From IMG/VR virus record IMGVR_UViG_3300024308_000304: DNA of 64,000 nt; one strand, written 5' to 3'. Positions within the stretch are counted from its first letter, which is position 1. The number at the start of each line of letters is the position of its first letter. The stretch is from an uncultured virus (IMG/VR IMGVR_UViG_3300024308_000304). Taxonomy: Duplodnaviria; Heunggongvirae; Uroviricota; Caudoviricetes. A program made the position numbers and the translations under genes. Positions 1 through 64,000 of this stretch are shown piece by piece. The notes under the pieces were generated by a model. That model did not search any database. It was not told where the DNA came from and was given only the letters and a program-made list of their open reading frames with translations.

Positions 1-1809
1 TTAAATTTTAAACTTTTTAACTGATTTTTCTTCTAATGACACATTAGCTAACTTTATAATATTTAAGTTTTCTAAAAAATGTGATGACCTTTCTGAAATT
101 TGTTCATCATTCTTGTAGTGAGCAGTAGAATAATTGCCCTTATCTAAAGTAATTCCAATCATTGAAGAATTATCAATATATCTTTTAGTAAAATCATATA
201 TGAAATATTGTTTTTCTCCATTCTTAACATAACCTTCAAAATAATGTGGCTCTCTTGTGATACACCAAGAAGAACTACCCAAGTGTTTACTCTTATCAAA
301 GCTATCTATTTCAAGAATAATTTTATCATCTGTACTATGAATAATACTTGCACCACATTCTGTTGCCTTCTCTATAATAATGTGTGGTTCAAAACCATTA
401 TAAGCAGACAGGAATTTAGATAATGTCTTATTAAATTCTTCTGGTTTATGAAAAGCAGCTATTTTAACTCCAATAAATTTTTGTAATGTAGATTTTTCTA
501 TATTTAAATCATAAAGTTCTTTCATGAGTAAGTAAGTTGTCTCATCATATAAATGTTCATATTTCTTACTTGTGATACTATGAGCAAATTTTTTTACTTT
601 ATGATCTTGTACAATCCTATTCATCTCATCATCAACTTTTTCTGCTGTAAGGAAATGACTAAGTGTTTCATCTGATTTTTTATTGTTGTAACATTCAAAA
701 TAATCAAAATTATTTAGTCTTAGAACTGTTAAATTATTTTTAAATGTATCTATTGATGTAAAGAATGGTCTTATTGCAGCCGCCTCAATAGTTGTGCCAA
801 TTTTAAAGAATTCTTTTTTAAAAGTAGGATATTTTTTAAAAATTACACCTAATGCTTCATCAAGAATTTCATTTCTGACAGTAATAAAATCTTTTTTAGT
901 ATTGATTTGCTTAAAAGAACCATCAATCCTTTCAAATAATATAGAATGATCTTGGAAAACCATATATCGCTTATATATTAAATTATCCAATTCCTTTATA
1001 TTTACTGGTTGGTGTTTTAAATCACCAGTAGTATTTAGAAATGTTAAAGCACTTTTTCTTTTAGTAATTACTTCATCATGATAGGCATCATTTAAATTAT
1101 GTTTATATCCATTGGATCTTGCTTTAAGAAACAAATCTATACTGAGTTCATGTATTTCTTGCATTTTTTGAATACAATAATCTAAATCAATAATAGGTGT
1201 TTGACCTAATAAATTTAATTCATTAAATTTATCAATAATAGAAACCAATGGAGAAAAATAAGCATTTGAATCAATATTGGTATTTACAATAAGGGTATTG
1301 TTCCTATCCTTCATAAGTTGAGTTCTTTCATATATTTGTAAGTTCATTCGTATTTCTTCAAATGACTTGCTAGATTCATCAAATAATCGAATTTTATCTT
1401 TTAAGTCAGCAATTACTTTTTTTATCAATGGGTCTTTTTTAAAATTTTCTATTTTATCATCCAATAATTTGAATTCATTTTTGGAAAGTCCAATATACTT
1501 TCTCATTTTAACAGTATTTTCTTTAGCTTTTTCTGTGAAAGTAGTAATTCTTTCTTGCAAAATTACGGCTCTGTTTTTTGTGACAGAAAATGAGTGTCCA
1601 AACTTACCAAATGCATGAAAATCAATAGGTACTATTCTGTTTAATGCTATTTTTTCAATAGATTTAGTTTTCAAAACTTGATTTTGATTTATGATATCTT
1701 CTATCAAGTATTCGTAGCCTAATTTAAATTTGTCGCTATCCCTGAGTGGTGTTCTATTTTTATAATACTCTATAATGTCACTTGAAGTAATAAATTCTAT
1801 GTTGTTCAT
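1..1809 (-). CDS. Hypothetical protein with C-terminal 'LGxxxWCIxR..YF..Y' domain (possibly PcfJ-related); paralog 1 of 3; Lys-rich C-terminus
   Basis: 602-aa ORF ending at TAA 1-3. The last ~200 aa align by eye with ORFs 1812-3599 and 13759-15528 (FAxSIxSxKYxHLY; WCI; IGITL). Ends KSVKKFKI. Confidence 0.8.
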   Translation of the reverse strand: MNNIEFITSSDIIEYYKNRTPLRDSDKFKLGYEYLIEDIINQNQVLKTKSIEKIALNRIVPIDFHAFGKFGHSFSVTKNRAVILQERITTFTEKAKENTVKMRKYIGLSKNEFKLLDDKIENFKKDPLIKKVIADLKDKIRLFDESSKSFEEIRMNLQIYERTQLMKDRNNTLIVNTNIDSNAYFSPLVSIIDKFNELNLLGQTPIIDLDYCIQKMQEIHELSIDLFLKARSNGYKHNLNDAYHDEVITKRKSALTFLNTTGDLKHQPVNIKELDNLIYKRYMVFQDHSILFERIDGSFKQINTKKDFITVRNEILDEALGVIFKKYPTFKKEFFKIGTTIEAAAIRPFFTSIDTFKNNLTVLRLNNFDYFECYNNKKSDETLSHFLTAEKVDDEMNRIVQDHKVKKFAHSITSKKYEHLYDETTYLLMKELYDLNIEKSTLQKFIGVKIAAFHKPEEFNKTLSKFLSAYNGFEPHIIIEKATECGASIIHSTDDKIILEIDSFDKSKHLGSSSWCITREPHYFEGYVKNGEKQYFIYDFTKRYIDNSSMIGITLDKGNYSTAHYKNDEQISERSSHFLENLNIIKLANVSLEEKSVKKFKI

Positions 1810-1811
1810 AA

Positions 1812-3599
1812 TTAAATTTTAAATTGTTTAATTGATTTTAATTTTTGTTGACTTTTCAATATAAGGTCAATATTATTCAACAGTTCTACATTATTTGTTG
1901 GAATAAGCGTATCATTTTTGAAATGTGCTGTTACATATGCTCCATTTTTTAGTGTAATGCCAACCAATGAATCGAGATCTATAGAATTTTTATTGAAATC
2001 GAATAAAAAATATTGTTTCTGGTCATCGGAAGTATAACTATCAAAATAACTTGCATCTCTTGATATACACCAAGATGAATTTCCTAATGTTTGACTTTGT
2101 GAAAAAGATTTTATTTGAAGAATTAGTTTATTATCAGAATCATAAATAATATCAGTTTTTTGTGCATGTGCTTTTTCAAGAATAGTAGTACGATCAAATC
2201 CATTAAAAGAATTTAAAAATAAAGCAAGACCAGTGTTAAACTCATCAGGGTTTTTATAAAGTGCTATTTTTCGACCAATATAATTTTGTAAGTCTAATTT
2301 TGTTATCTCTAAATCATACAATGCTTCCATATATCTGTATGTATCTTTATCATATAAGTGTTCATACTTTTTACTTGTAATACTATAAGCAAATTGTTTA
2401 ACATTATGATTTTTTATTATTTTGTGCATAGTATCAGATACCCGTTCAAATGTAGTCATTATACGTTCAGGGTGATCTAAATGATCTTTATAAGTTTTTA
2501 GATAATCAAATTTATAGTGCTTAAGAATTTGTTGATTATTTTTAAACGTATCAATAGTATCAAAGAACCTTTCCAAGACAATATTTTTATCTAAACTACT
2601 ACCAATCTCAGAGAATATTTTATGATAATATTGATGTCTTGAAAAATCAGTTAAAAAATATTCTTTTAATAAATCATTTTTTATATTTTTTAATGCATTA
2701 ATAGAATCAATTTCACATAACATTCCATCTACTTTATTAATTAGTAAAGATCCATCTTCAAAAAATAGCAACGATTTATAAGTTTTACTATTTATCAAAA
2801 TTTTATTTTGTGGATTAACACTTAATGACTCTTGATGATTAAGAAAACCTGAAATACTAGTCCTACTTTTAATAATTTGATCATGATAAGAATTGCCAAC
2901 TGTATTAGTAAATCCTTTTTTACGCAACTCTTGAAAGATATCAAGTGATAATGCACCAATTACTTTTATTTTTTTATTATAACTATCTAAATTTACAAAA
3001 TTGTAGTGTTTAAAAAAGTTCTCATTATCTAATAGTTTTAAATGTTTATGAATACTTTCAAAATGATGATTATTTAACAAGCTTTTATCTTTAAAATTAT
3101 TGTTAATATTTAAGAGTTCTTCTGTATTATCACTGGCATACTCAATAAAATTTTTATAGTCTTCATGAAAATGGTTGACTATTTTTTTAATGTTAATTAG
3201 TTCTAATAACATCTCATCTCTTTTTGGATCATTTACTAAATTTTTTAAAATGTTATCCAAATCATCAAGTTTATTTTTTATATCGGAATCATCTGCAAAG
3301 GGACGCATAGAGTCAATTATATGCTTAGATGTTTCAGGGAAGTTTGTTAATTCATCTACTAATAAATTTATACGTTCATTAGTAAAAGAAAGAAAAGTTT
3401 TTAAAAATTTCATTTCAAATAAGCTATTTAAAACTTCTTTCTCTTCATAAATTTGTTTAAACTTATTAAAGACACCTTCTTGTTTCAAATTATTTTTATT
3501 TATTCTGTAGAGATGAGTAGAAAATGAATAATCAGCAGAACCATACTCTGAAAAATCATCTATATTCAATGAATCAGTTAAAAATTGTCTTATATTCAT
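1812..3599 (-). CDS. Hypothetical protein, WCI-domain paralog 2; Lys-rich C-terminus
   Basis: 595-aa ORF with LGNSSWCISRDASYFDSY; ends KSIKQFKI. Confidence 0.8.
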   Translation of the reverse strand: MNIRQFLTDSLNIDDFSEYGSADYSFSTHLYRINKNNLKQEGVFNKFKQIYEEKEVLNSLFEMKFLKTFLSFTNERINLLVDELTNFPETSKHIIDSMRPFADDSDIKNKLDDLDNILKNLVNDPKRDEMLLELINIKKIVNHFHEDYKNFIEYASDNTEELLNINNNFKDKSLLNNHHFESIHKHLKLLDNENFFKHYNFVNLDSYNKKIKVIGALSLDIFQELRKKGFTNTVGNSYHDQIIKSRTSISGFLNHQESLSVNPQNKILINSKTYKSLLFFEDGSLLINKVDGMLCEIDSINALKNIKNDLLKEYFLTDFSRHQYYHKIFSEIGSSLDKNIVLERFFDTIDTFKNNQQILKHYKFDYLKTYKDHLDHPERIMTTFERVSDTMHKIIKNHNVKQFAYSITSKKYEHLYDKDTYRYMEALYDLEITKLDLQNYIGRKIALYKNPDEFNTGLALFLNSFNGFDRTTILEKAHAQKTDIIYDSDNKLILQIKSFSQSQTLGNSSWCISRDASYFDSYTSDDQKQYFLFDFNKNSIDLDSLVGITLKNGAYVTAHFKNDTLIPTNNVELLNNIDLILKSQQKLKSIKQFKI

Positions 3600-3651
3600 A
3601 AAAAAAATTAAGTTATCTTAATATATTTTATCATAAATTAAAATAAATACA

Positions 3652-4437
3652 TTAGAACTCTTTGAAATTTTGGACATTTTTTATTTTTTCATCAACATTG
3701 TGTTTAATAGCATTTAATACTTTAAGACAATGTTCTTTCGCTTCATCAAGATTTAAAAATATTGCAAAATTATAATTAACAAGACATTTACTGCCATCAA
3801 ATTTCTTCATTTGATTGATATTCAGATGGTGATTAATACCTGTATATGAAATATCATATTCAAATTCAAATGATGGAGTTCCATTAATTGGTGTTGTTTC
3901 CACTATAAAGATGTCTTTAACATAAGCTTGCTCTATTTTCATATAGCTAACAGGATCTTGTATCACTAAAAATATTTTCTGGTCTTTATCCAAAGTATAA
4001 AATGGAACCATGCTGTAATCATCAAAAATTTTGAAATCAAAATCAACAAGAGCTTTAAATTTAGATTCATCATGAAGCACAGAGTTAATGGCTTTAATTT
4101 TTGATTTCAACTCTAATGTTTCTACATCTTTTTTGAAGAAATTTTTAAATTTGAAAAAAATATTTTCTTTATTTACATCTATCTCATTATTCAACTCTTC
4201 TATTCTTGATGTAAGATAATTCTTAATATGTTTAACACAATCATCCTTGTTAAAATTTGTATCTAATGTATTTTCACCAAATATTTCTGGACCTTTAAAT
4301 TGCTCTTTAAGTAGGTACTTAATAGGAATTCCAGCCAGCAAGGTATTTTCATCAAAAGAACGAGTTTCTTGCTGTATAGAATACATACGAGAGAATTTTT
4401 TTCTTAATATGTTAGTGTCAATCATCCTTGTTTGCAT
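3652..4437 (-). CDS. Hypothetical protein
   Basis: 261-aa ORF with AGGA SD upstream. Confidence 0.7.
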   Translation of the reverse strand: MQTRMIDTNILRKKFSRMYSIQQETRSFDENTLLAGIPIKYLLKEQFKGPEIFGENTLDTNFNKDDCVKHIKNYLTSRIEELNNEIDVNKENIFFKFKNFFKKDVETLELKSKIKAINSVLHDESKFKALVDFDFKIFDDYSMVPFYTLDKDQKIFLVIQDPVSYMKIEQAYVKDIFIVETTPINGTPSFEFEYDISYTGINHHLNINQMKKFDGSKCLVNYNFAIFLNLDEAKEHCLKVLNAIKHNVDEKIKNVQNFKEF

Positions 4438-4505
4438 ATTGTCCTATTATCATTTATTTATTGGTTATTTTAATATTGTGCTTTCTTTTAAAATTATGTC
4501 AATTT

Positions 4506-5111
4506 TTAAATGTGCTCCATAAGTGAAACAATAAAATCATCATAGGTACTACCCGGATTATATTGTAAAAATAAACCGAAGAAAACATCATCAATGTGTG
4601 ATGATATTATTTTCAAATCTGAATTATAAAATATTTTTGATGGAATTTTTTTACAAATAATGTCACTATTGTTTGGACCTAACTCTGGTATATCAGAAAT
4701 AATCCAAAAAGATGTACGAAGGTCCATAACAATAAAAGCTTTGCAGTCTCGTTGAATATCTCCATCAAATGGTACGTAAATTAATATTTTTGGAGCATAA
4801 ATAAGTGGGCCATCAAATATACGTTCAGTTTTCAAAATATTATTGGTAATAAAATCTAAACTACCAGTAATTTTATTTACTTTATCTTTCGAAAATAATT
4901 GATTTAAGTTTTCTATTGAGACTAAAAATCCATCATTTAACACAACGTTAACATATGGTGTTTTTGAATAAAATTTAATATAATGATGATTCTTCATAAA
5001 ATTTAATACATTTTTAGAGTTCTTCAATGCCTTAAAACTCTTCATGTCCATTTTTTCAAGACTATTCAACTGTCTAAAAATTTGTTTTGTTTTTAATTCA
5101 ATCATATGCAC
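4506..5111 (-). CDS. Hypothetical protein, MxxI C-terminal-tag family; paralog of 5102-5743
   Basis: 201-aa ORF. Shares IYxP..IYVP..GD, SxIPEL and YNP..T.DDF.V..MExI with its neighbour. Confidence 0.75.
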   Translation of the reverse strand: MHMIELKTKQIFRQLNSLEKMDMKSFKALKNSKNVLNFMKNHHYIKFYSKTPYVNVVLNDGFLVSIENLNQLFSKDKVNKITGSLDFITNNILKTERIFDGPLIYAPKILIYVPFDGDIQRDCKAFIVMDLRTSFWIISDIPELGPNNSDIICKKIPSKIFYNSDLKIISSHIDDVFFGLFLQYNPGSTYDDFIVSLMEHI

Positions 5112-5743
5112 TCCATTTGTCTTACCAAAAAATCATCTACAGTATGGCTAGGATTTTTTGTAAGATAGAGATTTAGAAAATAATTGTTCACATAATCATA
5201 AAAATCATTGATATTTTGCCTTAAAACATAATTAACTGGAAGATTGGTCTGAACATTAAGGTCTTCTATAGATATGACAGCTAACTCAGGTATGTTAGAG
5301 AAAAGATAGGGCTTACAATCCAAATCAAATAACATGGCCATTTTAATCTCATTTAAATCTCCACTAAAATTATAAGGAATATAAATTTTAATCAAATCTG
5401 GTATATATTCGATATCAGGATCATCAAGAACAAGTTCCATTTTTCTAAAATGTTCACAAAGATTTCTGGCGTCAGTATAAATTGGATCTGTCCAACGCAA
5501 TTTAAATACAGATAAATCTGGATTATCAATAAGAATTCCATCTTTAAGTATATATGAAGAAAAGTAAAAGGTCTTGTAAGCTTTTAATAATTTTGTAGGA
5601 AAGATACCACCAACTTTAAATCTTAAACTGAATTGTTGGTTGCCATTCGGGATGCTTTCAAAACACGATATGTCACCACCAAAGATGGTAGATAAATGTT
5701 GTTGAATTTTTAAACTATTATCATCAACCATTGTAGGCTCCAA
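5102..5743 (-). CDS. Hypothetical protein, MxxI C-terminal-tag family
   Basis: 213-aa ORF (ATG at 5731 has a GGAG SD and is the likelier start); ends DDFLVRQMECI. Confidence 0.75.
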   Translation of the reverse strand: MEPTMVDDNSLKIQQHLSTIFGGDISCFESIPNGNQQFSLRFKVGGIFPTKLLKAYKTFYFSSYILKDGILIDNPDLSVFKLRWTDPIYTDARNLCEHFRKMELVLDDPDIEYIPDLIKIYIPYNFSGDLNEIKMAMLFDLDCKPYLFSNIPELAVISIEDLNVQTNLPVNYVLRQNINDFYDYVNNYFLNLYLTKNPSHTVDDFLVRQMECI

Positions 5744-5847
5744 AATAAAATAATGTGAAGATCATAACACAAAAGTCAAGAAATTACAATTGGATATTGA
5801 CAAAGCGAAATAGAAAGAAATAATAAGATTACAAAGGAGGTATAGTT

Positions 5848-6285
5848 ATGACTGTTGCAAAAAAAATAAATAAATTCAAATTTACATCTCTTAACCACAA
5901 TGATTCTGAAACAATTAAAAATGGCATTCATGACTTTTTAAGCACTATTTCTCAAGACCAAGATAAAATCGTTGAAATAATTGATGCTTTAGAAGATATA
6001 TTGGAAGCTTGTTATGAGATAGAATCTACGAAAGAGAACCAAGTTGAATCTTTTCATGATTTAATAGAACTTGTTGATCCATTAATTTTGGCATCAATAA
6101 GTGAAGATGATTTTATCAGTAAAGCCAAAAGAATAGATCAAGTTGTAAATCATTACAATAGTGATCCACTATTAGTTTCTATATTGGAAGTCATGCACTC
6201 TAAAATATATGAAAATTATAATTATGCAAATTTTTTTGAAGAAATCTCTGAGTTGTTTGACGAAATAATGGATAATATCGTCTAA
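5848..6285 (+). CDS. Hypothetical acidic helical protein
   Basis: 145-aa ORF with strong SD AAGGAGG and a TTGACA promoter-like site upstream. Confidence 0.75.
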   Translation: MTVAKKINKFKFTSLNHNDSETIKNGIHDFLSTISQDQDKIVEIIDALEDILEACYEIESTKENQVESFHDLIELVDPLILASISEDDFISKAKRIDQVVNHYNSDPLLVSILEVMHSKIYENYNYANFFEEISELFDEIMDNIV

Positions 6286-6339
6286 TTTGACTTTAACACT
6301 GAAAAATCATAAAATATAGATATAAACCATTGTATTTTT

Positions 6340-6825
6340 ATGATTTCAATTATTACTTCAATTATCGCAATAGCATTGGTTGCAGGCTTTCTGGTTGCAA
6401 CCATGATGTATATTGATATGCCGTTTGGATTAGTCAACGAACATAAAAACAATGCAAAAATAAGTCAGCAATATATAGACTTTGGTGGAATACTCAATAC
6501 AGCAGATAGCTTGGATAAAGAGATTAACAGTAATCAAGATATTATAGATTTTAATTCAGCAGCACCAGAATTAAGTGGGCACTATTATGAATACTTTAAA
6601 ACCGCTAATGGAGACAGAGTATTCTATAATACACATATCAACGCCAAAGATTGTTTAAATTATGAGAAAAAAATGACAAATAATAAATCATTGACAATAG
6701 AAGATATCACAAAGCCTATAGAAATTGAAGATTATGTTTTGAACAATAAAAGAAATTATAGTTGTTATATAAATTCAACTGGTGGTCGATTTGTTGTATT
6801 TATTTATCCATTCTCTTATAAATAA
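6340..6825 (+). CDS. Membrane-anchored, pilin-like protein
   Basis: N-terminal hydrophobic helix (IITSIIAIALVAGFLVATMMY) similar to the N-terminus of 53491-54066; two Cys in the C-terminal domain. Confidence 0.55.
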   Translation: MISIITSIIAIALVAGFLVATMMYIDMPFGLVNEHKNNAKISQQYIDFGGILNTADSLDKEINSNQDIIDFNSAAPELSGHYYEYFKTANGDRVFYNTHINAKDCLNYEKKMTNNKSLTIEDITKPIEIEDYVLNNKRNYSCYINSTGGRFVVFIYPFSYK

Positions 6826-6826
6826 T

Positions 6827-6846
6827 AAGTCCTTTTGCAAGGACTT
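6827..6846. terminator. Bidirectional intrinsic terminator between convergent genes
   Basis: AAGTCCTT-ttgc-AAGGACTT inverted repeat. Confidence 0.6.
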
Positions 6847-7696
6847 ATTTAACAATGAAATTAGGTAAATAGCTTTCACTAATAAACGGTTTATTATCTT
6901 TACCACCATCATTATAATCCCAAGTGTTACTCAGAACCTGTACTCCCATAACATCAATTGTTTGACTTTCATGTATGTGACCATGGAACCAAAACTTTGG
7001 AAGAATATCAAATTCTTTAAGTTTATCAAAATTAACTTGGCCAAAATCAGACCAATAATCAGAGTTAATTTTGTAATGCTCAGGAATTGCTTTTACTGTT
7101 GGTGGATGATGAGTGACAACCACTTTAGTTTTATTAAAATCTTTTGCTTTCATCAATGATTCAAAAATAAATGCCTCATTATTTTTAAACATTTGACTTA
7201 CTTGCCGTGGCCGCAAGTTAGAATAATTCTTGCCTTCTTGGAAAGTAATCTTTTTATAATCTCTTGAAACTTTAGCAACATCATGAGCGGTTAAATAATC
7301 GCCTTTGTTGATATCACTCCATAGAGTCGATCCAACAATATAATAATCTTCATTTTCAAAAATTTCATTTTCAAGAATATGTACATTACTGAGATAAGCT
7401 AAGTATTCCTTAACTTCAATAACACTTTTTGCATTAATAGTGCTTTTAAACCATTCATGATTACCGAAAATCCATAGAACAGCTTTATATTGAAGACTTA
7501 ACTTTTCAAAAAAATAATTAAAATGTTTTAATTGTTTTAAAAGAAGAATATCACCAGCCAAAATCAATATAGTGTCTTTATCATGAATAGATGGTTTAAA
7601 CATGTATTGAAGAAGGCTATCAAGCACGGGTTGACCTTTTGCCAAAACAGACTCCAAATAAAATTCAAGATGTAAATCACTCGCTAATTTCAACAT
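6845..7696 (-). CDS. Calcineurin-like metallophosphoesterase
   Basis: Motifs SDLH, LAGD, GNHE, THHPP, HGHIH. Confidence 0.9.
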   Translation of the reverse strand: MLKLASDLHLEFYLESVLAKGQPVLDSLLQYMFKPSIHDKDTILILAGDILLLKQLKHFNYFFEKLSLQYKAVLWIFGNHEWFKSTINAKSVIEVKEYLAYLSNVHILENEIFENEDYYIVGSTLWSDINKGDYLTAHDVAKVSRDYKKITFQEGKNYSNLRPRQVSQMFKNNEAFIFESLMKAKDFNKTKVVVTHHPPTVKAIPEHYKINSDYWSDFGQVNFDKLKEFDILPKFWFHGHIHESQTIDVMGVQVLSNTWDYNDGGKDNKPFISESYLPNFIVK

Positions 7697-8019
7697 TCTT
7701 ATATCCTCTTAATTGCCACAATTTTAACATAAAACGATATTTTTATCAAGAAAATGTTAAATAATTTACTACATATGATAGATCATAATATTTTAATTGT
7801 AAAAACAACAAAATTTTGACGGTTAAGTTCTATAATATTGCATAAAATAGTACAAACCACTGTAAGAGTATACAGTGCTCATATCGATAAATGCCTAATA
7901 TAATTAGATTTTTTTAATTTTTTTTCGATAGAGCGTCTTTTAATTATTAAATTCAATGATAGAATAAAAAAATATAAAGCACGATAATATAATTTAACAA
8001 ATTTAATAAAGGATCAAAA

Positions 8020-8259
8020 ATGGAAATGAACAAAAAGACCCTTCTTGGGGCAGAAGCAAAAAATATTCTTAGTGGTTTGATATCTTTCACTGAATCTAAT
8101 ATACCAACAATGGTGTCAGAATTGAAAACTATAACAGAACATGAATTTTGTTTAAATATTTCTGAAATTGTTAAAAATAATTTTTCTTTTTCCAAAAGTG
8201 AAGAGCCACAAGGCTTAGATAAAAAAGTTCATACTAAAAGTTCGATAAAAATTAACTAA
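8020..8259 (+). CDS. Small hypothetical protein, Lys-rich C-terminus
   Basis: 79 aa with AAGGA SD; followed by the hairpin AAAAGCC..GGCTTTT. Confidence 0.6.
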   Translation: MEMNKKTLLGAEAKNILSGLISFTESNIPTMVSELKTITEHEFCLNISEIVKNNFSFSKSEEPQGLDKKVHTKSSIKIN

Positions 8260-8397
8260 TATATCTTTTTCTATATATGAAAAGCCTTTAATAAAAGGCT
8301 TTTTATTTTTATAAGAAAAACATTAAAATATACCAAAAAGTTGAAATTTATTAAATTTAGGTTATACTAATATTGTTAGTGAATAATTTACGTTTGG

Positions 8398-8700
8398 GTG
8401 ATAATTATGAATGTTAAGATAAGTGTTAGAGAGTTTGAAATATTGAGTATTGAGTTAAAATCAGCAGTTGGTTATCTTAGAAGTTGCAGAACAGATGTTA
8501 GAAATTCTGAATTGTTTGAATTCATAGATAAAGCAATCGCTATTGGAACTAACTATACTAAAGTTATGGAAGATTTTATTCAGATCGAAAAAAATGATAG
8601 TGATATTTCTCGTTATCAAGTTGTTATAAAAAACAACTGCGAAATGGCTAGAAATTACATAGCTGAAATAAATAGAGTAAAGAGAGTTGCACAAGCTTAA
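8398..8700 (+). CDS. Hypothetical protein
   Basis: ~100-aa ORF (ATG at 8407 is an alternative start). Confidence 0.6.
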   Translation: MIIMNVKISVREFEILSIELKSAVGYLRSCRTDVRNSELFEFIDKAIAIGTNYTKVMEDFIQIEKNDSDISRYQVVIKNNCEMARNYIAEINRVKRVAQA

Positions 8701-8818
8701 TACAGCTTAAAATCTTAGCTTCTGAAACCAGAAGCTTTTATTATGTCTAAAATATACAGAGAATAACTTAAATAAGTTAACATATAAAAAGAAACCTCCA
8801 TGACGGAGGTTTTATTTT

Positions 8819-10060
8819 TTAAGGTTTTAATTTATTTTTCTTTTTGAATGTTTCATTAAATTCATCTTGGACATATGCAGCAATATGCTCATTACTATAA
8901 TTGTCTTTCATTGCAACTGAAAGAGTCAGCTTGTCATCTGCAATTAAAGAAGTCTGTCTATTTTCTGGTAATTTTTCTCCATGCTTATCCCATACATATT
9001 GAAAATCAGGTAAGTCATCTTTATTATTGATAATAACTGAGTCTTTGAGATCATAAATAGCATGGAAATACTTTTTATGCACATCCTTATTCAAAGATTC
9101 AAATTCACTATCTGGAATATGTCTTGTATAAAGATAAGAGAAGTCATCTTCTTTTTTGTTATAAAAATCAATTTCAGTTTCAACAGTATTAAATGTCAAT
9201 GTATCAATAGTTTGATCATCTTTATTAATAAAATTAACCTCAACTTTATCATTTTTAAACTCAACAACAGGATAGTAACCAAATTTTTCAATTAAATAGT
9301 CTTTAACTTCTTGAGTTGCCAAAAAGCTTTTAAGATCTGCTGCTTTTTTTCTTTCTGCTGCTTCTTCTTTCATTCTAAGATCATAAGCTTCTTTTCTTTG
9401 CGTTTCAACTTCATTATATTTAACAGATGTTAATTTTTTAATATTAGAAAGAACTTCATCAAAACTTGTAGATTCTTTATTAATCGCTAATTTTGCATTT
9501 GAAAGAGTTCTATTGAGTTTATCTTGAATATCAGCATCGTCTTTAGAATCTTCTTTCAAATGAGAGAATTTTGTATATTTACTCATGGACTCAATAAAAA
9601 CTTTATTATAATTCTTCATATGATCATTGATTAAGTTTTTAACATCTGATTCAAATTTGCTTTGAATTTCTGGTTGATTACTAAATGGTTTTGTAATTGG
9701 TTTTGCATTTAATGTACCACCAACTGTCATAACACCAGCAAGTTTAACTCTTTCAAACTCTTCTTCAACAGAATAATACTTCTTAGTAGATTCAAGAACC
9801 TCAGTGATTAATGGAGAATTAGCATCTAATAACATCACAGATGGATAATAATCTTTAAATTCATCATTTACAAGATAAAAATCTTGATTGTCAATTTTGA
9901 TTTTTTGAGCCATTTGAATTCTACTTAATGTGCTTGGCTTACCTGAAACCACATCTTCTAAATCATATTTAAAAACAATTTTTGACTCAGTATAGAATAA
10001 ATTAGAGTATTCATTTTTTAACATAAGATCTTTTATTTCATTGCTATTTAAATATTTCAT
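8819..10060 (-). CDS. Hypothetical protein with coiled-coil segment; Lys-rich C-terminus
   Basis: 413-aa ORF ending KKKNKLKP; terminator hairpin AAACCTCC..GGAGGTTT just downstream. Confidence 0.8.
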   Translation of the reverse strand: MKYLNSNEIKDLMLKNEYSNLFYTESKIVFKYDLEDVVSGKPSTLSRIQMAQKIKIDNQDFYLVNDEFKDYYPSVMLLDANSPLITEVLESTKKYYSVEEEFERVKLAGVMTVGGTLNAKPITKPFSNQPEIQSKFESDVKNLINDHMKNYNKVFIESMSKYTKFSHLKEDSKDDADIQDKLNRTLSNAKLAINKESTSFDEVLSNIKKLTSVKYNEVETQRKEAYDLRMKEEAAERKKAADLKSFLATQEVKDYLIEKFGYYPVVEFKNDKVEVNFINKDDQTIDTLTFNTVETEIDFYNKKEDDFSYLYTRHIPDSEFESLNKDVHKKYFHAIYDLKDSVIINNKDDLPDFQYVWDKHGEKLPENRQTSLIADDKLTLSVAMKDNYSNEHIAAYVQDEFNETFKKKNKLKP

Positions 10061-10120
10061 TTTATTCCTAATTATTTATTGATATACACATTATACCATA
10101 ATTTTCATCAAAAGAAAGAA

Positions 10121-10139
10121 AAAGAACCCGAAGGTTCTT
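10121..10139 (-). terminator. Intrinsic terminator after the MFS-acyltransferase gene
   Basis: AAGAACC-TTCG-GGTTCTT followed by a T-run on the minus strand. Confidence 0.7.
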
Positions 10140-10142
10140 ATT

Positions 10143-12011
10143 CTATTTTTTCATTAAATCCTTAACTCTTTCATGAAGATAATCACGTTGAGCTAACTCT
10201 GCTGGGATTGGTTCACCTATTTCAACAGTTATCTTTCTAAACATTGTCCTTGGGTATCTTAATTTATGTTTTCGACTAAATATGCTGCCATAAATACCCT
10301 TTAAAGCTACTGGAATAACTGGTGATTTAGAAGTATTTACAATACGTTCAATACCTGCTTTAAATGGCTGTATTTCACCATCATATGTAATAAAGCCTTC
10401 TGGGAATATACATACAACTTCACCATTCTCAAGATATTCATTCAATTTATCAAAGCATTGAGACAATATCTCAGGAGACTCTTTCACACCAGCAATAGGT
10501 ACGGCTCCCATTTGTCTAAACAACCAATTTAATACTGGTATATTAAATATCTTGTAATACATAACAAATCTGATAGGACGTTTAATAACACTTACCAATA
10601 ATAAAGCATCAATAAAACTCACATGGTTAGCAACAATTACAATCTTTCCTTCTTTTGGTATATTTGCCAAACCATTTGTTTTTATTCTATACATGAATGT
10701 CAAAACAAACCATGTAATGAAACGCAAATAGAATTCTGGAATCTTTTTATAAATATAGAAAGCAACTATCCAGTTAGCCAATGATAATACCAAGAATAAT
10801 TGAGCGATACTCAACCATTTTAATAGTACAACAGCCATGATAGCTGAAACAACCATAAACAATGAGTTAAAAATATTATTAGCAGCAATAATGCGAGACA
10901 TGTGCTCTTTGACACTTCTTGTTTGTATTATTGCATAAAGTGGTACAGTATAGAAACCACCAAATAAACCAATAGCAAAAAGATAGATACATAGGAATAT
11001 GCTTCTTGGGTCTTCGTTATAATCAGCTAAACTTAAAAGATTACCATCCTTCATAAGAGCCATTGAATCAAATGTTGTGAATTCATAAAAGAATAGAGCA
11101 CCAAAGAATGTAATACCGAAAGAACCAAAAGCCACAAGCCCTACTTCAATATAATCTTTTGATATTCTCTCACAAAGCATAGACCCAAGGCCAATACCAA
11201 TTGAGAAAACTACTAAGAATAAAGTAACAACATCTTCTGAATAACCCATTTCACTTTTAACAAGTTGTGGTAATTGAGTAAGATAAATAGCTCCTAAGAA
11301 CCAGAACCATGAAACTGCAATCACAGACATCTTTACTGAAGGCACTTGTTGTTTGAATATTGATAAAACTTCTTTTGTAGCTGAATATAAATTGAAATTT
11401 ATTTTCAATTGACTGTTCACAGATTCTGCTTTAGGGATAAATAGGCTTGATATAAAACCAAATACAGCAACAGCTAAAACAGCAATAGAAACTAAAAACT
11501 CACCATTATTTTCTGTGATAAGATACACTCCAAGCATCGTACCCAACAAGATAGCCAAAAATGTACCCATTTCAATAATACCATTACCAGCAATAATTTC
11601 TTTTTCATCTAAATGTTGTGGTAAAATACTGTATTTCAGTGGACCAAAGAATGCTGATTGAGTGCCCATTAAAAATAACATTGCAATCAAACCATTAACG
11701 GAATCAAAATAAAAACAGACACTCGCACATAGCATTATAATGATTTCACAAAACTTGTTCACTTTAATGACTAAAGACTTTTCATACTTTTCAGCAATCT
11801 GACCAGCAGTTGCTGAGAATAAGAAGAAAGGAAGAATAAATAAACCAGCAGCCAAGTTTACATAAAAGTTAGAATCTGTAACCAACTTGTATACAACCAT
11901 CATAATTAAAGCATTTTTGAAAATATTATCATTAAAGGCACCTAAAAATTGGGTGACAAATAATGGTAGAAAACGTTTTTCTTTTAATAAAGATAAAGTA
12001 TTACCTTGCAT
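10143..12011 (-). CDS. MFS lysophospholipid transporter (LplT-like) fused to PlsC-type acyltransferase
   Basis: ~12 TM helices with FLGAFNDNIFK and FFGPLKYSILPQ; C-terminal NHVSFID (HX4D) and FPEG acyltransferase motifs. Confidence 0.9.
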   Translation of the reverse strand: MQGNTLSLLKEKRFLPLFVTQFLGAFNDNIFKNALIMMVVYKLVTDSNFYVNLAAGLFILPFFLFSATAGQIAEKYEKSLVIKVNKFCEIIIMLCASVCFYFDSVNGLIAMLFLMGTQSAFFGPLKYSILPQHLDEKEIIAGNGIIEMGTFLAILLGTMLGVYLITENNGEFLVSIAVLAVAVFGFISSLFIPKAESVNSQLKINFNLYSATKEVLSIFKQQVPSVKMSVIAVSWFWFLGAIYLTQLPQLVKSEMGYSEDVVTLFLVVFSIGIGLGSMLCERISKDYIEVGLVAFGSFGITFFGALFFYEFTTFDSMALMKDGNLLSLADYNEDPRSIFLCIYLFAIGLFGGFYTVPLYAIIQTRSVKEHMSRIIAANNIFNSLFMVVSAIMAVVLLKWLSIAQLFLVLSLANWIVAFYIYKKIPEFYLRFITWFVLTFMYRIKTNGLANIPKEGKIVIVANHVSFIDALLLVSVIKRPIRFVMYYKIFNIPVLNWLFRQMGAVPIAGVKESPEILSQCFDKLNEYLENGEVVCIFPEGFITYDGEIQPFKAGIERIVNTSKSPVIPVALKGIYGSIFSRKHKLRYPRTMFRKITVEIGEPIPAELAQRDYLHERVKDLMKK

Positions 12012-12104
12012 TTAATTCTCCTATTAATTAATACAATAATAACATTTTGTATATTTTAGATCAACATTATAACTTCATTATAAGAAAAAAGAGCCTTGTT
12101 AGGC

Positions 12105-13754
12105 TCATTTTAATTGATTTTTCAATTCAACTTTACTTTTTTGTTTAGCATATTCAGTTTGAGTGGCTTTTAATGCAACGTACTCATTTTCAAAATATTT
12201 GCCTACCAAACTAATACCTGTTTTCAAAAATAGATTTTTATCTTCTGCTGACATTTCGCTATTAGTCGCTACAAAGTCAAACATAGATTGAAAGTTCTTT
12301 TCAAAATCACCATGATCAACCATTAAAATCCTTTCATCATCTTTATACTTTTCTTTAAAATGCTCTTTAAAATCAGAACGACTTGTAAATTGAGAAAAAG
12401 GTAAAACTACTAAATAACCATTTTTATTTTGTTGTTCAAGATAATCTTCAAATATATCAAGATTTGATGAACTTAAAGATATTGTACTAATAAATGAAAT
12501 TTTTGGTTCAAATTTGTTGCCATTTGCGGCAATGATTCTTTCTGATGTAACATAGTCCAATAATTCAATACCATTAGATACATACATGTGATCTGTTTCT
12601 TTTGGCTCTCTTACATATCTATTTGCACCCTGTAAATTATTTCTATTTGTAGTTATAAATTTACTTTTATGAACTAATGAACCATCTAAGTAATCTTTAA
12701 ATTTGTTCTCTAAATAATTATTATTTTTATATGGAGAATTATCTTTATTAACATATTCTTGAGTCTCTTTGTAAGTGGTTCTAATTGAATGAGCCTTATC
12801 CATCAAGATCTCTGGAAATTCAAGTTCTATTTTTTCAAAAAGTGAATCTAAAAATACTTTATGTGTGTCTCTATAAAAATCCATTGTTGGCATTGACATA
12901 GAAAGCTCAATGTATTCTATCATAGTGGACTTAAAATTTGAAAAACAAACTTTATCATACAGACTTATTATTTTTTCATCTGTTGTTGTATTTTTATCAA
13001 ATAAAATAGAAGCTATTGAATCTTTTTGAGATGGATGCTCCAATATTTGATAAATTTTATCTATATCAGGATTTGAAATAGAACCTTGATCCAATAATGA
13101 ATGTAGAGTGCTATTATATTTTTCAGCAACAGCTTTTAAAAGTTTATATGTTTTTGCACTGACTGGAGTATAATCTTTATTATGAATGATATTTTGAAAA
13201 TCATTGTACAAATTGTGATCTGAAATAAACTTATTATTAGTAAATGAGTTGTCAATATAAAGGCTACGAATTATATCAGACTCACCCGGCAATGTTTCAA
13301 GTTTTGAAGGAATGCCTTTTTCAATATTTTTTATTATTCTTGAAATATCTTTTAAACCATACACATAAAAATCAGAACTATCCAATACAAATCTATTCAG
13401 CAATTTAAAATCATCATCATTAAAAACAGCTATTAATTCTTTAACTGAGTTTGAATTGTTAAGCTTTTCCAATGTGGATTCACAAGCTGGAATATCGACT
13501 TCTTCTAAAACTAAATGATTTGCAAAAACTCGTGAAGACAAATTATCAGTAACAAGATTTTTATTAGTAACGCCAAAGTTTCTTTTAAAATAACTTAATC
13601 CATGTGGAATAGTCATAATCATATCAAATTTAGCATCATCTTTAAAATAAGGATAACTTTTTAATCTATCAACAAACATATGTTGAACATCATTATTATG
13701 TTTCATATCCACCCAATTTTTGGAAAGACTATCTTGTAAATACTTATTTATCAT
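12105..13754 (-). CDS. Hypothetical protein; Lys-rich C-terminus
   Basis: 549-aa ORF ending KQKSKVELKNQLK. Confidence 0.75.
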   Translation of the reverse strand: MINKYLQDSLSKNWVDMKHNNDVQHMFVDRLKSYPYFKDDAKFDMIMTIPHGLSYFKRNFGVTNKNLVTDNLSSRVFANHLVLEEVDIPACESTLEKLNNSNSVKELIAVFNDDDFKLLNRFVLDSSDFYVYGLKDISRIIKNIEKGIPSKLETLPGESDIIRSLYIDNSFTNNKFISDHNLYNDFQNIIHNKDYTPVSAKTYKLLKAVAEKYNSTLHSLLDQGSISNPDIDKIYQILEHPSQKDSIASILFDKNTTTDEKIISLYDKVCFSNFKSTMIEYIELSMSMPTMDFYRDTHKVFLDSLFEKIELEFPEILMDKAHSIRTTYKETQEYVNKDNSPYKNNNYLENKFKDYLDGSLVHKSKFITTNRNNLQGANRYVREPKETDHMYVSNGIELLDYVTSERIIAANGNKFEPKISFISTISLSSSNLDIFEDYLEQQNKNGYLVVLPFSQFTSRSDFKEHFKEKYKDDERILMVDHGDFEKNFQSMFDFVATNSEMSAEDKNLFLKTGISLVGKYFENEYVALKATQTEYAKQKSKVELKNQLK

Positions 13755-13758
13755 TATA

Positions 13759-15528
13759 TCAACCTACCAATTTATTTGTGATTTTTGTTTTTTCATTGTC
13801 TGACTTAAACAATCTCTTCTCAAGCTCAGGATGCATTTTTTCAAATGTATGTCTCTGATTAATAAGAATGGCATCAGTTAAATCCATAACTTCTGATCTT
13901 TCTAAGCTGTCATCATCTTTCAAATGTGCATTTCTAAATGTACCATTAGCTTCAAGTGTAATACCAATCATACTATCAGTATCTCTTGTTGTTCTTGTAA
14001 AATCAAAAACAATATATTGCCTTTTACCATAACCAGTGTAATCTTCATAATAACTTTCATCACGAACAATGCACCAACTTGTAGTGCCTAACTCTTTCAT
14101 TTGTTCATAATCCGTTGTTTCTACAATAAGTCTGTCATTGTCACTTGAAACAATAGTAGCTCCAACTTCATTTGCTTTATTAGTTAATGTTTCCATATCA
14201 AAACCATCTAATTTAGATAAAAATGATGTTAAATGTTTATTTAAATCGCTTGCTGTTTCAAATGCTGCTATTTTTTTACCTACAAATTTTTGAAGATTTT
14301 CTTTTGAAACTTTTTGCTCATATATATCTTTTAACAAATCCATTGTTTTATCATTGTATAAGTGTTTATATTTATTACTTACGATACTATATGCAAATTG
14401 AATAAAACGTTGCTCATCTGCTTTTCTTGAAAAACTATCATCAAAGCCTTCTACTGATTTGGTTAAACATTCTTTTAGAAATAATTCATATTTATCTTTC
14501 AATAAAGTTTTAACTAAATTTTCATTTTCAAGAAAACGATTTATAGTATTTAATATTTTATGAAAATCATCATTATCTTCTTCAAATTTTTGTTTAAATG
14601 CTTTCATAATTATAGGTTTCTTTCTTAAAACAAACTCAATAACAGACTGTTTTAATTCTTCAATCATATTTTTATTTTTAAAATGAGATATATTATACTG
14701 ATAATCACCATTTTTCTCTCTAAAACAACAACTACCATCATTGAATAAAATAGCACCAGAAATAGTTTGACTAGAAGTAAACTCTATCTTATCAGCTATA
14801 CTTTTTTCAATGATAACTTGCTGTAGCTGTGTAGGATTTTTTTGATTTCTAACAAAGACTTCTGCTTCTGGAACAATATCAGCATCCATCAGCTTATTAA
14901 TAACATTATTTTTAACTTTCATGATATCAGCTATTTTTCCAAGATAATACGTGGAAGTAAAATACCCACGTATATCAGGAAAATCTAAATTATCAAGATC
15001 ACTATTCTCTAATGTCTTTTTTATTGATTTTAAGTGTCTTGAGGAATAGATTTCGCCTAATTCTGATATTTTTGCATACTGTGAACATTGTAATGCTAAT
15101 TTTTTCAAATCTCTTACCTGAGAGATTGCATTATTAACATTATCTCTTAAGTTATCTATATGAATTTTGTATTCTTTCTCTGAATCAAAGACATCTATAT
15201 TATGTTTTTTAGCGAAACTAAAAATATCTTGCATAATAAAGTCAACTTGATCAACTAAATAATTGGTATTTAAATTAGAAGCATCCAAATAATCTATTTC
15301 ATAAGCTTTAATCCTATAAAACATATCTTTTGTTGGTTCACCTTCCAATGCTTTTTTTATAACATACAAACTTTCAATAAAATTTAAACTTGTGAAATTT
15401 GGTTTGAAAAGATTTTTTAGATGAACATCAATAGAAGTCACAAATCCCATAGATGTTTCATAATTAGAATATTTTTTTGAATTACTAATGTCATTGAAAT
15501 TATTTAGGCTATCAACAATATTTTGCAT
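13759..15528 (-). CDS. Hypothetical protein, WCI-domain paralog 3
   Basis: 589-aa ORF with LGTTSWCIVRDESYYEDY and SMIGITL. Confidence 0.8.
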   Translation of the reverse strand: MQNIVDSLNNFNDISNSKKYSNYETSMGFVTSIDVHLKNLFKPNFTSLNFIESLYVIKKALEGEPTKDMFYRIKAYEIDYLDASNLNTNYLVDQVDFIMQDIFSFAKKHNIDVFDSEKEYKIHIDNLRDNVNNAISQVRDLKKLALQCSQYAKISELGEIYSSRHLKSIKKTLENSDLDNLDFPDIRGYFTSTYYLGKIADIMKVKNNVINKLMDADIVPEAEVFVRNQKNPTQLQQVIIEKSIADKIEFTSSQTISGAILFNDGSCCFREKNGDYQYNISHFKNKNMIEELKQSVIEFVLRKKPIIMKAFKQKFEEDNDDFHKILNTINRFLENENLVKTLLKDKYELFLKECLTKSVEGFDDSFSRKADEQRFIQFAYSIVSNKYKHLYNDKTMDLLKDIYEQKVSKENLQKFVGKKIAAFETASDLNKHLTSFLSKLDGFDMETLTNKANEVGATIVSSDNDRLIVETTDYEQMKELGTTSWCIVRDESYYEDYTGYGKRQYIVFDFTRTTRDTDSMIGITLEANGTFRNAHLKDDDSLERSEVMDLTDAILINQRHTFEKMHPELEKRLFKSDNEKTKITNKLVG

Positions 15529-15573
15529 ATTTTTTTTTAATGTTTTTAATATTATAGCATATATATAAAAAAC

Positions 15574-15595
15574 AAAAAGACTCCGAAGAGTCTTT
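15574..15595 (-). terminator. Intrinsic terminator
   Basis: AAAGACTC-TTCG-GAGTCTTT plus T-run on the minus strand. Confidence 0.7.
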
Positions 15596-17804
15596 AAGCT
15601 AAGTATTTAGACATAATTTCATCTAAATCCATTAGTTTGTCAAGGTCGAATACAGTATCATATTCAACGCCTTCAACTGGCTCATAGTGAACAAGTTCTG
15701 CCCTTGCTTTCGCATGGAAATCAAACAGTTCAAACAATGTAGTCTTAATGTTAACCATATCCAAACCAGCTTTCATCGCATCCATTGTTACATTTTGGCT
15801 GTTATGATAGTTACCATAAATACCATCAGATTTAGTCACGAGATCAAGCCAGATAACTTCCATGTTCTCCAAATCAAACAACATTGGAGTACAAGATCTG
15901 CTTTCAGACGTAATATCAAACTTCTGACGTACAGTAGTTGCATCAAATTGACGACCATTAGGTTCTTGTCTCTCCATATAACCAGCAAAGCATTCCATGG
16001 TTGAGAATGGCTCACCAGTATATGAATAGATATTAACAGCAACATAACGTATACCAGTACGTTTAAACGCTTCTACATCAATATCAACAAACTCAACAGC
16101 ACCATGACGACCATCACGGATATCACCAGAGTGAACTGAGCGACCATAGCTGCTCAAGTTGTAATAAGAAATTACACCTTTGTTCACCAACTTTTCATCA
16201 AACATAGCAATCGCTAAGTCAACGTCAACTGGTGCTTTCCAATAAGTAAATAATCTTACAAATGGAGTTGAATTATCCAACTTGATACGTGAACCACGAG
16301 GTAAGTTTATCAAGGATTTAGATGCACTTCTCTGAGAGAATGGCACAAGTACACTCTCCAACTCTTTTTTAATCAACACCTTACCCAAAGACTCTTGTTT
16401 TGAGAATCTTGATTTCAATTCTTTATCAATAATCTTAACAACCTTATTGATATGTGTAATAGAAATAACATCACGATCATCACCATCAATCAATTGAATC
16501 TTAGACATCTTACCTTTTGGGATGTATGCACGGAATTCACGTTTGTTGTCACGATTTTTAATATGCTTACGGATGTTCAAAAGCATAGCTGTTTGAACAG
16601 AACCTACAACACCTTCAAAACCTTTAACAACATCAGTTGGAACAGATGCAATACGTAACATATAATCCAAACGGCGAGCAAATTCACCTGCTCTTGTTGA
16701 AAGCAACTGAACAGCTTCAAGCATTTGAACTTTATTTTTTGACTCATAACGTGCAGCCATAAGTAAAGATTCAACTTTGCTATTGAATGTCTCAATTTCT
16801 TTTACATGGTTTCTGATTTTATCAAATGCAGCAAAAGCCACTGGATATTTTTTAGCATAACTACCTACATGAAGCACTTCACCAAGTTTAATCCAATTTT
16901 CACGATAACGAACCATATCAACTTCTGCGTTATTCACATTATTCAACAATGAAAGAACGAGTTTTCTTTCACGATTTTTCAATTTGAATTTAGTATTCGC
17001 TGCCAATGAAACATCACCACCAGACAATTGTACAGCCAAACGCAATACATCAGTAGCGGTTTTAAAGTATGCAGCCACATCGTTTTCACTGATGGAAGTA
17101 TGATTCATCAACTGATGAACCAAGTAAACCATTGTTTCTTTCTGATCTACAGTAGTAGGCAAGTGCTCTTTGATAGCATCACCAAAATGAGCAATCAAAG
17201 TTTGGATAGCTTCTTTATCACTATCTGAAATAGATGTTTTTGCCATCAACAAGTTTTTAAATACATCAAATACAACTGATTCTTCAACCAATTTAATGAT
17301 TTTGAACTGTTTCACTCCCTCAAGATCTTTATGAGAGTCATCATGATTCATCAATGAAAGATCTTGTTTTTCACAGATAGGACATGCAGAGTAATTATCA
17401 AGATTAAACATATGAGTACAAACCAAGTGTCCACATGCTAATACCTTGTATTCTTTTGGATTGATACCAAACAAGTTTTGGAAATAACCAAGAATCTTCT
17501 TGAACATGAGTTCATCAGTATCAGGAATACCATTAGGGAATGATTTGAAAAGAGGCACATAACGAACGTTTGCACCAACCATAACTTTCAACTCTTCCAC
17601 CAAGAAAGAATGAAATGCTTTAATCTGATATTTATCAAAAGTTGATACAATATCCATCACTGGTTTGTCCAGAGTATAACCTAACTGAGCAATATCAGCC
17701 ATCAACGCTAAAACCATATGACTATTGTAAGCCGTACCTTGATTAGCAACCAAAGCTACAGATTGTTTACGGTTTAACAACAATTTATTAGTGATAGTGT
17801 TCAT
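15594..17804 (-). CDS. Prok-RING_4-type finger + ROT/TROVE-like repeats + C-terminal TerD-like domain protein
   Basis: Motifs CGHLVC..CPIC, ATDVLRLA..LSGGDVSL, RAGEFARRLD and VDL....D....ISYYNL...HSGDI..G..EFVDID. Start moved from 17840 to ATG 17804, which has an AGGAG SD. Confidence 0.8.
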   Translation of the reverse strand: MNTITNKLLLNRKQSVALVANQGTAYNSHMVLALMADIAQLGYTLDKPVMDIVSTFDKYQIKAFHSFLVEELKVMVGANVRYVPLFKSFPNGIPDTDELMFKKILGYFQNLFGINPKEYKVLACGHLVCTHMFNLDNYSACPICEKQDLSLMNHDDSHKDLEGVKQFKIIKLVEESVVFDVFKNLLMAKTSISDSDKEAIQTLIAHFGDAIKEHLPTTVDQKETMVYLVHQLMNHTSISENDVAAYFKTATDVLRLAVQLSGGDVSLAANTKFKLKNRERKLVLSLLNNVNNAEVDMVRYRENWIKLGEVLHVGSYAKKYPVAFAAFDKIRNHVKEIETFNSKVESLLMAARYESKNKVQMLEAVQLLSTRAGEFARRLDYMLRIASVPTDVVKGFEGVVGSVQTAMLLNIRKHIKNRDNKREFRAYIPKGKMSKIQLIDGDDRDVISITHINKVVKIIDKELKSRFSKQESLGKVLIKKELESVLVPFSQRSASKSLINLPRGSRIKLDNSTPFVRLFTYWKAPVDVDLAIAMFDEKLVNKGVISYYNLSSYGRSVHSGDIRDGRHGAVEFVDIDVEAFKRTGIRYVAVNIYSYTGEPFSTMECFAGYMERQEPNGRQFDATTVRQKFDITSESRSCTPMLFDLENMEVIWLDLVTKSDGIYGNYHNSQNVTMDAMKAGLDMVNIKTTLFELFDFHAKARAELVHYEPVEGVEYDTVFDLDKLMDLDEIMSKYLA

Positions 17805-17959
17805 GGTGTTTCTCCTATATTTAATTTGACAGAACATCATAGGTTACAGAAATTTTTGCATAATGTCAACATATTTTTCAAAAAAAACAAAAAAAAATTG
17901 AAATTTAACAAAAATGAAAAAATATGGTAAATTATTATTAGTACAATAGATTTTATATT

Positions 17960-19072
17960 ATGAACCAAATTAAAAAAGATTTAATATTAGGAGTCCACAC
18001 AAATCATCAGTTGACTTGTCCATATATCAATGCTTTGCAGTTTATAGAGAATAAAAGCTCTAAAACCTATGAAGTAGAATTATTTAATAGCCCTAAACAC
18101 TTACTGATCAACACTGATGAATTATTGTCAGCAATGAAAGATCTTGATAAGTGGGCATATGAAATAATAGAATTATACAAAAAGCTACCAGAAGATATTC
18201 AACATAAAATTGAAGAAGAAGGTAAAACCCAAAACAGAATATCTCACATTTCTGAATATTTAGAAATACGTTGTGAAGATAAAATAAAAGAATACGAAAC
18301 AAATGTTAATAAAGCAATAAACAGATGGGAAAATGATCATCAAGACTACACAGAAAGTATAGAGACAATTAAATCTCTTGAATATTCTGTACAAGAAAAT
18401 GAATTTGTTATGAATCAGACAAAAAAAGCAGACGTAAAAATAATACTTGCAGAAGAAATAAAAGAAGACAAACTGACCATACAAAGTCTTAATGATTATA
18501 CTGACACATTATTAGAAGATTTTGAAAATAATGTAAGAGAACAATTTGATAAATATACTTTTGAATTTTCTTATTATCTCGAAATGGTAAGAAGAAGAAA
18601 CAATGAAATAAGAGAACAGGTTCATGAATTACGTGATGATATTATCGCTATAGCAAAACACAAGATGGGCTACTATCAACCTATTGAATACTTAAATCAT
18701 AAATTTGGAGTCGTAGATAAATTAAGCAGTGAAAAATCTATTAATATAGGTATTATAAATAATGAAACTGATTATGGAAATATTGTTGACTTCAATAAAG
18801 ATGGAAAATGGTATTTCTTAAAAATGGTTGCTTATTTAGAGTCTAAAAATGGAGTAACAGCAGAACAGAAAAAAATAATTACAGATGAAATGGAAAATAA
18901 TAAAAATATGAAAGATCCTGAATATAGAAAAGGTAAGCTGTTTAAGTTATTACAAGAAAATGGATATAAGACGATAAGATATTATGATTCATTAAAAGAC
19001 TATACAAACAATCCAGAAAGTCCAAAAATTAAATCTTATACTGAAACATTAAAAAGAAAGATGAAACCATAA
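17960..19072 (+). CDS. Hypothetical coiled-coil protein; Lys-rich C-terminus
   Basis: 370-aa ORF ending LKRKMKP. Confidence 0.75.
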   Translation: MNQIKKDLILGVHTNHQLTCPYINALQFIENKSSKTYEVELFNSPKHLLINTDELLSAMKDLDKWAYEIIELYKKLPEDIQHKIEEEGKTQNRISHISEYLEIRCEDKIKEYETNVNKAINRWENDHQDYTESIETIKSLEYSVQENEFVMNQTKKADVKIILAEEIKEDKLTIQSLNDYTDTLLEDFENNVREQFDKYTFEFSYYLEMVRRRNNEIREQVHELRDDIIAIAKHKMGYYQPIEYLNHKFGVVDKLSSEKSINIGIINNETDYGNIVDFNKDGKWYFLKMVAYLESKNGVTAEQKKIITDEMENNKNMKDPEYRKGKLFKLLQENGYKTIRYYDSLKDYTNNPESPKIKSYTETLKRKMKP

Positions 19073-19083
19073 AGAAAAGACAC

Positions 19084-19746
19084 TCAAGTGTCTTTTTTAT
19101 TTTTTTCTTTTGTTATTCTATAATGAAGGTTTTCAATGTGTTCCATAAATTTTGCTAAAATTTTAAAGTATCCCAAAGGAACTGTGTGATTATCCTTCTC
19201 AAATAAATAGAAATCTGAATAAGAAAACGAAAGGACATTTTCATAGTCATCTTCTGACTCTATTCTTAATCTTGGCAAATGTTCATATTCTTCAAAATAC
19301 ATCATTTTTAAAGCATATCGCAATTCATAAAATGTTTTACTTTTAATTTTCTTAACATTATATTCGAGTAGATCTAAAGTTTTTTTATCACTTTTAGGAG
19401 AAAAGTCCGCATTGCCAGATGAATTAACTAATGTAATAGTTTCTTTTGTGTAGACAATATCAAATAAAATTTTAAGAAATAAAATAATATCTTTGATTTC
19501 TTTATCTTGAAATAAACTAATATTTATAAATGCAGTATCGGGATACATTATTTCACCCTTTATTATAGAAATAACAGAATACATCATTTGACTGGCTTCA
19601 AAAATACCAATATTAAGTTGTTCATCTGATAAAGATTCAAAATCATAAGGGTAAAATATAGACAAGTCAGACTTGCCTATAATTTTTAAACTTAAATTTC
19701 CATGAACTTTCAATAACAACCTTAATGGACAAAATCCTTCTGTCAT
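19084..19746 (-). CDS. Hypothetical protein
   Basis: 220-aa ORF with AAGGT SD. Confidence 0.7.
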   Translation of the reverse strand: MTEGFCPLRLLLKVHGNLSLKIIGKSDLSIFYPYDFESLSDEQLNIGIFEASQMMYSVISIIKGEIMYPDTAFINISLFQDKEIKDIILFLKILFDIVYTKETITLVNSSGNADFSPKSDKKTLDLLEYNVKKIKSKTFYELRYALKMMYFEEYEHLPRLRIESEDDYENVLSFSYSDFYLFEKDNHTVPLGYFKILAKFMEHIENLHYRITKEKNKKDT

Positions 19747-19755
19747 TTATACACC

Positions 19756-20442
19756 TTATTTTGATAATTTAATTCTAATCAAAGCTAAAAATATTAAAGA
19801 CATAACAATATATAATTGAATGCTATTTAATAGTTTCTCTTGTAATGATACATAACTTACATGCAATTTTAAAACTTCATTGAAAGTGCCAATTTGTTCA
19901 ACTTTAATAGTTCTTAAATCTTTCATTTTATAAAGCAATGTTTGATAAGCTGTTTGGAACTTTATTCTATTCAAGTCAGATGGAGTAGCAGAATATCTTT
20001 CTTGATAAGTTTTAGCATTTTCAATCAAAGCCTTATCAGTGCCAGTTGAAATACCGCCAGCTTCTGAATATATTTTAGCAAATTGTGTATTAGCACGTTC
20101 AACATAAGAGTTATCCTGATAACTGCAAAATGATAAGAAAGCAACAACTGATGCACTTAATAATATAACAGCTATTGCCCATTTTTTACATTTCTTGAAA
20201 ATTGTAAAGTTAGTTAATACTGTCAAAATAACAATAAAAATGAGTGCAATTATAGATATTGAAAACATTTGGTCTGGAAGATAGCCTTGCATTATGTTAA
20301 TGAAATTTGAATCATTAGTACCAGTAATTAAAGTATTGGCTTGTTTTTTTACTGAATACATTTCGAATGTATAAAAGAAAGCATAAAATAAAAAGAACAT
20401 TTGAAACAGCCAAAATACTCCAAGTTTTAATTTGTTAAACAT
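19756..20442 (-). CDS. Hypothetical membrane protein (about 4 TM)
   Basis: Hydrophobic segments; GGAG SD. Confidence 0.7.
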   Translation of the reverse strand: MFNKLKLGVFWLFQMFFLFYAFFYTFEMYSVKKQANTLITGTNDSNFINIMQGYLPDQMFSISIIALIFIVILTVLTNFTIFKKCKKWAIAVILLSASVVAFLSFCSYQDNSYVERANTQFAKIYSEAGGISTGTDKALIENAKTYQERYSATPSDLNRIKFQTAYQTLLYKMKDLRTIKVEQIGTFNEVLKLHVSYVSLQEKLLNSIQLYIVMSLIFLALIRIKLSK

Positions 20443-20594
20443 AATATCTCCATAAACAATTATAAATATACTACAATAAGCTCATAATATGTCAACAAAT
20501 CAACAAATGTACATTTTTTCAAGAAATTGATGTTGTATTTCTATCTGTCATATGATAATATTATCACCTATTCACTAAAGAGATCATTTTTTAC

Positions 20595-21353
20595 ATGACA
20601 CCTGATTATAAAATTTCCCGACAAAGCATTGTAAATATGATGTCTAGAGAATATAAGGCAGAGAAAGTGACGCCTCATTACAAAAGTGAGACTATTTTTT
20701 CTGGCTCTGAAAAATATATGTTCAAACTCATTGTTGCAAAGGATTTTAATACCTATCTAACAATCATTGATAATCTTGAAGACTACCAAGTACCTGTTAT
20801 TAATGTGCATGGTGATGCTTTAGAAGTGAAAAATATTTTAGAAAAAAGCGATGTTAAAATCAAAGAAGTTTCACCTGATAGTATTAAATGGATGAATAAC
20901 TTTATTTCGAAGGTGAATGAAATTGTGCTTCAAGAAAAATTTAAGTTATATGAAAAAGAAAATTATGGAAACAATTACAACCAAAAGATAAAATCAGCAA
21001 ATACAGAATTTCATTTATCCATTAATGTGGTTTATTATATCAATGAAGATTTATCGTTAACGGAAAGATTAAATTGCCAGTTTTCTGCTATTGTATACAA
21101 TGGTTATCTTGTTCAATATAAGGAAAGTATAAAGTTTAAATTACATGGTAATGATTTCATTGCCGGTAATTTCTTTAATACGATTGAAAATGTTGAACCA
21201 GATTTTCTTGAGAAAAAAATTAAAAAAATATTTCTGAATTATAATAAAGATATTATCAAGACTTATGATTTATGTGAAAACCAAAAAGAGATTTTGAAAA
21301 AAGATAACGAATTTGAAAATTTAAAAGAAGTTATTAAAATGATTAGATATTAA
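20595..21353 (+). CDS. Hypothetical protein, MxxI/Y C-terminal-tag family
   Basis: 252 aa; ends ENLKEVIKMIRY. Confidence 0.75.
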   Translation: MTPDYKISRQSIVNMMSREYKAEKVTPHYKSETIFSGSEKYMFKLIVAKDFNTYLTIIDNLEDYQVPVINVHGDALEVKNILEKSDVKIKEVSPDSIKWMNNFISKVNEIVLQEKFKLYEKENYGNNYNQKIKSANTEFHLSINVVYYINEDLSLTERLNCQFSAIVYNGYLVQYKESIKFKLHGNDFIAGNFFNTIENVEPDFLEKKIKKIFLNYNKDIIKTYDLCENQKEILKKDNEFENLKEVIKMIRY

Positions 21354-21369
21354 TAGGAGAACCATCAAA

Positions 21370-21552
21370 ATGAAAGTATTTAATGAAAAAGAACAAATTG
21401 TAATGCAAGAAATTGACACTGGCTTTGGTAACATGAAAGTCCATATCATACCAGCAGAAGAATTGAATGATGTGAAAGTACCAAAGTTTGCAGTTAAAGT
21501 CTTCAAAAAGCAATTAAAATCATTTAAAAACAAAATTAAGAAATATAAATAG
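21370..21552 (+). CDS. Small basic hypothetical protein
   Basis: 60 aa with AGGAG SD; followed by a GATCTCT..AGAGATC hairpin. Confidence 0.6.
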   Translation: MKVFNEKEQIVMQEIDTGFGNMKVHIIPAEELNDVKVPKFAVKVFKKQLKSFKNKIKKYK

Positions 21553-21605
21553 GCAAATGATCTCTAACGCATAAGAGATCACAGCCACAAATCAGGAGAT
21601 TTTTT

Positions 21606-22214
21606 ATGCAACAGTACCCATCAATTGGTAAAGATATTATTCAAGATATAGACTACTATATATTTGATAAATTAGATGGTTCAAATATTAGAGTTGAGTT
21701 TTCATTAAAAAATGGATTTGATAAATTTGGGACAAGAAAGAAATTAATGTCAGACGATTCTGGTATTCTCAATGTCTCAAAAGATCTGATTCTGCAATAT
21801 GAAAATATAACAGAAGAGATTTTCAAAAAAAATAAATGGCAGAGTGGTACACTCTTTTTTGAGTTCCATGGACCAAATTCATTTGCAGGCTTCCATGATG
21901 AAAATGATACATTTAAAGTTTCTTTAATTGATGCTCATATTGGTAAGATTGGTTATTTGCCACCACGAGAATACATTAAAACATTTGAAGATAAAATTGA
22001 GATGTCAGAGTTTTTAAAAATTGGTAAATTTAATAAAACTACCATTGCAGAAATACAAGAAGGTAAGTTTCCGGGGATGACTTTTGAAGGTGTAATAGGA
22101 AAAGCATTTATCAGAAATAAAATTGTACGATGCAAAGTCAAAAATAAAGATTGGATTTCCAAACTTAAAGACAAATGTGGTGATGATATTAAATTGTTTG
22201 AAACACTAAAATAA
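21606..22214 (+). CDS. RNA ligase-like nucleotidyltransferase domain (Rnl2-like)
   Basis: Motif I KLDGSN, motif III FFEFHG, motif IV FEGVIG, motif V KVK. Confidence 0.8.
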   Translation: MQQYPSIGKDIIQDIDYYIFDKLDGSNIRVEFSLKNGFDKFGTRKKLMSDDSGILNVSKDLILQYENITEEIFKKNKWQSGTLFFEFHGPNSFAGFHDENDTFKVSLIDAHIGKIGYLPPREYIKTFEDKIEMSEFLKIGKFNKTTIAEIQEGKFPGMTFEGVIGKAFIRNKIVRCKVKNKDWISKLKDKCGDDIKLFETLK

Positions 22215-22215
22215 G

Positions 22216-22238
22216 AAAGCTCCTTCGGGAGCTTTTTT
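22216..22238. terminator. Bidirectional intrinsic terminator
   Basis: AAAGCTCC-TTCG-GGAGCTTTTTT between convergent genes. Confidence 0.8.
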
Positions 22239-23487
22239 ACATTTTCATTTTTTTAAATGGTTTTGAATTTTTAAACTTATCATCAATATTAGTTAAATAC
22301 AAACGTTCAGCATCTTCAATATCATAAATATCATCTGCAGAACGAGCTTCCATTTTTTTCATATCCATTTCTTTATAAAACTTACGAGTGTCATCTGTAA
22401 TAGATTTTAATTTATCAAAACCTTCACCCCAAGAATTATTAAAAAGATTAGGCATATTCTTACTCATGACATCTAACCATGCATCATCAATAACAGGAGA
22501 ACGAGAAAAATTAGCAGTTTCAGCAATATGTCTCTTCAAATGCATTTTACCTAAATCAGTAAAATTAGAAACAATAAGAACTTTTTCTTGTTTTGCACAT
22601 TCACTCAACAATTCATCAAATAAAGAAGTACCTAAACCTTGTCCTCTATAATTTGAAGCAACCATAATGGAAGTAATTCTTAAAAAATTGTTAGCATAAT
22701 CTTTGTTTTTATGGTTAACAAAAGATTGTTTAATATTATTATTCTCATTGACGACTGCAACACCTGCAATCTCATGACCACTTTGAGCAACTACATAAAA
22801 TGAATTATTTCTTTTCTCTGTTAATGGAACAAGATATCTCAAATCATAATTTGAATTTAAGAACTGAACAGCTTCATCAACAGTTAAGCTTGGTTGTATT
22901 AAAATATTTGTCATCACATATTCTTTAAAATCTTGTTCATTCATGACTTTATATTCAATATCTTTTTTCGTCTTTTTAATTAAGTCTTGTTTAATACTGT
23001 TCTCTTCAAATATAACAGAATATATTGGATTCAATTCAATTAAAGCTTTTTTCAAAGGTTCAATAGATGCATCTTCTCCTAAGAATACTTCATCATAATT
23101 TGTTGTTGTAATTGCATTGATACCTAAATCAATAGTTTGAGGGAAATATTGAATTGGAAGTTCTTCATTTTTAGGCATTCTTCTTCTTTGTTCACCTAAT
23201 ACAACTTTTGTGAAATCACTTAATGTAATCTCTTTCCCATCTACATCTATTTTTAATGTTTCTATATTCTTATTAGGAATAACCTTTAACACATATTCAT
23301 TATTCTCATTAACACCAATTTTTTTATACTGATATAAATTATTGAAGTAATAAGAATCTAATATGGTGTATAAGACAGTAGATAATAACTCAGAATCAGT
23401 AGCATCAGGTTTTCTACCAAATACATTATCAAATGCTGTGTGTATATCTTTGACATAACCAGATACTAATATGTCGTCTTTTTTCAT
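22237..23487 (-). CDS. GNAT acetyltransferase domain protein (paralog of 62165-63319); Lys-rich C-terminus
   Basis: Acetyl-CoA motif A VASNYRGQGLGTSL; ends KPFKKMKM. Confidence 0.8.
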   Translation of the reverse strand: MKKDDILVSGYVKDIHTAFDNVFGRKPDATDSELLSTVLYTILDSYYFNNLYQYKKIGVNENNEYVLKVIPNKNIETLKIDVDGKEITLSDFTKVVLGEQRRRMPKNEELPIQYFPQTIDLGINAITTTNYDEVFLGEDASIEPLKKALIELNPIYSVIFEENSIKQDLIKKTKKDIEYKVMNEQDFKEYVMTNILIQPSLTVDEAVQFLNSNYDLRYLVPLTEKRNNSFYVVAQSGHEIAGVAVVNENNNIKQSFVNHKNKDYANNFLRITSIMVASNYRGQGLGTSLFDELLSECAKQEKVLIVSNFTDLGKMHLKRHIAETANFSRSPVIDDAWLDVMSKNMPNLFNNSWGEGFDKLKSITDDTRKFYKEMDMKKMEARSADDIYDIEDAERLYLTNIDDKFKNSKPFKKMKM

Positions 23488-23605
23488 ATTCTTTTACATA
23501 CTCTTATTGTTTGCTTACATTTTAACATAAAAAAATAAAAAAGTAATACATGATGACATTTTTTTAAACATGTGTTATAATCAAATCATTTTAGGAGACT
23601 GTATA

Positions 23606-23875
23606 ATGAATGATTTGAGTAATTTTTCAGAAAGTGAGTTGCAAAATGAATTAAGAAGAAGAAAAGATGCAAAAAAAATAAAAAATTTCAAAGTGTTACC
23701 ATTTGATAAAGAAAGATACGAAAAATTTACAAAAGAAATGAAATCAATTATTGATAACCGTCTAAGCGAAAATTATCATGAAGACAATGATGATGAACAT
23801 TATGCTTACGAAGCAGCAATGAAACTTGCTTTTGGTAACGATATTTTTGAAAGACTGTCTAAAATTAATTATTAA
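23606..23875 (+). CDS. Small hypothetical phage-type protein
   Basis: AGGAG SD before ATG 23606; MNDLSNFSESELQNELRRRK. Confidence 0.7.
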   Translation: MNDLSNFSESELQNELRRRKDAKKIKNFKVLPFDKERYEKFTKEMKSIIDNRLSENYHEDNDDEHYAYEAAMKLAFGNDIFERLSKINY

Positions 23876-23944
23876 AGTAGTAAAACCTAATAAAAAGAAT
23901 ACGATTTGATATTTTTATAAGGATAATACTAATAAGGAGACTGT

Positions 23945-24661
23945 ATGTTATATGAGTTATACAAAACAAATAAAATTGGAAAAGATTACTGTGTAGGCGA
24001 TCTACATGGTAATTATGTTGCATTATATAAAATGTTAGACAATGTTGGGTTTGATTATTCAAAAGACCGACTATTCTGTGTGGGTGATTTGACTGACAGA
24101 GGCATTAATAGCCCTGATGTATTAGAATTACTTAAACAAGAATGGTTCTATACTGTACGTGGAAACCATGAAGAAATTATTATTAAACATGGACTAAAGA
24201 CATATGATGAATGTTATCCAGATGGAAAAATAAATAAAGATGGTAATCAATGGTTTTTCAAAGAATCTAATGAAAAGAGAAAAGAAATAATTAAAAAATT
24301 TAAAGAGCTACCTTATGCCATTCAAGTTGGTGATGTGGGCCTTGTACATGCATATCCACTTGAAGACTGGAAAATGACGTTAAAATCAATCAAATATCAA
24401 AATGAAAAAGATTTAGGTAGCATTGTTTGGAATAGAACTGCAGCGAAAGCAGTTCAGAATGGAGAGAAAATTAAACCAATTACAGGAATTGATACAGTCA
24501 TTGTAGGACACCACATATTTGAAACCCCTGAAAGACATGCCAACGTTATCTTTTTGGATACTGGTTATTTCTGTGGTGGTTCATTGTCACTTATTAATCT
24601 TGAAACTCTTGAAGTTGTTTCACGATACTTCAATAAAAGTAACGAAATATGGACATTATGA
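23945..24661 (+). CDS. Ser/Thr protein phosphatase (lambda NinI/PphA-like metallophosphoesterase)
   Basis: Motifs GDLHG, VGDLTDRG, RGNHE, VHA, GHH, LDTG. Confidence 0.9.
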   Translation: MLYELYKTNKIGKDYCVGDLHGNYVALYKMLDNVGFDYSKDRLFCVGDLTDRGINSPDVLELLKQEWFYTVRGNHEEIIIKHGLKTYDECYPDGKINKDGNQWFFKESNEKRKEIIKKFKELPYAIQVGDVGLVHAYPLEDWKMTLKSIKYQNEKDLGSIVWNRTAAKAVQNGEKIKPITGIDTVIVGHHIFETPERHANVIFLDTGYFCGGSLSLINLETLEVVSRYFNKSNEIWTL

Positions 24662-25083
24662 TGAAAATTGATATAAAAATGAAATTAATTGATGGTGTTA
24701 TGACATTAGTTTATGATAATGAAAATGTGTCTGATTATGTTAAAGAACGCATTGATTCTTTTTTTGAAAAAAAGATTAAAGACTGGATGGACACTGGCCT
24801 TTATGATTTATCAACATTTACATTTGAAGCTTCTGATGAAAAAATCAAATTTAGAAATAAATTAACCAGAATGTCTCATGGTTTAGAATTGCGTTTTAAA
24901 ATTATTGATGGTGATGCTTCACTCTATACATCTTGGGATGGAAAAAGAGAAATGAAATGGGATTCAAAAGAACTTATTTCAGAATTTGAAGCTGATAATG
25001 GGCCACATGAAGTTCTAAGATTAGCAGGGTTTAACAGTCAAACCATCAGAATGAAAATAAGAACAATAACTAAATTTTATTAG
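24649..25083 (+). CDS. Hypothetical protein
   Basis: ~140-aa ORF coupled to the phosphatase gene. Confidence 0.65.
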   Translation: MDIMMKIDIKMKLIDGVMTLVYDNENVSDYVKERIDSFFEKKIKDWMDTGLYDLSTFTFEASDEKIKFRNKLTRMSHGLELRFKIIDGDASLYTSWDGKREMKWDSKELISEFEADNGPHEVLRLAGFNSQTIRMKIRTITKFY

Positions 25084-25090
25084 GACTTTT

Positions 25091-25669
25091 TTAAAGTCCT
25101 TTTATATTAAATGATTCATCTTTTTCTAATTCTTTTATGCTTTTATCAACCGATTTGACAAATAAATCACTTTCCTCTTCTCTGGCTGTCAATGCCATAT
25201 CATTATCAACATAAGAAATAGATAACTTATTTTCTTCTGGTTCACATGTTAAATAAATATCTGTACTGACTAAAGTATAAACAATAATGAATTTTTTATC
25301 AGAAACATCCTTACCTTTACTATTCTTATATTCAACAGTTTCAGCTAAATCAGTTTTAACTTTTTTGAATTCATACTTTCTATTCAAAAACTTATTCAAA
25401 ATAACAACGTCTTGATTACAAGTCGTATATAAAGGTCCAGTACCAGTGATAGAATATATTTTATTAGTTTTTGGTGTTATAGAAATAGTATAATCTGTAA
25501 ATAGTTTAAACTTTTGATCATCTGGTGGTGTAAATGGTATATCAACAAATACTTCTTTTGCATCATCGTAGTGATAGCGTAATTTTTGACCGAATGCCTT
25601 AGCTACATCATTATCTGCATAAGCAAAACCTGAACAAAGGAGTAATCCTATTGCTAAAATTTTTTTCAT
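25091..25669 (-). CDS. Exported protein with Sec signal peptide
   Basis: MKKILAIGLLLCSGFAYA|D; GAGG SD. Confidence 0.75.
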   Translation of the reverse strand: MKKILAIGLLLCSGFAYADNDVAKAFGQKLRYHYDDAKEVFVDIPFTPPDDQKFKLFTDYTISITPKTNKIYSITGTGPLYTTCNQDVVILNKFLNRKYEFKKVKTDLAETVEYKNSKGKDVSDKKFIIVYTLVSTDIYLTCEPEENKLSISYVDNDMALTAREEESDLFVKSVDKSIKELEKDESFNIKGL

Positions 25670-25781
25670 TATTAAATCCTCAATTAGTTTGATTGTACAA
25701 AATAAATACTCAATGTCAATTTTAAAAAAGATTGTTAAAACAGGTTAAAAGTGTTATAATACTTTCTCACTGGAGGATGCG

Positions 25782-26408
25782 ATGCATAAATCAACCAAAC
25801 AATTTGTTTTAGCCTTGAAAATATTACTGGGATGCACGGTTGCTGTTCCTATTTTAAATATTATTTTCTTTAGTTTTTCTTGGTCTAACTTTTTATGCAG
25901 CATAAGTATGATTTGCTCTATGTCTGTAAGTATTTTTTCACCGATGAAACATTATATGCAAAAAGAAATCAAGATGACTGGTTTGTTGATTACAGCCTGT
26001 TTAATGCCATTTTTGATCATGGGATCTATACTTTTTGCATATAGTAATCCAACTATGTTAAAAATTATGAATTTGTTTCCTATTTATACTATGTTTCCAA
26101 TGCTTGCAATTGGTTATGCAACTATTCGTGTAGCATTCAAAATGCTTGAATCAAATGCTTCTTTTTTGAGTTCTCTAATTGAGTCAGAAAAAGACCAAGA
26201 AATAGTATTTAATTTTACCAATAATATATTTTATGAAAAATATGGTCAGATTAGAGTTGACGTAGGTGACTCTTTTGTACATGGAAGCGATTTTAAAATT
26301 GATAAATTGACTTCAAATTATGTAGATGCAGTATCAAGTTTCTTAGATATTCCTAAAAATAAATTAACTGTTGATGACTTTATTGTCTATGATATGAGTG
26401 AAATATGA
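25782..26408 (+). CDS. 4-TM membrane protein, MxxI C-terminal-tag family
   Basis: Four hydrophobic helices; ends DDFIVYDMSEI; GGAGG SD. Confidence 0.75.
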   Translation: MHKSTKQFVLALKILLGCTVAVPILNIIFFSFSWSNFLCSISMICSMSVSIFSPMKHYMQKEIKMTGLLITACLMPFLIMGSILFAYSNPTMLKIMNLFPIYTMFPMLAIGYATIRVAFKMLESNASFLSSLIESEKDQEIVFNFTNNIFYEKYGQIRVDVGDSFVHGSDFKIDKLTSNYVDAVSSFLDIPKNKLTVDDFIVYDMSEI

Positions 26409-26869
26409 TTAATATAATTCATTATAATTTTAAAAAAAAACAACTAGAATTCAAAAATAAGGCTAAAGAAGATCTTAATAATGATGAACTAACATTATTA
26501 AATGAGCTTACAGATCTATTTAAATTAATTGCCTTTATCAACAAAAGAAGAGATACAGTCATTGTGAATGCTCTGAATCATATTTATATAGAAATGAAAG
26601 AGATAGAAAAAGATATGTATATTTCTATTAACTTCAACAGAGCACCTATCACAAGATATAAGTTCTATAAGTATCCAGAAACAGAAATACCTGAATGTAT
26701 TACTGATATAGGGAAAGTTTACTATACAAAGACACCCAATGGTAAAATTAGTAAAAATTCATGTATATACAAAAAATTAACTCAATTTATCACAGCGTTA
26801 TGTGGTATAAAATATCAAAATGAAACAGTAGATCAATTTATTATATTATCAGAAATGAACGAGGTTTAA
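26405..26869 (+). CDS. Hypothetical protein, MxxV C-terminal-tag family
   Basis: ATGA overlap with the upstream gene; ends DQFIILSEMNEV. Confidence 0.7.
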   Translation: MINIIHYNFKKKQLEFKNKAKEDLNNDELTLLNELTDLFKLIAFINKRRDTVIVNALNHIYIEMKEIEKDMYISINFNRAPITRYKFYKYPETEIPECITDIGKVYYTKTPNGKISKNSCIYKKLTQFITALCGIKYQNETVDQFIILSEMNEV

Positions 26870-26870
26870 T

Positions 26871-27476
26871 ATGTTATCGAAACAAAAAATGAAAGCAGTA
26901 TCAGTCTTCCTATTTGGTAAAGAAATAAAGTTTAGAGCGATAGACGACAAATTTAATAAAAAATCTACATATATTGGATGTAATAATGGTGTTGCAGTTA
27001 ATATAACAAATAATAAAGCTAAATTAATGATTGATATTGATGCTAAAAATAATGGTCAATTTATTAATACTATTGTCGAAAATATTAATATCTTACAAAA
27101 TTATGAAAACAACAAAATCCAAGAACTGAATAGTAAAAAAAGATGGAAGGAACATAATGACATTCTAATAAAAAAGATCATGCTTGAATTTGATCTTAAA
27201 CAAAACACACCAAAATTAGAATTATTAACTATTGAGAGTGAAGATAAAGTAGATTATTCAGTATCATATTATGCACAAGAAAGATATATGTCCAATTTAT
27301 GTAAAGAAATTTATCTACCAATGGGTAAACCATTTGATATTGCTTATAAAAATAACCGTTTATATGTATATATGGTATCTTTAAAAGAAAAAGATATTGA
27401 AATAATAGGTAATGATTTCCTAATGAAAAACGACTTACAGAGTAAACTGGAAGTCGTTGATATGTTAGCTATCTGA
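26871..27476 (+). CDS. Hypothetical protein, MxxI C-terminal-tag family
   Basis: Ends KLEVVDMLAI; GAGG SD. Confidence 0.7.
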   Translation: MLSKQKMKAVSVFLFGKEIKFRAIDDKFNKKSTYIGCNNGVAVNITNNKAKLMIDIDAKNNGQFINTIVENINILQNYENNKIQELNSKKRWKEHNDILIKKIMLEFDLKQNTPKLELLTIESEDKVDYSVSYYAQERYMSNLCKEIYLPMGKPFDIAYKNNRLYVYMVSLKEKDIEIIGNDFLMKNDLQSKLEVVDMLAI

Positions 27477-27477
27477 T

Positions 27478-28377
27478 TTAGAACTTATTATGGCTTTTCT
27501 TAAAGTTTTTAAGGAAAGCTTTAAGAGTATAGAAAGCATCATTACCACTGTTGTGTAATTGGCTGTAAGATATTTTGCTCTTTGTCAAAAGATTCTTTAA
27601 ACTAATACGTTCATGTTCAGGGCGTTCAGTGCTTCCACTTAACAATAGTGAAGTGTCTATCATCTTTTTACTTTCAAACAATGCTGATAAACCGAGTTTT
27701 TCAACTACAATCATATCATTAGTGGCATCATGTAAAAGAATAAGGTCTGCTTGATTTGCAAACAAACTGATGAAATCAATAACACTTGATAACTTTTTTA
27801 CTTCTGTTTTGCCAAAATTAAATGAGAAATAACGAGTGTTATCTGAAAACTCAGTCGGCATATATTCTTCAACAATAAAATGATAATTTTTCTGAATTTT
27901 ATTATCAAAATAAGAAATACCAACATCCACAATATTCATATTCTTATCATATGAAAAATCAAAAGCAGTCATAGTTTTATCCATTTTAAGCTCTTTTATA
28001 AAGAAACTATCAAAAAAATGATTTCTATGATTATTCAATGTAAATATATATTGCAATTGTCCATCAAAGTATTCAGCATGCTGAACACTTGTCACAGTTT
28101 GATATGCCACAGACTCAACTTCCTTGAAAGGAATAGATGCCTCATGGTAATTACATCCAAAAGTGGCATTCAAATAACTGCACAATTTATTAAAATCAAC
28201 TAATGAAATATAACAATCTTTATTTTCTGTTTCTAAATCTATGAAAAAGTGTTCAATCCCCACTTCTTTATAAAAACTTTTTATTGAAATAAAGTCTACT
28301 ATGTCATTTCTTCTTGATACTGAAAAATTATTTGCAACCTTTTTTCTCATATCTTTTATGGAGTAGATTTTTTCCAT
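27478..28377 (-). CDS. DEDDh-family 3'-5' exonuclease-like protein with degenerate ExoI
   Basis: AFDFSY (Ser in place of Glu), LHDATND, IDT, LHNSGNDA; paralog of 33291-34304. Confidence 0.75.
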   Translation of the reverse strand: MEKIYSIKDMRKKVANNFSVSRRNDIVDFISIKSFYKEVGIEHFFIDLETENKDCYISLVDFNKLCSYLNATFGCNYHEASIPFKEVESVAYQTVTSVQHAEYFDGQLQYIFTLNNHRNHFFDSFFIKELKMDKTMTAFDFSYDKNMNIVDVGISYFDNKIQKNYHFIVEEYMPTEFSDNTRYFSFNFGKTEVKKLSSVIDFISLFANQADLILLHDATNDMIVVEKLGLSALFESKKMIDTSLLLSGSTERPEHERISLKNLLTKSKISYSQLHNSGNDAFYTLKAFLKNFKKSHNKF

Positions 28378-28545
28378 ATTTAAACTCCTTTTTAAAATGT
28401 TTTATATACATTTAATAATAAATATATCATACCTTTAAATGAGAATTAGTCAAGATGAAAAGTGTCAAAATAGAGGATTACAGAGGGGTGTAGATGATCT
28501 ACGACAAGTTTTGACGCAAAAAAAGAGATTTTTCAATCTCCTTTT

Positions 28546-29181
28546 TTATAATATAATTTCTTGATAATAAACCTTACCAGTTTTTATAGGAAAATCTTTA
28601 AAGTCCACAATAGAATTAGACTCAATCCAGTCAGCGATACCAAAGATATCAAAGAAATTAAGTTGATTACTTGATAATAAGATGCTGATCTCTGTATCAC
28701 TTACATCAAATAATTCAGGATCGTCTGCAAGCAGTTTATTTAAGTTTTCAACTAATTCTTCATTGAATGCTTCAATATCTTCAACAAAAATACGAACAAA
28801 ATCAAACCGACCAGCGTTAACTAAAGTCTCTTTAATATACTCATACTTGCTAATCAAAATTGGATATTCCAACATCTCAGCAACGACTTCTTTTTCTTCA
28901 AGTATGTCTGACAATCCTTGAAATAAATAATCTGAATAGAATTTATCAAGATTTAAGCCTTTATCATGGAAAATAATAGAAGCTGAATCTCCATCATTTT
29001 CAAAAGTGCAACCCATAGGCTCATCTTTGACAGGAGCATGATCTGTAATTGCAAAAACAATAGGGATGTTTTTATCAGTAATAGCCAAACCTATTGATGG
29101 ATATTCATGAGAATATCGTCTAACAGCCCCATCACTTGTCGTAAATTCAGTGTCGTAAGACAATATTTCAACTAATTTCAT
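28546..29181 (-). CDS. Hypothetical acidic protein
   Basis: 211-aa ORF with GAGG SD. Confidence 0.7.
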   Translation of the reverse strand: MKLVEILSYDTEFTTSDGAVRRYSHEYPSIGLAITDKNIPIVFAITDHAPVKDEPMGCTFENDGDSASIIFHDKGLNLDKFYSDYLFQGLSDILEEKEVVAEMLEYPILISKYEYIKETLVNAGRFDFVRIFVEDIEAFNEELVENLNKLLADDPELFDVSDTEISILLSSNQLNFFDIFGIADWIESNSIVDFKDFPIKTGKVYYQEIIL

Positions 29182-29356
29182 TTTATTTTTCCTCTACCTA
29201 TTTTCTATAATATAGCATTTTTATAGCTTTACTGTCAATGAAAATATTATGATTACCATATTGATGTTTTTATATTCTTGATGTAAAATATTGTTGATTT
29301 TTAAGCTATGATTGTGTTGAAAATTGTAAACAAATTAAAAAAGAGGCATAAGCCTC

Positions 29357-31234
29357 TTAATTATGTTTAGGTTTTGAAACCTTTCGGTGTTGTTTAACAT
29401 CAAATAAGTTTTCATGAGATTTATAAATCAAATATTGAATATCAGTATTGTTCATCTTTAATTGTGGAACAACCTTTCTAATAGCAGACTTTATCGCTCC
29501 CATAACGATGTTTTTAAGAGGGAACTGATTGAACCCATGTTCTTCTATTGCCTTAGCCATCATCTCTTCTCCCAATAAAGCTTTGTGCTTGTTGGTAGTC
29601 AAATCTAAGTTATAACGCTGGACATATTCACTTTTTATATTTTCCATTGATCCATTTTTATCATAATAATTGAAAACTTTCAGCATCGTATTCTCATATT
29701 TGTTTCCTAAAATTTCTCTCATAGACATATGCCCAAAGACTTCATGACATAATGTTTTCTCTAAATCTTTTTTGTCTACAATGTTAGGTAAAAATATATG
29801 AACAGAGTTTCTTTTTAAATCATACCACCCAGAACAAGTATCTAAATTTGGATTATTATTTAAAATTTCTTTTGGAACAGAACTCTCACTTGCATACAAA
29901 TGTATTTTAGGCATTGCTTTGTAATGATTTTCAATATCATTAATGAGCTTCACAGCAGAAGCATGAGACACAACCTTATGTGATTGAAGTTTATCAGCAA
30001 CTCTATGTAAAATATCAGGAGATGATAAAGAATATTCTCCATTGTTGCCAATAGCACTTTTTATAATATTAGAATTAAAGAATATATAGTGATTAGTACC
30101 ATCAACATGTTTCATTCCTTCAAATATAGAAGCATCCATTTTTATAGCATCATAACCCATACGTCTGAACCCTTCTGCCAATATAGCCCTTATACCATGC
30201 ATATTTTCTGGAAAAGGTGATTCAACTTCAATATAAGTATCTGTTAATAATTCAACCAATTTTTTGGAATTCAACAAAGTCGCTACAGTGATATCATGAC
30301 CACTTTCCTGAGCAGTACATATAATAGAAGAAAATATTTCATTCAAATCATCAGATGCTTTATAATAATTATTTTCTTCAAATAGCTCTTTTAATGAATC
30401 ACGAAGTTCATAAATTTCACCCGCTAAAGAAATTTCAAAAGTTATTTCATTATCTCTGGCAGCAAAGTATTTTGTTACATAATCTATAACTTGATCATAA
30501 TCTTCATCTTCCATGTCAAAATTATTTGCAGCTTCATCTATGAAAGCAATCATTTTTTCTAAATTAATAGTTATTTTGGTGTCAAGTTCAGATGTCATAC
30601 ACTCAAGACTTATTTTAACTTCATGACCTATGCTAAAATCTGAAAGATATTCCACAAGTTCATCAAGATTGCTATAACTTATAGATTCTTCAAACACCTT
30701 TTCTTCAACATCTAACATTTTTCTTGGGGCTGCATATAAAGCAAACATAAAACCTTCGTTATCTATACTAAGTGCTCTGTCACTTAAAAAATCTAAAACA
30801 TCATCGAAATCTTCACTATCAACATCTTCATCATTTAATAAAGCTTGGTAAACTTTATTAAATAGTATAATAAACTCATCATCTGTTTCCATTCCAATCA
30901 AGTCTGAAAACTTTCTTTCAACATAGGCAACAAAATCATTTTCCAGATATTCTTCAACATGCCCTTTTGCAAGGACTCTATCTGGTCCTGTAGCTGTAGC
31001 ATAATTGTTGGAAGCATCTAATACGTTATCAGTTGTATAAAAACCTTGACCCCAATGACTATCTGGATTGGTTTTATTAATGTCAAATTGTGTAAATTCT
31101 GCTGTTGTACCTATGTATAATACTTTAGGTTCACCATCTTCATCACGAATACCATGCTCATCAAACCATTTAGCAAAGTTTTCAGCAGCTTCTTCTTTGC
31201 TTAAATTTTCAATATATTTTTTTAAATGATTCAT
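29357..31234 (-). CDS. Polyvalent-type protein: N-terminal ART-like domain and C-terminal zincin-like metallopeptidase
   Basis: FAKWF..DEDGEPKVLYIGT..F..FD..WGQGFYTTDN..A..YA; IKSAIGNNGEY; HEVFGH plus downstream EEMMA. Confidence 0.7.
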   Translation of the reverse strand: MNHLKKYIENLSKEEAAENFAKWFDEHGIRDEDGEPKVLYIGTTAEFTQFDINKTNPDSHWGQGFYTTDNVLDASNNYATATGPDRVLAKGHVEEYLENDFVAYVERKFSDLIGMETDDEFIILFNKVYQALLNDEDVDSEDFDDVLDFLSDRALSIDNEGFMFALYAAPRKMLDVEEKVFEESISYSNLDELVEYLSDFSIGHEVKISLECMTSELDTKITINLEKMIAFIDEAANNFDMEDEDYDQVIDYVTKYFAARDNEITFEISLAGEIYELRDSLKELFEENNYYKASDDLNEIFSSIICTAQESGHDITVATLLNSKKLVELLTDTYIEVESPFPENMHGIRAILAEGFRRMGYDAIKMDASIFEGMKHVDGTNHYIFFNSNIIKSAIGNNGEYSLSSPDILHRVADKLQSHKVVSHASAVKLINDIENHYKAMPKIHLYASESSVPKEILNNNPNLDTCSGWYDLKRNSVHIFLPNIVDKKDLEKTLCHEVFGHMSMREILGNKYENTMLKVFNYYDKNGSMENIKSEYVQRYNLDLTTNKHKALLGEEMMAKAIEEHGFNQFPLKNIVMGAIKSAIRKVVPQLKMNNTDIQYLIYKSHENLFDVKQHRKVSKPKHN

Positions 31235-31362
31235 CTTAATTTAATGATGTTATTATATTTATTATATCATTAAATTTTAAAATAAAAAAATTTTGGTTGA
31301 TTTTTTTGTAGACAATTATATATATGGACATATATAAAAGAAAAATGACCTATTTTTTAGAA

Positions 31363-31929
31363 TTAGATGAATTGAAGACTTCTAAAATAATCAATGCTGG
31401 CATTCAGTTTCATACCATCTTTGAAATGTTGTAAAATAATCAACAAGTCATTATCAGGTTCATTAATAATCATTTCAGGTATTTCAATAACACATTTAGT
31501 AGGAATTATTTCATCATCATTGCTTACATCATCAATGAATACAATATTATTAATTGTTGTTCCAAGTCGTTCTGCAATTTTGAATAAATCTTTCTTTTGA
31601 TAAATTAAACGTTGTTTATCATAGCCAAAAGCAGGAACTTCAACTCGTATGGTATCTTCTCTATGAAAAAGTGGTTTATCACCATACCCAAGATGATTCA
31701 CAATTTGTTCAGCATAATCTTTTGTCGCTCTTGTATAGAAAAATAATTCAAAATTGTCATCAATATATTTCAAGAAATCAAAAACACCATCACGAACATG
31801 AAGTGCATATTTGAAAGGATCGCAATTAAAATAAAGCTCAGCATTGTCAGGTCGATCATTAAGTGCATAATATCGCTCTGTAACAATAAGAGTTTCATCA
31901 ATATCTAATCCTACATAAATTTTATTCAC
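31363..31929 (-). CDS. HAD-superfamily phosphatase (FCP1/NIF-like)
   Basis: LDIDETL, YTRA, FIDD; GTG start with GAGG SD. Confidence 0.85.
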   Translation of the reverse strand: MNKIYVGLDIDETLIVTERYYALNDRPDNAELYFNCDPFKYALHVRDGVFDFLKYIDDNFELFFYTRATKDYAEQIVNHLGYGDKPLFHREDTIRVEVPAFGYDKQRLIYQKKDLFKIAERLGTTINNIVFIDDVSNDDEIIPTKCVIEIPEMIINEPDNDLLIILQHFKDGMKLNASIDYFRSLQFI

Positions 31930-31942
31930 TTCATTTCCTCAT

Positions 31943-32713
31943 TTATAGTTTCATAATTTCATTAATACTCAAATCACAACGTTGAATAGAAGTTGTCATA
32001 GTCTTAACAGCATGACCTGCCATTTTATCTGCAATTTCATTACCTTCGATACCAACATGACCATTGATATGGTTTATTTTAAGCCTATCAGAAATTTCAC
32101 AATAGATCTCATAAATTTCTTCAACTAATTCTTTATTCTTTACAGGCTGTTTTGAAGATGTTCTCCAATTGTTCTTTTTCCAGTTTGATGCCCATTCAGT
32201 TACACATTTAATAGAGTATTCAGAGTCAGTATAGAAAATAATTTTACCAACACCACTATTTAAGAACATTTTTGCCATTCTTATGCCCTCAAGGAAAGCA
32301 GTCAATTCAGCAATGTTATTAGTGCCTTGCTCAATATATCGACCATAAAGAGAATACTGATACACTGCATCATGATAAATAGCTAATCCAATGCCAGCTT
32401 TACCCGGATTTGGTTTACAAGCACCATCAGAATAAATTGTTACGGCTCCAACATTGCTCTTTTTAACAGATAAATCTTTAGCCATTGGAGAAACTGAAAT
32501 ATTTGGAGCGACTTTTATTACTGATTTAATTTTGTTCAAAACATCAATTTTACCATTAAAATAGTGAACGAAATAAATGTAAGAATTATATTCAAAATAA
32601 AAAGAAGATTGTACTTCATGAGACATACTGTGTTTGAATTCAATTCCATCTTGTTCTAAAAACTCAATAGCTTTATCTAAATCAGCATGTGAAAGGTTAG
32701 TTGATATTGTCAT
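31943..32713 (-). CDS. rnhA: Ribonuclease HI with N-terminal extension
   Basis: YSDGACKPNPG, TNNIAEL, TDSEY, W..NW, VKNKEL, HINGHVG..GNEIAD. Confidence 0.9.
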   Translation of the reverse strand: MTISTNLSHADLDKAIEFLEQDGIEFKHSMSHEVQSSFYFEYNSYIYFVHYFNGKIDVLNKIKSVIKVAPNISVSPMAKDLSVKKSNVGAVTIYSDGACKPNPGKAGIGLAIYHDAVYQYSLYGRYIEQGTNNIAELTAFLEGIRMAKMFLNSGVGKIIFYTDSEYSIKCVTEWASNWKKNNWRTSSKQPVKNKELVEEIYEIYCEISDRLKINHINGHVGIEGNEIADKMAGHAVKTMTTSIQRCDLSINEIMKL

Positions 32714-32773
32714 AAATAGTGTTCTCCAAGGATGTACTATTCTACTATATCATAGAAGGTAAATCAAGAGACA

Positions 32774-33211
32774 TTATATAATTTTATTCTTAATTAAAAG
32801 AGGAAATACATTTTTAAATCCTTCACTACAATGATTCAAGACCTCATCAAAAGGAACATACTTGAAATCATCTACTTCTGGCAATCTTGTTTGATAAAGT
32901 TGACTAAAAAATGTACTAGTGCATATAGCATCTTCAATTCGATAACTATCATCACCAATATATTTGAACAAATAGAGGTCTTTACGCTCAGTATAAATAT
33001 AATGACCTAAATCCAGCAGATGTTCATGTAAACAAATAAAACCTGATTCTTCTCTTAATTCTCTTATGGCTGCTTCGATATGAGTCTCGTTTTGATTAAG
33101 ACCACCTTTTGGAATGTCCCAAAATTTTTGATTGGTAACATGAGCCATAAAAAGTTCTTTAAATCCATTGGTATCCCGAACAATTAATGTACCACATGAT
33201 AGCTTTTTCAC
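32774..33211 (-). CDS. NUDIX hydrolase
   Basis: WDIPKGGLNQNETHIEAAIRELREESG Nudix box. Confidence 0.9.
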   Translation of the reverse strand: MKKLSCGTLIVRDTNGFKELFMAHVTNQKFWDIPKGGLNQNETHIEAAIRELREESGFICLHEHLLDLGHYIYTERKDLYLFKYIGDDSYRIEDAICTSTFFSQLYQTRLPEVDDFKYVPFDEVLNHCSEGFKNVFPLLIKNKII

Positions 33212-33290
33212 TTTTATATCCTAAATTCCTTATTTATACTTCGAATTATACCATAGTCATTATAAAATATAAAGATCTTATTAATAGATT

Positions 33291-34304
33291 TTAAGCAAAA
33301 GATTGAATGAGTTTTCTCTTTTTCTCTGGTTGATTAAGTGATGTAATCATTTTGTGGAATACATTCATTGTCTGATACGCATCATTACCAGCATTATGTA
33401 AGAATCCATACTCAATATCAAAATGTTTTAACATGTGTGACAGCTTCTTAGTATTAGGATTGTTATCATCAAAGAAATTTTTGAAGACAAGTTGAGTATC
33501 ATATATTTCTTTATCACTGATATCAATATCATGATTATCCAAGAACTTCATTTCAGCAGCATAGCTATGGAAAACAACAACATCGACATCTTTAAGAACA
33601 TCTTTCAATAAATTTTCAATATCTTTTATTTTAATAGGATAACTATCACCAAATAAGAAGCTTGATTGAATATTCATCTTGCGTTCTGCCCTTTTGTTTT
33701 CTTCAACAATGAAGTGATTAGAAATCATTTTTCCTTGATCAAGAATTGTGTAACCAATCTCAGTTACATTACTGAATACGAAAGGTTCAGCTTTATCATT
33801 AGGATCAAATTCAAAGTCAATAGACATAATTCTTTTATTCAAAACAGAGTTTGTATCAACATTGCCTAGTCTATTTTGTATTTCTAAATTTTTTTCTTTT
33901 TTGATTTGTCTTTCATTTTCTTGCTCAGCAATTGCTTGTGAAACAATATCAAGACATTTAAACTTTTTAACCACTGATTTAAGGTCATCAGCTTTTGAAA
34001 CTGGATGTGAGAATATTCTTGATTCTTCTATTTCATATGCCCTGCATTTATTGTAATCAAGATCAAGACCAGTTTTTATTTTGGTCATAAGATTAATTTT
34101 TGATAATTGTTCTTCATCAACAAAAAATGTAAATCTTGGTTCATCACTAATAATCATGTTGATATTGTCAATAGACAACTTATCAATTGCATAACGAACA
34201 GAATATGCTTCATAAATAAAGCTTGCTTGTTCACTTGCCTGCTCTATTTTTGAAAGTTGATTTAAAAGAGTGCCTTTCGCTTCTGATAGATTATACAATT
34301 TCAT
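33291..34304 (-). CDS. DEDDh-family 3'-5' exonuclease; basic C-terminus
   Basis: SIDFEF, FHSYAAE, YDTQ, LHNAGNDA. Start set at ATG 34304 (AAGGA SD); the longer ORF-track start overlaps a terminator. Confidence 0.8.
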   Translation of the reverse strand: MKLYNLSEAKGTLLNQLSKIEQASEQASFIYEAYSVRYAIDKLSIDNINMIISDEPRFTFFVDEEQLSKINLMTKIKTGLDLDYNKCRAYEIEESRIFSHPVSKADDLKSVVKKFKCLDIVSQAIAEQENERQIKKEKNLEIQNRLGNVDTNSVLNKRIMSIDFEFDPNDKAEPFVFSNVTEIGYTILDQGKMISNHFIVEENKRAERKMNIQSSFLFGDSYPIKIKDIENLLKDVLKDVDVVVFHSYAAEMKFLDNHDIDISDKEIYDTQLVFKNFFDDNNPNTKKLSHMLKHFDIEYGFLHNAGNDAYQTMNVFHKMITSLNQPEKKRKLIQSFA

Positions 34305-34344
34305 ATACTTCGTCCTTAAATACATGATAGCATATAACAAAAAT

Positions 34345-34367
34345 AAAAAAAGCCTCCGAAGAGGCTT
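34345..34367 (-). terminator. Intrinsic terminator
   Basis: AAGCCTC-TTCG-GAGGCT followed by a T-run on the minus strand. Confidence 0.75.
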
Positions 34368-35193
34368 ATCTTTCAATAGATTTTATTTTATCCACTAATG
34401 ATTTAAACGTACTATCAGATATTTCCAATCTTTGTAACCAATCTTTGAAATATTTGTCTAAAATGTCTTTCCTATGATGAGTTTCTGAATGATAGAGTAA
34501 GAAATCTTTATAATTTTGAACTTTATCACCAATCAACATATCATTAACATCTTTTAAAGGACTAAGATGAATTTCATCAATACTTGAAATAGTTCTTTTT
34601 GACAAATAAGCATTCGCAATATTACGATACTCCAGAGCTAAACCAACAAATTTAGAATCGAAGCAAGAATGAATGTAATTCCAGTTTTCTTTCAATGAGT
34701 CATCATCTTGAGTCAGTGGGTGCAGACAAAAAGCTCTCATTGCGGCTTCACTTGCTCCAGTTGCTTGCATAATATACAAACCTTCGTCAATATGATTCAT
34801 CAAATAGCACTGGCTACGTTCAGCTTTTTTATCACCGTAGAAGTCTTGAACAGCTTTATATTCTGGAAATTCATTTACACTTCCAGCAATAACATAATCT
34901 TTATTTTTATACTTTAAATATTCTTCAATGTTACAATCAGCAACTGTTACAATAGGTTCATCACATTGAATATGTTTAGAAGCGTAGCCTTTATTACGAT
35001 TATCTCTCAATACATAAAAAGACTTGTATACAACACCATCTTTAATGAAACTTGTTGAATAGCCACCATCAACAGGTACTAAAATCTTATCCCAAAAGAA
35101 ACCATCAAACAAAAGCTGGCGTGCTCTTGTCTGATAATAAACAGTTACATCTTCAATATTGGTAGCATCATGCTCAAGACGTTTAATATCCAT
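34366..35193 (-). CDS. Phage-type hypothetical protein (GNAT-like N-terminal part; HD-like helical C-terminal part)
   Basis: YVLRDNRNKGY; MNHIDEGL..FCLHPL..DKVQN. Start set at ATG 35193, just after the stop of the upstream gene. Confidence 0.6.
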   Translation of the reverse strand: MDIKRLEHDATNIEDVTVYYQTRARQLLFDGFFWDKILVPVDGGYSTSFIKDGVVYKSFYVLRDNRNKGYASKHIQCDEPIVTVADCNIEEYLKYKNKDYVIAGSVNEFPEYKAVQDFYGDKKAERSQCYLMNHIDEGLYIMQATGASEAAMRAFCLHPLTQDDDSLKENWNYIHSCFDSKFVGLALEYRNIANAYLSKRTISSIDEIHLSPLKDVNDMLIGDKVQNYKDFLLYHSETHHRKDILDKYFKDWLQRLEISDSTFKSLVDKIKSIER

Positions 35194-35194
35194 A

Positions 35195-35650
35195 TTAAAT
35201 ACCAGCTTCTTTGAATACTTGATTCCAATCCCGTTCAAATTTAATAACTTGTCCACCACCAGTTGCAAAGTTGTGAGCATTAGCCCATTCTGGATGATCA
35301 TCAATCAAGATATGACCTTTTTGACCAAGAGCACCTTTGTCTGGAGCAATAATGATGCGATCTTCAAACTCTGGAATATGATCTTCAATCCAGAAAATCT
35401 TTTCTGTGGCTGCATAAGGGTTCTTCTTTGGAATTTTAGTAAGAACGAAAACTTCATAACCAGCTTCAATAAAACGTAGAACAGCTTCTCTTGCTCCTTC
35501 CATGATAGGAAGATGACGATAAGCATCAATTTGAACTTTCAGTTCATTGAATGGAATATTACGATCTAGTGCTTCTTTTTCAAAGTCAGCTAAAACACCA
35601 TCCATATCAAAATAAACACGTTTTGGGTTGCTATAATTTTTGACTCCCAT
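35195..35650 (-). CDS. 5'(3')-deoxyribonucleotidase, HAD family (NT5C-like)
   Basis: YFDMDGVLADF, EKIFWI, ILIDDH; AGGAG SD. Confidence 0.85.
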   Translation of the reverse strand: MGVKNYSNPKRVYFDMDGVLADFEKEALDRNIPFNELKVQIDAYRHLPIMEGAREAVLRFIEAGYEVFVLTKIPKKNPYAATEKIFWIEDHIPEFEDRIIIAPDKGALGQKGHILIDDHPEWANAHNFATGGGQVIKFERDWNQVFKEAGI

Positions 35651-35725
35651 ATATTACTCCTTAATTTTCAATACCATAATAATACTATATTTTAGCTGTT
35701 TTGTCAAAGAATAAGTCTTAAGATG

Positions 35726-36349
35726 TTAAATGTTCATCATCTTAATAACATCAACATCGTCATCAGTTAAATCTTCTAAATGCTTATTATTAATACTGAG
35801 ATATTCTTTAATTGACTTCAAAGATAGTTCAACATTATTGTGTTCAATAGCACCATAAAAGAACCTAAAATTGTTTTTGGCAAGGTGTATTGGCTCATTT
35901 GTTTTCAAATAAATATAGTCTGCATCTGTTTTTGAAAGCTCTCTGATAATAGGGTTAATCTCGTTAAAAGCCTTAATGCCTAAATTTTTCGTAGCATGAC
36001 AAGCAAAGAAATTAATAACTAAAACACCACCAATAAACAACGAATAACCAGAAACAATAACGATTGTTTGAATCTCACTAACTGTTTTTGCGATTATTGG
36101 GAGTAATGAGAATAATGTAACTGGCAAGACAAACCAAATAAGAGGATTCATTCTGAATAGAATTTTTTTATCCCAAAAAGTAAGGCTTAATTTAAAAAAT
36201 AAGAAAGATGCAATAATATTAGGGATAATAATGATCATTGGAACTTTAAAACATATTGCAACAATTACATTTATAATTGACAAAGTGAATATTTGAAAAA
36301 TTGTATTTCGCTTACAGAGAGTATTATACATTACGTCACCTTTTATCAT
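35726..36349 (-). CDS. 4-TM membrane protein, MxxI family
   Basis: Ends LEDLTDDDVDVIKMMNI. Confidence 0.75.
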   Translation of the reverse strand: MIKGDVMYNTLCKRNTIFQIFTLSIINVIVAICFKVPMIIIIPNIIASFLFFKLSLTFWDKKILFRMNPLIWFVLPVTLFSLLPIIAKTVSEIQTIVIVSGYSLFIGGVLVINFFACHATKNLGIKAFNEINPIIRELSKTDADYIYLKTNEPIHLAKNNFRFFYGAIEHNNVELSLKSIKEYLSINNKHLEDLTDDDVDVIKMMNI

Positions 36350-36425
36350 TGTTAATAGAAAGTATCTAAGTAGAGCGTTATAATACTATAATTCAATAAA
36401 CAAGTCAAAGAAATTCAGGTGTTGT

Positions 36426-36617
36426 TCATATATTAATCATTTTAATTAAATTACAATATGCAGATATAAATAATATAAGAACACTCAAAAATAAAAAAAC
36501 ATTATAACTGACCACTTCAAAATAAATACTTTTAGATGTATTTGAAAAAAATATAATAATCTCTAATAAAATCGTAATAATAATTGGTAAAATCGAAAGC
36601 CTTAAATAAATTTTCAT
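36426..36617 (-). CDS. Small 2-TM protein, possibly a truncated MxxI family member
   Basis: 63 aa; ATGA overlap with the upstream gene; ends IKMINI. Confidence 0.5.
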   Translation of the reverse strand: MKIYLRLSILPIIITILLEIIIFFSNTSKSIYFEVVSYNVFLFLSVLILFISAYCNLIKMINI

Positions 36618-37210
36618 ATTTTCATCATCTCAATAATTTCCAAATCTTCTTCTTTTAATTCATTTATATTTTTATCAGTCTCATTTAGATACTTAATAAC
36701 TAATTTATAATCAATTTTTTTGTTGCCAATAATAAAAGAAGATTGAATAAAAGAATTGTTTTCTGGATAGTTTTGAAAAGTAAACCAATACAATTTAGTT
36801 TTTCTTTTAATTGTCTTTCTATAAAAATAAATTAAGTTTGAATTATCATGTAAATTAATAATCATTAAAAAAATTGTTAAAAAAAATAGAAAAGAATTAA
36901 AAAAAGTATCAACAAGAACTTTAAAATATAATTCATCAGAAACATGAATAGCAGTAGAAGTTGCATCGAAATGAGCAACAATTAATGCCAAAAAAAAGAA
37001 TATGCGAGACATTTGTATAGATTTCTTTATTTCATATTGAATACCATATTGCAATATGATGAAATCAAGACATAAAGTAATGATTAAAGATAAAAATAAT
37101 GGAACAATCAAAAAAAATGAAAAAGATAAATAAATAGATAAACTTAATAAAATAAACATGAAAAATGATCTAAAGAAAACAAATGGTCTACTTAAAAATT
37201 TTTTAAACAT
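36614..37210 (-). CDS. 4-TM membrane protein, MxxI family
   Basis: Ends INELKEEDLEIIEMMKI; GAGG SD. Confidence 0.75.
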   Translation of the reverse strand: MFKKFLSRPFVFFRSFFMFILLSLSIYLSFSFFLIVPLFLSLIITLCLDFIILQYGIQYEIKKSIQMSRIFFFLALIVAHFDATSTAIHVSDELYFKVLVDTFFNSFLFFLTIFLMIINLHDNSNLIYFYRKTIKRKTKLYWFTFQNYPENNSFIQSSFIIGNKKIDYKLVIKYLNETDKNINELKEEDLEIIEMMKI

Positions 37211-37245
37211 ATTATAGCCTCAATAAATGTAACCATTCTAATATT

Positions 37246-37321
37246 TGGCACTGATAATGGGATTTGAACCCATACCTCCTGATTCGGACTCAGACGCTCT
37301 ATCCAATTGAGCTATACCAGT
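37246..37321 (-). tRNA. tRNA-Arg(CCG), isolated; atypical G32
   Basis: Acceptor ACTGGTA/TATCAGT-G-CCA; anticodon arm TCTGA-GTCCGAA-TCAGG; T arm ATGGG-TTCAAAT-CCCAT. Confidence 0.8.
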
Positions 37322-37347
37322 ATATGACGAAGGATATCAGATTAAAA

Positions 37348-37971
37348 TTAAATAATCAACATCTCAATCAATTGAAAATCTTCATCTTTCATCTCTTTCC
37401 ATTTTAAATTGTTATCATTCATATATTTTCGTACTATATCGATTCGATATCCCATTTGGTCCCATACAACATGGTTGATTTCAAATGTTAAATGATATTT
37501 CACAAATATAAATCGACTATGTACATCTGTAGTACAATATTCATATGGAACATTATCCACATCATAGATATTATTTACCAAATCTTTAAAACATTCTTTT
37601 CTACCTAGAGAAATAAAAACTAATAAATTAGCAGAAATACTCCAAGCACATACAAAAAACATAATAGAAGATATCATATTTTCTGGTTTATATAGTGATT
37701 CAATTTCAAAAATGTAAGTAACTACATAAACCAATATTGAAATTAATGAAATTGGAATTATTGCGGCCCAAAATAGATTATACTGATAAATCATACGCTC
37801 TTTAATAGATGAGTATAAAATAAAAAGAGAGACGGAAAGAGTTACTAAAACAGAACCCACAACAAGCATTAAGCCATGATATGAAAAAATAAACAACGAA
37901 ATAGATAACAATATAACTGTTAATGTTGTTAAATCATATTTAATGTATTTTTTTACCATAGACAACCTCAT
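37348..37971 (-). CDS. 4-TM membrane protein, MxxI family
   Basis: Ends EMKDEDFQLIEMLII. Confidence 0.75.
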   Translation of the reverse strand: MRLSMVKKYIKYDLTTLTVILLSISLFIFSYHGLMLVVGSVLVTLSVSLFILYSSIKERMIYQYNLFWAAIIPISLISILVYVVTYIFEIESLYKPENMISSIMFFVCAWSISANLLVFISLGRKECFKDLVNNIYDVDNVPYEYCTTDVHSRFIFVKYHLTFEINHVVWDQMGYRIDIVRKYMNDNNLKWKEMKDEDFQLIEMLII

Positions 37972-38075
37972 TCAATTGCCAAATAATATCAAAAAGACTC
38001 AAAAAATGCAAATAAATTAAACATTGCATTGATGTGGTATTTATAATATAATAATGCCAAAATGAGGTCATAAAA

Positions 38076-38435
38076 ATGAACGAAAGAAAAATTGTAACCT
38101 GCTGTCTCCTTTTCATGATTATTCTTGGATTTGCTGCTATCATACAGCTTACTATTTTTAGAAATGAGAAATCACTATTCGTAAATGAAAACTTTACTAT
38201 TGTTGGAAGTTATAAAAACACGCTACCTAAATATTCTACAAAAAATGTTGTGAAACTGAGAAGAGATTCAAATAAGGACGAATTTGTCGTATATTTACAA
38301 GATGACTGTAAGCCTTATCCAGACAATAAAACTATAGATTTAACTGTAAGAGTTGACTCACAACAAATACTTTTCTGGAGAGTTAATTCATATTATTTAC
38401 CATTTGGTACTATTTGTATGCCAAAAAGAAAATGA
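38076..38435 (+). CDS. Single-TM hypothetical protein
   Basis: 119 aa with GAGG SD and an N-terminal TM. Confidence 0.65.
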   Translation: MNERKIVTCCLLFMIILGFAAIIQLTIFRNEKSLFVNENFTIVGSYKNTLPKYSTKNVVKLRRDSNKDEFVVYLQDDCKPYPDNKTIDLTVRVDSQQILFWRVNSYYLPFGTICMPKRK

Positions 38436-38442
38436 CAGCTAA

Positions 38443-39258
38443 TCAAATAGCTGTCATAACCAATACTTCTAATTCTTTCTCATTCATGTCAAATAGTTTT
38501 ACACCAATTTCTCTCTGATAATCAATAATTTTATCAATATGAACAACAGTGTCATCTATTTGAAATGTCATATCAAAAATATTAAATACTAAACTTTTTT
38601 TGTTTGAATAGATCAAAAATTTTCTTAAAAAATGAATGCTTGGTTCATCTAATTTATATTTGGCTTTATCAATTCCATTTGACACTTCAAAAATATAGTA
38701 TTTTTTTGAAAGAAAAGGTAATAAACATTTAGATAAATTATTCAAATCAAGATCAAGTGTTAAAAAACTTTTCCAATTAAGAACAGATACAGAATATGGC
38801 TGATTTGAACTTTTTGTAATCAAATGTGGAAATGTACATAATTTATAGAAAAACCATGTAAGTAAAGGAATAAATCCAGAATAGGCCACTATAATTAAAC
38901 ATACAAAAATTGAAAAATCTGTAATTATTGGAGATTCAATGTTATATTTGTTGTAACAAAGTATAGTAAAAGCAGAAAGAGAAGAAAACTTAAGATACAA
39001 ATCAGCATTACTTATATAAGAATAAGATATAATTCGATCTTTCAGTCTATATAAAAAAAATAAGAATGGAATTAGGAGTAATACAAATAAAACAGCCACT
39101 GTTATTAAATCATCTATTTGATATCTGTTATAATTAATATAAATAGAACAAGCCATTATAAACGGATAATAAATAGAATTAAATAATCCTAAAGCACTCT
39201 TAGTTAAAAACATAACATATACTCCTTTAAGTCGTTGGATTGTATCATTTTCAAACAT
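38443..39258 (-). CDS. 4-TM membrane protein, MxxI family
   Basis: Ends KLFDMNEKELEVLVMTAI. Confidence 0.75.
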   Translation of the reverse strand: MFENDTIQRLKGVYVMFLTKSALGLFNSIYYPFIMACSIYINYNRYQIDDLITVAVLFVLLLIPFLFFLYRLKDRIISYSYISNADLYLKFSSLSAFTILCYNKYNIESPIITDFSIFVCLIIVAYSGFIPLLTWFFYKLCTFPHLITKSSNQPYSVSVLNWKSFLTLDLDLNNLSKCLLPFLSKKYYIFEVSNGIDKAKYKLDEPSIHFLRKFLIYSNKKSLVFNIFDMTFQIDDTVVHIDKIIDYQREIGVKLFDMNEKELEVLVMTAI

Positions 39259-39396
39259 AAAATCAATCTTTTTTTTGTATATTTAACACTCAAAATATTA
39301 AGACCACCGGGCAGTAAAAATAATAATCAGTCGCATTAAACTTGAATTTTTGATTAAATATGCTATTGTTACTACAACCAACTAACAGGAGGCTTT

Positions 39397-39690
39397 ATGA
39401 AAAATAAATTAATGATCATAGCAGCAATGTCAGTTATTCCATTCTTCGCAATGGCTCAATCAACAACTAATCCAACCACTACACCATCTAACGAGAACAT
39501 CCAAAATCCAGCTAATGGCAATACTACTGATGGAATGAATAATGGTTCTGGTACATTAAATAATGAGATGCCAAAAACTAATAGACCAGATGTTGATCAA
39601 CGTCAACACAATAACATGGATAAAATGCATAAATACGACGATACAAAAGATAAAATACATGATACAGACACCACAAAAGATGATAGTTAA
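39397..39690 (+). CDS. Small exported low-complexity (N/T/D-rich) protein
   Basis: Signal peptide ...FFAMA|Q; AGGAGG SD; own promoter and terminator. Confidence 0.7.
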   Translation: MKNKLMIIAAMSVIPFFAMAQSTTNPTTTPSNENIQNPANGNTTDGMNNGSGTLNNEMPKTNRPDVDQRQHNNMDKMHKYDDTKDKIHDTDTTKDDS

Positions 39691-39714
39691 AAATAAAGGC
39701 AGTTTCAAACTGCC

Positions 39715-40437
39715 TTAAATTTGCATCATTTTTAAAACATCTAATTCGTTATCATCCATATCAAACAAAAACTTTTTAAACTCTTGTTGAAGTGAATATA
39801 TGCTTTCATGTGTGATCAACTTATCATCAATTATAAACATAAGTTTTGAATAGCTAACAGTCAAGAAACTATTGCCAGACAATACCATATATGATATGTT
39901 TTTGTAATCTATATTGTTTGTGTTTTCAACAATATAAAATTTTTTATTAGTATATCTTATAATCAAATTCATTAATAAAAAATAATCGAACCCCAAAAGG
40001 TTGTTTTCATCTGTATTAACATGTTTATTATTTGCTTTAACAAGCTGATTAGCTCTCTCAATAATAGACATTGTATTTTTAAAGAAATCATACAGAATGA
40101 CCACTTGAGAGAAAATTGAAAAAAAGAATAAATATTCAAATAAATTTAATATAAAATCATTATCATAATCTATAGATATTAAAATATAATAAAAGAATAC
40201 AATAATTAATGGAATTAATTTAAATACAATATCTCTTTTTAAAAAATAAGCATTTTTGATAATATTCAAGTATAATCCATTCATCCAAAGAATAACTGGA
40301 ATTAATGAAAGTCCTCCTATTATAACAGATAAAATAATAAAAACTTTCAAGTTAATATCAAGACACAAAAATACAAAAAAATAAAATGTAACATAAAAGA
40401 AAGCGTTAACTGTAGAGATAGCTAAATATTTAAACAT
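39715..40437 (-). CDS. 4-TM membrane protein, MxxI family
   Basis: Ends FLFDMDDNELDVLKMMQI. Confidence 0.75.
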   Translation of the reverse strand: MFKYLAISTVNAFFYVTFYFFVFLCLDINLKVFIILSVIIGGLSLIPVILWMNGLYLNIIKNAYFLKRDIVFKLIPLIIVFFYYILISIDYDNDFILNLFEYLFFFSIFSQVVILYDFFKNTMSIIERANQLVKANNKHVNTDENNLLGFDYFLLMNLIIRYTNKKFYIVENTNNIDYKNISYMVLSGNSFLTVSYSKLMFIIDDKLITHESIYSLQQEFKKFLFDMDDNELDVLKMMQI

Positions 40438-40438
40438 A

Positions 40439-41185
40439 TTAAATACTCCACATTTTTATAGTTTCTAATTCTTGGTCATTCATTTCAAAAAGTTTTTTAC
40501 TATATTCAGATTGGAAATGATTGATGTCTTTTTCATCAATAAGACAACCATCAATAACAAAACTTTCTTTTATATAATTAAATAATATTATTTTATTGTT
40601 TGAATATATCTTAAATTCAATATTACTTTCGTCTTTAGGTAACTTTTCACGAATAATATAATATTCATTATTGGTATAATTTTTAATATAATCCCGCAAA
40701 GCATCAAAATTAAAAAGAAAACCGCCGTAAGTAGAAAAGTCTTGTTTTTTGTTTTTGTGAATAACATCTAACTTATTTGCAAGATTTAATTTTTTATTAA
40801 ACATGAAAAGGAAATAAAAAAATTTAACAAAAACACACAACAACAATACAGAACCAACTTTTTTAAGAGTCGATTCATCTACAATCATTTGTCCTTGATT
40901 TTTGTAATGAACAACAATAAAAATAAAGCTTACAGATAAAAGTAATAAACATTTTATTAGTCCATCAAATAATGATAAATGTGCATCAATGATCACCTTA
41001 TTAGAAAAAGCAAAATACCATCTTAAAATAGGATATGAACATAATGTAACAACCAGTAAAATATTCAACAATGATATATAAGAACCATCAAAGCATTGAA
41101 TAAGAATGACTCCCCAAAAAATTAAGTTAAAAAAAGCATTGAAGGTTGAAAGTGCTATATATCGTTTCATATCTAAATACTCCAC
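40439..41185 (-). CDS. 4-TM membrane protein, MxxI family
   Basis: Ends KKLFEMNDQELETIKMWSI. Confidence 0.75.
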   Translation of the reverse strand: MEYLDMKRYIALSTFNAFFNLIFWGVILIQCFDGSYISLLNILLVVTLCSYPILRWYFAFSNKVIIDAHLSLFDGLIKCLLLLSVSFIFIVVHYKNQGQMIVDESTLKKVGSVLLLCVFVKFFYFLFMFNKKLNLANKLDVIHKNKKQDFSTYGGFLFNFDALRDYIKNYTNNEYYIIREKLPKDESNIEFKIYSNNKIILFNYIKESFVIDGCLIDEKDINHFQSEYSKKLFEMNDQELETIKMWSI

Positions 41186-41844
41186 ATTGTAATAACGTCT
41201 AATTCATATTGGCTCATATCAAATAACTTCTTTTTATAGTCTTCTTGAAATTGTAAAACTGTATTTTTAGTAATAATATTATTATCCATAATAAAATTGT
41301 TTTCTTTACAATTGAAAGAATAAGTTTTATCTGATGAGCTAATATCAAAAATGCCATCTTTACTTTGTTTACAATCGTAAATGTAATAAGGTTTAGAGGT
41401 GAATAGTTCCAAAGTAGTATTTAATTCTTTCCAATCATAACCATATAAGTGAAAAGTATATACATTATCAACAACTTTATAAATTCCCGTAGTGGTTGTA
41501 AAAAAAATAAACATGAACATTTCAAAAGAAATAATTAACATAATATAGAAATTAGCAATAGAAACTATGAATTTTTGATGTTCGTATATAATAAAAGATA
41601 AAATCATTAAAAATATAGGACCAATCTTGTAAAAAACATCCTTCAAAGATAAATAAGAATGAAAAACACAATTATTTCTAAGATTAAAAATAAAACGAGC
41701 TATTGGAATTAATGTAAGACTAAGAAAACACATTGCAGTAATAATAAATTCAGTAGATTCTTTATAGGTTAAAACAATATTAAATAATAAAAATACTAAA
41801 TAAAAAAATGAATTAAAAATTGAAATGGAAACTCTTTTTATCAT
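41173..41844 (-). CDS. 4-TM membrane protein, MxxI family
   Basis: Ends KKLFDMSQYELDVITMWSI. Confidence 0.75.
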   Translation of the reverse strand: MIKRVSISIFNSFFYLVFLLFNIVLTYKESTEFIITAMCFLSLTLIPIARFIFNLRNNCVFHSYLSLKDVFYKIGPIFLMILSFIIYEHQKFIVSIANFYIMLIISFEMFMFIFFTTTTGIYKVVDNVYTFHLYGYDWKELNTTLELFTSKPYYIYDCKQSKDGIFDISSSDKTYSFNCKENNFIMDNNIITKNTVLQFQEDYKKKLFDMSQYELDVITMWSI

Positions 41845-41855
41845 GAACTACTCCC

Positions 41856-42479
41856 TTAAATTGACATCATAGAAATTACTTCTATATCACTATCATTTAA
41901 ATCTTTTAGCTTTTTATTATTTTCTTTTAAATAAGAATAGATATCAAAATTACTCAATGAGATGCCTTGATATTTTGTATAATTTCTTCCAAATATAAAA
42001 TTGTGCTTGTTAAGAAATTTATCCCCATTGAAACAAACAGACACATATTCGGCTTTTTCACCAGTCATGATTCTAATGTTTTCCATTTGCGTGTCCAATC
42101 CAACATAAGCTGTCTTAATAGCTGCAAGACAAGGTAATGCCAGTAAAAAACAAAACGTTGAAGGAATTATTAACATAGAACCAATGATTCGTTCATTATG
42201 ATATTCTGGATTGTAATTATCACCGAAATAAATCATTAAGGCCGGAACAAATATAAGTATAAGCATAGGCGAGAGTATAAGTAACATCATAGGTCCTACT
42301 TTATAAACTATATGTTGAGCATAAGCTTTAAGCATTACATGTGCAGTAAAAACAAAAACACAAAGATTAGAAATGATAAGGAGCCTTGATTCAGAAATAA
42401 ATGAAGCAAAGACTAGAGAAATTGAAGGAATAATAAAAATAAAAAAGATTATATTCTTTGTAAAAAAATCTTTATTCAT
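41856..42479 (-). CDS. 4-TM membrane protein, MxxI family
   Basis: Ends KLKDLNDSDIEVISMMSI. Confidence 0.75.
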   Translation of the reverse strand: MNKDFFTKNIIFFIFIIPSISLVFASFISESRLLIISNLCVFVFTAHVMLKAYAQHIVYKVGPMMLLILSPMLILIFVPALMIYFGDNYNPEYHNERIIGSMLIIPSTFCFLLALPCLAAIKTAYVGLDTQMENIRIMTGEKAEYVSVCFNGDKFLNKHNFIFGRNYTKYQGISLSNFDIYSYLKENNKKLKDLNDSDIEVISMMSI

Positions 42480-42571
42480 AATTTGTCAATTCTCCATGTA
42501 GAACTCAGATTATACAGTATTTACAATGTTTTATCAATTATTTTATTTGAAATACTCTATAAAATATAAAT

Positions 42572-42600
42572 AAAAAAAAGAGAACTTTGATAGTTCTCTT
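42572..42600 (-). terminator. Intrinsic terminator closing the tRNA array
   Basis: AAGAGAACT-atcaa-AGTTCTC followed by T8 on the minus strand, just after the last tRNA. Confidence 0.8.
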
Positions 42601-42608
42601 TATTTATT

Positions 42609-42683
42609 TGGTGGTCCTGCAAGGAATCGAACCTTGATCGATCCGTTATGAGCGGACAGCATTAGCCATTATGCTACAAGACC
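42609..42683 (-). tRNA. tRNA with CAT anticodon (Ile2 or elongator Met)
   Basis: GGTCTTG/CAGGACC-A-CCA; loop CT-CAT-AA; T arm CAAGG-TTCGATT-CCTTG. Confidence 0.85.
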
Positions 42684-42688
42684 AAATA

Positions 42689-42765
42689 TGGTGGACCGTG
42701 ACGGGATTCGAACCCGTGACCTCTTGAATGCCATTCAAGCGTTCTCCAAACTGAACTACACGCCC
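42689..42765 (-). tRNA. tRNA-Ala(GGC), one-nt bulge in acceptor 3' strand
   Basis: G3:U70; loop AT-GGC-AT; encoded CCA. Confidence 0.85.
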
Positions 42766-42769
42766 GTAA

Positions 42770-42852
42770 TAAGTCAATCGTAATTACCGCTATACGACCA
42801 CGAAATCTTTTGAATTCCGCAGATTGGTGCTGACCCAATGTCTATTGACTTA
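42770..42852 (-). ncRNA. Circularly permuted tRNA-like RNA (YrlA/Y-RNA-like architecture)
   Basis: 5' TAAGTCAAT-agac-[ATTGG gtcagca CCAAT]-[CTGCGGAAT tcaaaag ATTTCGTGG]-tc-[GTA tagcggtaat TAC]-g-ATTGACTTA 3'. Confidence 0.7.
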
Positions 42853-42854
42853 AC

Positions 42855-42953
42855 TTGTTAACAGAACTAGGACTTGAACCTAGCCAATCGCCGCTGAACC
42901 CGAGACAATCTATCCTTTCTGTGAGGCGATTCCAACGTTGTCTCTTTCTGTTA
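42855..42953 (-). ncRNA. tRNA-like RNA with canonical T arm and expanded anticodon loop
   Basis: Terminal stem TAACAGAA/TTCTGTTA then ACAA; T arm CTAGG-TTCAAGT-CCTAG; AATCGCC/GGCGATT stem around a ~32-nt loop. Confidence 0.6.
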
Positions 42954-42955
42954 TC

Positions 42956-43031
42956 TGGCATCCGTAACAGGACTCGAACCTGTATATTCCGCTTAGGAGG
43001 CAGACGCTCTGTCCTGTTGAGCTATACGGAT
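42956..43031 (-). tRNA. tRNA-Arg(CCT)
   Basis: ATCCGTA/TACGGAT-G-CCA; loop CT-CCT-AA. Confidence 0.9.
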
Positions 43032-43037
43032 ATAAAA

Positions 43038-43571
43038 TCATTTAAAATCAATAAATGAAAGTTCAAGTGCCGTGAGTTTTGATTTAATTGATGCAATTAC
43101 ATCATTTCTGATCAATGCTCTTTCTTTAGCTTTCTTTTTATCTGCTTCTCTTTTTTTAGAAGCTTTTTCTTTTCTTTTATCAATTTCTTGCTTTACTGAC
43201 TCAATTGTATTTAAAACTTCTGTTTCAAAATCTTCATAAATAAACCTTGAAGGAAACTTGTTAAAATAAACATCAATTACTTTATTTCTATATTCAAGTT
43301 CATCAATATCGCTATAAAAACTTACAAATTCCTGATAGCCATTATAATTGAACTCACCAAAACCATCGCATTCAAATTTTTCCAAATCAACAGTATCAAA
43401 TGTTGCCCATCTATATTTCAAAGCTAACAATTCAGCTATTTTATCAAAAACATATATAGACCTTGAAACAATACGTTCAAGAATATCATTGCTTTCTTTT
43501 ATAGTTCTAAAATCTGCTTTTGCATTAATATATTCATCTTTAGTTAAAGGTGCAACATAAGCAATAGACAT
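43038..43571 (-). CDS. Hypothetical protein embedded in the tRNA array
   Basis: 177 aa with AGGA SD; basic coiled-coil near the C-terminus. Confidence 0.75.
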   Translation of the reverse strand: MSIAYVAPLTKDEYINAKADFRTIKESNDILERIVSRSIYVFDKIAELLALKYRWATFDTVDLEKFECDGFGEFNYNGYQEFVSFYSDIDELEYRNKVIDVYFNKFPSRFIYEDFETEVLNTIESVKQEIDKRKEKASKKREADKKKAKERALIRNDVIASIKSKLTALELSFIDFK

Positions 43572-43599
43572 ATTTTAAATCCTATAATTGAAAAAGATT

Positions 43600-43758
43600 G
43601 ATGGATAAGTCGCACGATTTTGTTAGCTACTCCCTCAAGGGGTCTGGTTCCAAAATTGTTGAAAAATCAACACCGCTTATACTGAGCAGTGTAGTCACTC
43701 AGCCGTCCGCACTTAGGTCTTACTACACAGATTATCTAAGCAATCGTCTTACGCCATC
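43600..43758 (-). ncRNA. Unidentified structured ncRNA (~160 nt) in the tRNA array
   Basis: GC-rich relative to its surroundings; ends pair (GATGG-C-GTAAG/CTTATCCATC; ACGATT/AATCGT; TTAG/CTAA); internal stems. Confidence 0.55.
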
Positions 43759-43764
43759 TTTATT

Positions 43765-43841
43765 TGGTGGGCCTTGTAGGACTTGAACCTACGACCTATC
43801 GATTATGAGTCGAACGCTCTAACCAACTGAGCTAAAGGCCC
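43765..43841 (-). tRNA. tRNA with CAT anticodon, probably Ile2 (reads AUA after lysidine modification)
   Basis: GGGCCTT/AAGGCCC-A-CCA; CGA-CTCATAA-TCG; Ile2-like body; lacks the initiator GGG/CCC anticodon stem. Confidence 0.85.
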
Positions 43842-43858
43842 TTCATGTATCTAAAATA

Positions 43859-43935
43859 TGGTGGGACTTGTAAGACTTGAACTTACGACCTACCGATTAT
43901 GAGTCGGTTGCTCTAACCATCTGAGCTAAAATCCC
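43859..43935 (-). tRNA. tRNA with CAT anticodon, probably Ile2
   Basis: GGGATTT/AAGTCCC-A-CCA; ACCGA-CTCATAA-TCGGT. Confidence 0.85.
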
Positions 43936-44002
43936 ATAAAGACTGAACATCCCCGCAACACGATTTCAATCACTTCCAACCTATAACGTTGGACCTCCGA
44001 AT

Positions 44003-44078
44003 TGGCATCCCCAGTAGGACTCGAACCTACAACCTGTAGCTTAGAAGGCCACCGCTCTTCCAGTTGAGCTATGAGGAC
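44003..44078 (-). tRNA. tRNA-Arg(TCT)
   Basis: GTCCTCA/TGGGGAT-G-CCA; loop CT-TCT-AA. Confidence 0.9.
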
Positions 44079-44094
44079 ATTGTAACTATATAAC

Positions 44095-44169
44095 TGGTGG
44101 ACCAACAGGGAATCGAACCCTGAACTCCTGCGTGCAAGGCAGGGATTTTCCCGATTAAACTATCAGCCC
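44095..44169 (-). tRNA. tRNA-Ala(TGC)
   Basis: G3:U70; CCTGC-CTTGCAC-GCAGG; encoded CCA. Confidence 0.9.
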
Positions 44170-44175
44170 ATAAAT

Positions 44176-44246
44176 CTGTTTTAGTGCGTGAGTTACACGA
44201 CCTCTGGGTATCGCCCAGTATTCTACTTTAAACTACAACTAAACAG
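44176..44246 (-). ncRNA. Shrunken tRNA-like element or pseudo-tRNA
   Basis: Paired ends; D-like TAGTTTAAAGTAGAATA; CTGGG-cgata-CCCAG; aggt; CGTG-taact-CACG; no CCA. Confidence 0.5.
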
Positions 44247-44259
44247 TAACTTTTATATC

Positions 44260-44336
44260 TGGTGGATACAGATGGGATTTGAACCCATGACATCCTGCGT
44301 GCAAAGCAGGCGTTCTCCCAACTGAACTACTGACCC
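44260..44336 (-). tRNA. tRNA-Ala(TGC), one-nt bulge in acceptor 3' strand
   Basis: GGGTCAG/CTGTATCC-A-CCA; loop TT-TGC-AC. Confidence 0.85.
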
Positions 44337-44343
44337 ATTAATT

Positions 44344-44416
44344 TGGTGGAGCCTGTAAGTTTCGACCTTACAACTTCGATTAAATCGCAATTTTACGATA
44401 GTTAAACTAAAGCCCC
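44344..44416 (-). ncRNA. Ala-acceptor tRNA-like RNA with truncated anticodon arm
   Basis: GGGGCTT/AGGCTCC-A-CCA with G3:U70; anticodon arm reduced to CGAT-tta-ATCG; T loop GTCGAAA. Confidence 0.7.
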
Positions 44417-44422
44417 ATAATT

Positions 44423-44499
44423 TGGCGTCTACGGTAGGATTCGAACCTACGACCATCCGCTTAGAAGGCGGATGCTCTATCCAACTGAGCTACGCAGAC
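44423..44499 (-). tRNA. tRNA-Arg(TCT)
   Basis: GTCTGCG/CGTAGAC-G-CCA; TCCGC-CTTCTAA-GCGGA. Confidence 0.92.
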
Positions 44500-44514
44500 A
44501 TTTTAATAACAAAT

Positions 44515-44589
44515 TGGTGGACCTACAGAGAATCGAACTCTGAACTTCTGCGTGCAAGGCAGATATTTTCCCAATTAAACTATAAGCCC
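44515..44589 (-). tRNA. tRNA-Ala(TGC)
   Basis: GGGCTTA/TAGGTCC-A-CCA; loop CT-TGC-AC. Confidence 0.9.
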
Positions 44590-44600
44590 ATTTAATTATC

Positions 44601-44676
44601 TGGTGGAGCAAGTGGGATTCGAACCCACGACCTCTTGAATGCCATTCAAGTATTCTGCCAACTGAACTATTACCCC
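44601..44676 (-). tRNA. tRNA-Ala(GGC)
   Basis: GGGGTAA/TTGCTCC-A-CCA; CTTGA-ATGGCAT-TCAAG. Confidence 0.92.
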
Positions 44677-44682
44677 ATAATT

Positions 44683-44758
44683 TGGTGGAGCTATGTAGAC
44701 TCGAACTACATTCTCTACTCGGCAAGAGTAGTGTTTTGCCACTTAAACTAAAAGCCCC
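44683..44758 (-). tRNA. tRNA-Ala(TGC), atypical loop 3' side (C37 G38)
   Basis: GGGGCTT/TAGCTCC-A-CCA; CTACT-CTTGCCG-AGTAG. Confidence 0.8.
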
Positions 44759-44765
44759 TTAAAAC

Positions 44766-44843
44766 TGGTGGAGACAAAGAGAATCGAACTCTTCACAGTC
44801 TGCGTGCAAGGCAAACTCGCCGGCCCATGGAACATGTGCCCCC
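44766..44843 (-). tRNA. tRNA-Ala(TGC), non-canonical D arm (C8)
   Basis: GGGGGCA/TGTCTCC-A-CCA; TTTGC-CTTGCAC-GCAGA; weakly paired D region. Confidence 0.8.
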
Positions 44844-44900
44844 ATAACTTGTTTCTATATAGTGAGTTTTTTATTTACTTCCTTACTCTCTATGTTGTAC

Positions 44901-44929
44901 ATATTACCAAGCGAAAAACACTTTGTCAA
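44901..44929 (-). promoter_or_regulatory. Sigma70-type promoter immediately upstream of the tRNA array
   Basis: TTGACA-17 nt-TAATAT on the minus strand. Confidence 0.7.
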
Positions 44930-45021
44930 CTACTTTTTTAAATTATTTTTAAAATATTTTACTTTAAAATCAATGAATTGCAATACATATGGTTGAACAG
45001 TATCCTACCATTTTCGGGCAT

Positions 45022-45056
45022 AAAAAAACCTTTGAGATTTTACCCTCAAAGGCTTT
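45022..45056 (-). terminator. Attenuator terminator
   Basis: AGCCTTTGAG-ggtaaaat-CTCAAAGG followed by T7. Confidence 0.85.
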
Positions 45057-45115
45057 CAACATTCGTTCGCCAGAGGGTTTAGCATGTGCTAATCCCTCTC
45101 AATGAGATTAGCTCA

Positions 45116-45157
45116 CTAAGATATCGCTCTGGCTCTTATAATTAATTGAATGTTCAT
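45116..45157 (-). CDS. 13-aa leader peptide MNIQLIIRARAIS
   Basis: AGGA SD; ATG AAC ATT CAA TTA ATT ATA AGA GCC AGA GCG ATA TCT TAG, followed by TGA. Confidence 0.8.
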   Translation of the reverse strand: MNIQLIIRARAIS

Positions 45158-45185
45158 AAAATAAATTCCTATCTAATGTATGAGT

Positions 45186-45214
45186 ATTATAAAAGGTTTT
45201 AATTTAAAAGTCAA
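45186..45214 (-). promoter_or_regulatory. Sigma70-type promoter of the leader transcript
   Basis: TTGACT-17 nt-TATAAT on the minus strand. Confidence 0.8.
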
Positions 45215-45259
45215 TCTAATGTAAAAAAATAAAAAAGAGCTATCAGGCTCTTTTTATAA

Positions 45260-46000
45260 TTATTTAAAACTTAATATGATTGAACCAACGTTTTGATTAT
45301 CCGTACAGGAGCTTTTATTAAATGCTTCTGACAAAGGATTAACACCATTAACATCCATTTTTGAAAATTCAGTGTATAATGGGCTGTCTTTATCAGCAAG
45401 TGAAATACAGAATGGTGTAAAATAGCCAACATAAAGAAGAGAATCAGGTTCACCTTTTTTAATAACAGACACAGTGCTATCTTTTTCTTTAGATATTGTT
45501 GTATAAATAATTCCGGGTATTTTTTTCTTCATATTAATACATTCTGATGTATTATTTTGTTCACACTTGCCATCTTGAATCATTTTTTTTATTTCAATGA
45601 GATTTGAAGATATAAAATCAACATTTGCATTTTTATAATATCGGTTACCAGTAAAGAATATAGCTGTCATAATAATAACTAAAGCAGTTAATATTAAAAG
45701 TAACTTATTAGTTAAAAAATGACCTGTTTTATCAACAATATCTTTAACGACATATCTTCTGAAAAAATTATATCCTGTACAAATAATCACAAAAGCAAAA
45801 GCAATAAATTGCATAGTTCTAAAAGCTTCAAAAAAGCTAATATAATTATCTCTTTGTCCATTTAGCAAAGCATTAAATGTGTAATTTTCAATAAAGATTG
45901 GTAAAAATGCTAGTGAAATTATTAATATTGGAACAATAGACACAATACCAGTCACTATTTTCCTATCATGCTGTAAAACAAAAGAACTCAATTTACTCAT
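45260..46000 (-). CDS. 3-TM protein with C-terminal Cys-containing, possibly pilin-like (PilS-type) domain
   Basis: Three TM helices; PFCISLA..VNG..SSC..IILSFK. Confidence 0.6.
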   Translation of the reverse strand: MSKLSSFVLQHDRKIVTGIVSIVPILIISLAFLPIFIENYTFNALLNGQRDNYISFFEAFRTMQFIAFAFVIICTGYNFFRRYVVKDIVDKTGHFLTNKLLLILTALVIIMTAIFFTGNRYYKNANVDFISSNLIEIKKMIQDGKCEQNNTSECINMKKKIPGIIYTTISKEKDSTVSVIKKGEPDSLLYVGYFTPFCISLADKDSPLYTEFSKMDVNGVNPLSEAFNKSSCTDNQNVGSIILSFK

Positions 46001-46115
46001 TTCTGATTCTCCTTTAGGTGAATAAATCCTATCTAAATGATATCATAAGAATAATGTAGATCAATTAAAAAACACTTAAAATAAAAAAATGTTTAAATTA
46101 AATCTTTTTTGAAAG

Positions 46116-46763
46116 CTAAATATTAAGTATAAACATTGGAGTAACCTTGAATTCGGCTTTGAGCTTACAATTTGAAACATTGCGAACACATTCCATCTTA
46201 TTTAAACGATTATTATTGTCATCAATTAATGTATAAGATTGAGTCCCCAACATATTTGTGTTCACTTGACTCTGTAATAACGTGTACAATTTAACCATCA
46301 AAGATTTATCTGTTGAATAAGTTTGTTTGGGTAAAGTAAAAATAAATGAAACAGAAGTGATTCTACCAAACTTTTCTTTTATTACAGGATCAACCTTAAA
46401 TCCATAAGGAACTTTTGATTTCCAAAGATCGCAAGGTAATAATAAAATGTTTTCACCGTTCTTTGGTTGCCAGCCATGTTCTTTATCACCGCATTCTTGA
46501 TCACTCGAAATAAAACTTTGTTTAATTGCTGTTCCAAAATTAGGTGCTGATAGTTGTTCTTTCAATTTATTTTCATCGAGGACATCAATAGTAACTCTTT
46601 TATCTACTGCTGATAATAAAGCAACAATATTTTGAGCAAACAATTCTTGTAATTCTTTTTCTTTGGCTTCTGAAAGATATTGCATAAATCCAAGTGATAC
46701 AATACATAAAACAGTGATAGACAGCAATGCTTCAATTAATGATAATCCTGAGTTTTTAATCAT
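46116..46763 (-). CDS. Type IV prepilin-like protein
   Basis: Class III signal MIKNSG|LSLIEALLSITVLCIV (Gly at -1, Glu at +5). Confidence 0.75.
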   Translation of the reverse strand: MIKNSGLSLIEALLSITVLCIVSLGFMQYLSEAKEKELQELFAQNIVALLSAVDKRVTIDVLDENKLKEQLSAPNFGTAIKQSFISSDQECGDKEHGWQPKNGENILLLPCDLWKSKVPYGFKVDPVIKEKFGRITSVSFIFTLPKQTYSTDKSLMVKLYTLLQSQVNTNMLGTQSYTLIDDNNNRLNKMECVRNVSNCKLKAEFKVTPMFILNI

Positions 46764-46845
46764 AACAATAAAGGAATTAGTATTTTAATGTTAGCAGGTA
46801 TTTGAAAAAAATCAATGTTACAAGAAAAGACCAGAAGGTCTTTAA

Positions 46846-47379
46846 TTATTTGAATATACCAGCGTCTTTCCAGACTTGATAACGCTTCTCTATTTCTTTG
46901 GAATAGGAATTATCTTTTTTATTACACATAGCATAGGCATTTTCACCACTATCTAATACTGGAACCTGATAATCCCAAGTTCTATCTTCACAATCAATAG
47001 TAGATCCCAATAAGTAAAGTCTTCTCATGTCTGGCTGATCGTAACCAAAATAAGGACGGCATTCAAATGTTAAAGATTGTTTTTCATGTTGAACCGTAAA
47101 TAAGTTTGTTCTTGGACTATATTTAGTAAATGCAGTACATGGAGAGGTTTCTGCTCTGTAATCATATTCATTAAAAAGACGGCGAGTACCATCAGCGTTA
47201 AAATCAGCCTGAACATACATCGTTCTAAGATATATCTTTGTTTCGTTAGTTGACCATTTCAAACTACCTAATGTTGGTTCTTTCTCTACATGACTTGCAA
47301 AATGATTTTGCACTGTTGAACAGCCAGATGCTAATACTGCAAAGCATAATGCTGAAATAGTTTTTAGTTTTAAGGACAT
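46846..47379 (-). CDS. Lipoprotein
   Basis: Lipobox LASG|C. Confidence 0.75.
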   Translation of the reverse strand: MSLKLKTISALCFAVLASGCSTVQNHFASHVEKEPTLGSLKWSTNETKIYLRTMYVQADFNADGTRRLFNEYDYRAETSPCTAFTKYSPRTNLFTVQHEKQSLTFECRPYFGYDQPDMRRLYLLGSTIDCEDRTWDYQVPVLDSGENAYAMCNKKDNSYSKEIEKRYQVWKDAGIFK

Positions 47380-47427
47380 TATAATTCTCCGGTTTTATAA
47401 TAAATATTAACTTTTACTCATTATAAG

Positions 47428-48129
47428 TCAATAGAGGTACATTTCCAAGGTGCTTAATTCATTTTCTGTCAAATTGACTATATTTGTATGTGGATAAAAT
47501 GTTTCCAACGTAGACTCTAAGGTTTGTTGACTGCATTTTCTTTCATCATTAATGAAAACATTACCCGGATATACTTTGAAATTAGCAAATTCAAAATAAA
47601 AATTATCATAGCCAAAATCATATACAAAGTTCAAATTTTTATAAACAGTATTCCTATAATTTCTATTAAAAATATCTTTTTTGAAATACTCATTACTTTT
47701 TCTCTTATTTATAATCTTGTAGATTAAGTTCACAACAGGAATATTGTTTCTAAAAAATATAAAAAACAAATCAATAAAGAATATTGCATAAGCCAAATGA
47801 TTCAAAGATAATCTAATATACTTATCAAATTCAAAATAACGAGAAAGGCTGCTGAAGATAATGGTGACAAAAATAGTTGTTAAAAATATAAGAGAGCTAT
47901 ATTTATTTCCTTTTATAATATAAATAGGTTTAGAAACTCCCATTACATAACTGGAACTGTTCATGTAGTGATAAAATGGAATAAAAAATATAGGTACAAT
48001 TAAACTGACAAAAATTGAACCATTAATAAGAGTTGTAATGAAAATAATAAAAAGTTTAAAAAAATAAAAATCGTTCCCCATTAACTGAGAAACGATTCTT
48101 TTTGATGAATGAATAAAGTTATTCACCAT
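47428..48129 (-). CDS. Membrane protein, MxxY C-terminal-tag family
   Basis: TM helices; ends NLTENELSTLEMYLY. Confidence 0.7.
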   Translation of the reverse strand: MVNNFIHSSKRIVSQLMGNDFYFFKLFIIFITTLINGSIFVSLIVPIFFIPFYHYMNSSSYVMGVSKPIYIIKGNKYSSLIFLTTIFVTIIFSSLSRYFEFDKYIRLSLNHLAYAIFFIDLFFIFFRNNIPVVNLIYKIINKRKSNEYFKKDIFNRNYRNTVYKNLNFVYDFGYDNFYFEFANFKVYPGNVFINDERKCSQQTLESTLETFYPHTNIVNLTENELSTLEMYLY

Positions 48130-48739
48130 TTTTTATTTTTACTTCAACCAGACCAGCATTTGTATCCATACCAACAATAGGAAGAACACTGTTCACTGAA
48201 TGAATAATCTTTTCAGATGGAACGCCTTTGCTGAGTAAATAGTTTGTTAAAACCCTTGCTCTTGCTTCAACAACATTGAAATTAGGATCTTTATATTCAC
48301 CTGCTGATTGATAAACAGAAACTGTGAATGTACTAAACTCTTGATCCAATAGATTAATAGCGATTTTGTTTAAAGTATTGTAGGCATAAATAGTTGGTTG
48401 AATAGAGTTACCACCATAACCAAATACATCTACAGTTGGTATATAGATGTAAAGGTCATTACCATTTTTTACAATAGAAGCTGTGCTTTCTGCTAAATCT
48501 TTTCTAAACTCATCTTCTTGTTTTTTCAAGTAGACTGGATCTTTCACTTTACTATTGTTATCAACAACTGGAACAGACTCCACAATAACAGGCTGAGCAT
48601 CTGTTTGTGTCGTATTAACAACGGGTGTATTAATAGTTTCAACAAAAGATCCTTCCGAGAAGCCATCAGTTGTTTTGTATACAGTGTTACAACCACTGCA
48701 TACAATCATTGCAATTAGTAATGAGAGTTTAGTTTTCAC
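48119..48739 (-). CDS. Divergent OmpA C-terminal-like lipoprotein
   Basis: Lipobox VCSG|C; VEARARVLTNYLLSKGV; GTG start. Confidence 0.7.
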   Translation of the reverse strand: MKTKLSLLIAMIVCSGCNTVYKTTDGFSEGSFVETINTPVVNTTQTDAQPVIVESVPVVDNNSKVKDPVYLKKQEDEFRKDLAESTASIVKNGNDLYIYIPTVDVFGYGGNSIQPTIYAYNTLNKIAINLLDQEFSTFTVSVYQSAGEYKDPNFNVVEARARVLTNYLLSKGVPSEKIIHSVNSVLPIVGMDTNAGLVEVKIKNGE

Positions 48740-48741
48740 GA

Positions 48742-49392
48742 TTATTGCCCCTGTGCGTTAATTATCTGTATTTCAACACGACGGTTAGCTTGTTTACCAG
48801 ATTCAGTTGAGTTATCGGCAATTGGTTGTCTTGGGCCATAGCCAACAGCTTGAATTCTGGTTGGGCTTATACCTTGTGCAATCAAATAATTGGCAACGGA
48901 TGAAGCTCGTTGTTCTGAGAGATATTGGTTCTTTTCAAAACTACCAGTATTATCTGTGTGACCAACTACTACAATAGTGCTTTTATTGTATTCTTTCAAT
49001 GTTGTTGCAATAGAGTTAAGGGTTGGGTAGAAACCAGAAGATAGATTTGCATTTGCTGAATCAAATGTAATGTTACCCGGCATTATAAGATGTAGGTTCT
49101 CACCTTCACGTTGTACTTGAACACCAGTACCTTGAAGCTGCTCTCTCAATTTCTTTTCTTGAACATCAGTGTAATAACCATAACCTGCACCGGCTGCACC
49201 ACCAACGGCTGCACCAATCAATGCACCTTTTTTACCACCTGCTAAAGCACCAACGGCTGCACCACCAAGAGCACCAAAACCACCATATTTTGCAGATTTT
49301 GCTGCTTGGCTTTCACCAGTGTAAGGATTTTGTGTACAACCTGTAACTAAAAGTGCTGCTGCGAGTGCTGATATAATAAATGTCTTTTTCAT
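48742..49392 (-). CDS. OmpA-family lipoprotein with glycine zipper (YiaD-like)
   Basis: LVTG|C; GAAVGALAGG repeats; GHTDNTG, LSEQRA, NRRVEI; start at ATG 49392 (AGGAG SD). Confidence 0.9.
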   Translation of the reverse strand: MKKTFIISALAAALLVTGCTQNPYTGESQAAKSAKYGGFGALGGAAVGALAGGKKGALIGAAVGGAAGAGYGYYTDVQEKKLREQLQGTGVQVQREGENLHLIMPGNITFDSANANLSSGFYPTLNSIATTLKEYNKSTIVVVGHTDNTGSFEKNQYLSEQRASSVANYLIAQGISPTRIQAVGYGPRQPIADNSTESGKQANRRVEIQIINAQGQ

Positions 49393-49408
49393 AGTTGCTC
49401 CTATATTG

Positions 49409-49960
49409 TTAATTATTTTGTAACTCATTTTCAATGTCTATTTCTACTCTTCTATTTTTGCGTCTATTTTCTTCCGTTTCGTTATCATATAACGGTTGTT
49501 TGGAAGCAACACCAAAATAAGTAATGTTTGTTTCTTTGATACCTTTTTTCACAAAATAGTCTTTAATAGCAAAAGCCTTATCTGACGTTTTGTTTATATT
49601 ATCAAAATAATTCCCTTGATTGTCCGAATGGACTATAATTCTAACTTTACTGAGATCACTTAACAAAGCAGTGCTCGCAATATTATTGAGCTTCCTTTCA
49701 AAATCTTTTTTTATGATACTCGAATTTTGTTCAAATACAAGATCATCTTGAATTGTTAACAGCACACTTGAACTGTTGCGATCAACACTTAAACCATCAG
49801 AAGCTAATTCCTGATGAAATTTATTATAAATGTAGCTTGAAAACATTTCTGGTTTTATTTGCCCTGCTGATATATATGATTCATTATTCATTACAATATC
49901 ATTAGAAACACAACCTTGAATCAAAACAGCCACTCCCAAAATTAAAATCTTTTTAAACAT
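49409..49960 (-). CDS. OmpA C-terminal-like lipoprotein
   Basis: LIQG|C; VHSDNQG; NRRKNRRVEI; start at ATG 49960 (GGAGG SD). Confidence 0.8.
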   Translation of the reverse strand: MFKKILILGVAVLIQGCVSNDIVMNNESYISAGQIKPEMFSSYIYNKFHQELASDGLSVDRNSSSVLLTIQDDLVFEQNSSIIKKDFERKLNNIASTALLSDLSKVRIIVHSDNQGNYFDNINKTSDKAFAIKDYFVKKGIKETNITYFGVASKQPLYDNETEENRRKNRRVEIDIENELQNN

Positions 49961-49970
49961 ATTACCTCCA

Positions 49971-50567
49971 TTAACAGACTTTACCACCATGTTTATGTGG
50001 TCTATTTACATTATAAGCATGTTTGATAGATAGTAATTTTTCTATATCCCACTGCTTTAAATAAAATATTCTTGCTATTTTAACAATAGTATCAGATAAA
50101 TGCAAGAAAATTGTTCCTTCATCTTTACCGTCTAAATAGGACTTTCCAGCCTGAGCAATAGAAATGCTGACAGACAGTTGATATTCTAAATCATCATGAA
50201 CATTTTCTAATTCCTGATAACATTTAATATTATTCAAATCAGATACTGCATGCATCAAATCTTTCAATGTTTCAATCTTATTGTATTCAACAAAAAAACG
50301 CTGGTTAATTAGGCTTGCTAAATCAATTTCACAATAGCCAGAGTAATCAAATATTCTTATTAAGACATCAATTAACTCTATTGATTGTCCTTCTGGCTTA
50401 TCACCCACCATATAGAAATCATCTTTAGCTGATCTAAACTCTTCTGTTGCCTCTGATACTTCACTTAGCATCAACTGAAAACGCTCTGTTGCTTTTGTTG
50501 CTCTTTCATAGAACCCTTTATTAACAGCATTCTGATATGCCTGTGAAACACATGCTTGAATTTTCAT
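49971..50567 (-). CDS. MazG-like nucleotide pyrophosphohydrolase
   Basis: SEVSEATEEFR, ELIDVLIRIFD, KHAYNVNRPHKHGGK. Confidence 0.8.
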   Translation of the reverse strand: MKIQACVSQAYQNAVNKGFYERATKATERFQLMLSEVSEATEEFRSAKDDFYMVGDKPEGQSIELIDVLIRIFDYSGYCEIDLASLINQRFFVEYNKIETLKDLMHAVSDLNNIKCYQELENVHDDLEYQLSVSISIAQAGKSYLDGKDEGTIFLHLSDTIVKIARIFYLKQWDIEKLLSIKHAYNVNRPHKHGGKVC

Positions 50568-50690
50568 TGTAAATCCTCTTTTTATTCAAAATAATGTACA
50601 ACCTGTTCATTATTTGTCAAATTTGAAGACTACTGTTTGACTATGATTATTTTTTATTATATAATAGTTAATCAAAATATAGGTATTGAA

Positions 50691-51380
50691 ATGAGCAAAT
50701 TATTCATTAAATCACTGACAGTTAGCCCTGATTGGGAGGATGAAGAAGTTAATTATACTATGCATTCTGTTTTGAAGAATGAAAAGGATAATTTTCAAGA
50801 TGGTATTATTGCAACTAATTCTTATAAAAGTAAACTGTTTGGCAAAGCCTATGTTGTAGAATTCAACAAAAAAAAACATGAAGAATTTGAAAATCATATA
50901 GTTGAAATTAATAATACAAATCAGAAGATACATGATGCAAGATTCTTTTATATTAAGTTACTTGAACAATTAAAAATAATTGATAAAGAGTATTGTGAAG
51001 ATTTACTGGCTATTGATTTAACTGTTCCTGTATTTTCAATTTTTATGGGAAATAAAAATCATTCACTACTTTGTAAAAATGAATATGTTTTTTTTGAAGA
51101 CATAGGTAAAATTTTGCATGGATTAAAAATTGAGTTTAATGTATATACTTATAAATTTTTCATTACTATTTTTGATTATGATGGATTAGAAGTCATACAA
51201 TTACTAAATAATGCAAAATATTTAGGTAAAATGGATAACATAGAAGAAATTCTTAAAAAATTGATGACAGATAAACTTGCACAGAAATACACAAAAGAGC
51301 TTGGATATAAAGTAACAGAAGAAGACATTGAAGAAAGAGTTGATGATTTCAATGCACTAATTGAAATGCGGAGAATATGA
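50691..51380 (+). CDS. Hypothetical protein, MxxI family
   Basis: AGGT SD before ATG 50691; ends DDFNALIEMRRI. Confidence 0.7.
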   Translation: MSKLFIKSLTVSPDWEDEEVNYTMHSVLKNEKDNFQDGIIATNSYKSKLFGKAYVVEFNKKKHEEFENHIVEINNTNQKIHDARFFYIKLLEQLKIIDKEYCEDLLAIDLTVPVFSIFMGNKNHSLLCKNEYVFFEDIGKILHGLKIEFNVYTYKFFITIFDYDGLEVIQLLNNAKYLGKMDNIEEILKKLMTDKLAQKYTKELGYKVTEEDIEERVDDFNALIEMRRI

Positions 51381-52472
51381 ATGTATACAATAAATTTTGA
51401 AAAATACGCCAGCAAAGATGAGTTTTTTAATGTAAGCAGTAGGCCAAAGCCAGGGTCAGAGTTGGAAGCTTTTTTTGAATACTCAAAATCTTTATTTTTA
51501 AAGTCATTTGATTATGCAGAAGATAAACTAACATTACAAAGAAATATGAATATTTATGCTGATGAAAGACATATTATAATTAATTCTTATTATCAAAAGA
51601 AAATGTCCTTACTTGAATTAGGTAAATTGGCAGCAGCAGGCGATCCAGCGGCTCACAAACGTGGTGAAATTTTCAATTTTAGCATGAGATTTTCAAAAAA
51701 TTACAGTAAATTTCCAACATCTAAAATATATGGATTTAAAGAAAATTTAGAACAAGCTCCCAATATTTTACTGTCAAAAGAGAAATTTAAGGAAAGTTAC
51801 AAATCGGATTTAATTCCAGAATATAACTATTCAATCGACATAACTGGTAATGGCTCTGAATCTTTACACAAAAAGTACAACATTGTGTATGAAGAAAAAA
51901 TAAACCCAATTGCAAATTTCTGTATAGATGAAATAATAAATATCTTTTCAAAGTATGGTGAAGTAACAGAAAGAAAACGTAAGAATAAATATCTTGATGG
52001 AGAAAATAATACAATTCGTTCATTCTTTATAAAAAATACAATTTGCTTTAATTTTGAGATACACCAAACAAAAGAATACCGAATAAATAAAGCTGGTAAT
52101 ATTTCACCCTGTTTAAAAATTACATGTAAATTAGATCAATCAGAACTAACATCCAAACAGATACGAAAAAAAGATGGAACTTTTGAATCTAAAGAATATT
52201 ACATTCCGTATATGGGTAAAAATTGTAAACATTTTTCAGTTGAAGTACGTGAATTTGATTTCTTAAAAACACCAAACTATTATGCTATTTCAATGACACC
52301 ACATGGTTATTTAAGATTGAAGAAAACATATTCAAAAGATTTTTTCAAAAAAATTATATTCCATTATCAATTTAAAAAATATTTTGAAAAGTATGAAGTA
52401 GAGATGAACTTTGAAGAATTAGAAGAAGATCCACAAGTATTTTTTGATCTTGTTTCTATGCTTCAATTTTGA
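51381..52472 (+). CDS. Hypothetical protein, MxxF family
   Basis: 363 aa; ends QVFFDLVSMLQF. Confidence 0.75.
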   Translation: MYTINFEKYASKDEFFNVSSRPKPGSELEAFFEYSKSLFLKSFDYAEDKLTLQRNMNIYADERHIIINSYYQKKMSLLELGKLAAAGDPAAHKRGEIFNFSMRFSKNYSKFPTSKIYGFKENLEQAPNILLSKEKFKESYKSDLIPEYNYSIDITGNGSESLHKKYNIVYEEKINPIANFCIDEIINIFSKYGEVTERKRKNKYLDGENNTIRSFFIKNTICFNFEIHQTKEYRINKAGNISPCLKITCKLDQSELTSKQIRKKDGTFESKEYYIPYMGKNCKHFSVEVREFDFLKTPNYYAISMTPHGYLRLKKTYSKDFFKKIIFHYQFKKYFEKYEVEMNFEELEEDPQVFFDLVSMLQF

Positions 52473-52512
52473 TTGACAAAAATGAAATAATATGATTAAA
52501 TAAGTAAATTAT

Positions 52513-52670
52513 TAGGAGATTTCACCATGTAAAACAAATATACACGCTAACATAATGACGAACGCATTAAAAGACAACCGTCCAACATCAGATAGCTATC
52601 TGTGTAAACGTCTGTCCAAAACTAAAACGCCAGTTAATATGTTGGTTAATATTTGTTTATGGAGAAATTT
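52513..52670 (+). promoter_or_regulatory. 5' leader with SD-led start-stop minigene (ATG TAA at 52527-52532)
   Basis: TAGGAGATTTCACC-ATG-TAA downstream of TTGACA (52473); hairpin CAGATAG/CTATCTG; CCAACAT/ATGTTGG complement. Confidence 0.5.
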
Positions 52671-53468
52671 ATGTATAAAAGTTTTAAGAAGTCCCTCTGC
52701 AATTCCTCATTAAAAGAATTTAATAAAAAATTCTACAAAAAATATGGTTTCGAAATATATCATGAAGATTTTTATGGTTGCGGGCCATTTTGTGATTGTC
52801 ATGATTATTATGATGATGATCATTTGTCTGATGATTGGTATAATAATGAATTTGATTATGTTATGTCTCGTACACATATGTTTTATGAGAACGTAGATGT
52901 ATTGTCAAAGTTTTTCAAACCTGAATTTCTTGAAAGATTAAAAAACGATAAAAGTATTGAATTTAATGTTGTTGAAGCATTTTTTGACATTGAAATCGAT
53001 GATCTTATAGAAGGTTATAATTCAGAATATTTAAATAGTTTCTTTGATGAAAAAAATAAATATGGTTTAAAAATAAAAGCCAATATCAGATATAAAGATT
53101 ATGATTTCACGCAAGTGTCAGTTGTAAATATTTGCATAAAAAATCCATTCGAAGAATCATCAAGATATAGATCTTATTATGATTTCAATATTTTTCAAGG
53201 TAAGCATACTTATCTTAGAGAGCATAGTCTTGATTTTATATTAAGAAGAATGATTAAGAAAAATACCTATAGAAGAAAGAAACAATATTTGAGTCTCATA
53301 ACAGAAGAAGAACCATGTCCAATCTGGTGTGAGACAAACGAAGAATGTTTGATGTATTATTTGTTGACAGAGAGTGGTTTAGATGAAAAGGTTTTTGAAT
53401 CTTTTGAAATTAAAGAGTTGGTAAAAGAAAAAGAGATTATGGAAGTGTTTATGATGTACTTAAATTAA
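52671..53468 (+). CDS. Hypothetical protein with Cys/His/Asp-rich N-terminal patch, MxxN family
   Basis: GGAG SD; GCGPFCDCHDYYDDDH; ends IMEVFMMYLN. Confidence 0.75.
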   Translation: MYKSFKKSLCNSSLKEFNKKFYKKYGFEIYHEDFYGCGPFCDCHDYYDDDHLSDDWYNNEFDYVMSRTHMFYENVDVLSKFFKPEFLERLKNDKSIEFNVVEAFFDIEIDDLIEGYNSEYLNSFFDEKNKYGLKIKANIRYKDYDFTQVSVVNICIKNPFEESSRYRSYYDFNIFQGKHTYLREHSLDFILRRMIKKNTYRRKKQYLSLITEEEPCPIWCETNEECLMYYLLTESGLDEKVFESFEIKELVKEKEIMEVFMMYLN

Positions 53469-53469
53469 G

Positions 53470-53492
53470 AAACAGGCTTCGGCCTGTTTTTT
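53470..53492. terminator. Bidirectional intrinsic terminator
   Basis: AAACAGGC-TTCG-GCCTGTTTTTT. Confidence 0.8.
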
Positions 53493-54066
53493 AATTTTGT
53501 AATATAGGAATCATTATTTTTTGTTTATCATTAAGCTCATTGTTAAGGACACCTAAAAGAACAGAATGTTTATCACCCTTTTTACTTTTCAAAGCATTAT
53601 TATAATTAATTTGTCTTTCAACTATATCAGAAAGATTGAAAATTTCTTTTTTATTACCATTTTTGATAAATTTGTCAGATTTCTTAATCAGTTTTTTTGT
53701 GGCTCTAATATTTCTTAAATTCTCAAAATCAATTCTCTTATCTACTTGATGAAGTATAAAAGCAATAGCCAATATAATGGCAACAATACTTAAAAAATAG
53801 ATGATACCAGAGAAATCATAATTAATAGTTTCATGTTTTTCAATAATAGGTTTATTTTCTTGAATTGTTTGTGTGTTTTTAACAGGAATTTCATTGATTT
53901 TACCAACATGATATTCTTTGATGGTTTTCATTTCAGCAGTTTTTTCTGTTTTTTGCGAATATGGGTTTTGGCTTTTCTGATTATCAGTAGGCGTATACAT
54001 TAATGCTGTCATACTCAAAAAACATACCATAGCTATAGACATAATAGCAATAATTAAAGGGAACAT
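53491..54066 (-). CDS. 2-TM protein, paralog 1 of a tandem trio
   Basis: AGGAG SD before ATG 54066; C-terminal QIxYNxxL..L..LNxxL motif. Confidence 0.7.
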   Translation of the reverse strand: MFPLIIAIMSIAMVCFLSMTALMYTPTDNQKSQNPYSQKTEKTAEMKTIKEYHVGKINEIPVKNTQTIQENKPIIEKHETINYDFSGIIYFLSIVAIILAIAFILHQVDKRIDFENLRNIRATKKLIKKSDKFIKNGNKKEIFNLSDIVERQINYNNALKSKKGDKHSVLLGVLNNELNDKQKIMIPILQN

Positions 54067-54145
54067 ATTGACTCCTAATAAAATAAATAAGTCTTTATAA
54101 AATTTATCATTAATATTAAGAAAATCAATAATATTATAATTATTT

Positions 54146-54553
54146 TTAATGTTTTGCAATGTCTTCAATAAGATTGGTTTCAAGAATTAAAAGACTATTT
54201 TTTAATTGAATATTTGCTGCTTTTAAATGAACGGACTCTACATTTTGAAAATGTTCAATTAAAAGCTCATTTAATATAACCTGTCTGTGCATTTCATTCG
54301 TTAAATCAAATGTATTATTATCCAGATTAATTTTTTTGCAATCCTCAATATAGTCTTTAGTTTTTCCCATAGCAATTTTTAAATCCCTATTCTTGTAAAA
54401 ATATGATTTTATCTTATTCAAAATAGAAAAATTATCTACAGCTACATATAAATAAACAAAAATACAAAACATTACAATGAAAAAAAATATACTAATTTTT
54501 GAAAATAAAATAAAATCATTTTTCCAACTATCCATAATTTCAAAAATAGGCAT
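54146..54553 (-). CDS. 1-TM protein, paralog 2 of the trio
   Basis: MHRQVILNELLIE..L..ANIQLKNSL. Confidence 0.7.
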   Translation of the reverse strand: MPIFEIMDSWKNDFILFSKISIFFFIVMFCIFVYLYVAVDNFSILNKIKSYFYKNRDLKIAMGKTKDYIEDCKKINLDNNTFDLTNEMHRQVILNELLIEHFQNVESVHLKAANIQLKNSLLILETNLIEDIAKH

Positions 54554-55311
54554 TATAAGATTACCTTCATTTCATTTACACAATTATCATCAATAGCACT
54601 CAGTGCATTTTTTAATTTTTGATTATTTACTACCAAATCAATAGTTGAAAGTTTATCAACATTTTCAATAAGTAAATCATTTATAGTAATCTGGTCATGC
54701 ATTTTTTGTGATAAAGTTAAATTATTTGTAAGGTTAGACTCTTTAGAAATTAACGTTAATAATTGGCTTGTATTTTTTAATTCAAGTTTAATTCTTTTAT
54801 TGGGTCTACTGAAAATAAATTTAAGTATTCTTTTGGTATAATGTATACCTAAACTAAATAAAAAGAAACCTACAACAGAAGCAATTATATAAGTAAAAAC
54901 TGGATTATAATCATATGCATAAAAAGCAAATGGAGCAGTAAACAAAGTTATAACAATAATATGAGATAAAAAGAGCGTCTTTTTTGATTCAGTGGAAATT
55001 TTATTTTCTTGTTGTAGTGTTTTTTTTGGAACTTTAATTTTTTCTATAGAAGAATTAACAGAAACAGGATGATCATCAGAATGTTTATCACAGTCGTCGT
55101 AATAGTAATCAGAATAATCATTAAATTCTGCATTCATATCTTCACAAGCGAAAGAAAAAGAAATATCATTATCACAATATTCATTATCGTAATCAAAGTT
55201 TAAAGATTTCTGATTTTTATGGTTTTTATATGATTTGGACTTTTTATAGTAATAAAAACGATCATGACTAAATTTATTATTATGATTTTGATACCTAAAA
55301 AGTTTGGACAT
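54553..55311 (-). CDS. 2-TM protein, paralog 3 of the trio
   Basis: MHDQITINDLLIE..L..NNQKLKNAL. Confidence 0.7.
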   Translation of the reverse strand: MSKLFRYQNHNNKFSHDRFYYYKKSKSYKNHKNQKSLNFDYDNEYCDNDISFSFACEDMNAEFNDYSDYYYDDCDKHSDDHPVSVNSSIEKIKVPKKTLQQENKISTESKKTLFLSHIIVITLFTAPFAFYAYDYNPVFTYIIASVVGFFLFSLGIHYTKRILKFIFSRPNKRIKLELKNTSQLLTLISKESNLTNNLTLSQKMHDQITINDLLIENVDKLSTIDLVVNNQKLKNALSAIDDNCVNEMKVIL

Positions 55312-55396
55312 AGCACATCACCTTTAAAATGATTCTATAATAACAAAATGCTAAAAATCTGTCAATCAAAAAAATAATTTAAAAAATAAAAAAAGC

Positions 55397-55425
55397 TTGC
55401 ATTATTTTTTTAAATCGTGTAGAAT
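55397..55425 (+). promoter_or_regulatory. Sigma70-type promoter of the Pth2 operon
   Basis: TTGCAT-17 nt-TAGAAT. Confidence 0.6.
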
Positions 55426-55458
55426 TGTAATCGTGAACACAAAATAGGAGGATTCACC

Positions 55459-55923
55459 ATGTTGTAGATTGATAAAGAAAATAACGTTAAGCAAATCACT
55501 AAAGAAGAAATTCTGTCACAATACACTCAAAATGTCCCTTCGGACAAAGAAAACCATCATTACATTTACGCAATTATTAGGGCTGACCTTGATATGCCAG
55601 CAGGTAAAATGTCTGCACAAGCAGGACATGCATTTACTGATGCATTAGCTGTGTCTCAAGAATCTCATCCTGAAAAATATGCGAAATATCGTAATAGACA
55701 ATCTGGTGGTTCTAAAGTCACTCTTAAAGCCAAAAATGAAAATCAACTCATTAAAGCTTTCAATGAAGCATTAATGGCTGGATTGCCATGTTCAATCATT
55801 GTCGATCAAGACCATATTATGCCTCCACACTTTACTGGCGAACCTATTATCACTGCTCTTGGAATTGGTCCTTGTACCAAGGAAGAAGCTCGTCAAATTA
55901 CTAAGAAATTCCAATGTGTTTAA
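55459..55923 (+). CDS. pth2: Peptidyl-tRNA hydrolase, Pth2 family; true start upstream of an in-frame TAG at codon 3 (55465-55467)
   Basis: AGGAGG SD, then ATG TTG TAG, then an open frame through YIYAIIRADLDMPAGKMSAQAGHA ... KVTLK ... TALGIGP. Confidence 0.85.
55463..55481 (+). repeat. 19-nt direct repeat TGTAGATTGATAAAGAAAA, copy 1 (spans the in-frame TAG)
   Basis: Identical to 57080-57098. Confidence 0.9.
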
Positions 55924-55933
55924 GGAGAATAAT

Positions 55934-57049
55934 ATGATTAATGATTATGATAAAAAAGTAAAATTAATAAATGAACTATCAAAATCGATAGGAGATCATG
56001 GCTTCAATAGATTGATGTTATTAATCAAATCAGAAGATGATTGGGATGGGCAGAATGCTGCCCAAATGAAATATTCATCATTAGAAGCAATGGCTGATTT
56101 CCTGAAAGATAAATCTATACCACATGCTGTTGGTTATTTTCTAGATTATGAAGGTAATGTAGTTATAAATTGGATACTTGATGGCTCAACTGTTGATGTG
56201 TCATTTGAAGATAAAGGTATTTCTTTATATATGGATGGTTTAGATGATGGGATATATCTAACAAAATCTATAATTAAAGAACTAAATCTATATAATCCAA
56301 AAGAGGCAATTGCACCGTATTTAAATAAACTTGAACTGGTTTCAAGAATGCAAGACTACATAACAGATAAAGCATTCAAGTCATTATTGAATACAGCAAC
56401 AGTTAAAGATGGTTGGGGTGAACATGATGATGAAAAAGCAATATCAATTGAATCATTGGAGTCTTTAATAATGCTTTTCCAAGAATTTGAAAAAGAAGAA
56501 GTCTTAGACCTATATTTTTACCCAATATCAGATGGTAGCTTTGAAGCATTCTGGAAAGTAGATGGGGTTTCTCATGAAATTGCATTTACAAAACATGGAA
56601 TAGAATTTTATATCTATCCATTTGATGATTTTATAATTGTAGATCGTGCAAGTTTTTCAAAATATAACAAATTAAGTGATTTTTTAAAAGGAGAAAAAAA
56701 CATGAAAAAAATGATAGCAAGTTTCAAAAACCACATAGTAACAAACAAACCGTACAAAAATGAATATGGTCATAAAGTTAAAGCAGTAACTCTTGAAGAT
56801 CATGTGCTGTATGCATTATTGAGAAAGAAAGCTGATTATAGGAAGTGTGCTGATAAACCTGAGAAAGCTGTTAAGCATGCAAAAAACTTTGTAGATGTTT
56901 TGAATTCTTTCCAAAAAGTTGGAGAGCAATATAGGTCTAAACATCCACATAATCTTTACTTTAAAGAGCGTTTAGGAGTTGACCTAACACCTGAATTTGT
57001 GGTAGAATTAACCTCGTTGATTGAGGAACAAATTAACAAATTTAACTAA
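55934..57049 (+). CDS. Hypothetical protein with two repeated domains and a possible internal start at 56702
   Basis: AAGGAG SD before ATG 55934; DDWDG..A..SSLE and DGWG..A..ESLE repeats; second AAGGAG SD before in-frame ATG 56702. Confidence 0.7.
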   Translation: MINDYDKKVKLINELSKSIGDHGFNRLMLLIKSEDDWDGQNAAQMKYSSLEAMADFLKDKSIPHAVGYFLDYEGNVVINWILDGSTVDVSFEDKGISLYMDGLDDGIYLTKSIIKELNLYNPKEAIAPYLNKLELVSRMQDYITDKAFKSLLNTATVKDGWGEHDDEKAISIESLESLIMLFQEFEKEEVLDLYFYPISDGSFEAFWKVDGVSHEIAFTKHGIEFYIYPFDDFIIVDRASFSKYNKLSDFLKGEKNMKKMIASFKNHIVTNKPYKNEYGHKVKAVTLEDHVLYALLRKKADYRKCADKPEKAVKHAKNFVDVLNSFQKVGEQYRSKHPHNLYFKERLGVDLTPEFVVELTSLIEEQINKFN

Positions 57050-57075
57050 TATTTTATCTAATAGGAGATATAACC

Positions 57076-57666
57076 ATGATGTAGATTGATAAAGAAAAAA
57101 TGACCTTTAAAGAACTTGTTAAAGCAATGAAATCCTGTGAACAGACTCAAGGATTGAATGTACTTCAACATGGTCTATCTGTTAATCAATACTTTCAAGA
57201 TTTGAAAGCTCATATTATTGATGGTACTCCATTAAAATTTGAATGGAAATTGCCTGGCTGGATTTATAACAAAGACATTTGGAATAATTTAGCAAGCGAT
57301 AAAGACATCAATACCTACCAAATCTATCATGACTGTGGTAAACCATTCTGTTTAACTATAGATGAAGAAGGAAAACGACATTTTCCAGATCATGCAAAAG
57401 TATCAGGACAAATTTGGAGACAAATTGGTGGTTCTGAAATTCAAGCAAGTCTTATGGAACATGACATGGATATCCATCTATTAAAAATGGAAGATTTTGA
57501 AGAATTTAGAAAATTACCATTTGCTGAAACATTGTTAATTACTGGGCTTTGTGAGATTCACAGTAACGCGGCTATGTTTGGTGGTATTGACTCTACAAGC
57601 TTTAAAATCAAATGGAAAAAAATTAATAAAATTGGAAAGCGTTTTGAAACACAAGAAGCCTCTTAA
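57076..57666 (+). CDS. HD-domain phosphohydrolase-like protein; SD-led start upstream of an in-frame TAG at codon 3 (57082-57084)
   Basis: AGGAG SD, then ATG ATG TAG ATT GAT AAA GAA AAA ATG; motifs HG, YHDCGKP, HFPDHA, HDMD. Confidence 0.8.
57080..57098 (+). repeat. 19-nt direct repeat TGTAGATTGATAAAGAAAA, copy 2
   Basis: Identical to 55463-55481. Confidence 0.9.
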
Positions 57667-57675
57667 TGAGGCTTC
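57655..57675. terminator. Hairpin spanning two convergent stop codons
   Basis: GAAGCCTC-ttaat-GAGGCTTC. Confidence 0.6.
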
Positions 57676-58445
57676 ATTTTTTCAATAGCATCAATCAATT
57701 TATTAACATTTGACTTATATAATCCGGCTGAAGAGAAATTATTGACCTCAATAATTTTACATCCATCATCTGTAATAGCAATGTCTAACGTAAATGCTTT
57801 ACTTGGTTGCCAATCTTTCAAACATTCCTTTGCAAATGACAAGACCTTTTCATCAATAAATTCAGCGATAATAACTTGATTTCTCATTTTATACAAACTA
57901 CCAGTCACAACCATGCCATCAACAACAAATAATCTATATTCAGAGTCAATATTCTTCTTTTTTGATATAATGATTTCTTCATTTTTAGTGTTTTCATTTA
58001 AAATTTTAGCTTCAATAGACATAATCAAATCATCTTTTCTAAATAAACCACCTGTAAATAATTTGTTATCTTTTAGAGGGCGAGCAAAAACAACATCCCA
58101 ATCAGATGGAATATCAATATTATTCAATTTATTGATGATAGAATCATTATTAAGCATTTTATCACCCCAACCGTCAATCCATTTAGAATATGTGAAGTTC
58201 TCGTTACTAAAAGAACCCGGAGTAATATTTTTATGTGACATCATTCTGACAAATCGATAAGAACCAACACCAATAATATCATTACGATTCGCTAAATCAA
58301 TAATTTTATCTGTACCTGTTAAATAGAACTCATCTTTTCCTTTATGTATGTCCAAGAGTTTATGCTCAATTCTTTTTTCAAGCAATAAATCCTTCAAGGT
58401 TTCAATACCAATCTCATAATTCATATTATTTTGTATAATCCACAT
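57663..58445 (-). CDS. ATP-grasp domain protein (R2K/DUF4343-like)
   Basis: FARPLKDNKLFTG, EYRLFVVDG, FTLDIA, IIEVNNFSSAGLY. Confidence 0.8.
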   Translation of the reverse strand: MWIIQNNMNYEIGIETLKDLLLEKRIEHKLLDIHKGKDEFYLTGTDKIIDLANRNDIIGVGSYRFVRMMSHKNITPGSFSNENFTYSKWIDGWGDKMLNNDSIINKLNNIDIPSDWDVVFARPLKDNKLFTGGLFRKDDLIMSIEAKILNENTKNEEIIISKKKNIDSEYRLFVVDGMVVTGSLYKMRNQVIIAEFIDEKVLSFAKECLKDWQPSKAFTLDIAITDDGCKIIEVNNFSSAGLYKSNVNKLIDAIEKMKPH

Positions 58446-58518
58446 AAACGACTTCCTTAATTATAGATACTAAAAAAGACTATATAATAGTCTCTTTTTT
58501 CTTAATTAACAAGTTAAT

Positions 58519-59349
58519 TTACATTTTTTTAACTTCTTTATAATTGGAATCATCTTTTCTCTTTAAGTAATAAGGTAAATCAACAATACTCACAGATGAA
58601 ATAGGGATAGGAATTAAGTCAAAATAATCTCCTTCAAATGAATATTGAAAATCAGCATATTTAGTTTGCAGGTACTCTTGAAGTGATTCTTTTGTTGTAA
58701 ATATTTGACCGTTTAATGGTACTTTATTATTAACAATATTTTCGATGACTTTATCATAGTCATATTTATAAGAACCACTTGGTTTATCTATTTTAACAGA
58801 TTCTCCTATTTTGAAACTGGTATAGTTGGGATAACCATATTCAAAAGGGATGCCATTAGGAGCTATTTCAGCGACTTCATCACGAGTAGATGTCTTAGTA
58901 TGACCATCAAGAAAGAATATTGAATTACCAGCTTGACCAGACCAAACACCATTTTTAGGTATTTTATCATTTAATAATTTTACACTGTGGTTAGAAATAT
59001 AATCAACTATAAATTTAATATTACTTGTTTTAACAGGATCTTTATAATTACCCATACTTAAGTTATTTAAAATATACCCACGATCCTCTGGATATTTATA
59101 AACATAGTCCATAATTCTAATTAATGTATCTGGATATTCTTGTTTAAAGTAATCTTTCAAATAATGAAGTTCTCTATCTAATTCAGCCCTGTCAGTAATA
59201 TTGTGATGGCGATATTTAGGATAATCATTTTTAGATTGTCCAATAGGTAACTCAATGATGAAAGGTGATTGATATTTAGGGCCAGTGTAATCAGCAGCAT
59301 AAACGAATGAAACAAAACAAACTGGTATTAAGAATATCTTTTTTAACAT
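58519..59349 (-). CDS. Exported hypothetical protein
   Basis: Signal peptide ...SFVYA|A; 276 aa. Confidence 0.7.
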   Translation of the reverse strand: MLKKIFLIPVCFVSFVYAADYTGPKYQSPFIIELPIGQSKNDYPKYRHHNITDRAELDRELHYLKDYFKQEYPDTLIRIMDYVYKYPEDRGYILNNLSMGNYKDPVKTSNIKFIVDYISNHSVKLLNDKIPKNGVWSGQAGNSIFFLDGHTKTSTRDEVAEIAPNGIPFEYGYPNYTSFKIGESVKIDKPSGSYKYDYDKVIENIVNNKVPLNGQIFTTKESLQEYLQTKYADFQYSFEGDYFDLIPIPISSVSIVDLPYYLKRKDDSNYKEVKKM

Positions 59350-59462
59350 AATTTTATATATTGTTTATTATTTTTTACCTTTTTTTTTGAATATTGTCAA
59401 AGAAAAGAATTGATAAATACATTGTAAAATGATAAAATCGGTAAAATTTTAGAGGACATATC

Positions 59463-60335
59463 ATGACGGTTGATTATATTGAAGAAATGAATAACGTTTT
59501 GAAGACAAAACAAGCAGAAACACATGATTTAAAATGTGAACTGTTTGGATTTGAATCAAAACTTTTAAAATTCGATCAAGAATTAAAAAATCAGTCATTA
59601 ATGAAAAAAATGTTCTCTGGTAAAAAAACAGAAGAACGCAATCAAATAATTGAAATCATTCAAGCCTTGACTGCTCGACTAAATGATTCAAAAGTTAAAG
59701 AAGACGATGTAAAAAAAGAAATCATAGATTATGTAAGAAAGCATGTAAGAGAAAGTAAACCTAAATATGATATTAAATTAGATGATCTTGAAACAGAACG
59801 TAATGAAGTAAAAGAAATTTTTACACAAGTGAATACGATGAATTCAACTGTTGTAGAAATCTTTGATACATTAAACAACCTTACACAATCATTTAACAGC
59901 TATACAGAATTAGCAAATAGAAGAGGCGTTACTTCGTCTGGACAAGCCGCTGTATTTGCTGAATTAATTGTTAAATATGATAAAACATATAGGAATCTTG
60001 TTCATTTAAAACATATCATGCCAATTACCAAGACTTTGATAGAAAGTAAAAATGTTGATATTGATTTGACTTATTTAGATTTGTCAATAAAAGCAATGAA
60101 TGATAGTGAACATGAAAATATAAAAAGACCTAATTCTATGAATGATTTCAATAATGCAACCAAAAAAATCAATTCTATTGTTGGAGTTACAAACACAATC
60201 TATATGTTAATTAATAAAGAAGCTAAAAGATTACATGCAATTATAAATGATATTGATAAAAACATTAAAGCTCTTAATGATGAATTAGATGTCGAAGTAA
60301 AAGTAATACTAAGAACAAAACAAATAGAAATTTAA
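59463..60335 (+). CDS. Coiled-coil hypothetical protein
   Basis: 290 aa, heptad-rich; GAGG SD. Confidence 0.75.
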   Translation: MTVDYIEEMNNVLKTKQAETHDLKCELFGFESKLLKFDQELKNQSLMKKMFSGKKTEERNQIIEIIQALTARLNDSKVKEDDVKKEIIDYVRKHVRESKPKYDIKLDDLETERNEVKEIFTQVNTMNSTVVEIFDTLNNLTQSFNSYTELANRRGVTSSGQAAVFAELIVKYDKTYRNLVHLKHIMPITKTLIESKNVDIDLTYLDLSIKAMNDSEHENIKRPNSMNDFNNATKKINSIVGVTNTIYMLINKEAKRLHAIINDIDKNIKALNDELDVEVKVILRTKQIEI

Positions 60336-60342
60336 AGAGAGC

Positions 60343-61140
60343 TTAGTGCTCTCTTTTTTGTTTTTGCTCTTTTATAAGATTCGATTGTTCAATGAGCGAT
60401 GGTAGTAATTCACGTAATCCTTCAGATGAAGTTTTTGTGATTTGCTCATAATTGATTCTATATTTTGGCTCAACAGGTTTAGGATCAATGATAAACATTT
60501 TACGTGTACCAAAACCTTCTGCTATAAGTGATGCAGCAGGTTCAACTTCCAAACTTGTGCCAGTAACAATAAAAATATCAGATTCTCGTATATGTCTTCT
60601 TGAATCATAATAAGTTTCAGAATTAAGAGTTTCACCAAATAAAACAATATCAGGTCTTAATTGTGAATTCGTTACACTACATCTATCGCCAACATTAATA
60701 TCAGTTAATTGATCATACAGTATACGATTAGTTGCTATTGGGCGTGAGCGAAGTATTTCTCCATGAAGATGATAAACATTACCCGAACCGGCTCTTTCAT
60801 GAAGATTGTCTACGTTTTGTGTCACAACAACTACATTAAAATACTTTTCTAATTCTTTTATAATATGATGAGCTTCATTTGGGTTTGCATTTAAAACTTC
60901 TTTTCGTCTATCATTATAAAAATTGAGCACTGTTTCTAAATTGTGTTTGATAGCATAAGCAGTTGCAACTTCACTAATACTGAAATTATTCCACAAACCA
61001 CCATCTCTAAAAGTCTGCAATCCACTTTCAACAGATATACCAGCCCCTGTAAAAATAGTTATCTTTGGAATGTATTCAGAATCTTTAAAAGTATCAGCAT
61101 ATTTTTTCTGTGCTTTGAATATTTTCGTTATATTTACCAT
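60343..61140 (-). CDS. cobB: Sir2/CobB-family NAD-dependent deacylase
   Basis: TGAGISVESG..TFR, TQNVDNLHERAG, HLHGE, RPDIVLFGE, GTSLEVEPAA; start at ATG 61140 (AGGAG SD). Confidence 0.9.
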   Translation of the reverse strand: MVNITKIFKAQKKYADTFKDSEYIPKITIFTGAGISVESGLQTFRDGGLWNNFSISEVATAYAIKHNLETVLNFYNDRRKEVLNANPNEAHHIIKELEKYFNVVVVTQNVDNLHERAGSGNVYHLHGEILRSRPIATNRILYDQLTDINVGDRCSVTNSQLRPDIVLFGETLNSETYYDSRRHIRESDIFIVTGTSLEVEPAASLIAEGFGTRKMFIIDPKPVEPKYRINYEQITKTSSEGLRELLPSLIEQSNLIKEQKQKREH

Positions 61141-61262
61141 ATATATTTCTCCTATGCGGATGATAACAAATCTGAATAACCAAGTCAAATAAGAATATTT
61201 TGTTACACTCTATTATTTTTAAAGCCTTCTGGTATAATAGTTGTGTATATTGGAGCATTATA

Positions 61263-61838
61263 ATGAATATTAGAACAACTATAATAAGTATTCTACTTTT
61301 TACACTTACGGGGTGTTCTAGTTACATGACAAGAGATAATGGTATTACTACGCTCAGTTGTAATACTGGATATGTTAAACATTTGAAATATGATGAAAAT
61401 GAAGTCAGCAAATTTAAGAAGAAAAGACATAAAACAGCTTTTTTAACTGGTGATATTGAAGATATTGGCAAATGTGACACTTATCCTTGTGTGACATGTA
61501 AACTGTTTATGTGTAAAAAGACTGAATATAAATCTGTTAAATACTACGACAAGAAAGACGGTGTAATTTTTGAAGCAAAAAGTAGTCAAGTAAGTAAAGA
61601 TAATTTGAATTATGTAAAACATTTTTCAAAAACAAAAATAACAGGAAAGATCAAAGCTGATTACATCTGGAACGTATACTCTAAAGATGGCTTAGAATAT
61701 GAACAAGTTTACAATAAAAAAAACGGATATTTGGTTTATGAAATGATTACTCCAGAAAAGTTAGAAACAGAAACATATGTTAATGAATGTGATGTCAATG
61801 CGTACAGTATTTTTAACGAATTTTATATGCAATGGTGA
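61263..61838 (+). CDS. Cys-rich lipoprotein
   Basis: GGAG SD; lipobox LTG|C. Confidence 0.7.
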   Translation: MNIRTTIISILLFTLTGCSSYMTRDNGITTLSCNTGYVKHLKYDENEVSKFKKKRHKTAFLTGDIEDIGKCDTYPCVTCKLFMCKKTEYKSVKYYDKKDGVIFEAKSSQVSKDNLNYVKHFSKTKITGKIKADYIWNVYSKDGLEYEQVYNKKNGYLVYEMITPEKLETETYVNECDVNAYSIFNEFYMQW

Positions 61839-61938
61839 TTTTAAAGCATAAACTGAAATATATTTGTTTAATATACTTGACATAATTTTGCTCCAGAATT
61901 ATAATAGAGTTAAATTTAGAAACTTTAAGGAGTTAAAA

Positions 61939-62061
61939 ATGAAAACCGAAGCCAAAGAAAGAAGCATTGTTTCTGACTTTATTATTCGTGTTATTGAGGC
62001 ATTCTTCCCATCAGCATACAATGGGTATAATGGAACCGAAAACAAAAAAATAAATCAATAA
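61939..62061 (+). CDS. Small hypothetical protein (40 aa)
   Basis: AAGGAG SD; TTGACA/TATAAT promoter upstream and terminator at 62081-62101. Confidence 0.55.
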   Translation: MKTEAKERSIVSDFIIRVIEAFFPSAYNGYNGTENKKINQ

Positions 62062-62164
62062 TATGCTCAAATGCATAAATAAAGACACTTCGAGTGTCTT
62101 TATTTTTTTGATAAAACTTTTTTTTATGGTACTATAGTAATAGACACACATAAAATCAAATTGT

Positions 62165-63319
62165 ATGAATTTTGGAAAGTTTGAGAAGGACATCAAAGAT
62201 ATATTTGAAGTGAAAGTTGGCCCGTTAGAAGATTTAAGTTATGATGATAAAATAAAATATAGCTTTGAACTAAACTATGCCCTTAAAAAAATAGTAAATT
62301 CTTATTATTTTGAAAAAACATTCGATGTAAATTTCATAAAAACCAGAATAGATGGTGCAGCAGCATACTCAATAAAAGCCCCTGATAGAAAATCTCGAAC
62401 TTATGAGATTACAGGATTCTTTTCAGATGAATTGCAAAATAATTTTGCAAAAAACAATATCAATGCTGATGCTGAAAAATTAACAGAATTGTCAGTTGAT
62501 ATACTGGATGAATTAAGACTAAAAGACGACTTTTATAATGTATTATTTGAGACTAATACAATTAAACAATCCTTATATCTTAAAGTAAAGCATTCAGTAG
62601 ATTTTGAGATTTTGCAAATTGATGAGAATACCAACATTCTTAAAGAGCTTGCAAGATTGAATAAAATGAACAATGGAGAAAACTTTGATGATTTCAATGA
62701 AAAAGATTTTACAGAAATCATGAAGCAAAATGGGTTTAAACATTTTAATTTAAGTAATATAGAAAATCAAAAATTTTTAGTAGTTGCCAAAAATCAAAAT
62801 GAAATTTGTGGAATTGCAGCAATAAGTGAATCTCCAATTTCTGGACTAAATCATTTATCTTATATTGAAGTTGCGAATGCATTTAATGGGCAAGAACTTG
62901 GGAAAAGATTATTTACTGAAGTAGAAAGAACACTCAACGTAAATAATAAGATATTGGAAATGAGTCCATATGCAGAAATTGGACTAAAACACATTGCTCC
63001 ATTAATAGCCCCAGTAATTGAACTATCTGATACAATAATTGATTCAAAGTCTGCTCAATTAATGCAACCTTTATTTAAATCTCTAAATAAACATGACTTA
63101 ACTGACACTGAAAGACAAGAAATTATTGTAGAAATGTATCAGCAAGTTAAAAACAAAGACTTGATTGTTGAAAATCTTAATTATACTAATATCAATGATT
63201 ATGTTGCAATCAGTGTTAACAGAGTGCAAAATAATTTTGACAATATAGGCATTGAAGTTATGCCAGAAATAAAACAAGAAAGTAAAATTAAAAAAATGTT
63301 CAACAATTTGTTCCGTTGA
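62165..63319 (+). CDS. GNAT acetyltransferase domain protein (paralog of 22237-23487)
   Basis: VVAKNQNEICGIA..SYIEVANAFNGQELGKRLF; N-terminus aligns with the paralog (I..SYYF; F.xNxIKQ). Confidence 0.75.
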   Translation: MNFGKFEKDIKDIFEVKVGPLEDLSYDDKIKYSFELNYALKKIVNSYYFEKTFDVNFIKTRIDGAAAYSIKAPDRKSRTYEITGFFSDELQNNFAKNNINADAEKLTELSVDILDELRLKDDFYNVLFETNTIKQSLYLKVKHSVDFEILQIDENTNILKELARLNKMNNGENFDDFNEKDFTEIMKQNGFKHFNLSNIENQKFLVVAKNQNEICGIAAISESPISGLNHLSYIEVANAFNGQELGKRLFTEVERTLNVNNKILEMSPYAEIGLKHIAPLIAPVIELSDTIIDSKSAQLMQPLFKSLNKHDLTDTERQEIIVEMYQQVKNKDLIVENLNYTNINDYVAISVNRVQNNFDNIGIEVMPEIKQESKIKKMFNNLFR

Positions 63320-63364
63320 CTAAATGATAAAAAGTTATATAATCTAACACAAAAAGGTGATTAT

Positions 63365-63748
63365 ATGAGTAATAAACTTATTATTGAAGAAGAAATAAAA
63401 GAATTCTCATCTGATGATGAGATTTTTTACGATTATATGTTAACAAGAAAGAAAGATCTGATTGAATTAGATGAATCAGAAAGAACTTCAATGAATAAAA
63501 TACAAGGGTGCATGAGTATTGTACATATTGAAATGGAATCAACATCAGAAGGAAGAAAATTGAAAGCTTATTCTGATTCAAGTATAATAAGTGGTATTCT
63601 TGGTATTATAGGATTAGCTATAAAAGATGATAAAAACCCAATAATTGAAAATTATAGACTAATTCTTGAACCATTAAAAAAAGCATTAAGCCAAAATAGA
63701 AGATTAGGCTTCGAAAATATGTTGTTAGTTATATTTAAAAACAAATAA
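63365..63748 (+). CDS. SufE-family sulfur-acceptor protein
   Basis: KIQGCMSIVHI, DSSIISG, LSQNRRLGF. Confidence 0.75.
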   Translation: MSNKLIIEEEIKEFSSDDEIFYDYMLTRKKDLIELDESERTSMNKIQGCMSIVHIEMESTSEGRKLKAYSDSSIISGILGIIGLAIKDDKNPIIENYRLILEPLKKALSQNRRLGFENMLLVIFKNK

Positions 63749-63841
63749 AAAAGTGTTGAATTTCATTTTTAGATAGTGTAATATAGTCAATAGATAGAGG
63801 GTATTTCCATATATCTACTAAGAGTTTTTAACGAGGATTTT

Positions 63842-64000
63842 ATGAAAAGAGTTGATGTACGTGATATTGATCTTGAACATCTTGATGAAGTAGCTGATGA
63901 TGAGTTTTTTACGAAAAAAGAACGAGTCGTTAAGCAAGACAGATTTGAAGAAGAATTAAGAAAAGATAGCCACAAAAAAAAGTCAAGCCTTAGAAAAAAT
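63842..64000 (+). CDS. Hypothetical protein, truncated by the window end
   Basis: GAGG SD; MKRVDVRDIDLEHLDEVADDEFF... open to the end of the window. Confidence 0.55.
   Translation, partial: MKRVDVRDIDLEHLDEVADDEFFTKKERVVKQDRFEEELRKDSHKKKSSLRKN

Follow-up and report, generated by a model that had tools for sequence, protein, structure and literature searches.

In this study, we analysed a 64,000-nucleotide stretch of DNA (hereafter, the window) from an uncultured virus (IMG/VR IMGVR_UViG_3300024308_000304). We found, upstream of an array of tRNA genes, an element that probably functions as a ribosome-mediated (leader-peptide) transcription attenuator, gating read-through from its own promoter, P1, into the tRNA array. 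On the strength of the sequence and of folding models, we assign this reading a probability of roughly 0.78. The leader contains six control codons in a row, and these correspond to four tRNA species of the downstream array. To our knowledge, all described leader-peptide attenuators control amino-acid biosynthesis or aminoacyl-tRNA synthetase genes. What appears to be new here is a leader-peptide attenuation aimed at tRNA genes, with a match at the level of the anticodon species; the mechanism itself is textbook. For comparison, we used two related huge-phage contigs, G001 and G002, which together with the window make up 682 kb from three genomes.

Anatomy of the element and its tRNA array

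The arrangement described in the original prediction is real. Reading the minus strand, we located P1, the AGGA motif, the leader ORF, the control codons and segments 1 to 6 exactly where they had been placed (Table 1). P1 ranked first among 29 promoter-like sites in a scan of positions 42000-47000, and its hexamers are conserved in the homologous loci L001 and L005, though the DNA 5' of the hexamers differs. The terminator-like hairpin closing the upstream gene would isolate P1 from transcription upstream. By standard wobble rules, the presumed readers of the control codons are Ile2-CAU, Arg-UCU, Ala-GGC and Ala-UGC. Moreover, no Ala codons are rarer in the window than GCC and GCG (3.5 and 1.7 per 1000, respectively), and the use of these two in the leader tells the two Ala isoacceptors apart. 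The hairpin at 45057-45022 was missed by a simple terminator scan in the window, and its L001 homologue was picked up by the same scan.

Table 1. Coordinates of the leader element, the tRNA array and their flanks in the window.
Feature	Position	Strand	Details
Terminator-like hairpin, end of upstream gene (45260-46000)	45232..45255	minus	9-10 pairs, T-run on both strands
Promoter P1, TTGACT-17-TATAAT	45186..45214	minus	11/12 positions match
Shine-Dalgarno AGGA	45167..45170	minus	9 nt 5' of the ATG; unchanged in 3/3 variants
Leader ORF MNIQLIIRARAIS (then stop)	45116..45157	minus	13 codons, ATG at 45157, TAG at 45118-45116; I6T in both other variants
Control codons ATA AGA GCC AGA GCG ATA	45122..45139	minus	consecutive, within leader ORF
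Segment 1, GCCAGAG	45127..45133	minus	on the control codons; partner is CUCUGGC of segment 4
Segment 2, GCUAAUCUC	45104..45112	minus	partner is segment 3
Segment 3, GAGGGAUUAGCA	45087..45098	minus	partner is segment 2 or 4
Segment 4, UGCUAAACCCUCUGGC	45069..45084	minus	partner is segment 1, 3 or 5
Intrinsic terminator, segments 5 and 6	45022..45057	minus	14-pair hairpin then U7, in the MFE fold
P2 module	44885..44929	minus	TTGACA-17-TAATAT with TG; A/T-rich stretch upstream; AACAT(A/G)(G/A)AGAGT downstream
First ten tRNA genes	43765..44841	minus	Ala-UGC x5, Ala-GGC x1, Arg-UCU x2, Ile2-like CAU x2
Weak terminator-like site after tenth tRNA	43670..43692	minus	8 pairs, tail TGATTTTTCA; predicted
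177-aa ORF (43571-43038), then tRNA Arg-CCU, Ala-GGC, CAU candidate	42609..43571	minus	
Terminator-like hairpin at array end	42577..42601	minus	terminator scan

The array comprises 13 tRNA genes detected by ARAGORN (44841-42609): five Ala-UGC, two Ala-GGC, two Arg-UCU, one Arg-CCU and three with a CAU anticodon. As annotated, the first ten appear to be exactly the four species called for by the leader codons. The CAU tRNAs at 43841 and 43935 resemble an E. coli gene annotated as tRNA-Ile bearing CAT (87% identity over 77/77 nt for the tRNA at 43841). The third CAU tRNA (42683) has no match in E. coli and is only an Ile2 candidate. The earlier count of 12 leader-matched tRNAs among the 13 is therefore right provided that every CAU tRNA of the array is Ile2. 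The Arg-CCU tRNA, a reader of AGG, is present in the array and has no matching codon in the leader.

The caveat that a second promoter-like site (44929-44901) lies downstream of the terminator was borne out. This promoter, P2, is conserved across the arrays of the lineage, lying between terminator and tRNAs in all three of them. Among viral contigs, a pattern search with P2 retrieved the three known arrays only, and it had no matches among genome contigs. Since P2 is conserved and strong-looking, and is located between the terminator and the tRNA genes, read-through from P1 may be just part of the expression of the array. It could even interfere with P2.

Folding of the leader RNA and the proposed switch

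The 171-nt transcript has a folding energy of -52.4 kcal/mol, against -32.0 +/- 3.5 kcal/mol for shuffled sequences (z -5.9; 0/200 shuffles as stable). All the pairings put forward in the original prediction are feasible, with computed duplex energies of -11.3 (1:4), -10.9 (2:3), -13.5 (3:4), -13.1 (4:5) and -16.9 kcal/mol (5:6). Helices 4:5, 1:4 and 3:4 have nucleotides in common, and the five helices are mutually exclusive.

We propose that transcription from P1 would yield a leader RNA of roughly 165 nt, whose 13-codon ORF is presumably translated. When the ribosome reaches the stop codon, or when none is loaded, segment 4 would be held by segment 1 or 3, and the 5:6 hairpin followed by U7 would terminate transcription. 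A ribosome moving slowly on AUA AGA GCC AGA GCG AUA would instead cover segment 1 and let segment 2 pair with segment 3. Segment 4, freed in this way, would pair with the terminator's 5' arm as the 4:5 antiterminator, and the polymerase would continue through P2 into the tRNA genes. In this model, tRNA output is raised when the codons of the leader are decoded slowly. Because each control codon is decoded by a single tRNA species from the array, the element would measure the supply of exactly its own tRNAs. The result would be a negative-feedback supply loop on top of the constitutive-looking P2.

Masked folding, an equilibrium modelling in which ribosome footprints are blocked and the RNA is cut before the 3' arm of the terminator, reproduces in silico the switch that had been proposed for the window leader. 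Upstream pairing of the 5' arm of the terminator has a predicted probability of 0.02 in the ribosome-free RNA, against 0.69 when codon 8 or 9 occupies the A site and 0.33 when the stop codon does. Only 4/300 dinucleotide shuffles of nucleotides 71-128 give as good a switch on both contrasts. The proposed ribosome-free state was recovered in part: helix 1:4 is present in the minimum free energy structure, and in place of 2:3 there is a hairpin at 65-89 together with an inner 3:4 helix. For the G002 variant of the window leader, the shorter footprint leaves the stop-codon state at 0.43. The two leaders of the other arrays, described below, behave less cleanly: for the Leu leader, antitermination is predicted in the absence of a ribosome (0.46) as well as at codons 2-7, and the Ser/Tyr leader gives 0.65 at almost every ribosome position. 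Hence, an antiterminator forming mainly with the ribosome on the control codons is clearly predicted for the window leader, partly consistent with the models for the Leu leader and equivocal for the Ser/Tyr leader. In segment 1, codon choice and structure are confounded, as GCCAGAG serves as codons and stem at once.

Leaders and arrays across the lineage

The related contigs contain tRNA arrays of a different composition. In the Leu array of G002, 11/13 tRNAs are Leu tRNAs with five anticodon types, and all the tRNAs of the Ser/Tyr array of G001 (6/6) are Ser or Tyr. Both arrays are headed by P1, a leader, a terminator and P2. The Leu leader (MFTTIRLSLLLLSSLLLSLG, then stop) contains nine Leu codons of all six kinds; the leader of the Ser/Tyr array is MKTTLMTTSYYYSYYSH, also closed by a stop. 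In addition, G001 has a leader with seven Thr codons (MHIVKNTTTTTTTQIEAGLVRYCR, then stop) that lies, together with a terminator, directly upstream of a threonine-tRNA ligase gene (403.7 bits on TIGR00418 thrS; cut-off 383.65). The promoter-leader-terminator layout is alike in all the leaders compared (window, Leu, Ser/Tyr and Thr).

These arrays agree with the expectation, raised with the original prediction, that leader codons co-vary with array content: three arrays are preceded by three leaders, each rich in the codons of its own array. The codons of the window leader are readable by its own array in 6/12 cases, by the Leu array in 2/12 and by the Ser/Tyr array in 1/12. For the Leu leader, these values are 9/19 with its own array, 0/19 with the Ala/Arg/Ile2 array and 4/19 with the Ser/Tyr array; for the Ser/Tyr leader, they are 8/16 with its own, 0/16 with Ala/Arg/Ile2 and 1/16 with Leu. 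Window-type leader and Ala/Arg array appear to co-occur, and G001 has neither Ala or Arg tRNAs nor a copy of the window leader (best E 0.12). Clusters of one to three tRNA genes in G001 have plain promoters only, without a leader.

The attenuator might be real and respond to a different signal, namely amino-acid supply (through tRNA charging) or general translation capacity, making the array follow the state of translation in the infected cell. In the established logic of attenuation, a stalled ribosome cannot distinguish an uncharged tRNA from a missing one, and charging would be the natural signal for the Thr leader preceding the threonyl-tRNA synthetase gene in this same lineage. However, a shortage of amino acids is not relieved by more tRNA, and amino-acid sensing has no need of the isoacceptor-specific, rare codons found in these leaders (GCC and GCG in the window, the full set of six for Leu in G002), which makes such a signal unlikely. 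We infer that termination and read-through take place as modelled and that the natural signal of the attenuator is tRNA shortage rather than amino-acid shortage. Extra tRNAs are probably made when the matching codons are decoded slowly.

The leader ORF and every pairing segment, on whose conservation the original prediction had been staked, are maintained in 3/3 sequence variants. From AGGA to CUCUGGC (102 nt), the window shows three differences to G002 and two to L005; the flanks diverge, and the neighbouring proteins are 30-79% identical. None of these differences disrupts a proposed helix, and the A-to-G change in segment 3 of G002 leaves the 2:3 pair as G-U. This leader is represented by just three, near-identical variants, among which no compensatory change is seen and the sole coding change (I6T) is non-synonymous.

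We also determined how far the leader extends beyond this set. An exact 30-mer of the leader had 0 matches in viral contigs, and a 21-mer matched the G002 contig only. Metagenome contigs yielded two loci with the leader, one of them identical to G002. Searches of viral contigs with the 246-aa neighbour protein and the 748-aa protein gave 0 matches each, and a three-sequence alignment of the 299-aa protein found just the two known contigs. In known phages, DNA matches were confined to single tRNAs (51 records, none covering at least 80%), and neither the leader nor the two flanking proteins had a meaningful match. The host element is large, AT-rich (27% GC) and phage-like, its phage nature being drawn from its listing in IMG/VR and from PHROG matches. 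Of the 44 G001 ORFs with 420 aa or more (41 of them in a single locus), 35 were screened along with 25 window proteins; the matches were confined to PHROG families without a known function and to nucleic-acid enzymes, and no protein was named as a capsid or terminase.

A stand-alone small gene running from P1 to U7, coding for a structured small RNA or a 13-residue peptide and leaving the array to P2 only, would fit the presence of its own promoter and terminator, the strong fold (z -5.9), the conservation of every codon position at the nucleotide level and the conservation of P2. Yet it leaves unexplained both the three unrelated leaders written in the codons of their own arrays and the Thr leader before the threonyl-tRNA synthetase gene, and the element has no Rfam family at threshold. 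We consider this possibility slighter still than a signal from amino-acid supply. The notion of a structured small RNA or a decayed tRNA was dropped once the Leu and Ser/Tyr leaders were found and no tRNA or small RNA family matched.

The codon runs themselves are rare. The background was the set of 10,835 small ORFs (10-25 codons) that the 682 kb contain. Exactly one contains at least eight consecutive codons of the Ser/Tyr set (the Ser/Tyr leader), one has at least nine Leu codons of all six kinds (the Leu leader), and one has a run of at least seven Thr codons. A run of at least six codons of the Ala/Arg/Ile2 set occurs in 2/10,835, namely the window leader and its homologue. That chance alone produced the pattern, from a decayed tRNA gene or from an AT-rich intergenic stretch in which a short ORF and hairpins coincide, is hardly credible: ATA and AGA are common in this 27% GC DNA (27.1 and 16.0 per 1000, respectively), but the only two such runs belong to the leader, it is near-invariant in 3/3 variants, and positions 44990-45230 contain no tRNA match at E up to 10 and no ARAGORN prediction.

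Implications and relation to known systems

If leader-peptide attenuation of the array is correct, it would be the first known transcriptional feedback that sets tRNA supply by directly measuring decoding speed. It would also provide a testable answer to the old question of why large phages have many, often redundant tRNA genes, and when these are used. The leaders are short and modular, and the correspondence between leader codons and array anticodons is a signature that can be surveyed across phage genomes.

We tentatively extend this model to huge phages at large, a scenario that seems to us possible and somewhat less likely to hold than to fail. In it, spare tRNAs would be sorted by isotype into cassettes, and with each cassette wired to its own codon-matched leader, the whole would work as a closed-loop controller with isoacceptor resolution. 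Loss of a host tRNA, caused by host shut-off, phage-induced decay or defence anticodon nucleases, would stall ribosomes on the matching leader and induce only that cassette. On this view, the numerous diverged copies of Ala and Leu tRNAs would represent cleavage-escape variants. A link between anticodon nucleases and the attenuator is speculation.

Phage-encoded tRNAs are described as substitutes for host tRNAs that disappear in the course of infection or are cleaved by defence nucleases. This gives a reason for making spare tRNAs on demand; the accounts known to us concern the tRNAs themselves, and our literature searches found no published account of leader-peptide control of phage tRNA genes. 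In the window, none of the Rfam models His_leader, Leu_leader, Thr_leader and Trp_leader reached its gathering score. The Ser/Tyr leader of G001 aligns over the full His_leader model (RF00514; 1-126 of 126), but it scores 29.8 bits (E 0.31), below the gathering score of 49, and so is no member of this family; the window leader has no such match. A PyrR binding site (RF00515) was considered and rejected, at 23.6 bits against a gathering score of 54 (E 0.24) and with the pairs of the binding hairpin marked as non-standard.

T-box riboswitches bind tRNA directly, without a ribosome, and control aminoacyl-tRNA synthetase or amino-acid genes in Gram-positive bacteria. They likewise operate by transcription attenuation, sensing a given tRNA's state by means of a codon-like specifier, and no T-box match was found at the window leader. 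The closest relatives in design are the multivalent attenuators of enterobacteria, such as the thr leader with Thr and Ile codons and the ilvGMEDA leader with Leu, Val and Ile codons, along with those of trp, his, leu and pheA. Like these, the window element has its own promoter, a Shine-Dalgarno sequence and a short ORF, with control codons representing two or more amino acids, and overlapping segments that oppose an antiterminator to a hairpin-U-run terminator in a leader RNA of about 160 nt. The pheL leader is treated in PMC3082878. Unlike the enterobacterial attenuators, the leader described here has tRNA genes behind it instead of biosynthetic enzymes, its codons are matched per anticodon species, a second promoter follows the terminator, and the carrier is a huge phage-like element.

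In E. coli, the pheM-pheST attenuator places a Phe-codon leader before phenylalanyl-tRNA synthetase. There, too, leader-peptide attenuation acts on the translation machinery, and the Thr leader-thrS arrangement of G001 is its direct analogue. In the window, the target is the tRNA itself, so that the proposed loop would sense and resupply one and the same molecule.

Conservation of the leader element

Re-reading of the sequence confirmed every position given in the original prediction, which proposed a ribosome-dependent attenuator sensing tRNA depletion through leader codons that match the tRNAs of the downstream array. P1, the promoter before the leader ORF, ranks best among the 29 promoter-like sites found in a scan of 42000-47000. 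The leader RNA (about 45185-45015) folds at -52.4 kcal/mol, compared with -32.0 +/- 3.5 for shuffled sequences (z -5.9), and none of 200 shuffles equalled it. A simple terminator scan missed the hairpin at its 3' end and listed the homologue in L001, the copy of the leader locus in G002. G002 and G001 are two related IMG/VR contigs. No Rfam family matched the window leader at its gathering score, and a PyrR site match was weak (23.6 bits vs a gathering score of 54).

Coordinates of the leader elements and tRNA arrays
Feature	Contig	Coordinates	Strand	Details
Terminator of upstream gene	window	45255-45232	minus	precedes P1
P1	window	45214-45186	minus	TTGACT-17-TATAAT; 11/12 positions matched
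SD	window	45170-45167	minus	AGGA, 9 nt from ATG
Leader ORF	window	ATG 45157, stop TAG 45118-45116	minus	MNIQLIIRARAIS
Terminator	window	45057-45022	minus	14-pair hairpin then U7; 3' end of folded leader RNA
P2, second promoter	window	44929-44901	minus	TTGACA-17-TAATAT with TG; 93 bases past terminator
tRNA array	window	44841-42609	minus	13 genes: Ala-UGC x5, Ala-GGC x2, Arg-UCU x2, Arg-CCU x1, CAU x3
First ten tRNAs	window	44841-43765	minus	Ala-UGC x5, Ala-GGC x1, Arg-UCU x2, Ile2-like x2
Weak terminator-like site	window	43692-43670	minus	between first ten and last three tRNAs
Leu array	G002	77614-79500	minus	11/13 tRNAs Leu: UAG x2, UAA x3, CAA x3, CAG, AAG x2; upstream P1 TTGACT-17-TAAAAT, GAGGA
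Ser/Tyr array	G001	259558-260424		Ser CGA, GCU, UGA, AGA; Tyr GUA x2; upstream P1 TTGAAT-17-TATAAT, AGGA
Thr leader	G001	210168	minus	MHIVKNTTTTTTTQIEAGLVRYCR; seven consecutive Thr codons; locus 210168-208838, in L042 about 8841-10195

Besides the G002 copy, a third variant of the leader occurs in the metagenome locus L005, and the leader of a 1.86-Mb metagenome contig (L004) is identical to L001. Over the 102 nt from AGGA to CUCUGGC, the window differs at three positions from G002 and at two from L005: leader codon 6 (ATT to ACT, I to T), the 3:4 loop (T to C) and, in G002 only, an A to G change in segment 3, which leaves the 2:3 pair as G-U and falls on an A-A mismatch of 3:4. Past CUCUGGC, changes sit in the spacer, the terminator loop and the terminator base (G-U to G-C). 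Upstream of the -35 hexamer the flanks cannot be aligned, and the stretch from U7 to P2 is much more diverged. Hence, the leader ORF, the SD and all pairing segments, whose conservation the original prediction demanded, are kept in the three variants between diverged flanks. The few differences among these variants include no compensatory pairs and are too few for dN/dS. G001 has no copy of the window leader (best E 0.12) and no Ala or Arg tRNA; its clusters of one to three tRNAs have a plain promoter only.

Each of the five attenuator terminators (window 45028-45019, L001, and the further loci L014, L015 and L042) ends in T7 followed by ATG (TTTTTTTATG), which hints at a common module or at the start of a small downstream ORF.

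Leader codons and array tRNAs

The comparison of leaders with their arrays argues that the window element is a leader-peptide attenuator placed before a tRNA array, a reading from sequence to which we assign a probability of roughly 0.8. Under standard wobble rules, its six control codons (AUA AGA GCC AGA GCG AUA) call for exactly the four species of the first ten tRNAs, which are parted from the last three by a 177-aa ORF as well as by the terminator-like site. The CAU tRNA at 43841 shows 87% identity over 77/77 nt to the E. coli tRNA-Ile gene with a CAT anticodon, and that at 43935 aligns closely with both; these two are read as Ile2-type. For the CAU tRNA at 42683, no match was found in E. 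coli. Among the window's Ala codons, the two present in the leader, GCC and GCG, are used least (3.5 and 1.7 per 1000; GCT 19.3, GCA 17.1), and under the wobble rules they are the ones that distinguish the Ala-GGC from the Ala-UGC isoacceptors.

Two further arrays bear out the predicted co-variation of leader codons with tRNA content. The Leu leader, MFTTIRLSLLLLSSLLLSLG, contains nine Leu codons of all six kinds, followed by hairpins, a terminator (GGACCC-CAAAA-GGGTCT plus T7) and a P2 module as in the window. The Ser/Tyr leader, MKTTLMTTSYYYSYYSH, carries TCC TAT TAT TAT TCA TAC TAT TCT, again followed by a terminator and P2.

Leader codons readable by the tRNAs of each array
Leader	Codons	Ala/Arg/Ile2 array	Leu array	Ser/Tyr array
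Window	12	6	2	1
Leu	19	0	9	4
Ser/Tyr	16	0	1	8

When the lineage was scanned for small ORFs with SD and ATG followed by a hairpin and T6, the Leu and Ser/Tyr leaders and a new Thr leader in G001 were the top three of 33 candidates ranked by amino-acid runs. The Thr leader has a terminator and a P1 (by eye TTGACT-17-TAAAAT). The gene directly after it matches TIGR00418 thrS (403.7 bits, cut-off 383.65) and Pfam tRNA-synt_2b (2.2e-43), and this threonine-tRNA ligase gene lacks the N-terminal part of the profile. Judged by its sequence, a huge phage thus carries an aaRS attenuator of the classical kind.

Such codon runs are rare. G001, G002 and the window, 682 kb together, contain 10,835 ORFs of 10-25 codons. 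Of these, runs of at least six Ala/Arg/Ile2-set codons occur in two, the window leader and its G002 homologue, and a run of at least eight Ser/Tyr-set codons in one, the Ser/Tyr leader. At least nine Leu codons are found in 11, of which only the Leu leader has all six kinds, and the seven-Thr-codon run is unique.

A tRNA with anticodon CUA (G001 375947-376020), labelled 'Pyl' by ARAGORN, is possibly an amber suppressor; the window and Leu leaders stop at UAG, and both G001 leaders at UAA. tRNAs with A at position 34 are uncommon in bacteria; the arrays include Leu-AAG twice (G002 78676-78759 and 79142-79225) and Ser-AGA (G001 260337-260424). The tRNA at window 44683-44758 (G002 156509-156583, L005 3553-3627) has an alanine-type acceptor stem (G3-U70, by eye) and a variable anticodon loop, which ARAGORN calls Ala-UGC in the window and leaves unassigned as '(tt)' in G002 and '(ta)' in L005. 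The first tRNA of the array (44766-44841) is atypical: it scores 29.5 bits where the gathering score is 29, its D arm is odd and its acceptor has one mismatch. It is nevertheless conserved (G002 156104-156179).

Folding model and mode of regulation

Duplex energies of the competing segments are -11.3 (1:4), -10.9 (2:3), -13.5 (3:4), -13.1 (4:5, the antiterminator) and -16.9 kcal/mol (5:6, the terminator). For masked folding, the RNA was ended before the 3' arm of the terminator and the ribosome footprint was forced single-stranded. In silico, the switch foreseen by the original prediction was largely recovered for the window leader. Without a ribosome, or with the A site at codons 2-4, 1:4 is the closing helix and the terminator 5' arm is free. 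When the A site is at codons 8-11 (codons 5-11 for the G002 variant), the antiterminator, in which ACCCUC-U-GGC pairs with GCC-UUU-GAGGGU, forms alongside 2:3. At codons 12-14, 3:4 forms and the terminator 5' arm is released. In the window leader, upstream pairing of the arm core has a probability of 0.02 with no ribosome, 0.69 with the A site at codon 8 or 9 and 0.33 at the stop; when nt 71-128 were dinucleotide-shuffled 300 times, five shuffles attained the first contrast and four attained both.

The other leaders behave less simply. For the Leu leader, antitermination is predicted with the A site at codons 10-18 and a fold that permits the terminator at codons 19-21; antitermination is also predicted at codons 2-7 and with no ribosome (0.46). 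For the Ser/Tyr leader the value is 0.65 throughout except at codons 15-16, and for the G002 variant it remains 0.43 at the stop with the shorter footprint. Since these folds are at equilibrium and attenuation is kinetic, we take the models as supporting the window leader and as neutral for the others.

The original prediction cautioned that a second promoter-like site might give basal expression. This site, P2, is conserved in all five copies: the hexamers and TG stay the same and the spacers differ, as would be expected if it is a promoter. Therefore, the attenuator most likely adds inducible read-through from P1 to basal expression from P2. Interference of P1 read-through with P2 is possible. 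At a stalled ribosome, loss of a tRNA and loss of its amino acid are indistinguishable. We regard the reading of tRNA depletion and defence as tentative, with the odds somewhat against it, and a link to anticodon nucleases as conjecture.

Genomic setting and known systems

The window has a GC content of 22-35%. Among its 73 ORFs of 100 aa or longer, 33 have relatives in G001 (437 kb, rated 98% complete) and 39 in G002 (181 kb, called a provirus, rated 58% complete), syntenic and with 30-79% identity. PHROG families were matched by 9 of 25 window proteins and by 15 of 35 large G001 proteins, taken from 44 ORFs of 420 aa or more, and several of the matches are full-length; none of these 25 and 35 proteins could be named as a capsid or terminase. 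The label of a huge phage-like element for the source rests on IMG/VR listings and these matches. The L004 contig (1,859,102 bases) contains the G002 version of the locus without a difference, and the 181-kb piece is entered in IMG/VR as a provirus; this may reflect a chromosome with an integrated prophage, a replicon of very large size or an artefact of assembly.

Window 35726-42479, 47428-48129 and 50637-53468 encode ten or more paralogues of roughly 200-360 aa, in tandem or close together; those compared with Pfam gave no hit. The nine minus-strand members resemble membrane proteins, and a C-terminal motif of the form D/E-x-E-L/I-x-V/I-I/L-x-M-M/W-x-I is common to all the paralogues. Beside the array, 46116-49990 encodes a prepilin-like N-terminus (46116-46763), a lipoprotein-like ORF and three OmpA-domain proteins (Pfam 9.8e-24, 9.6e-13 and 3.1e-4), an unusual cargo. 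In G001, repeated stretches of some 150-250 nt (385100-385376, 388290-388566, 381700-382065, 375230-375850) are richer in GC and look structured; they lie directly 5' of single Pro, Asn and Cys tRNA genes and between two Leu tRNAs, and may be novel RNA elements.

Full-text searches of the openly accessible literature turned up no description of tRNA genes preceded by a leader-peptide attenuator. The Ser/Tyr leader weakly matches Rfam His_leader (29.8 bits vs a gathering score of 49), and the Thr leader before thrS is the analogue of the pheST attenuator. The window element would work like pheST and the multivalent enterobacterial attenuators. Unlike them, it targets tRNA genes, matches codons to anticodons, has an internal promoter and resides on a different host replicon.
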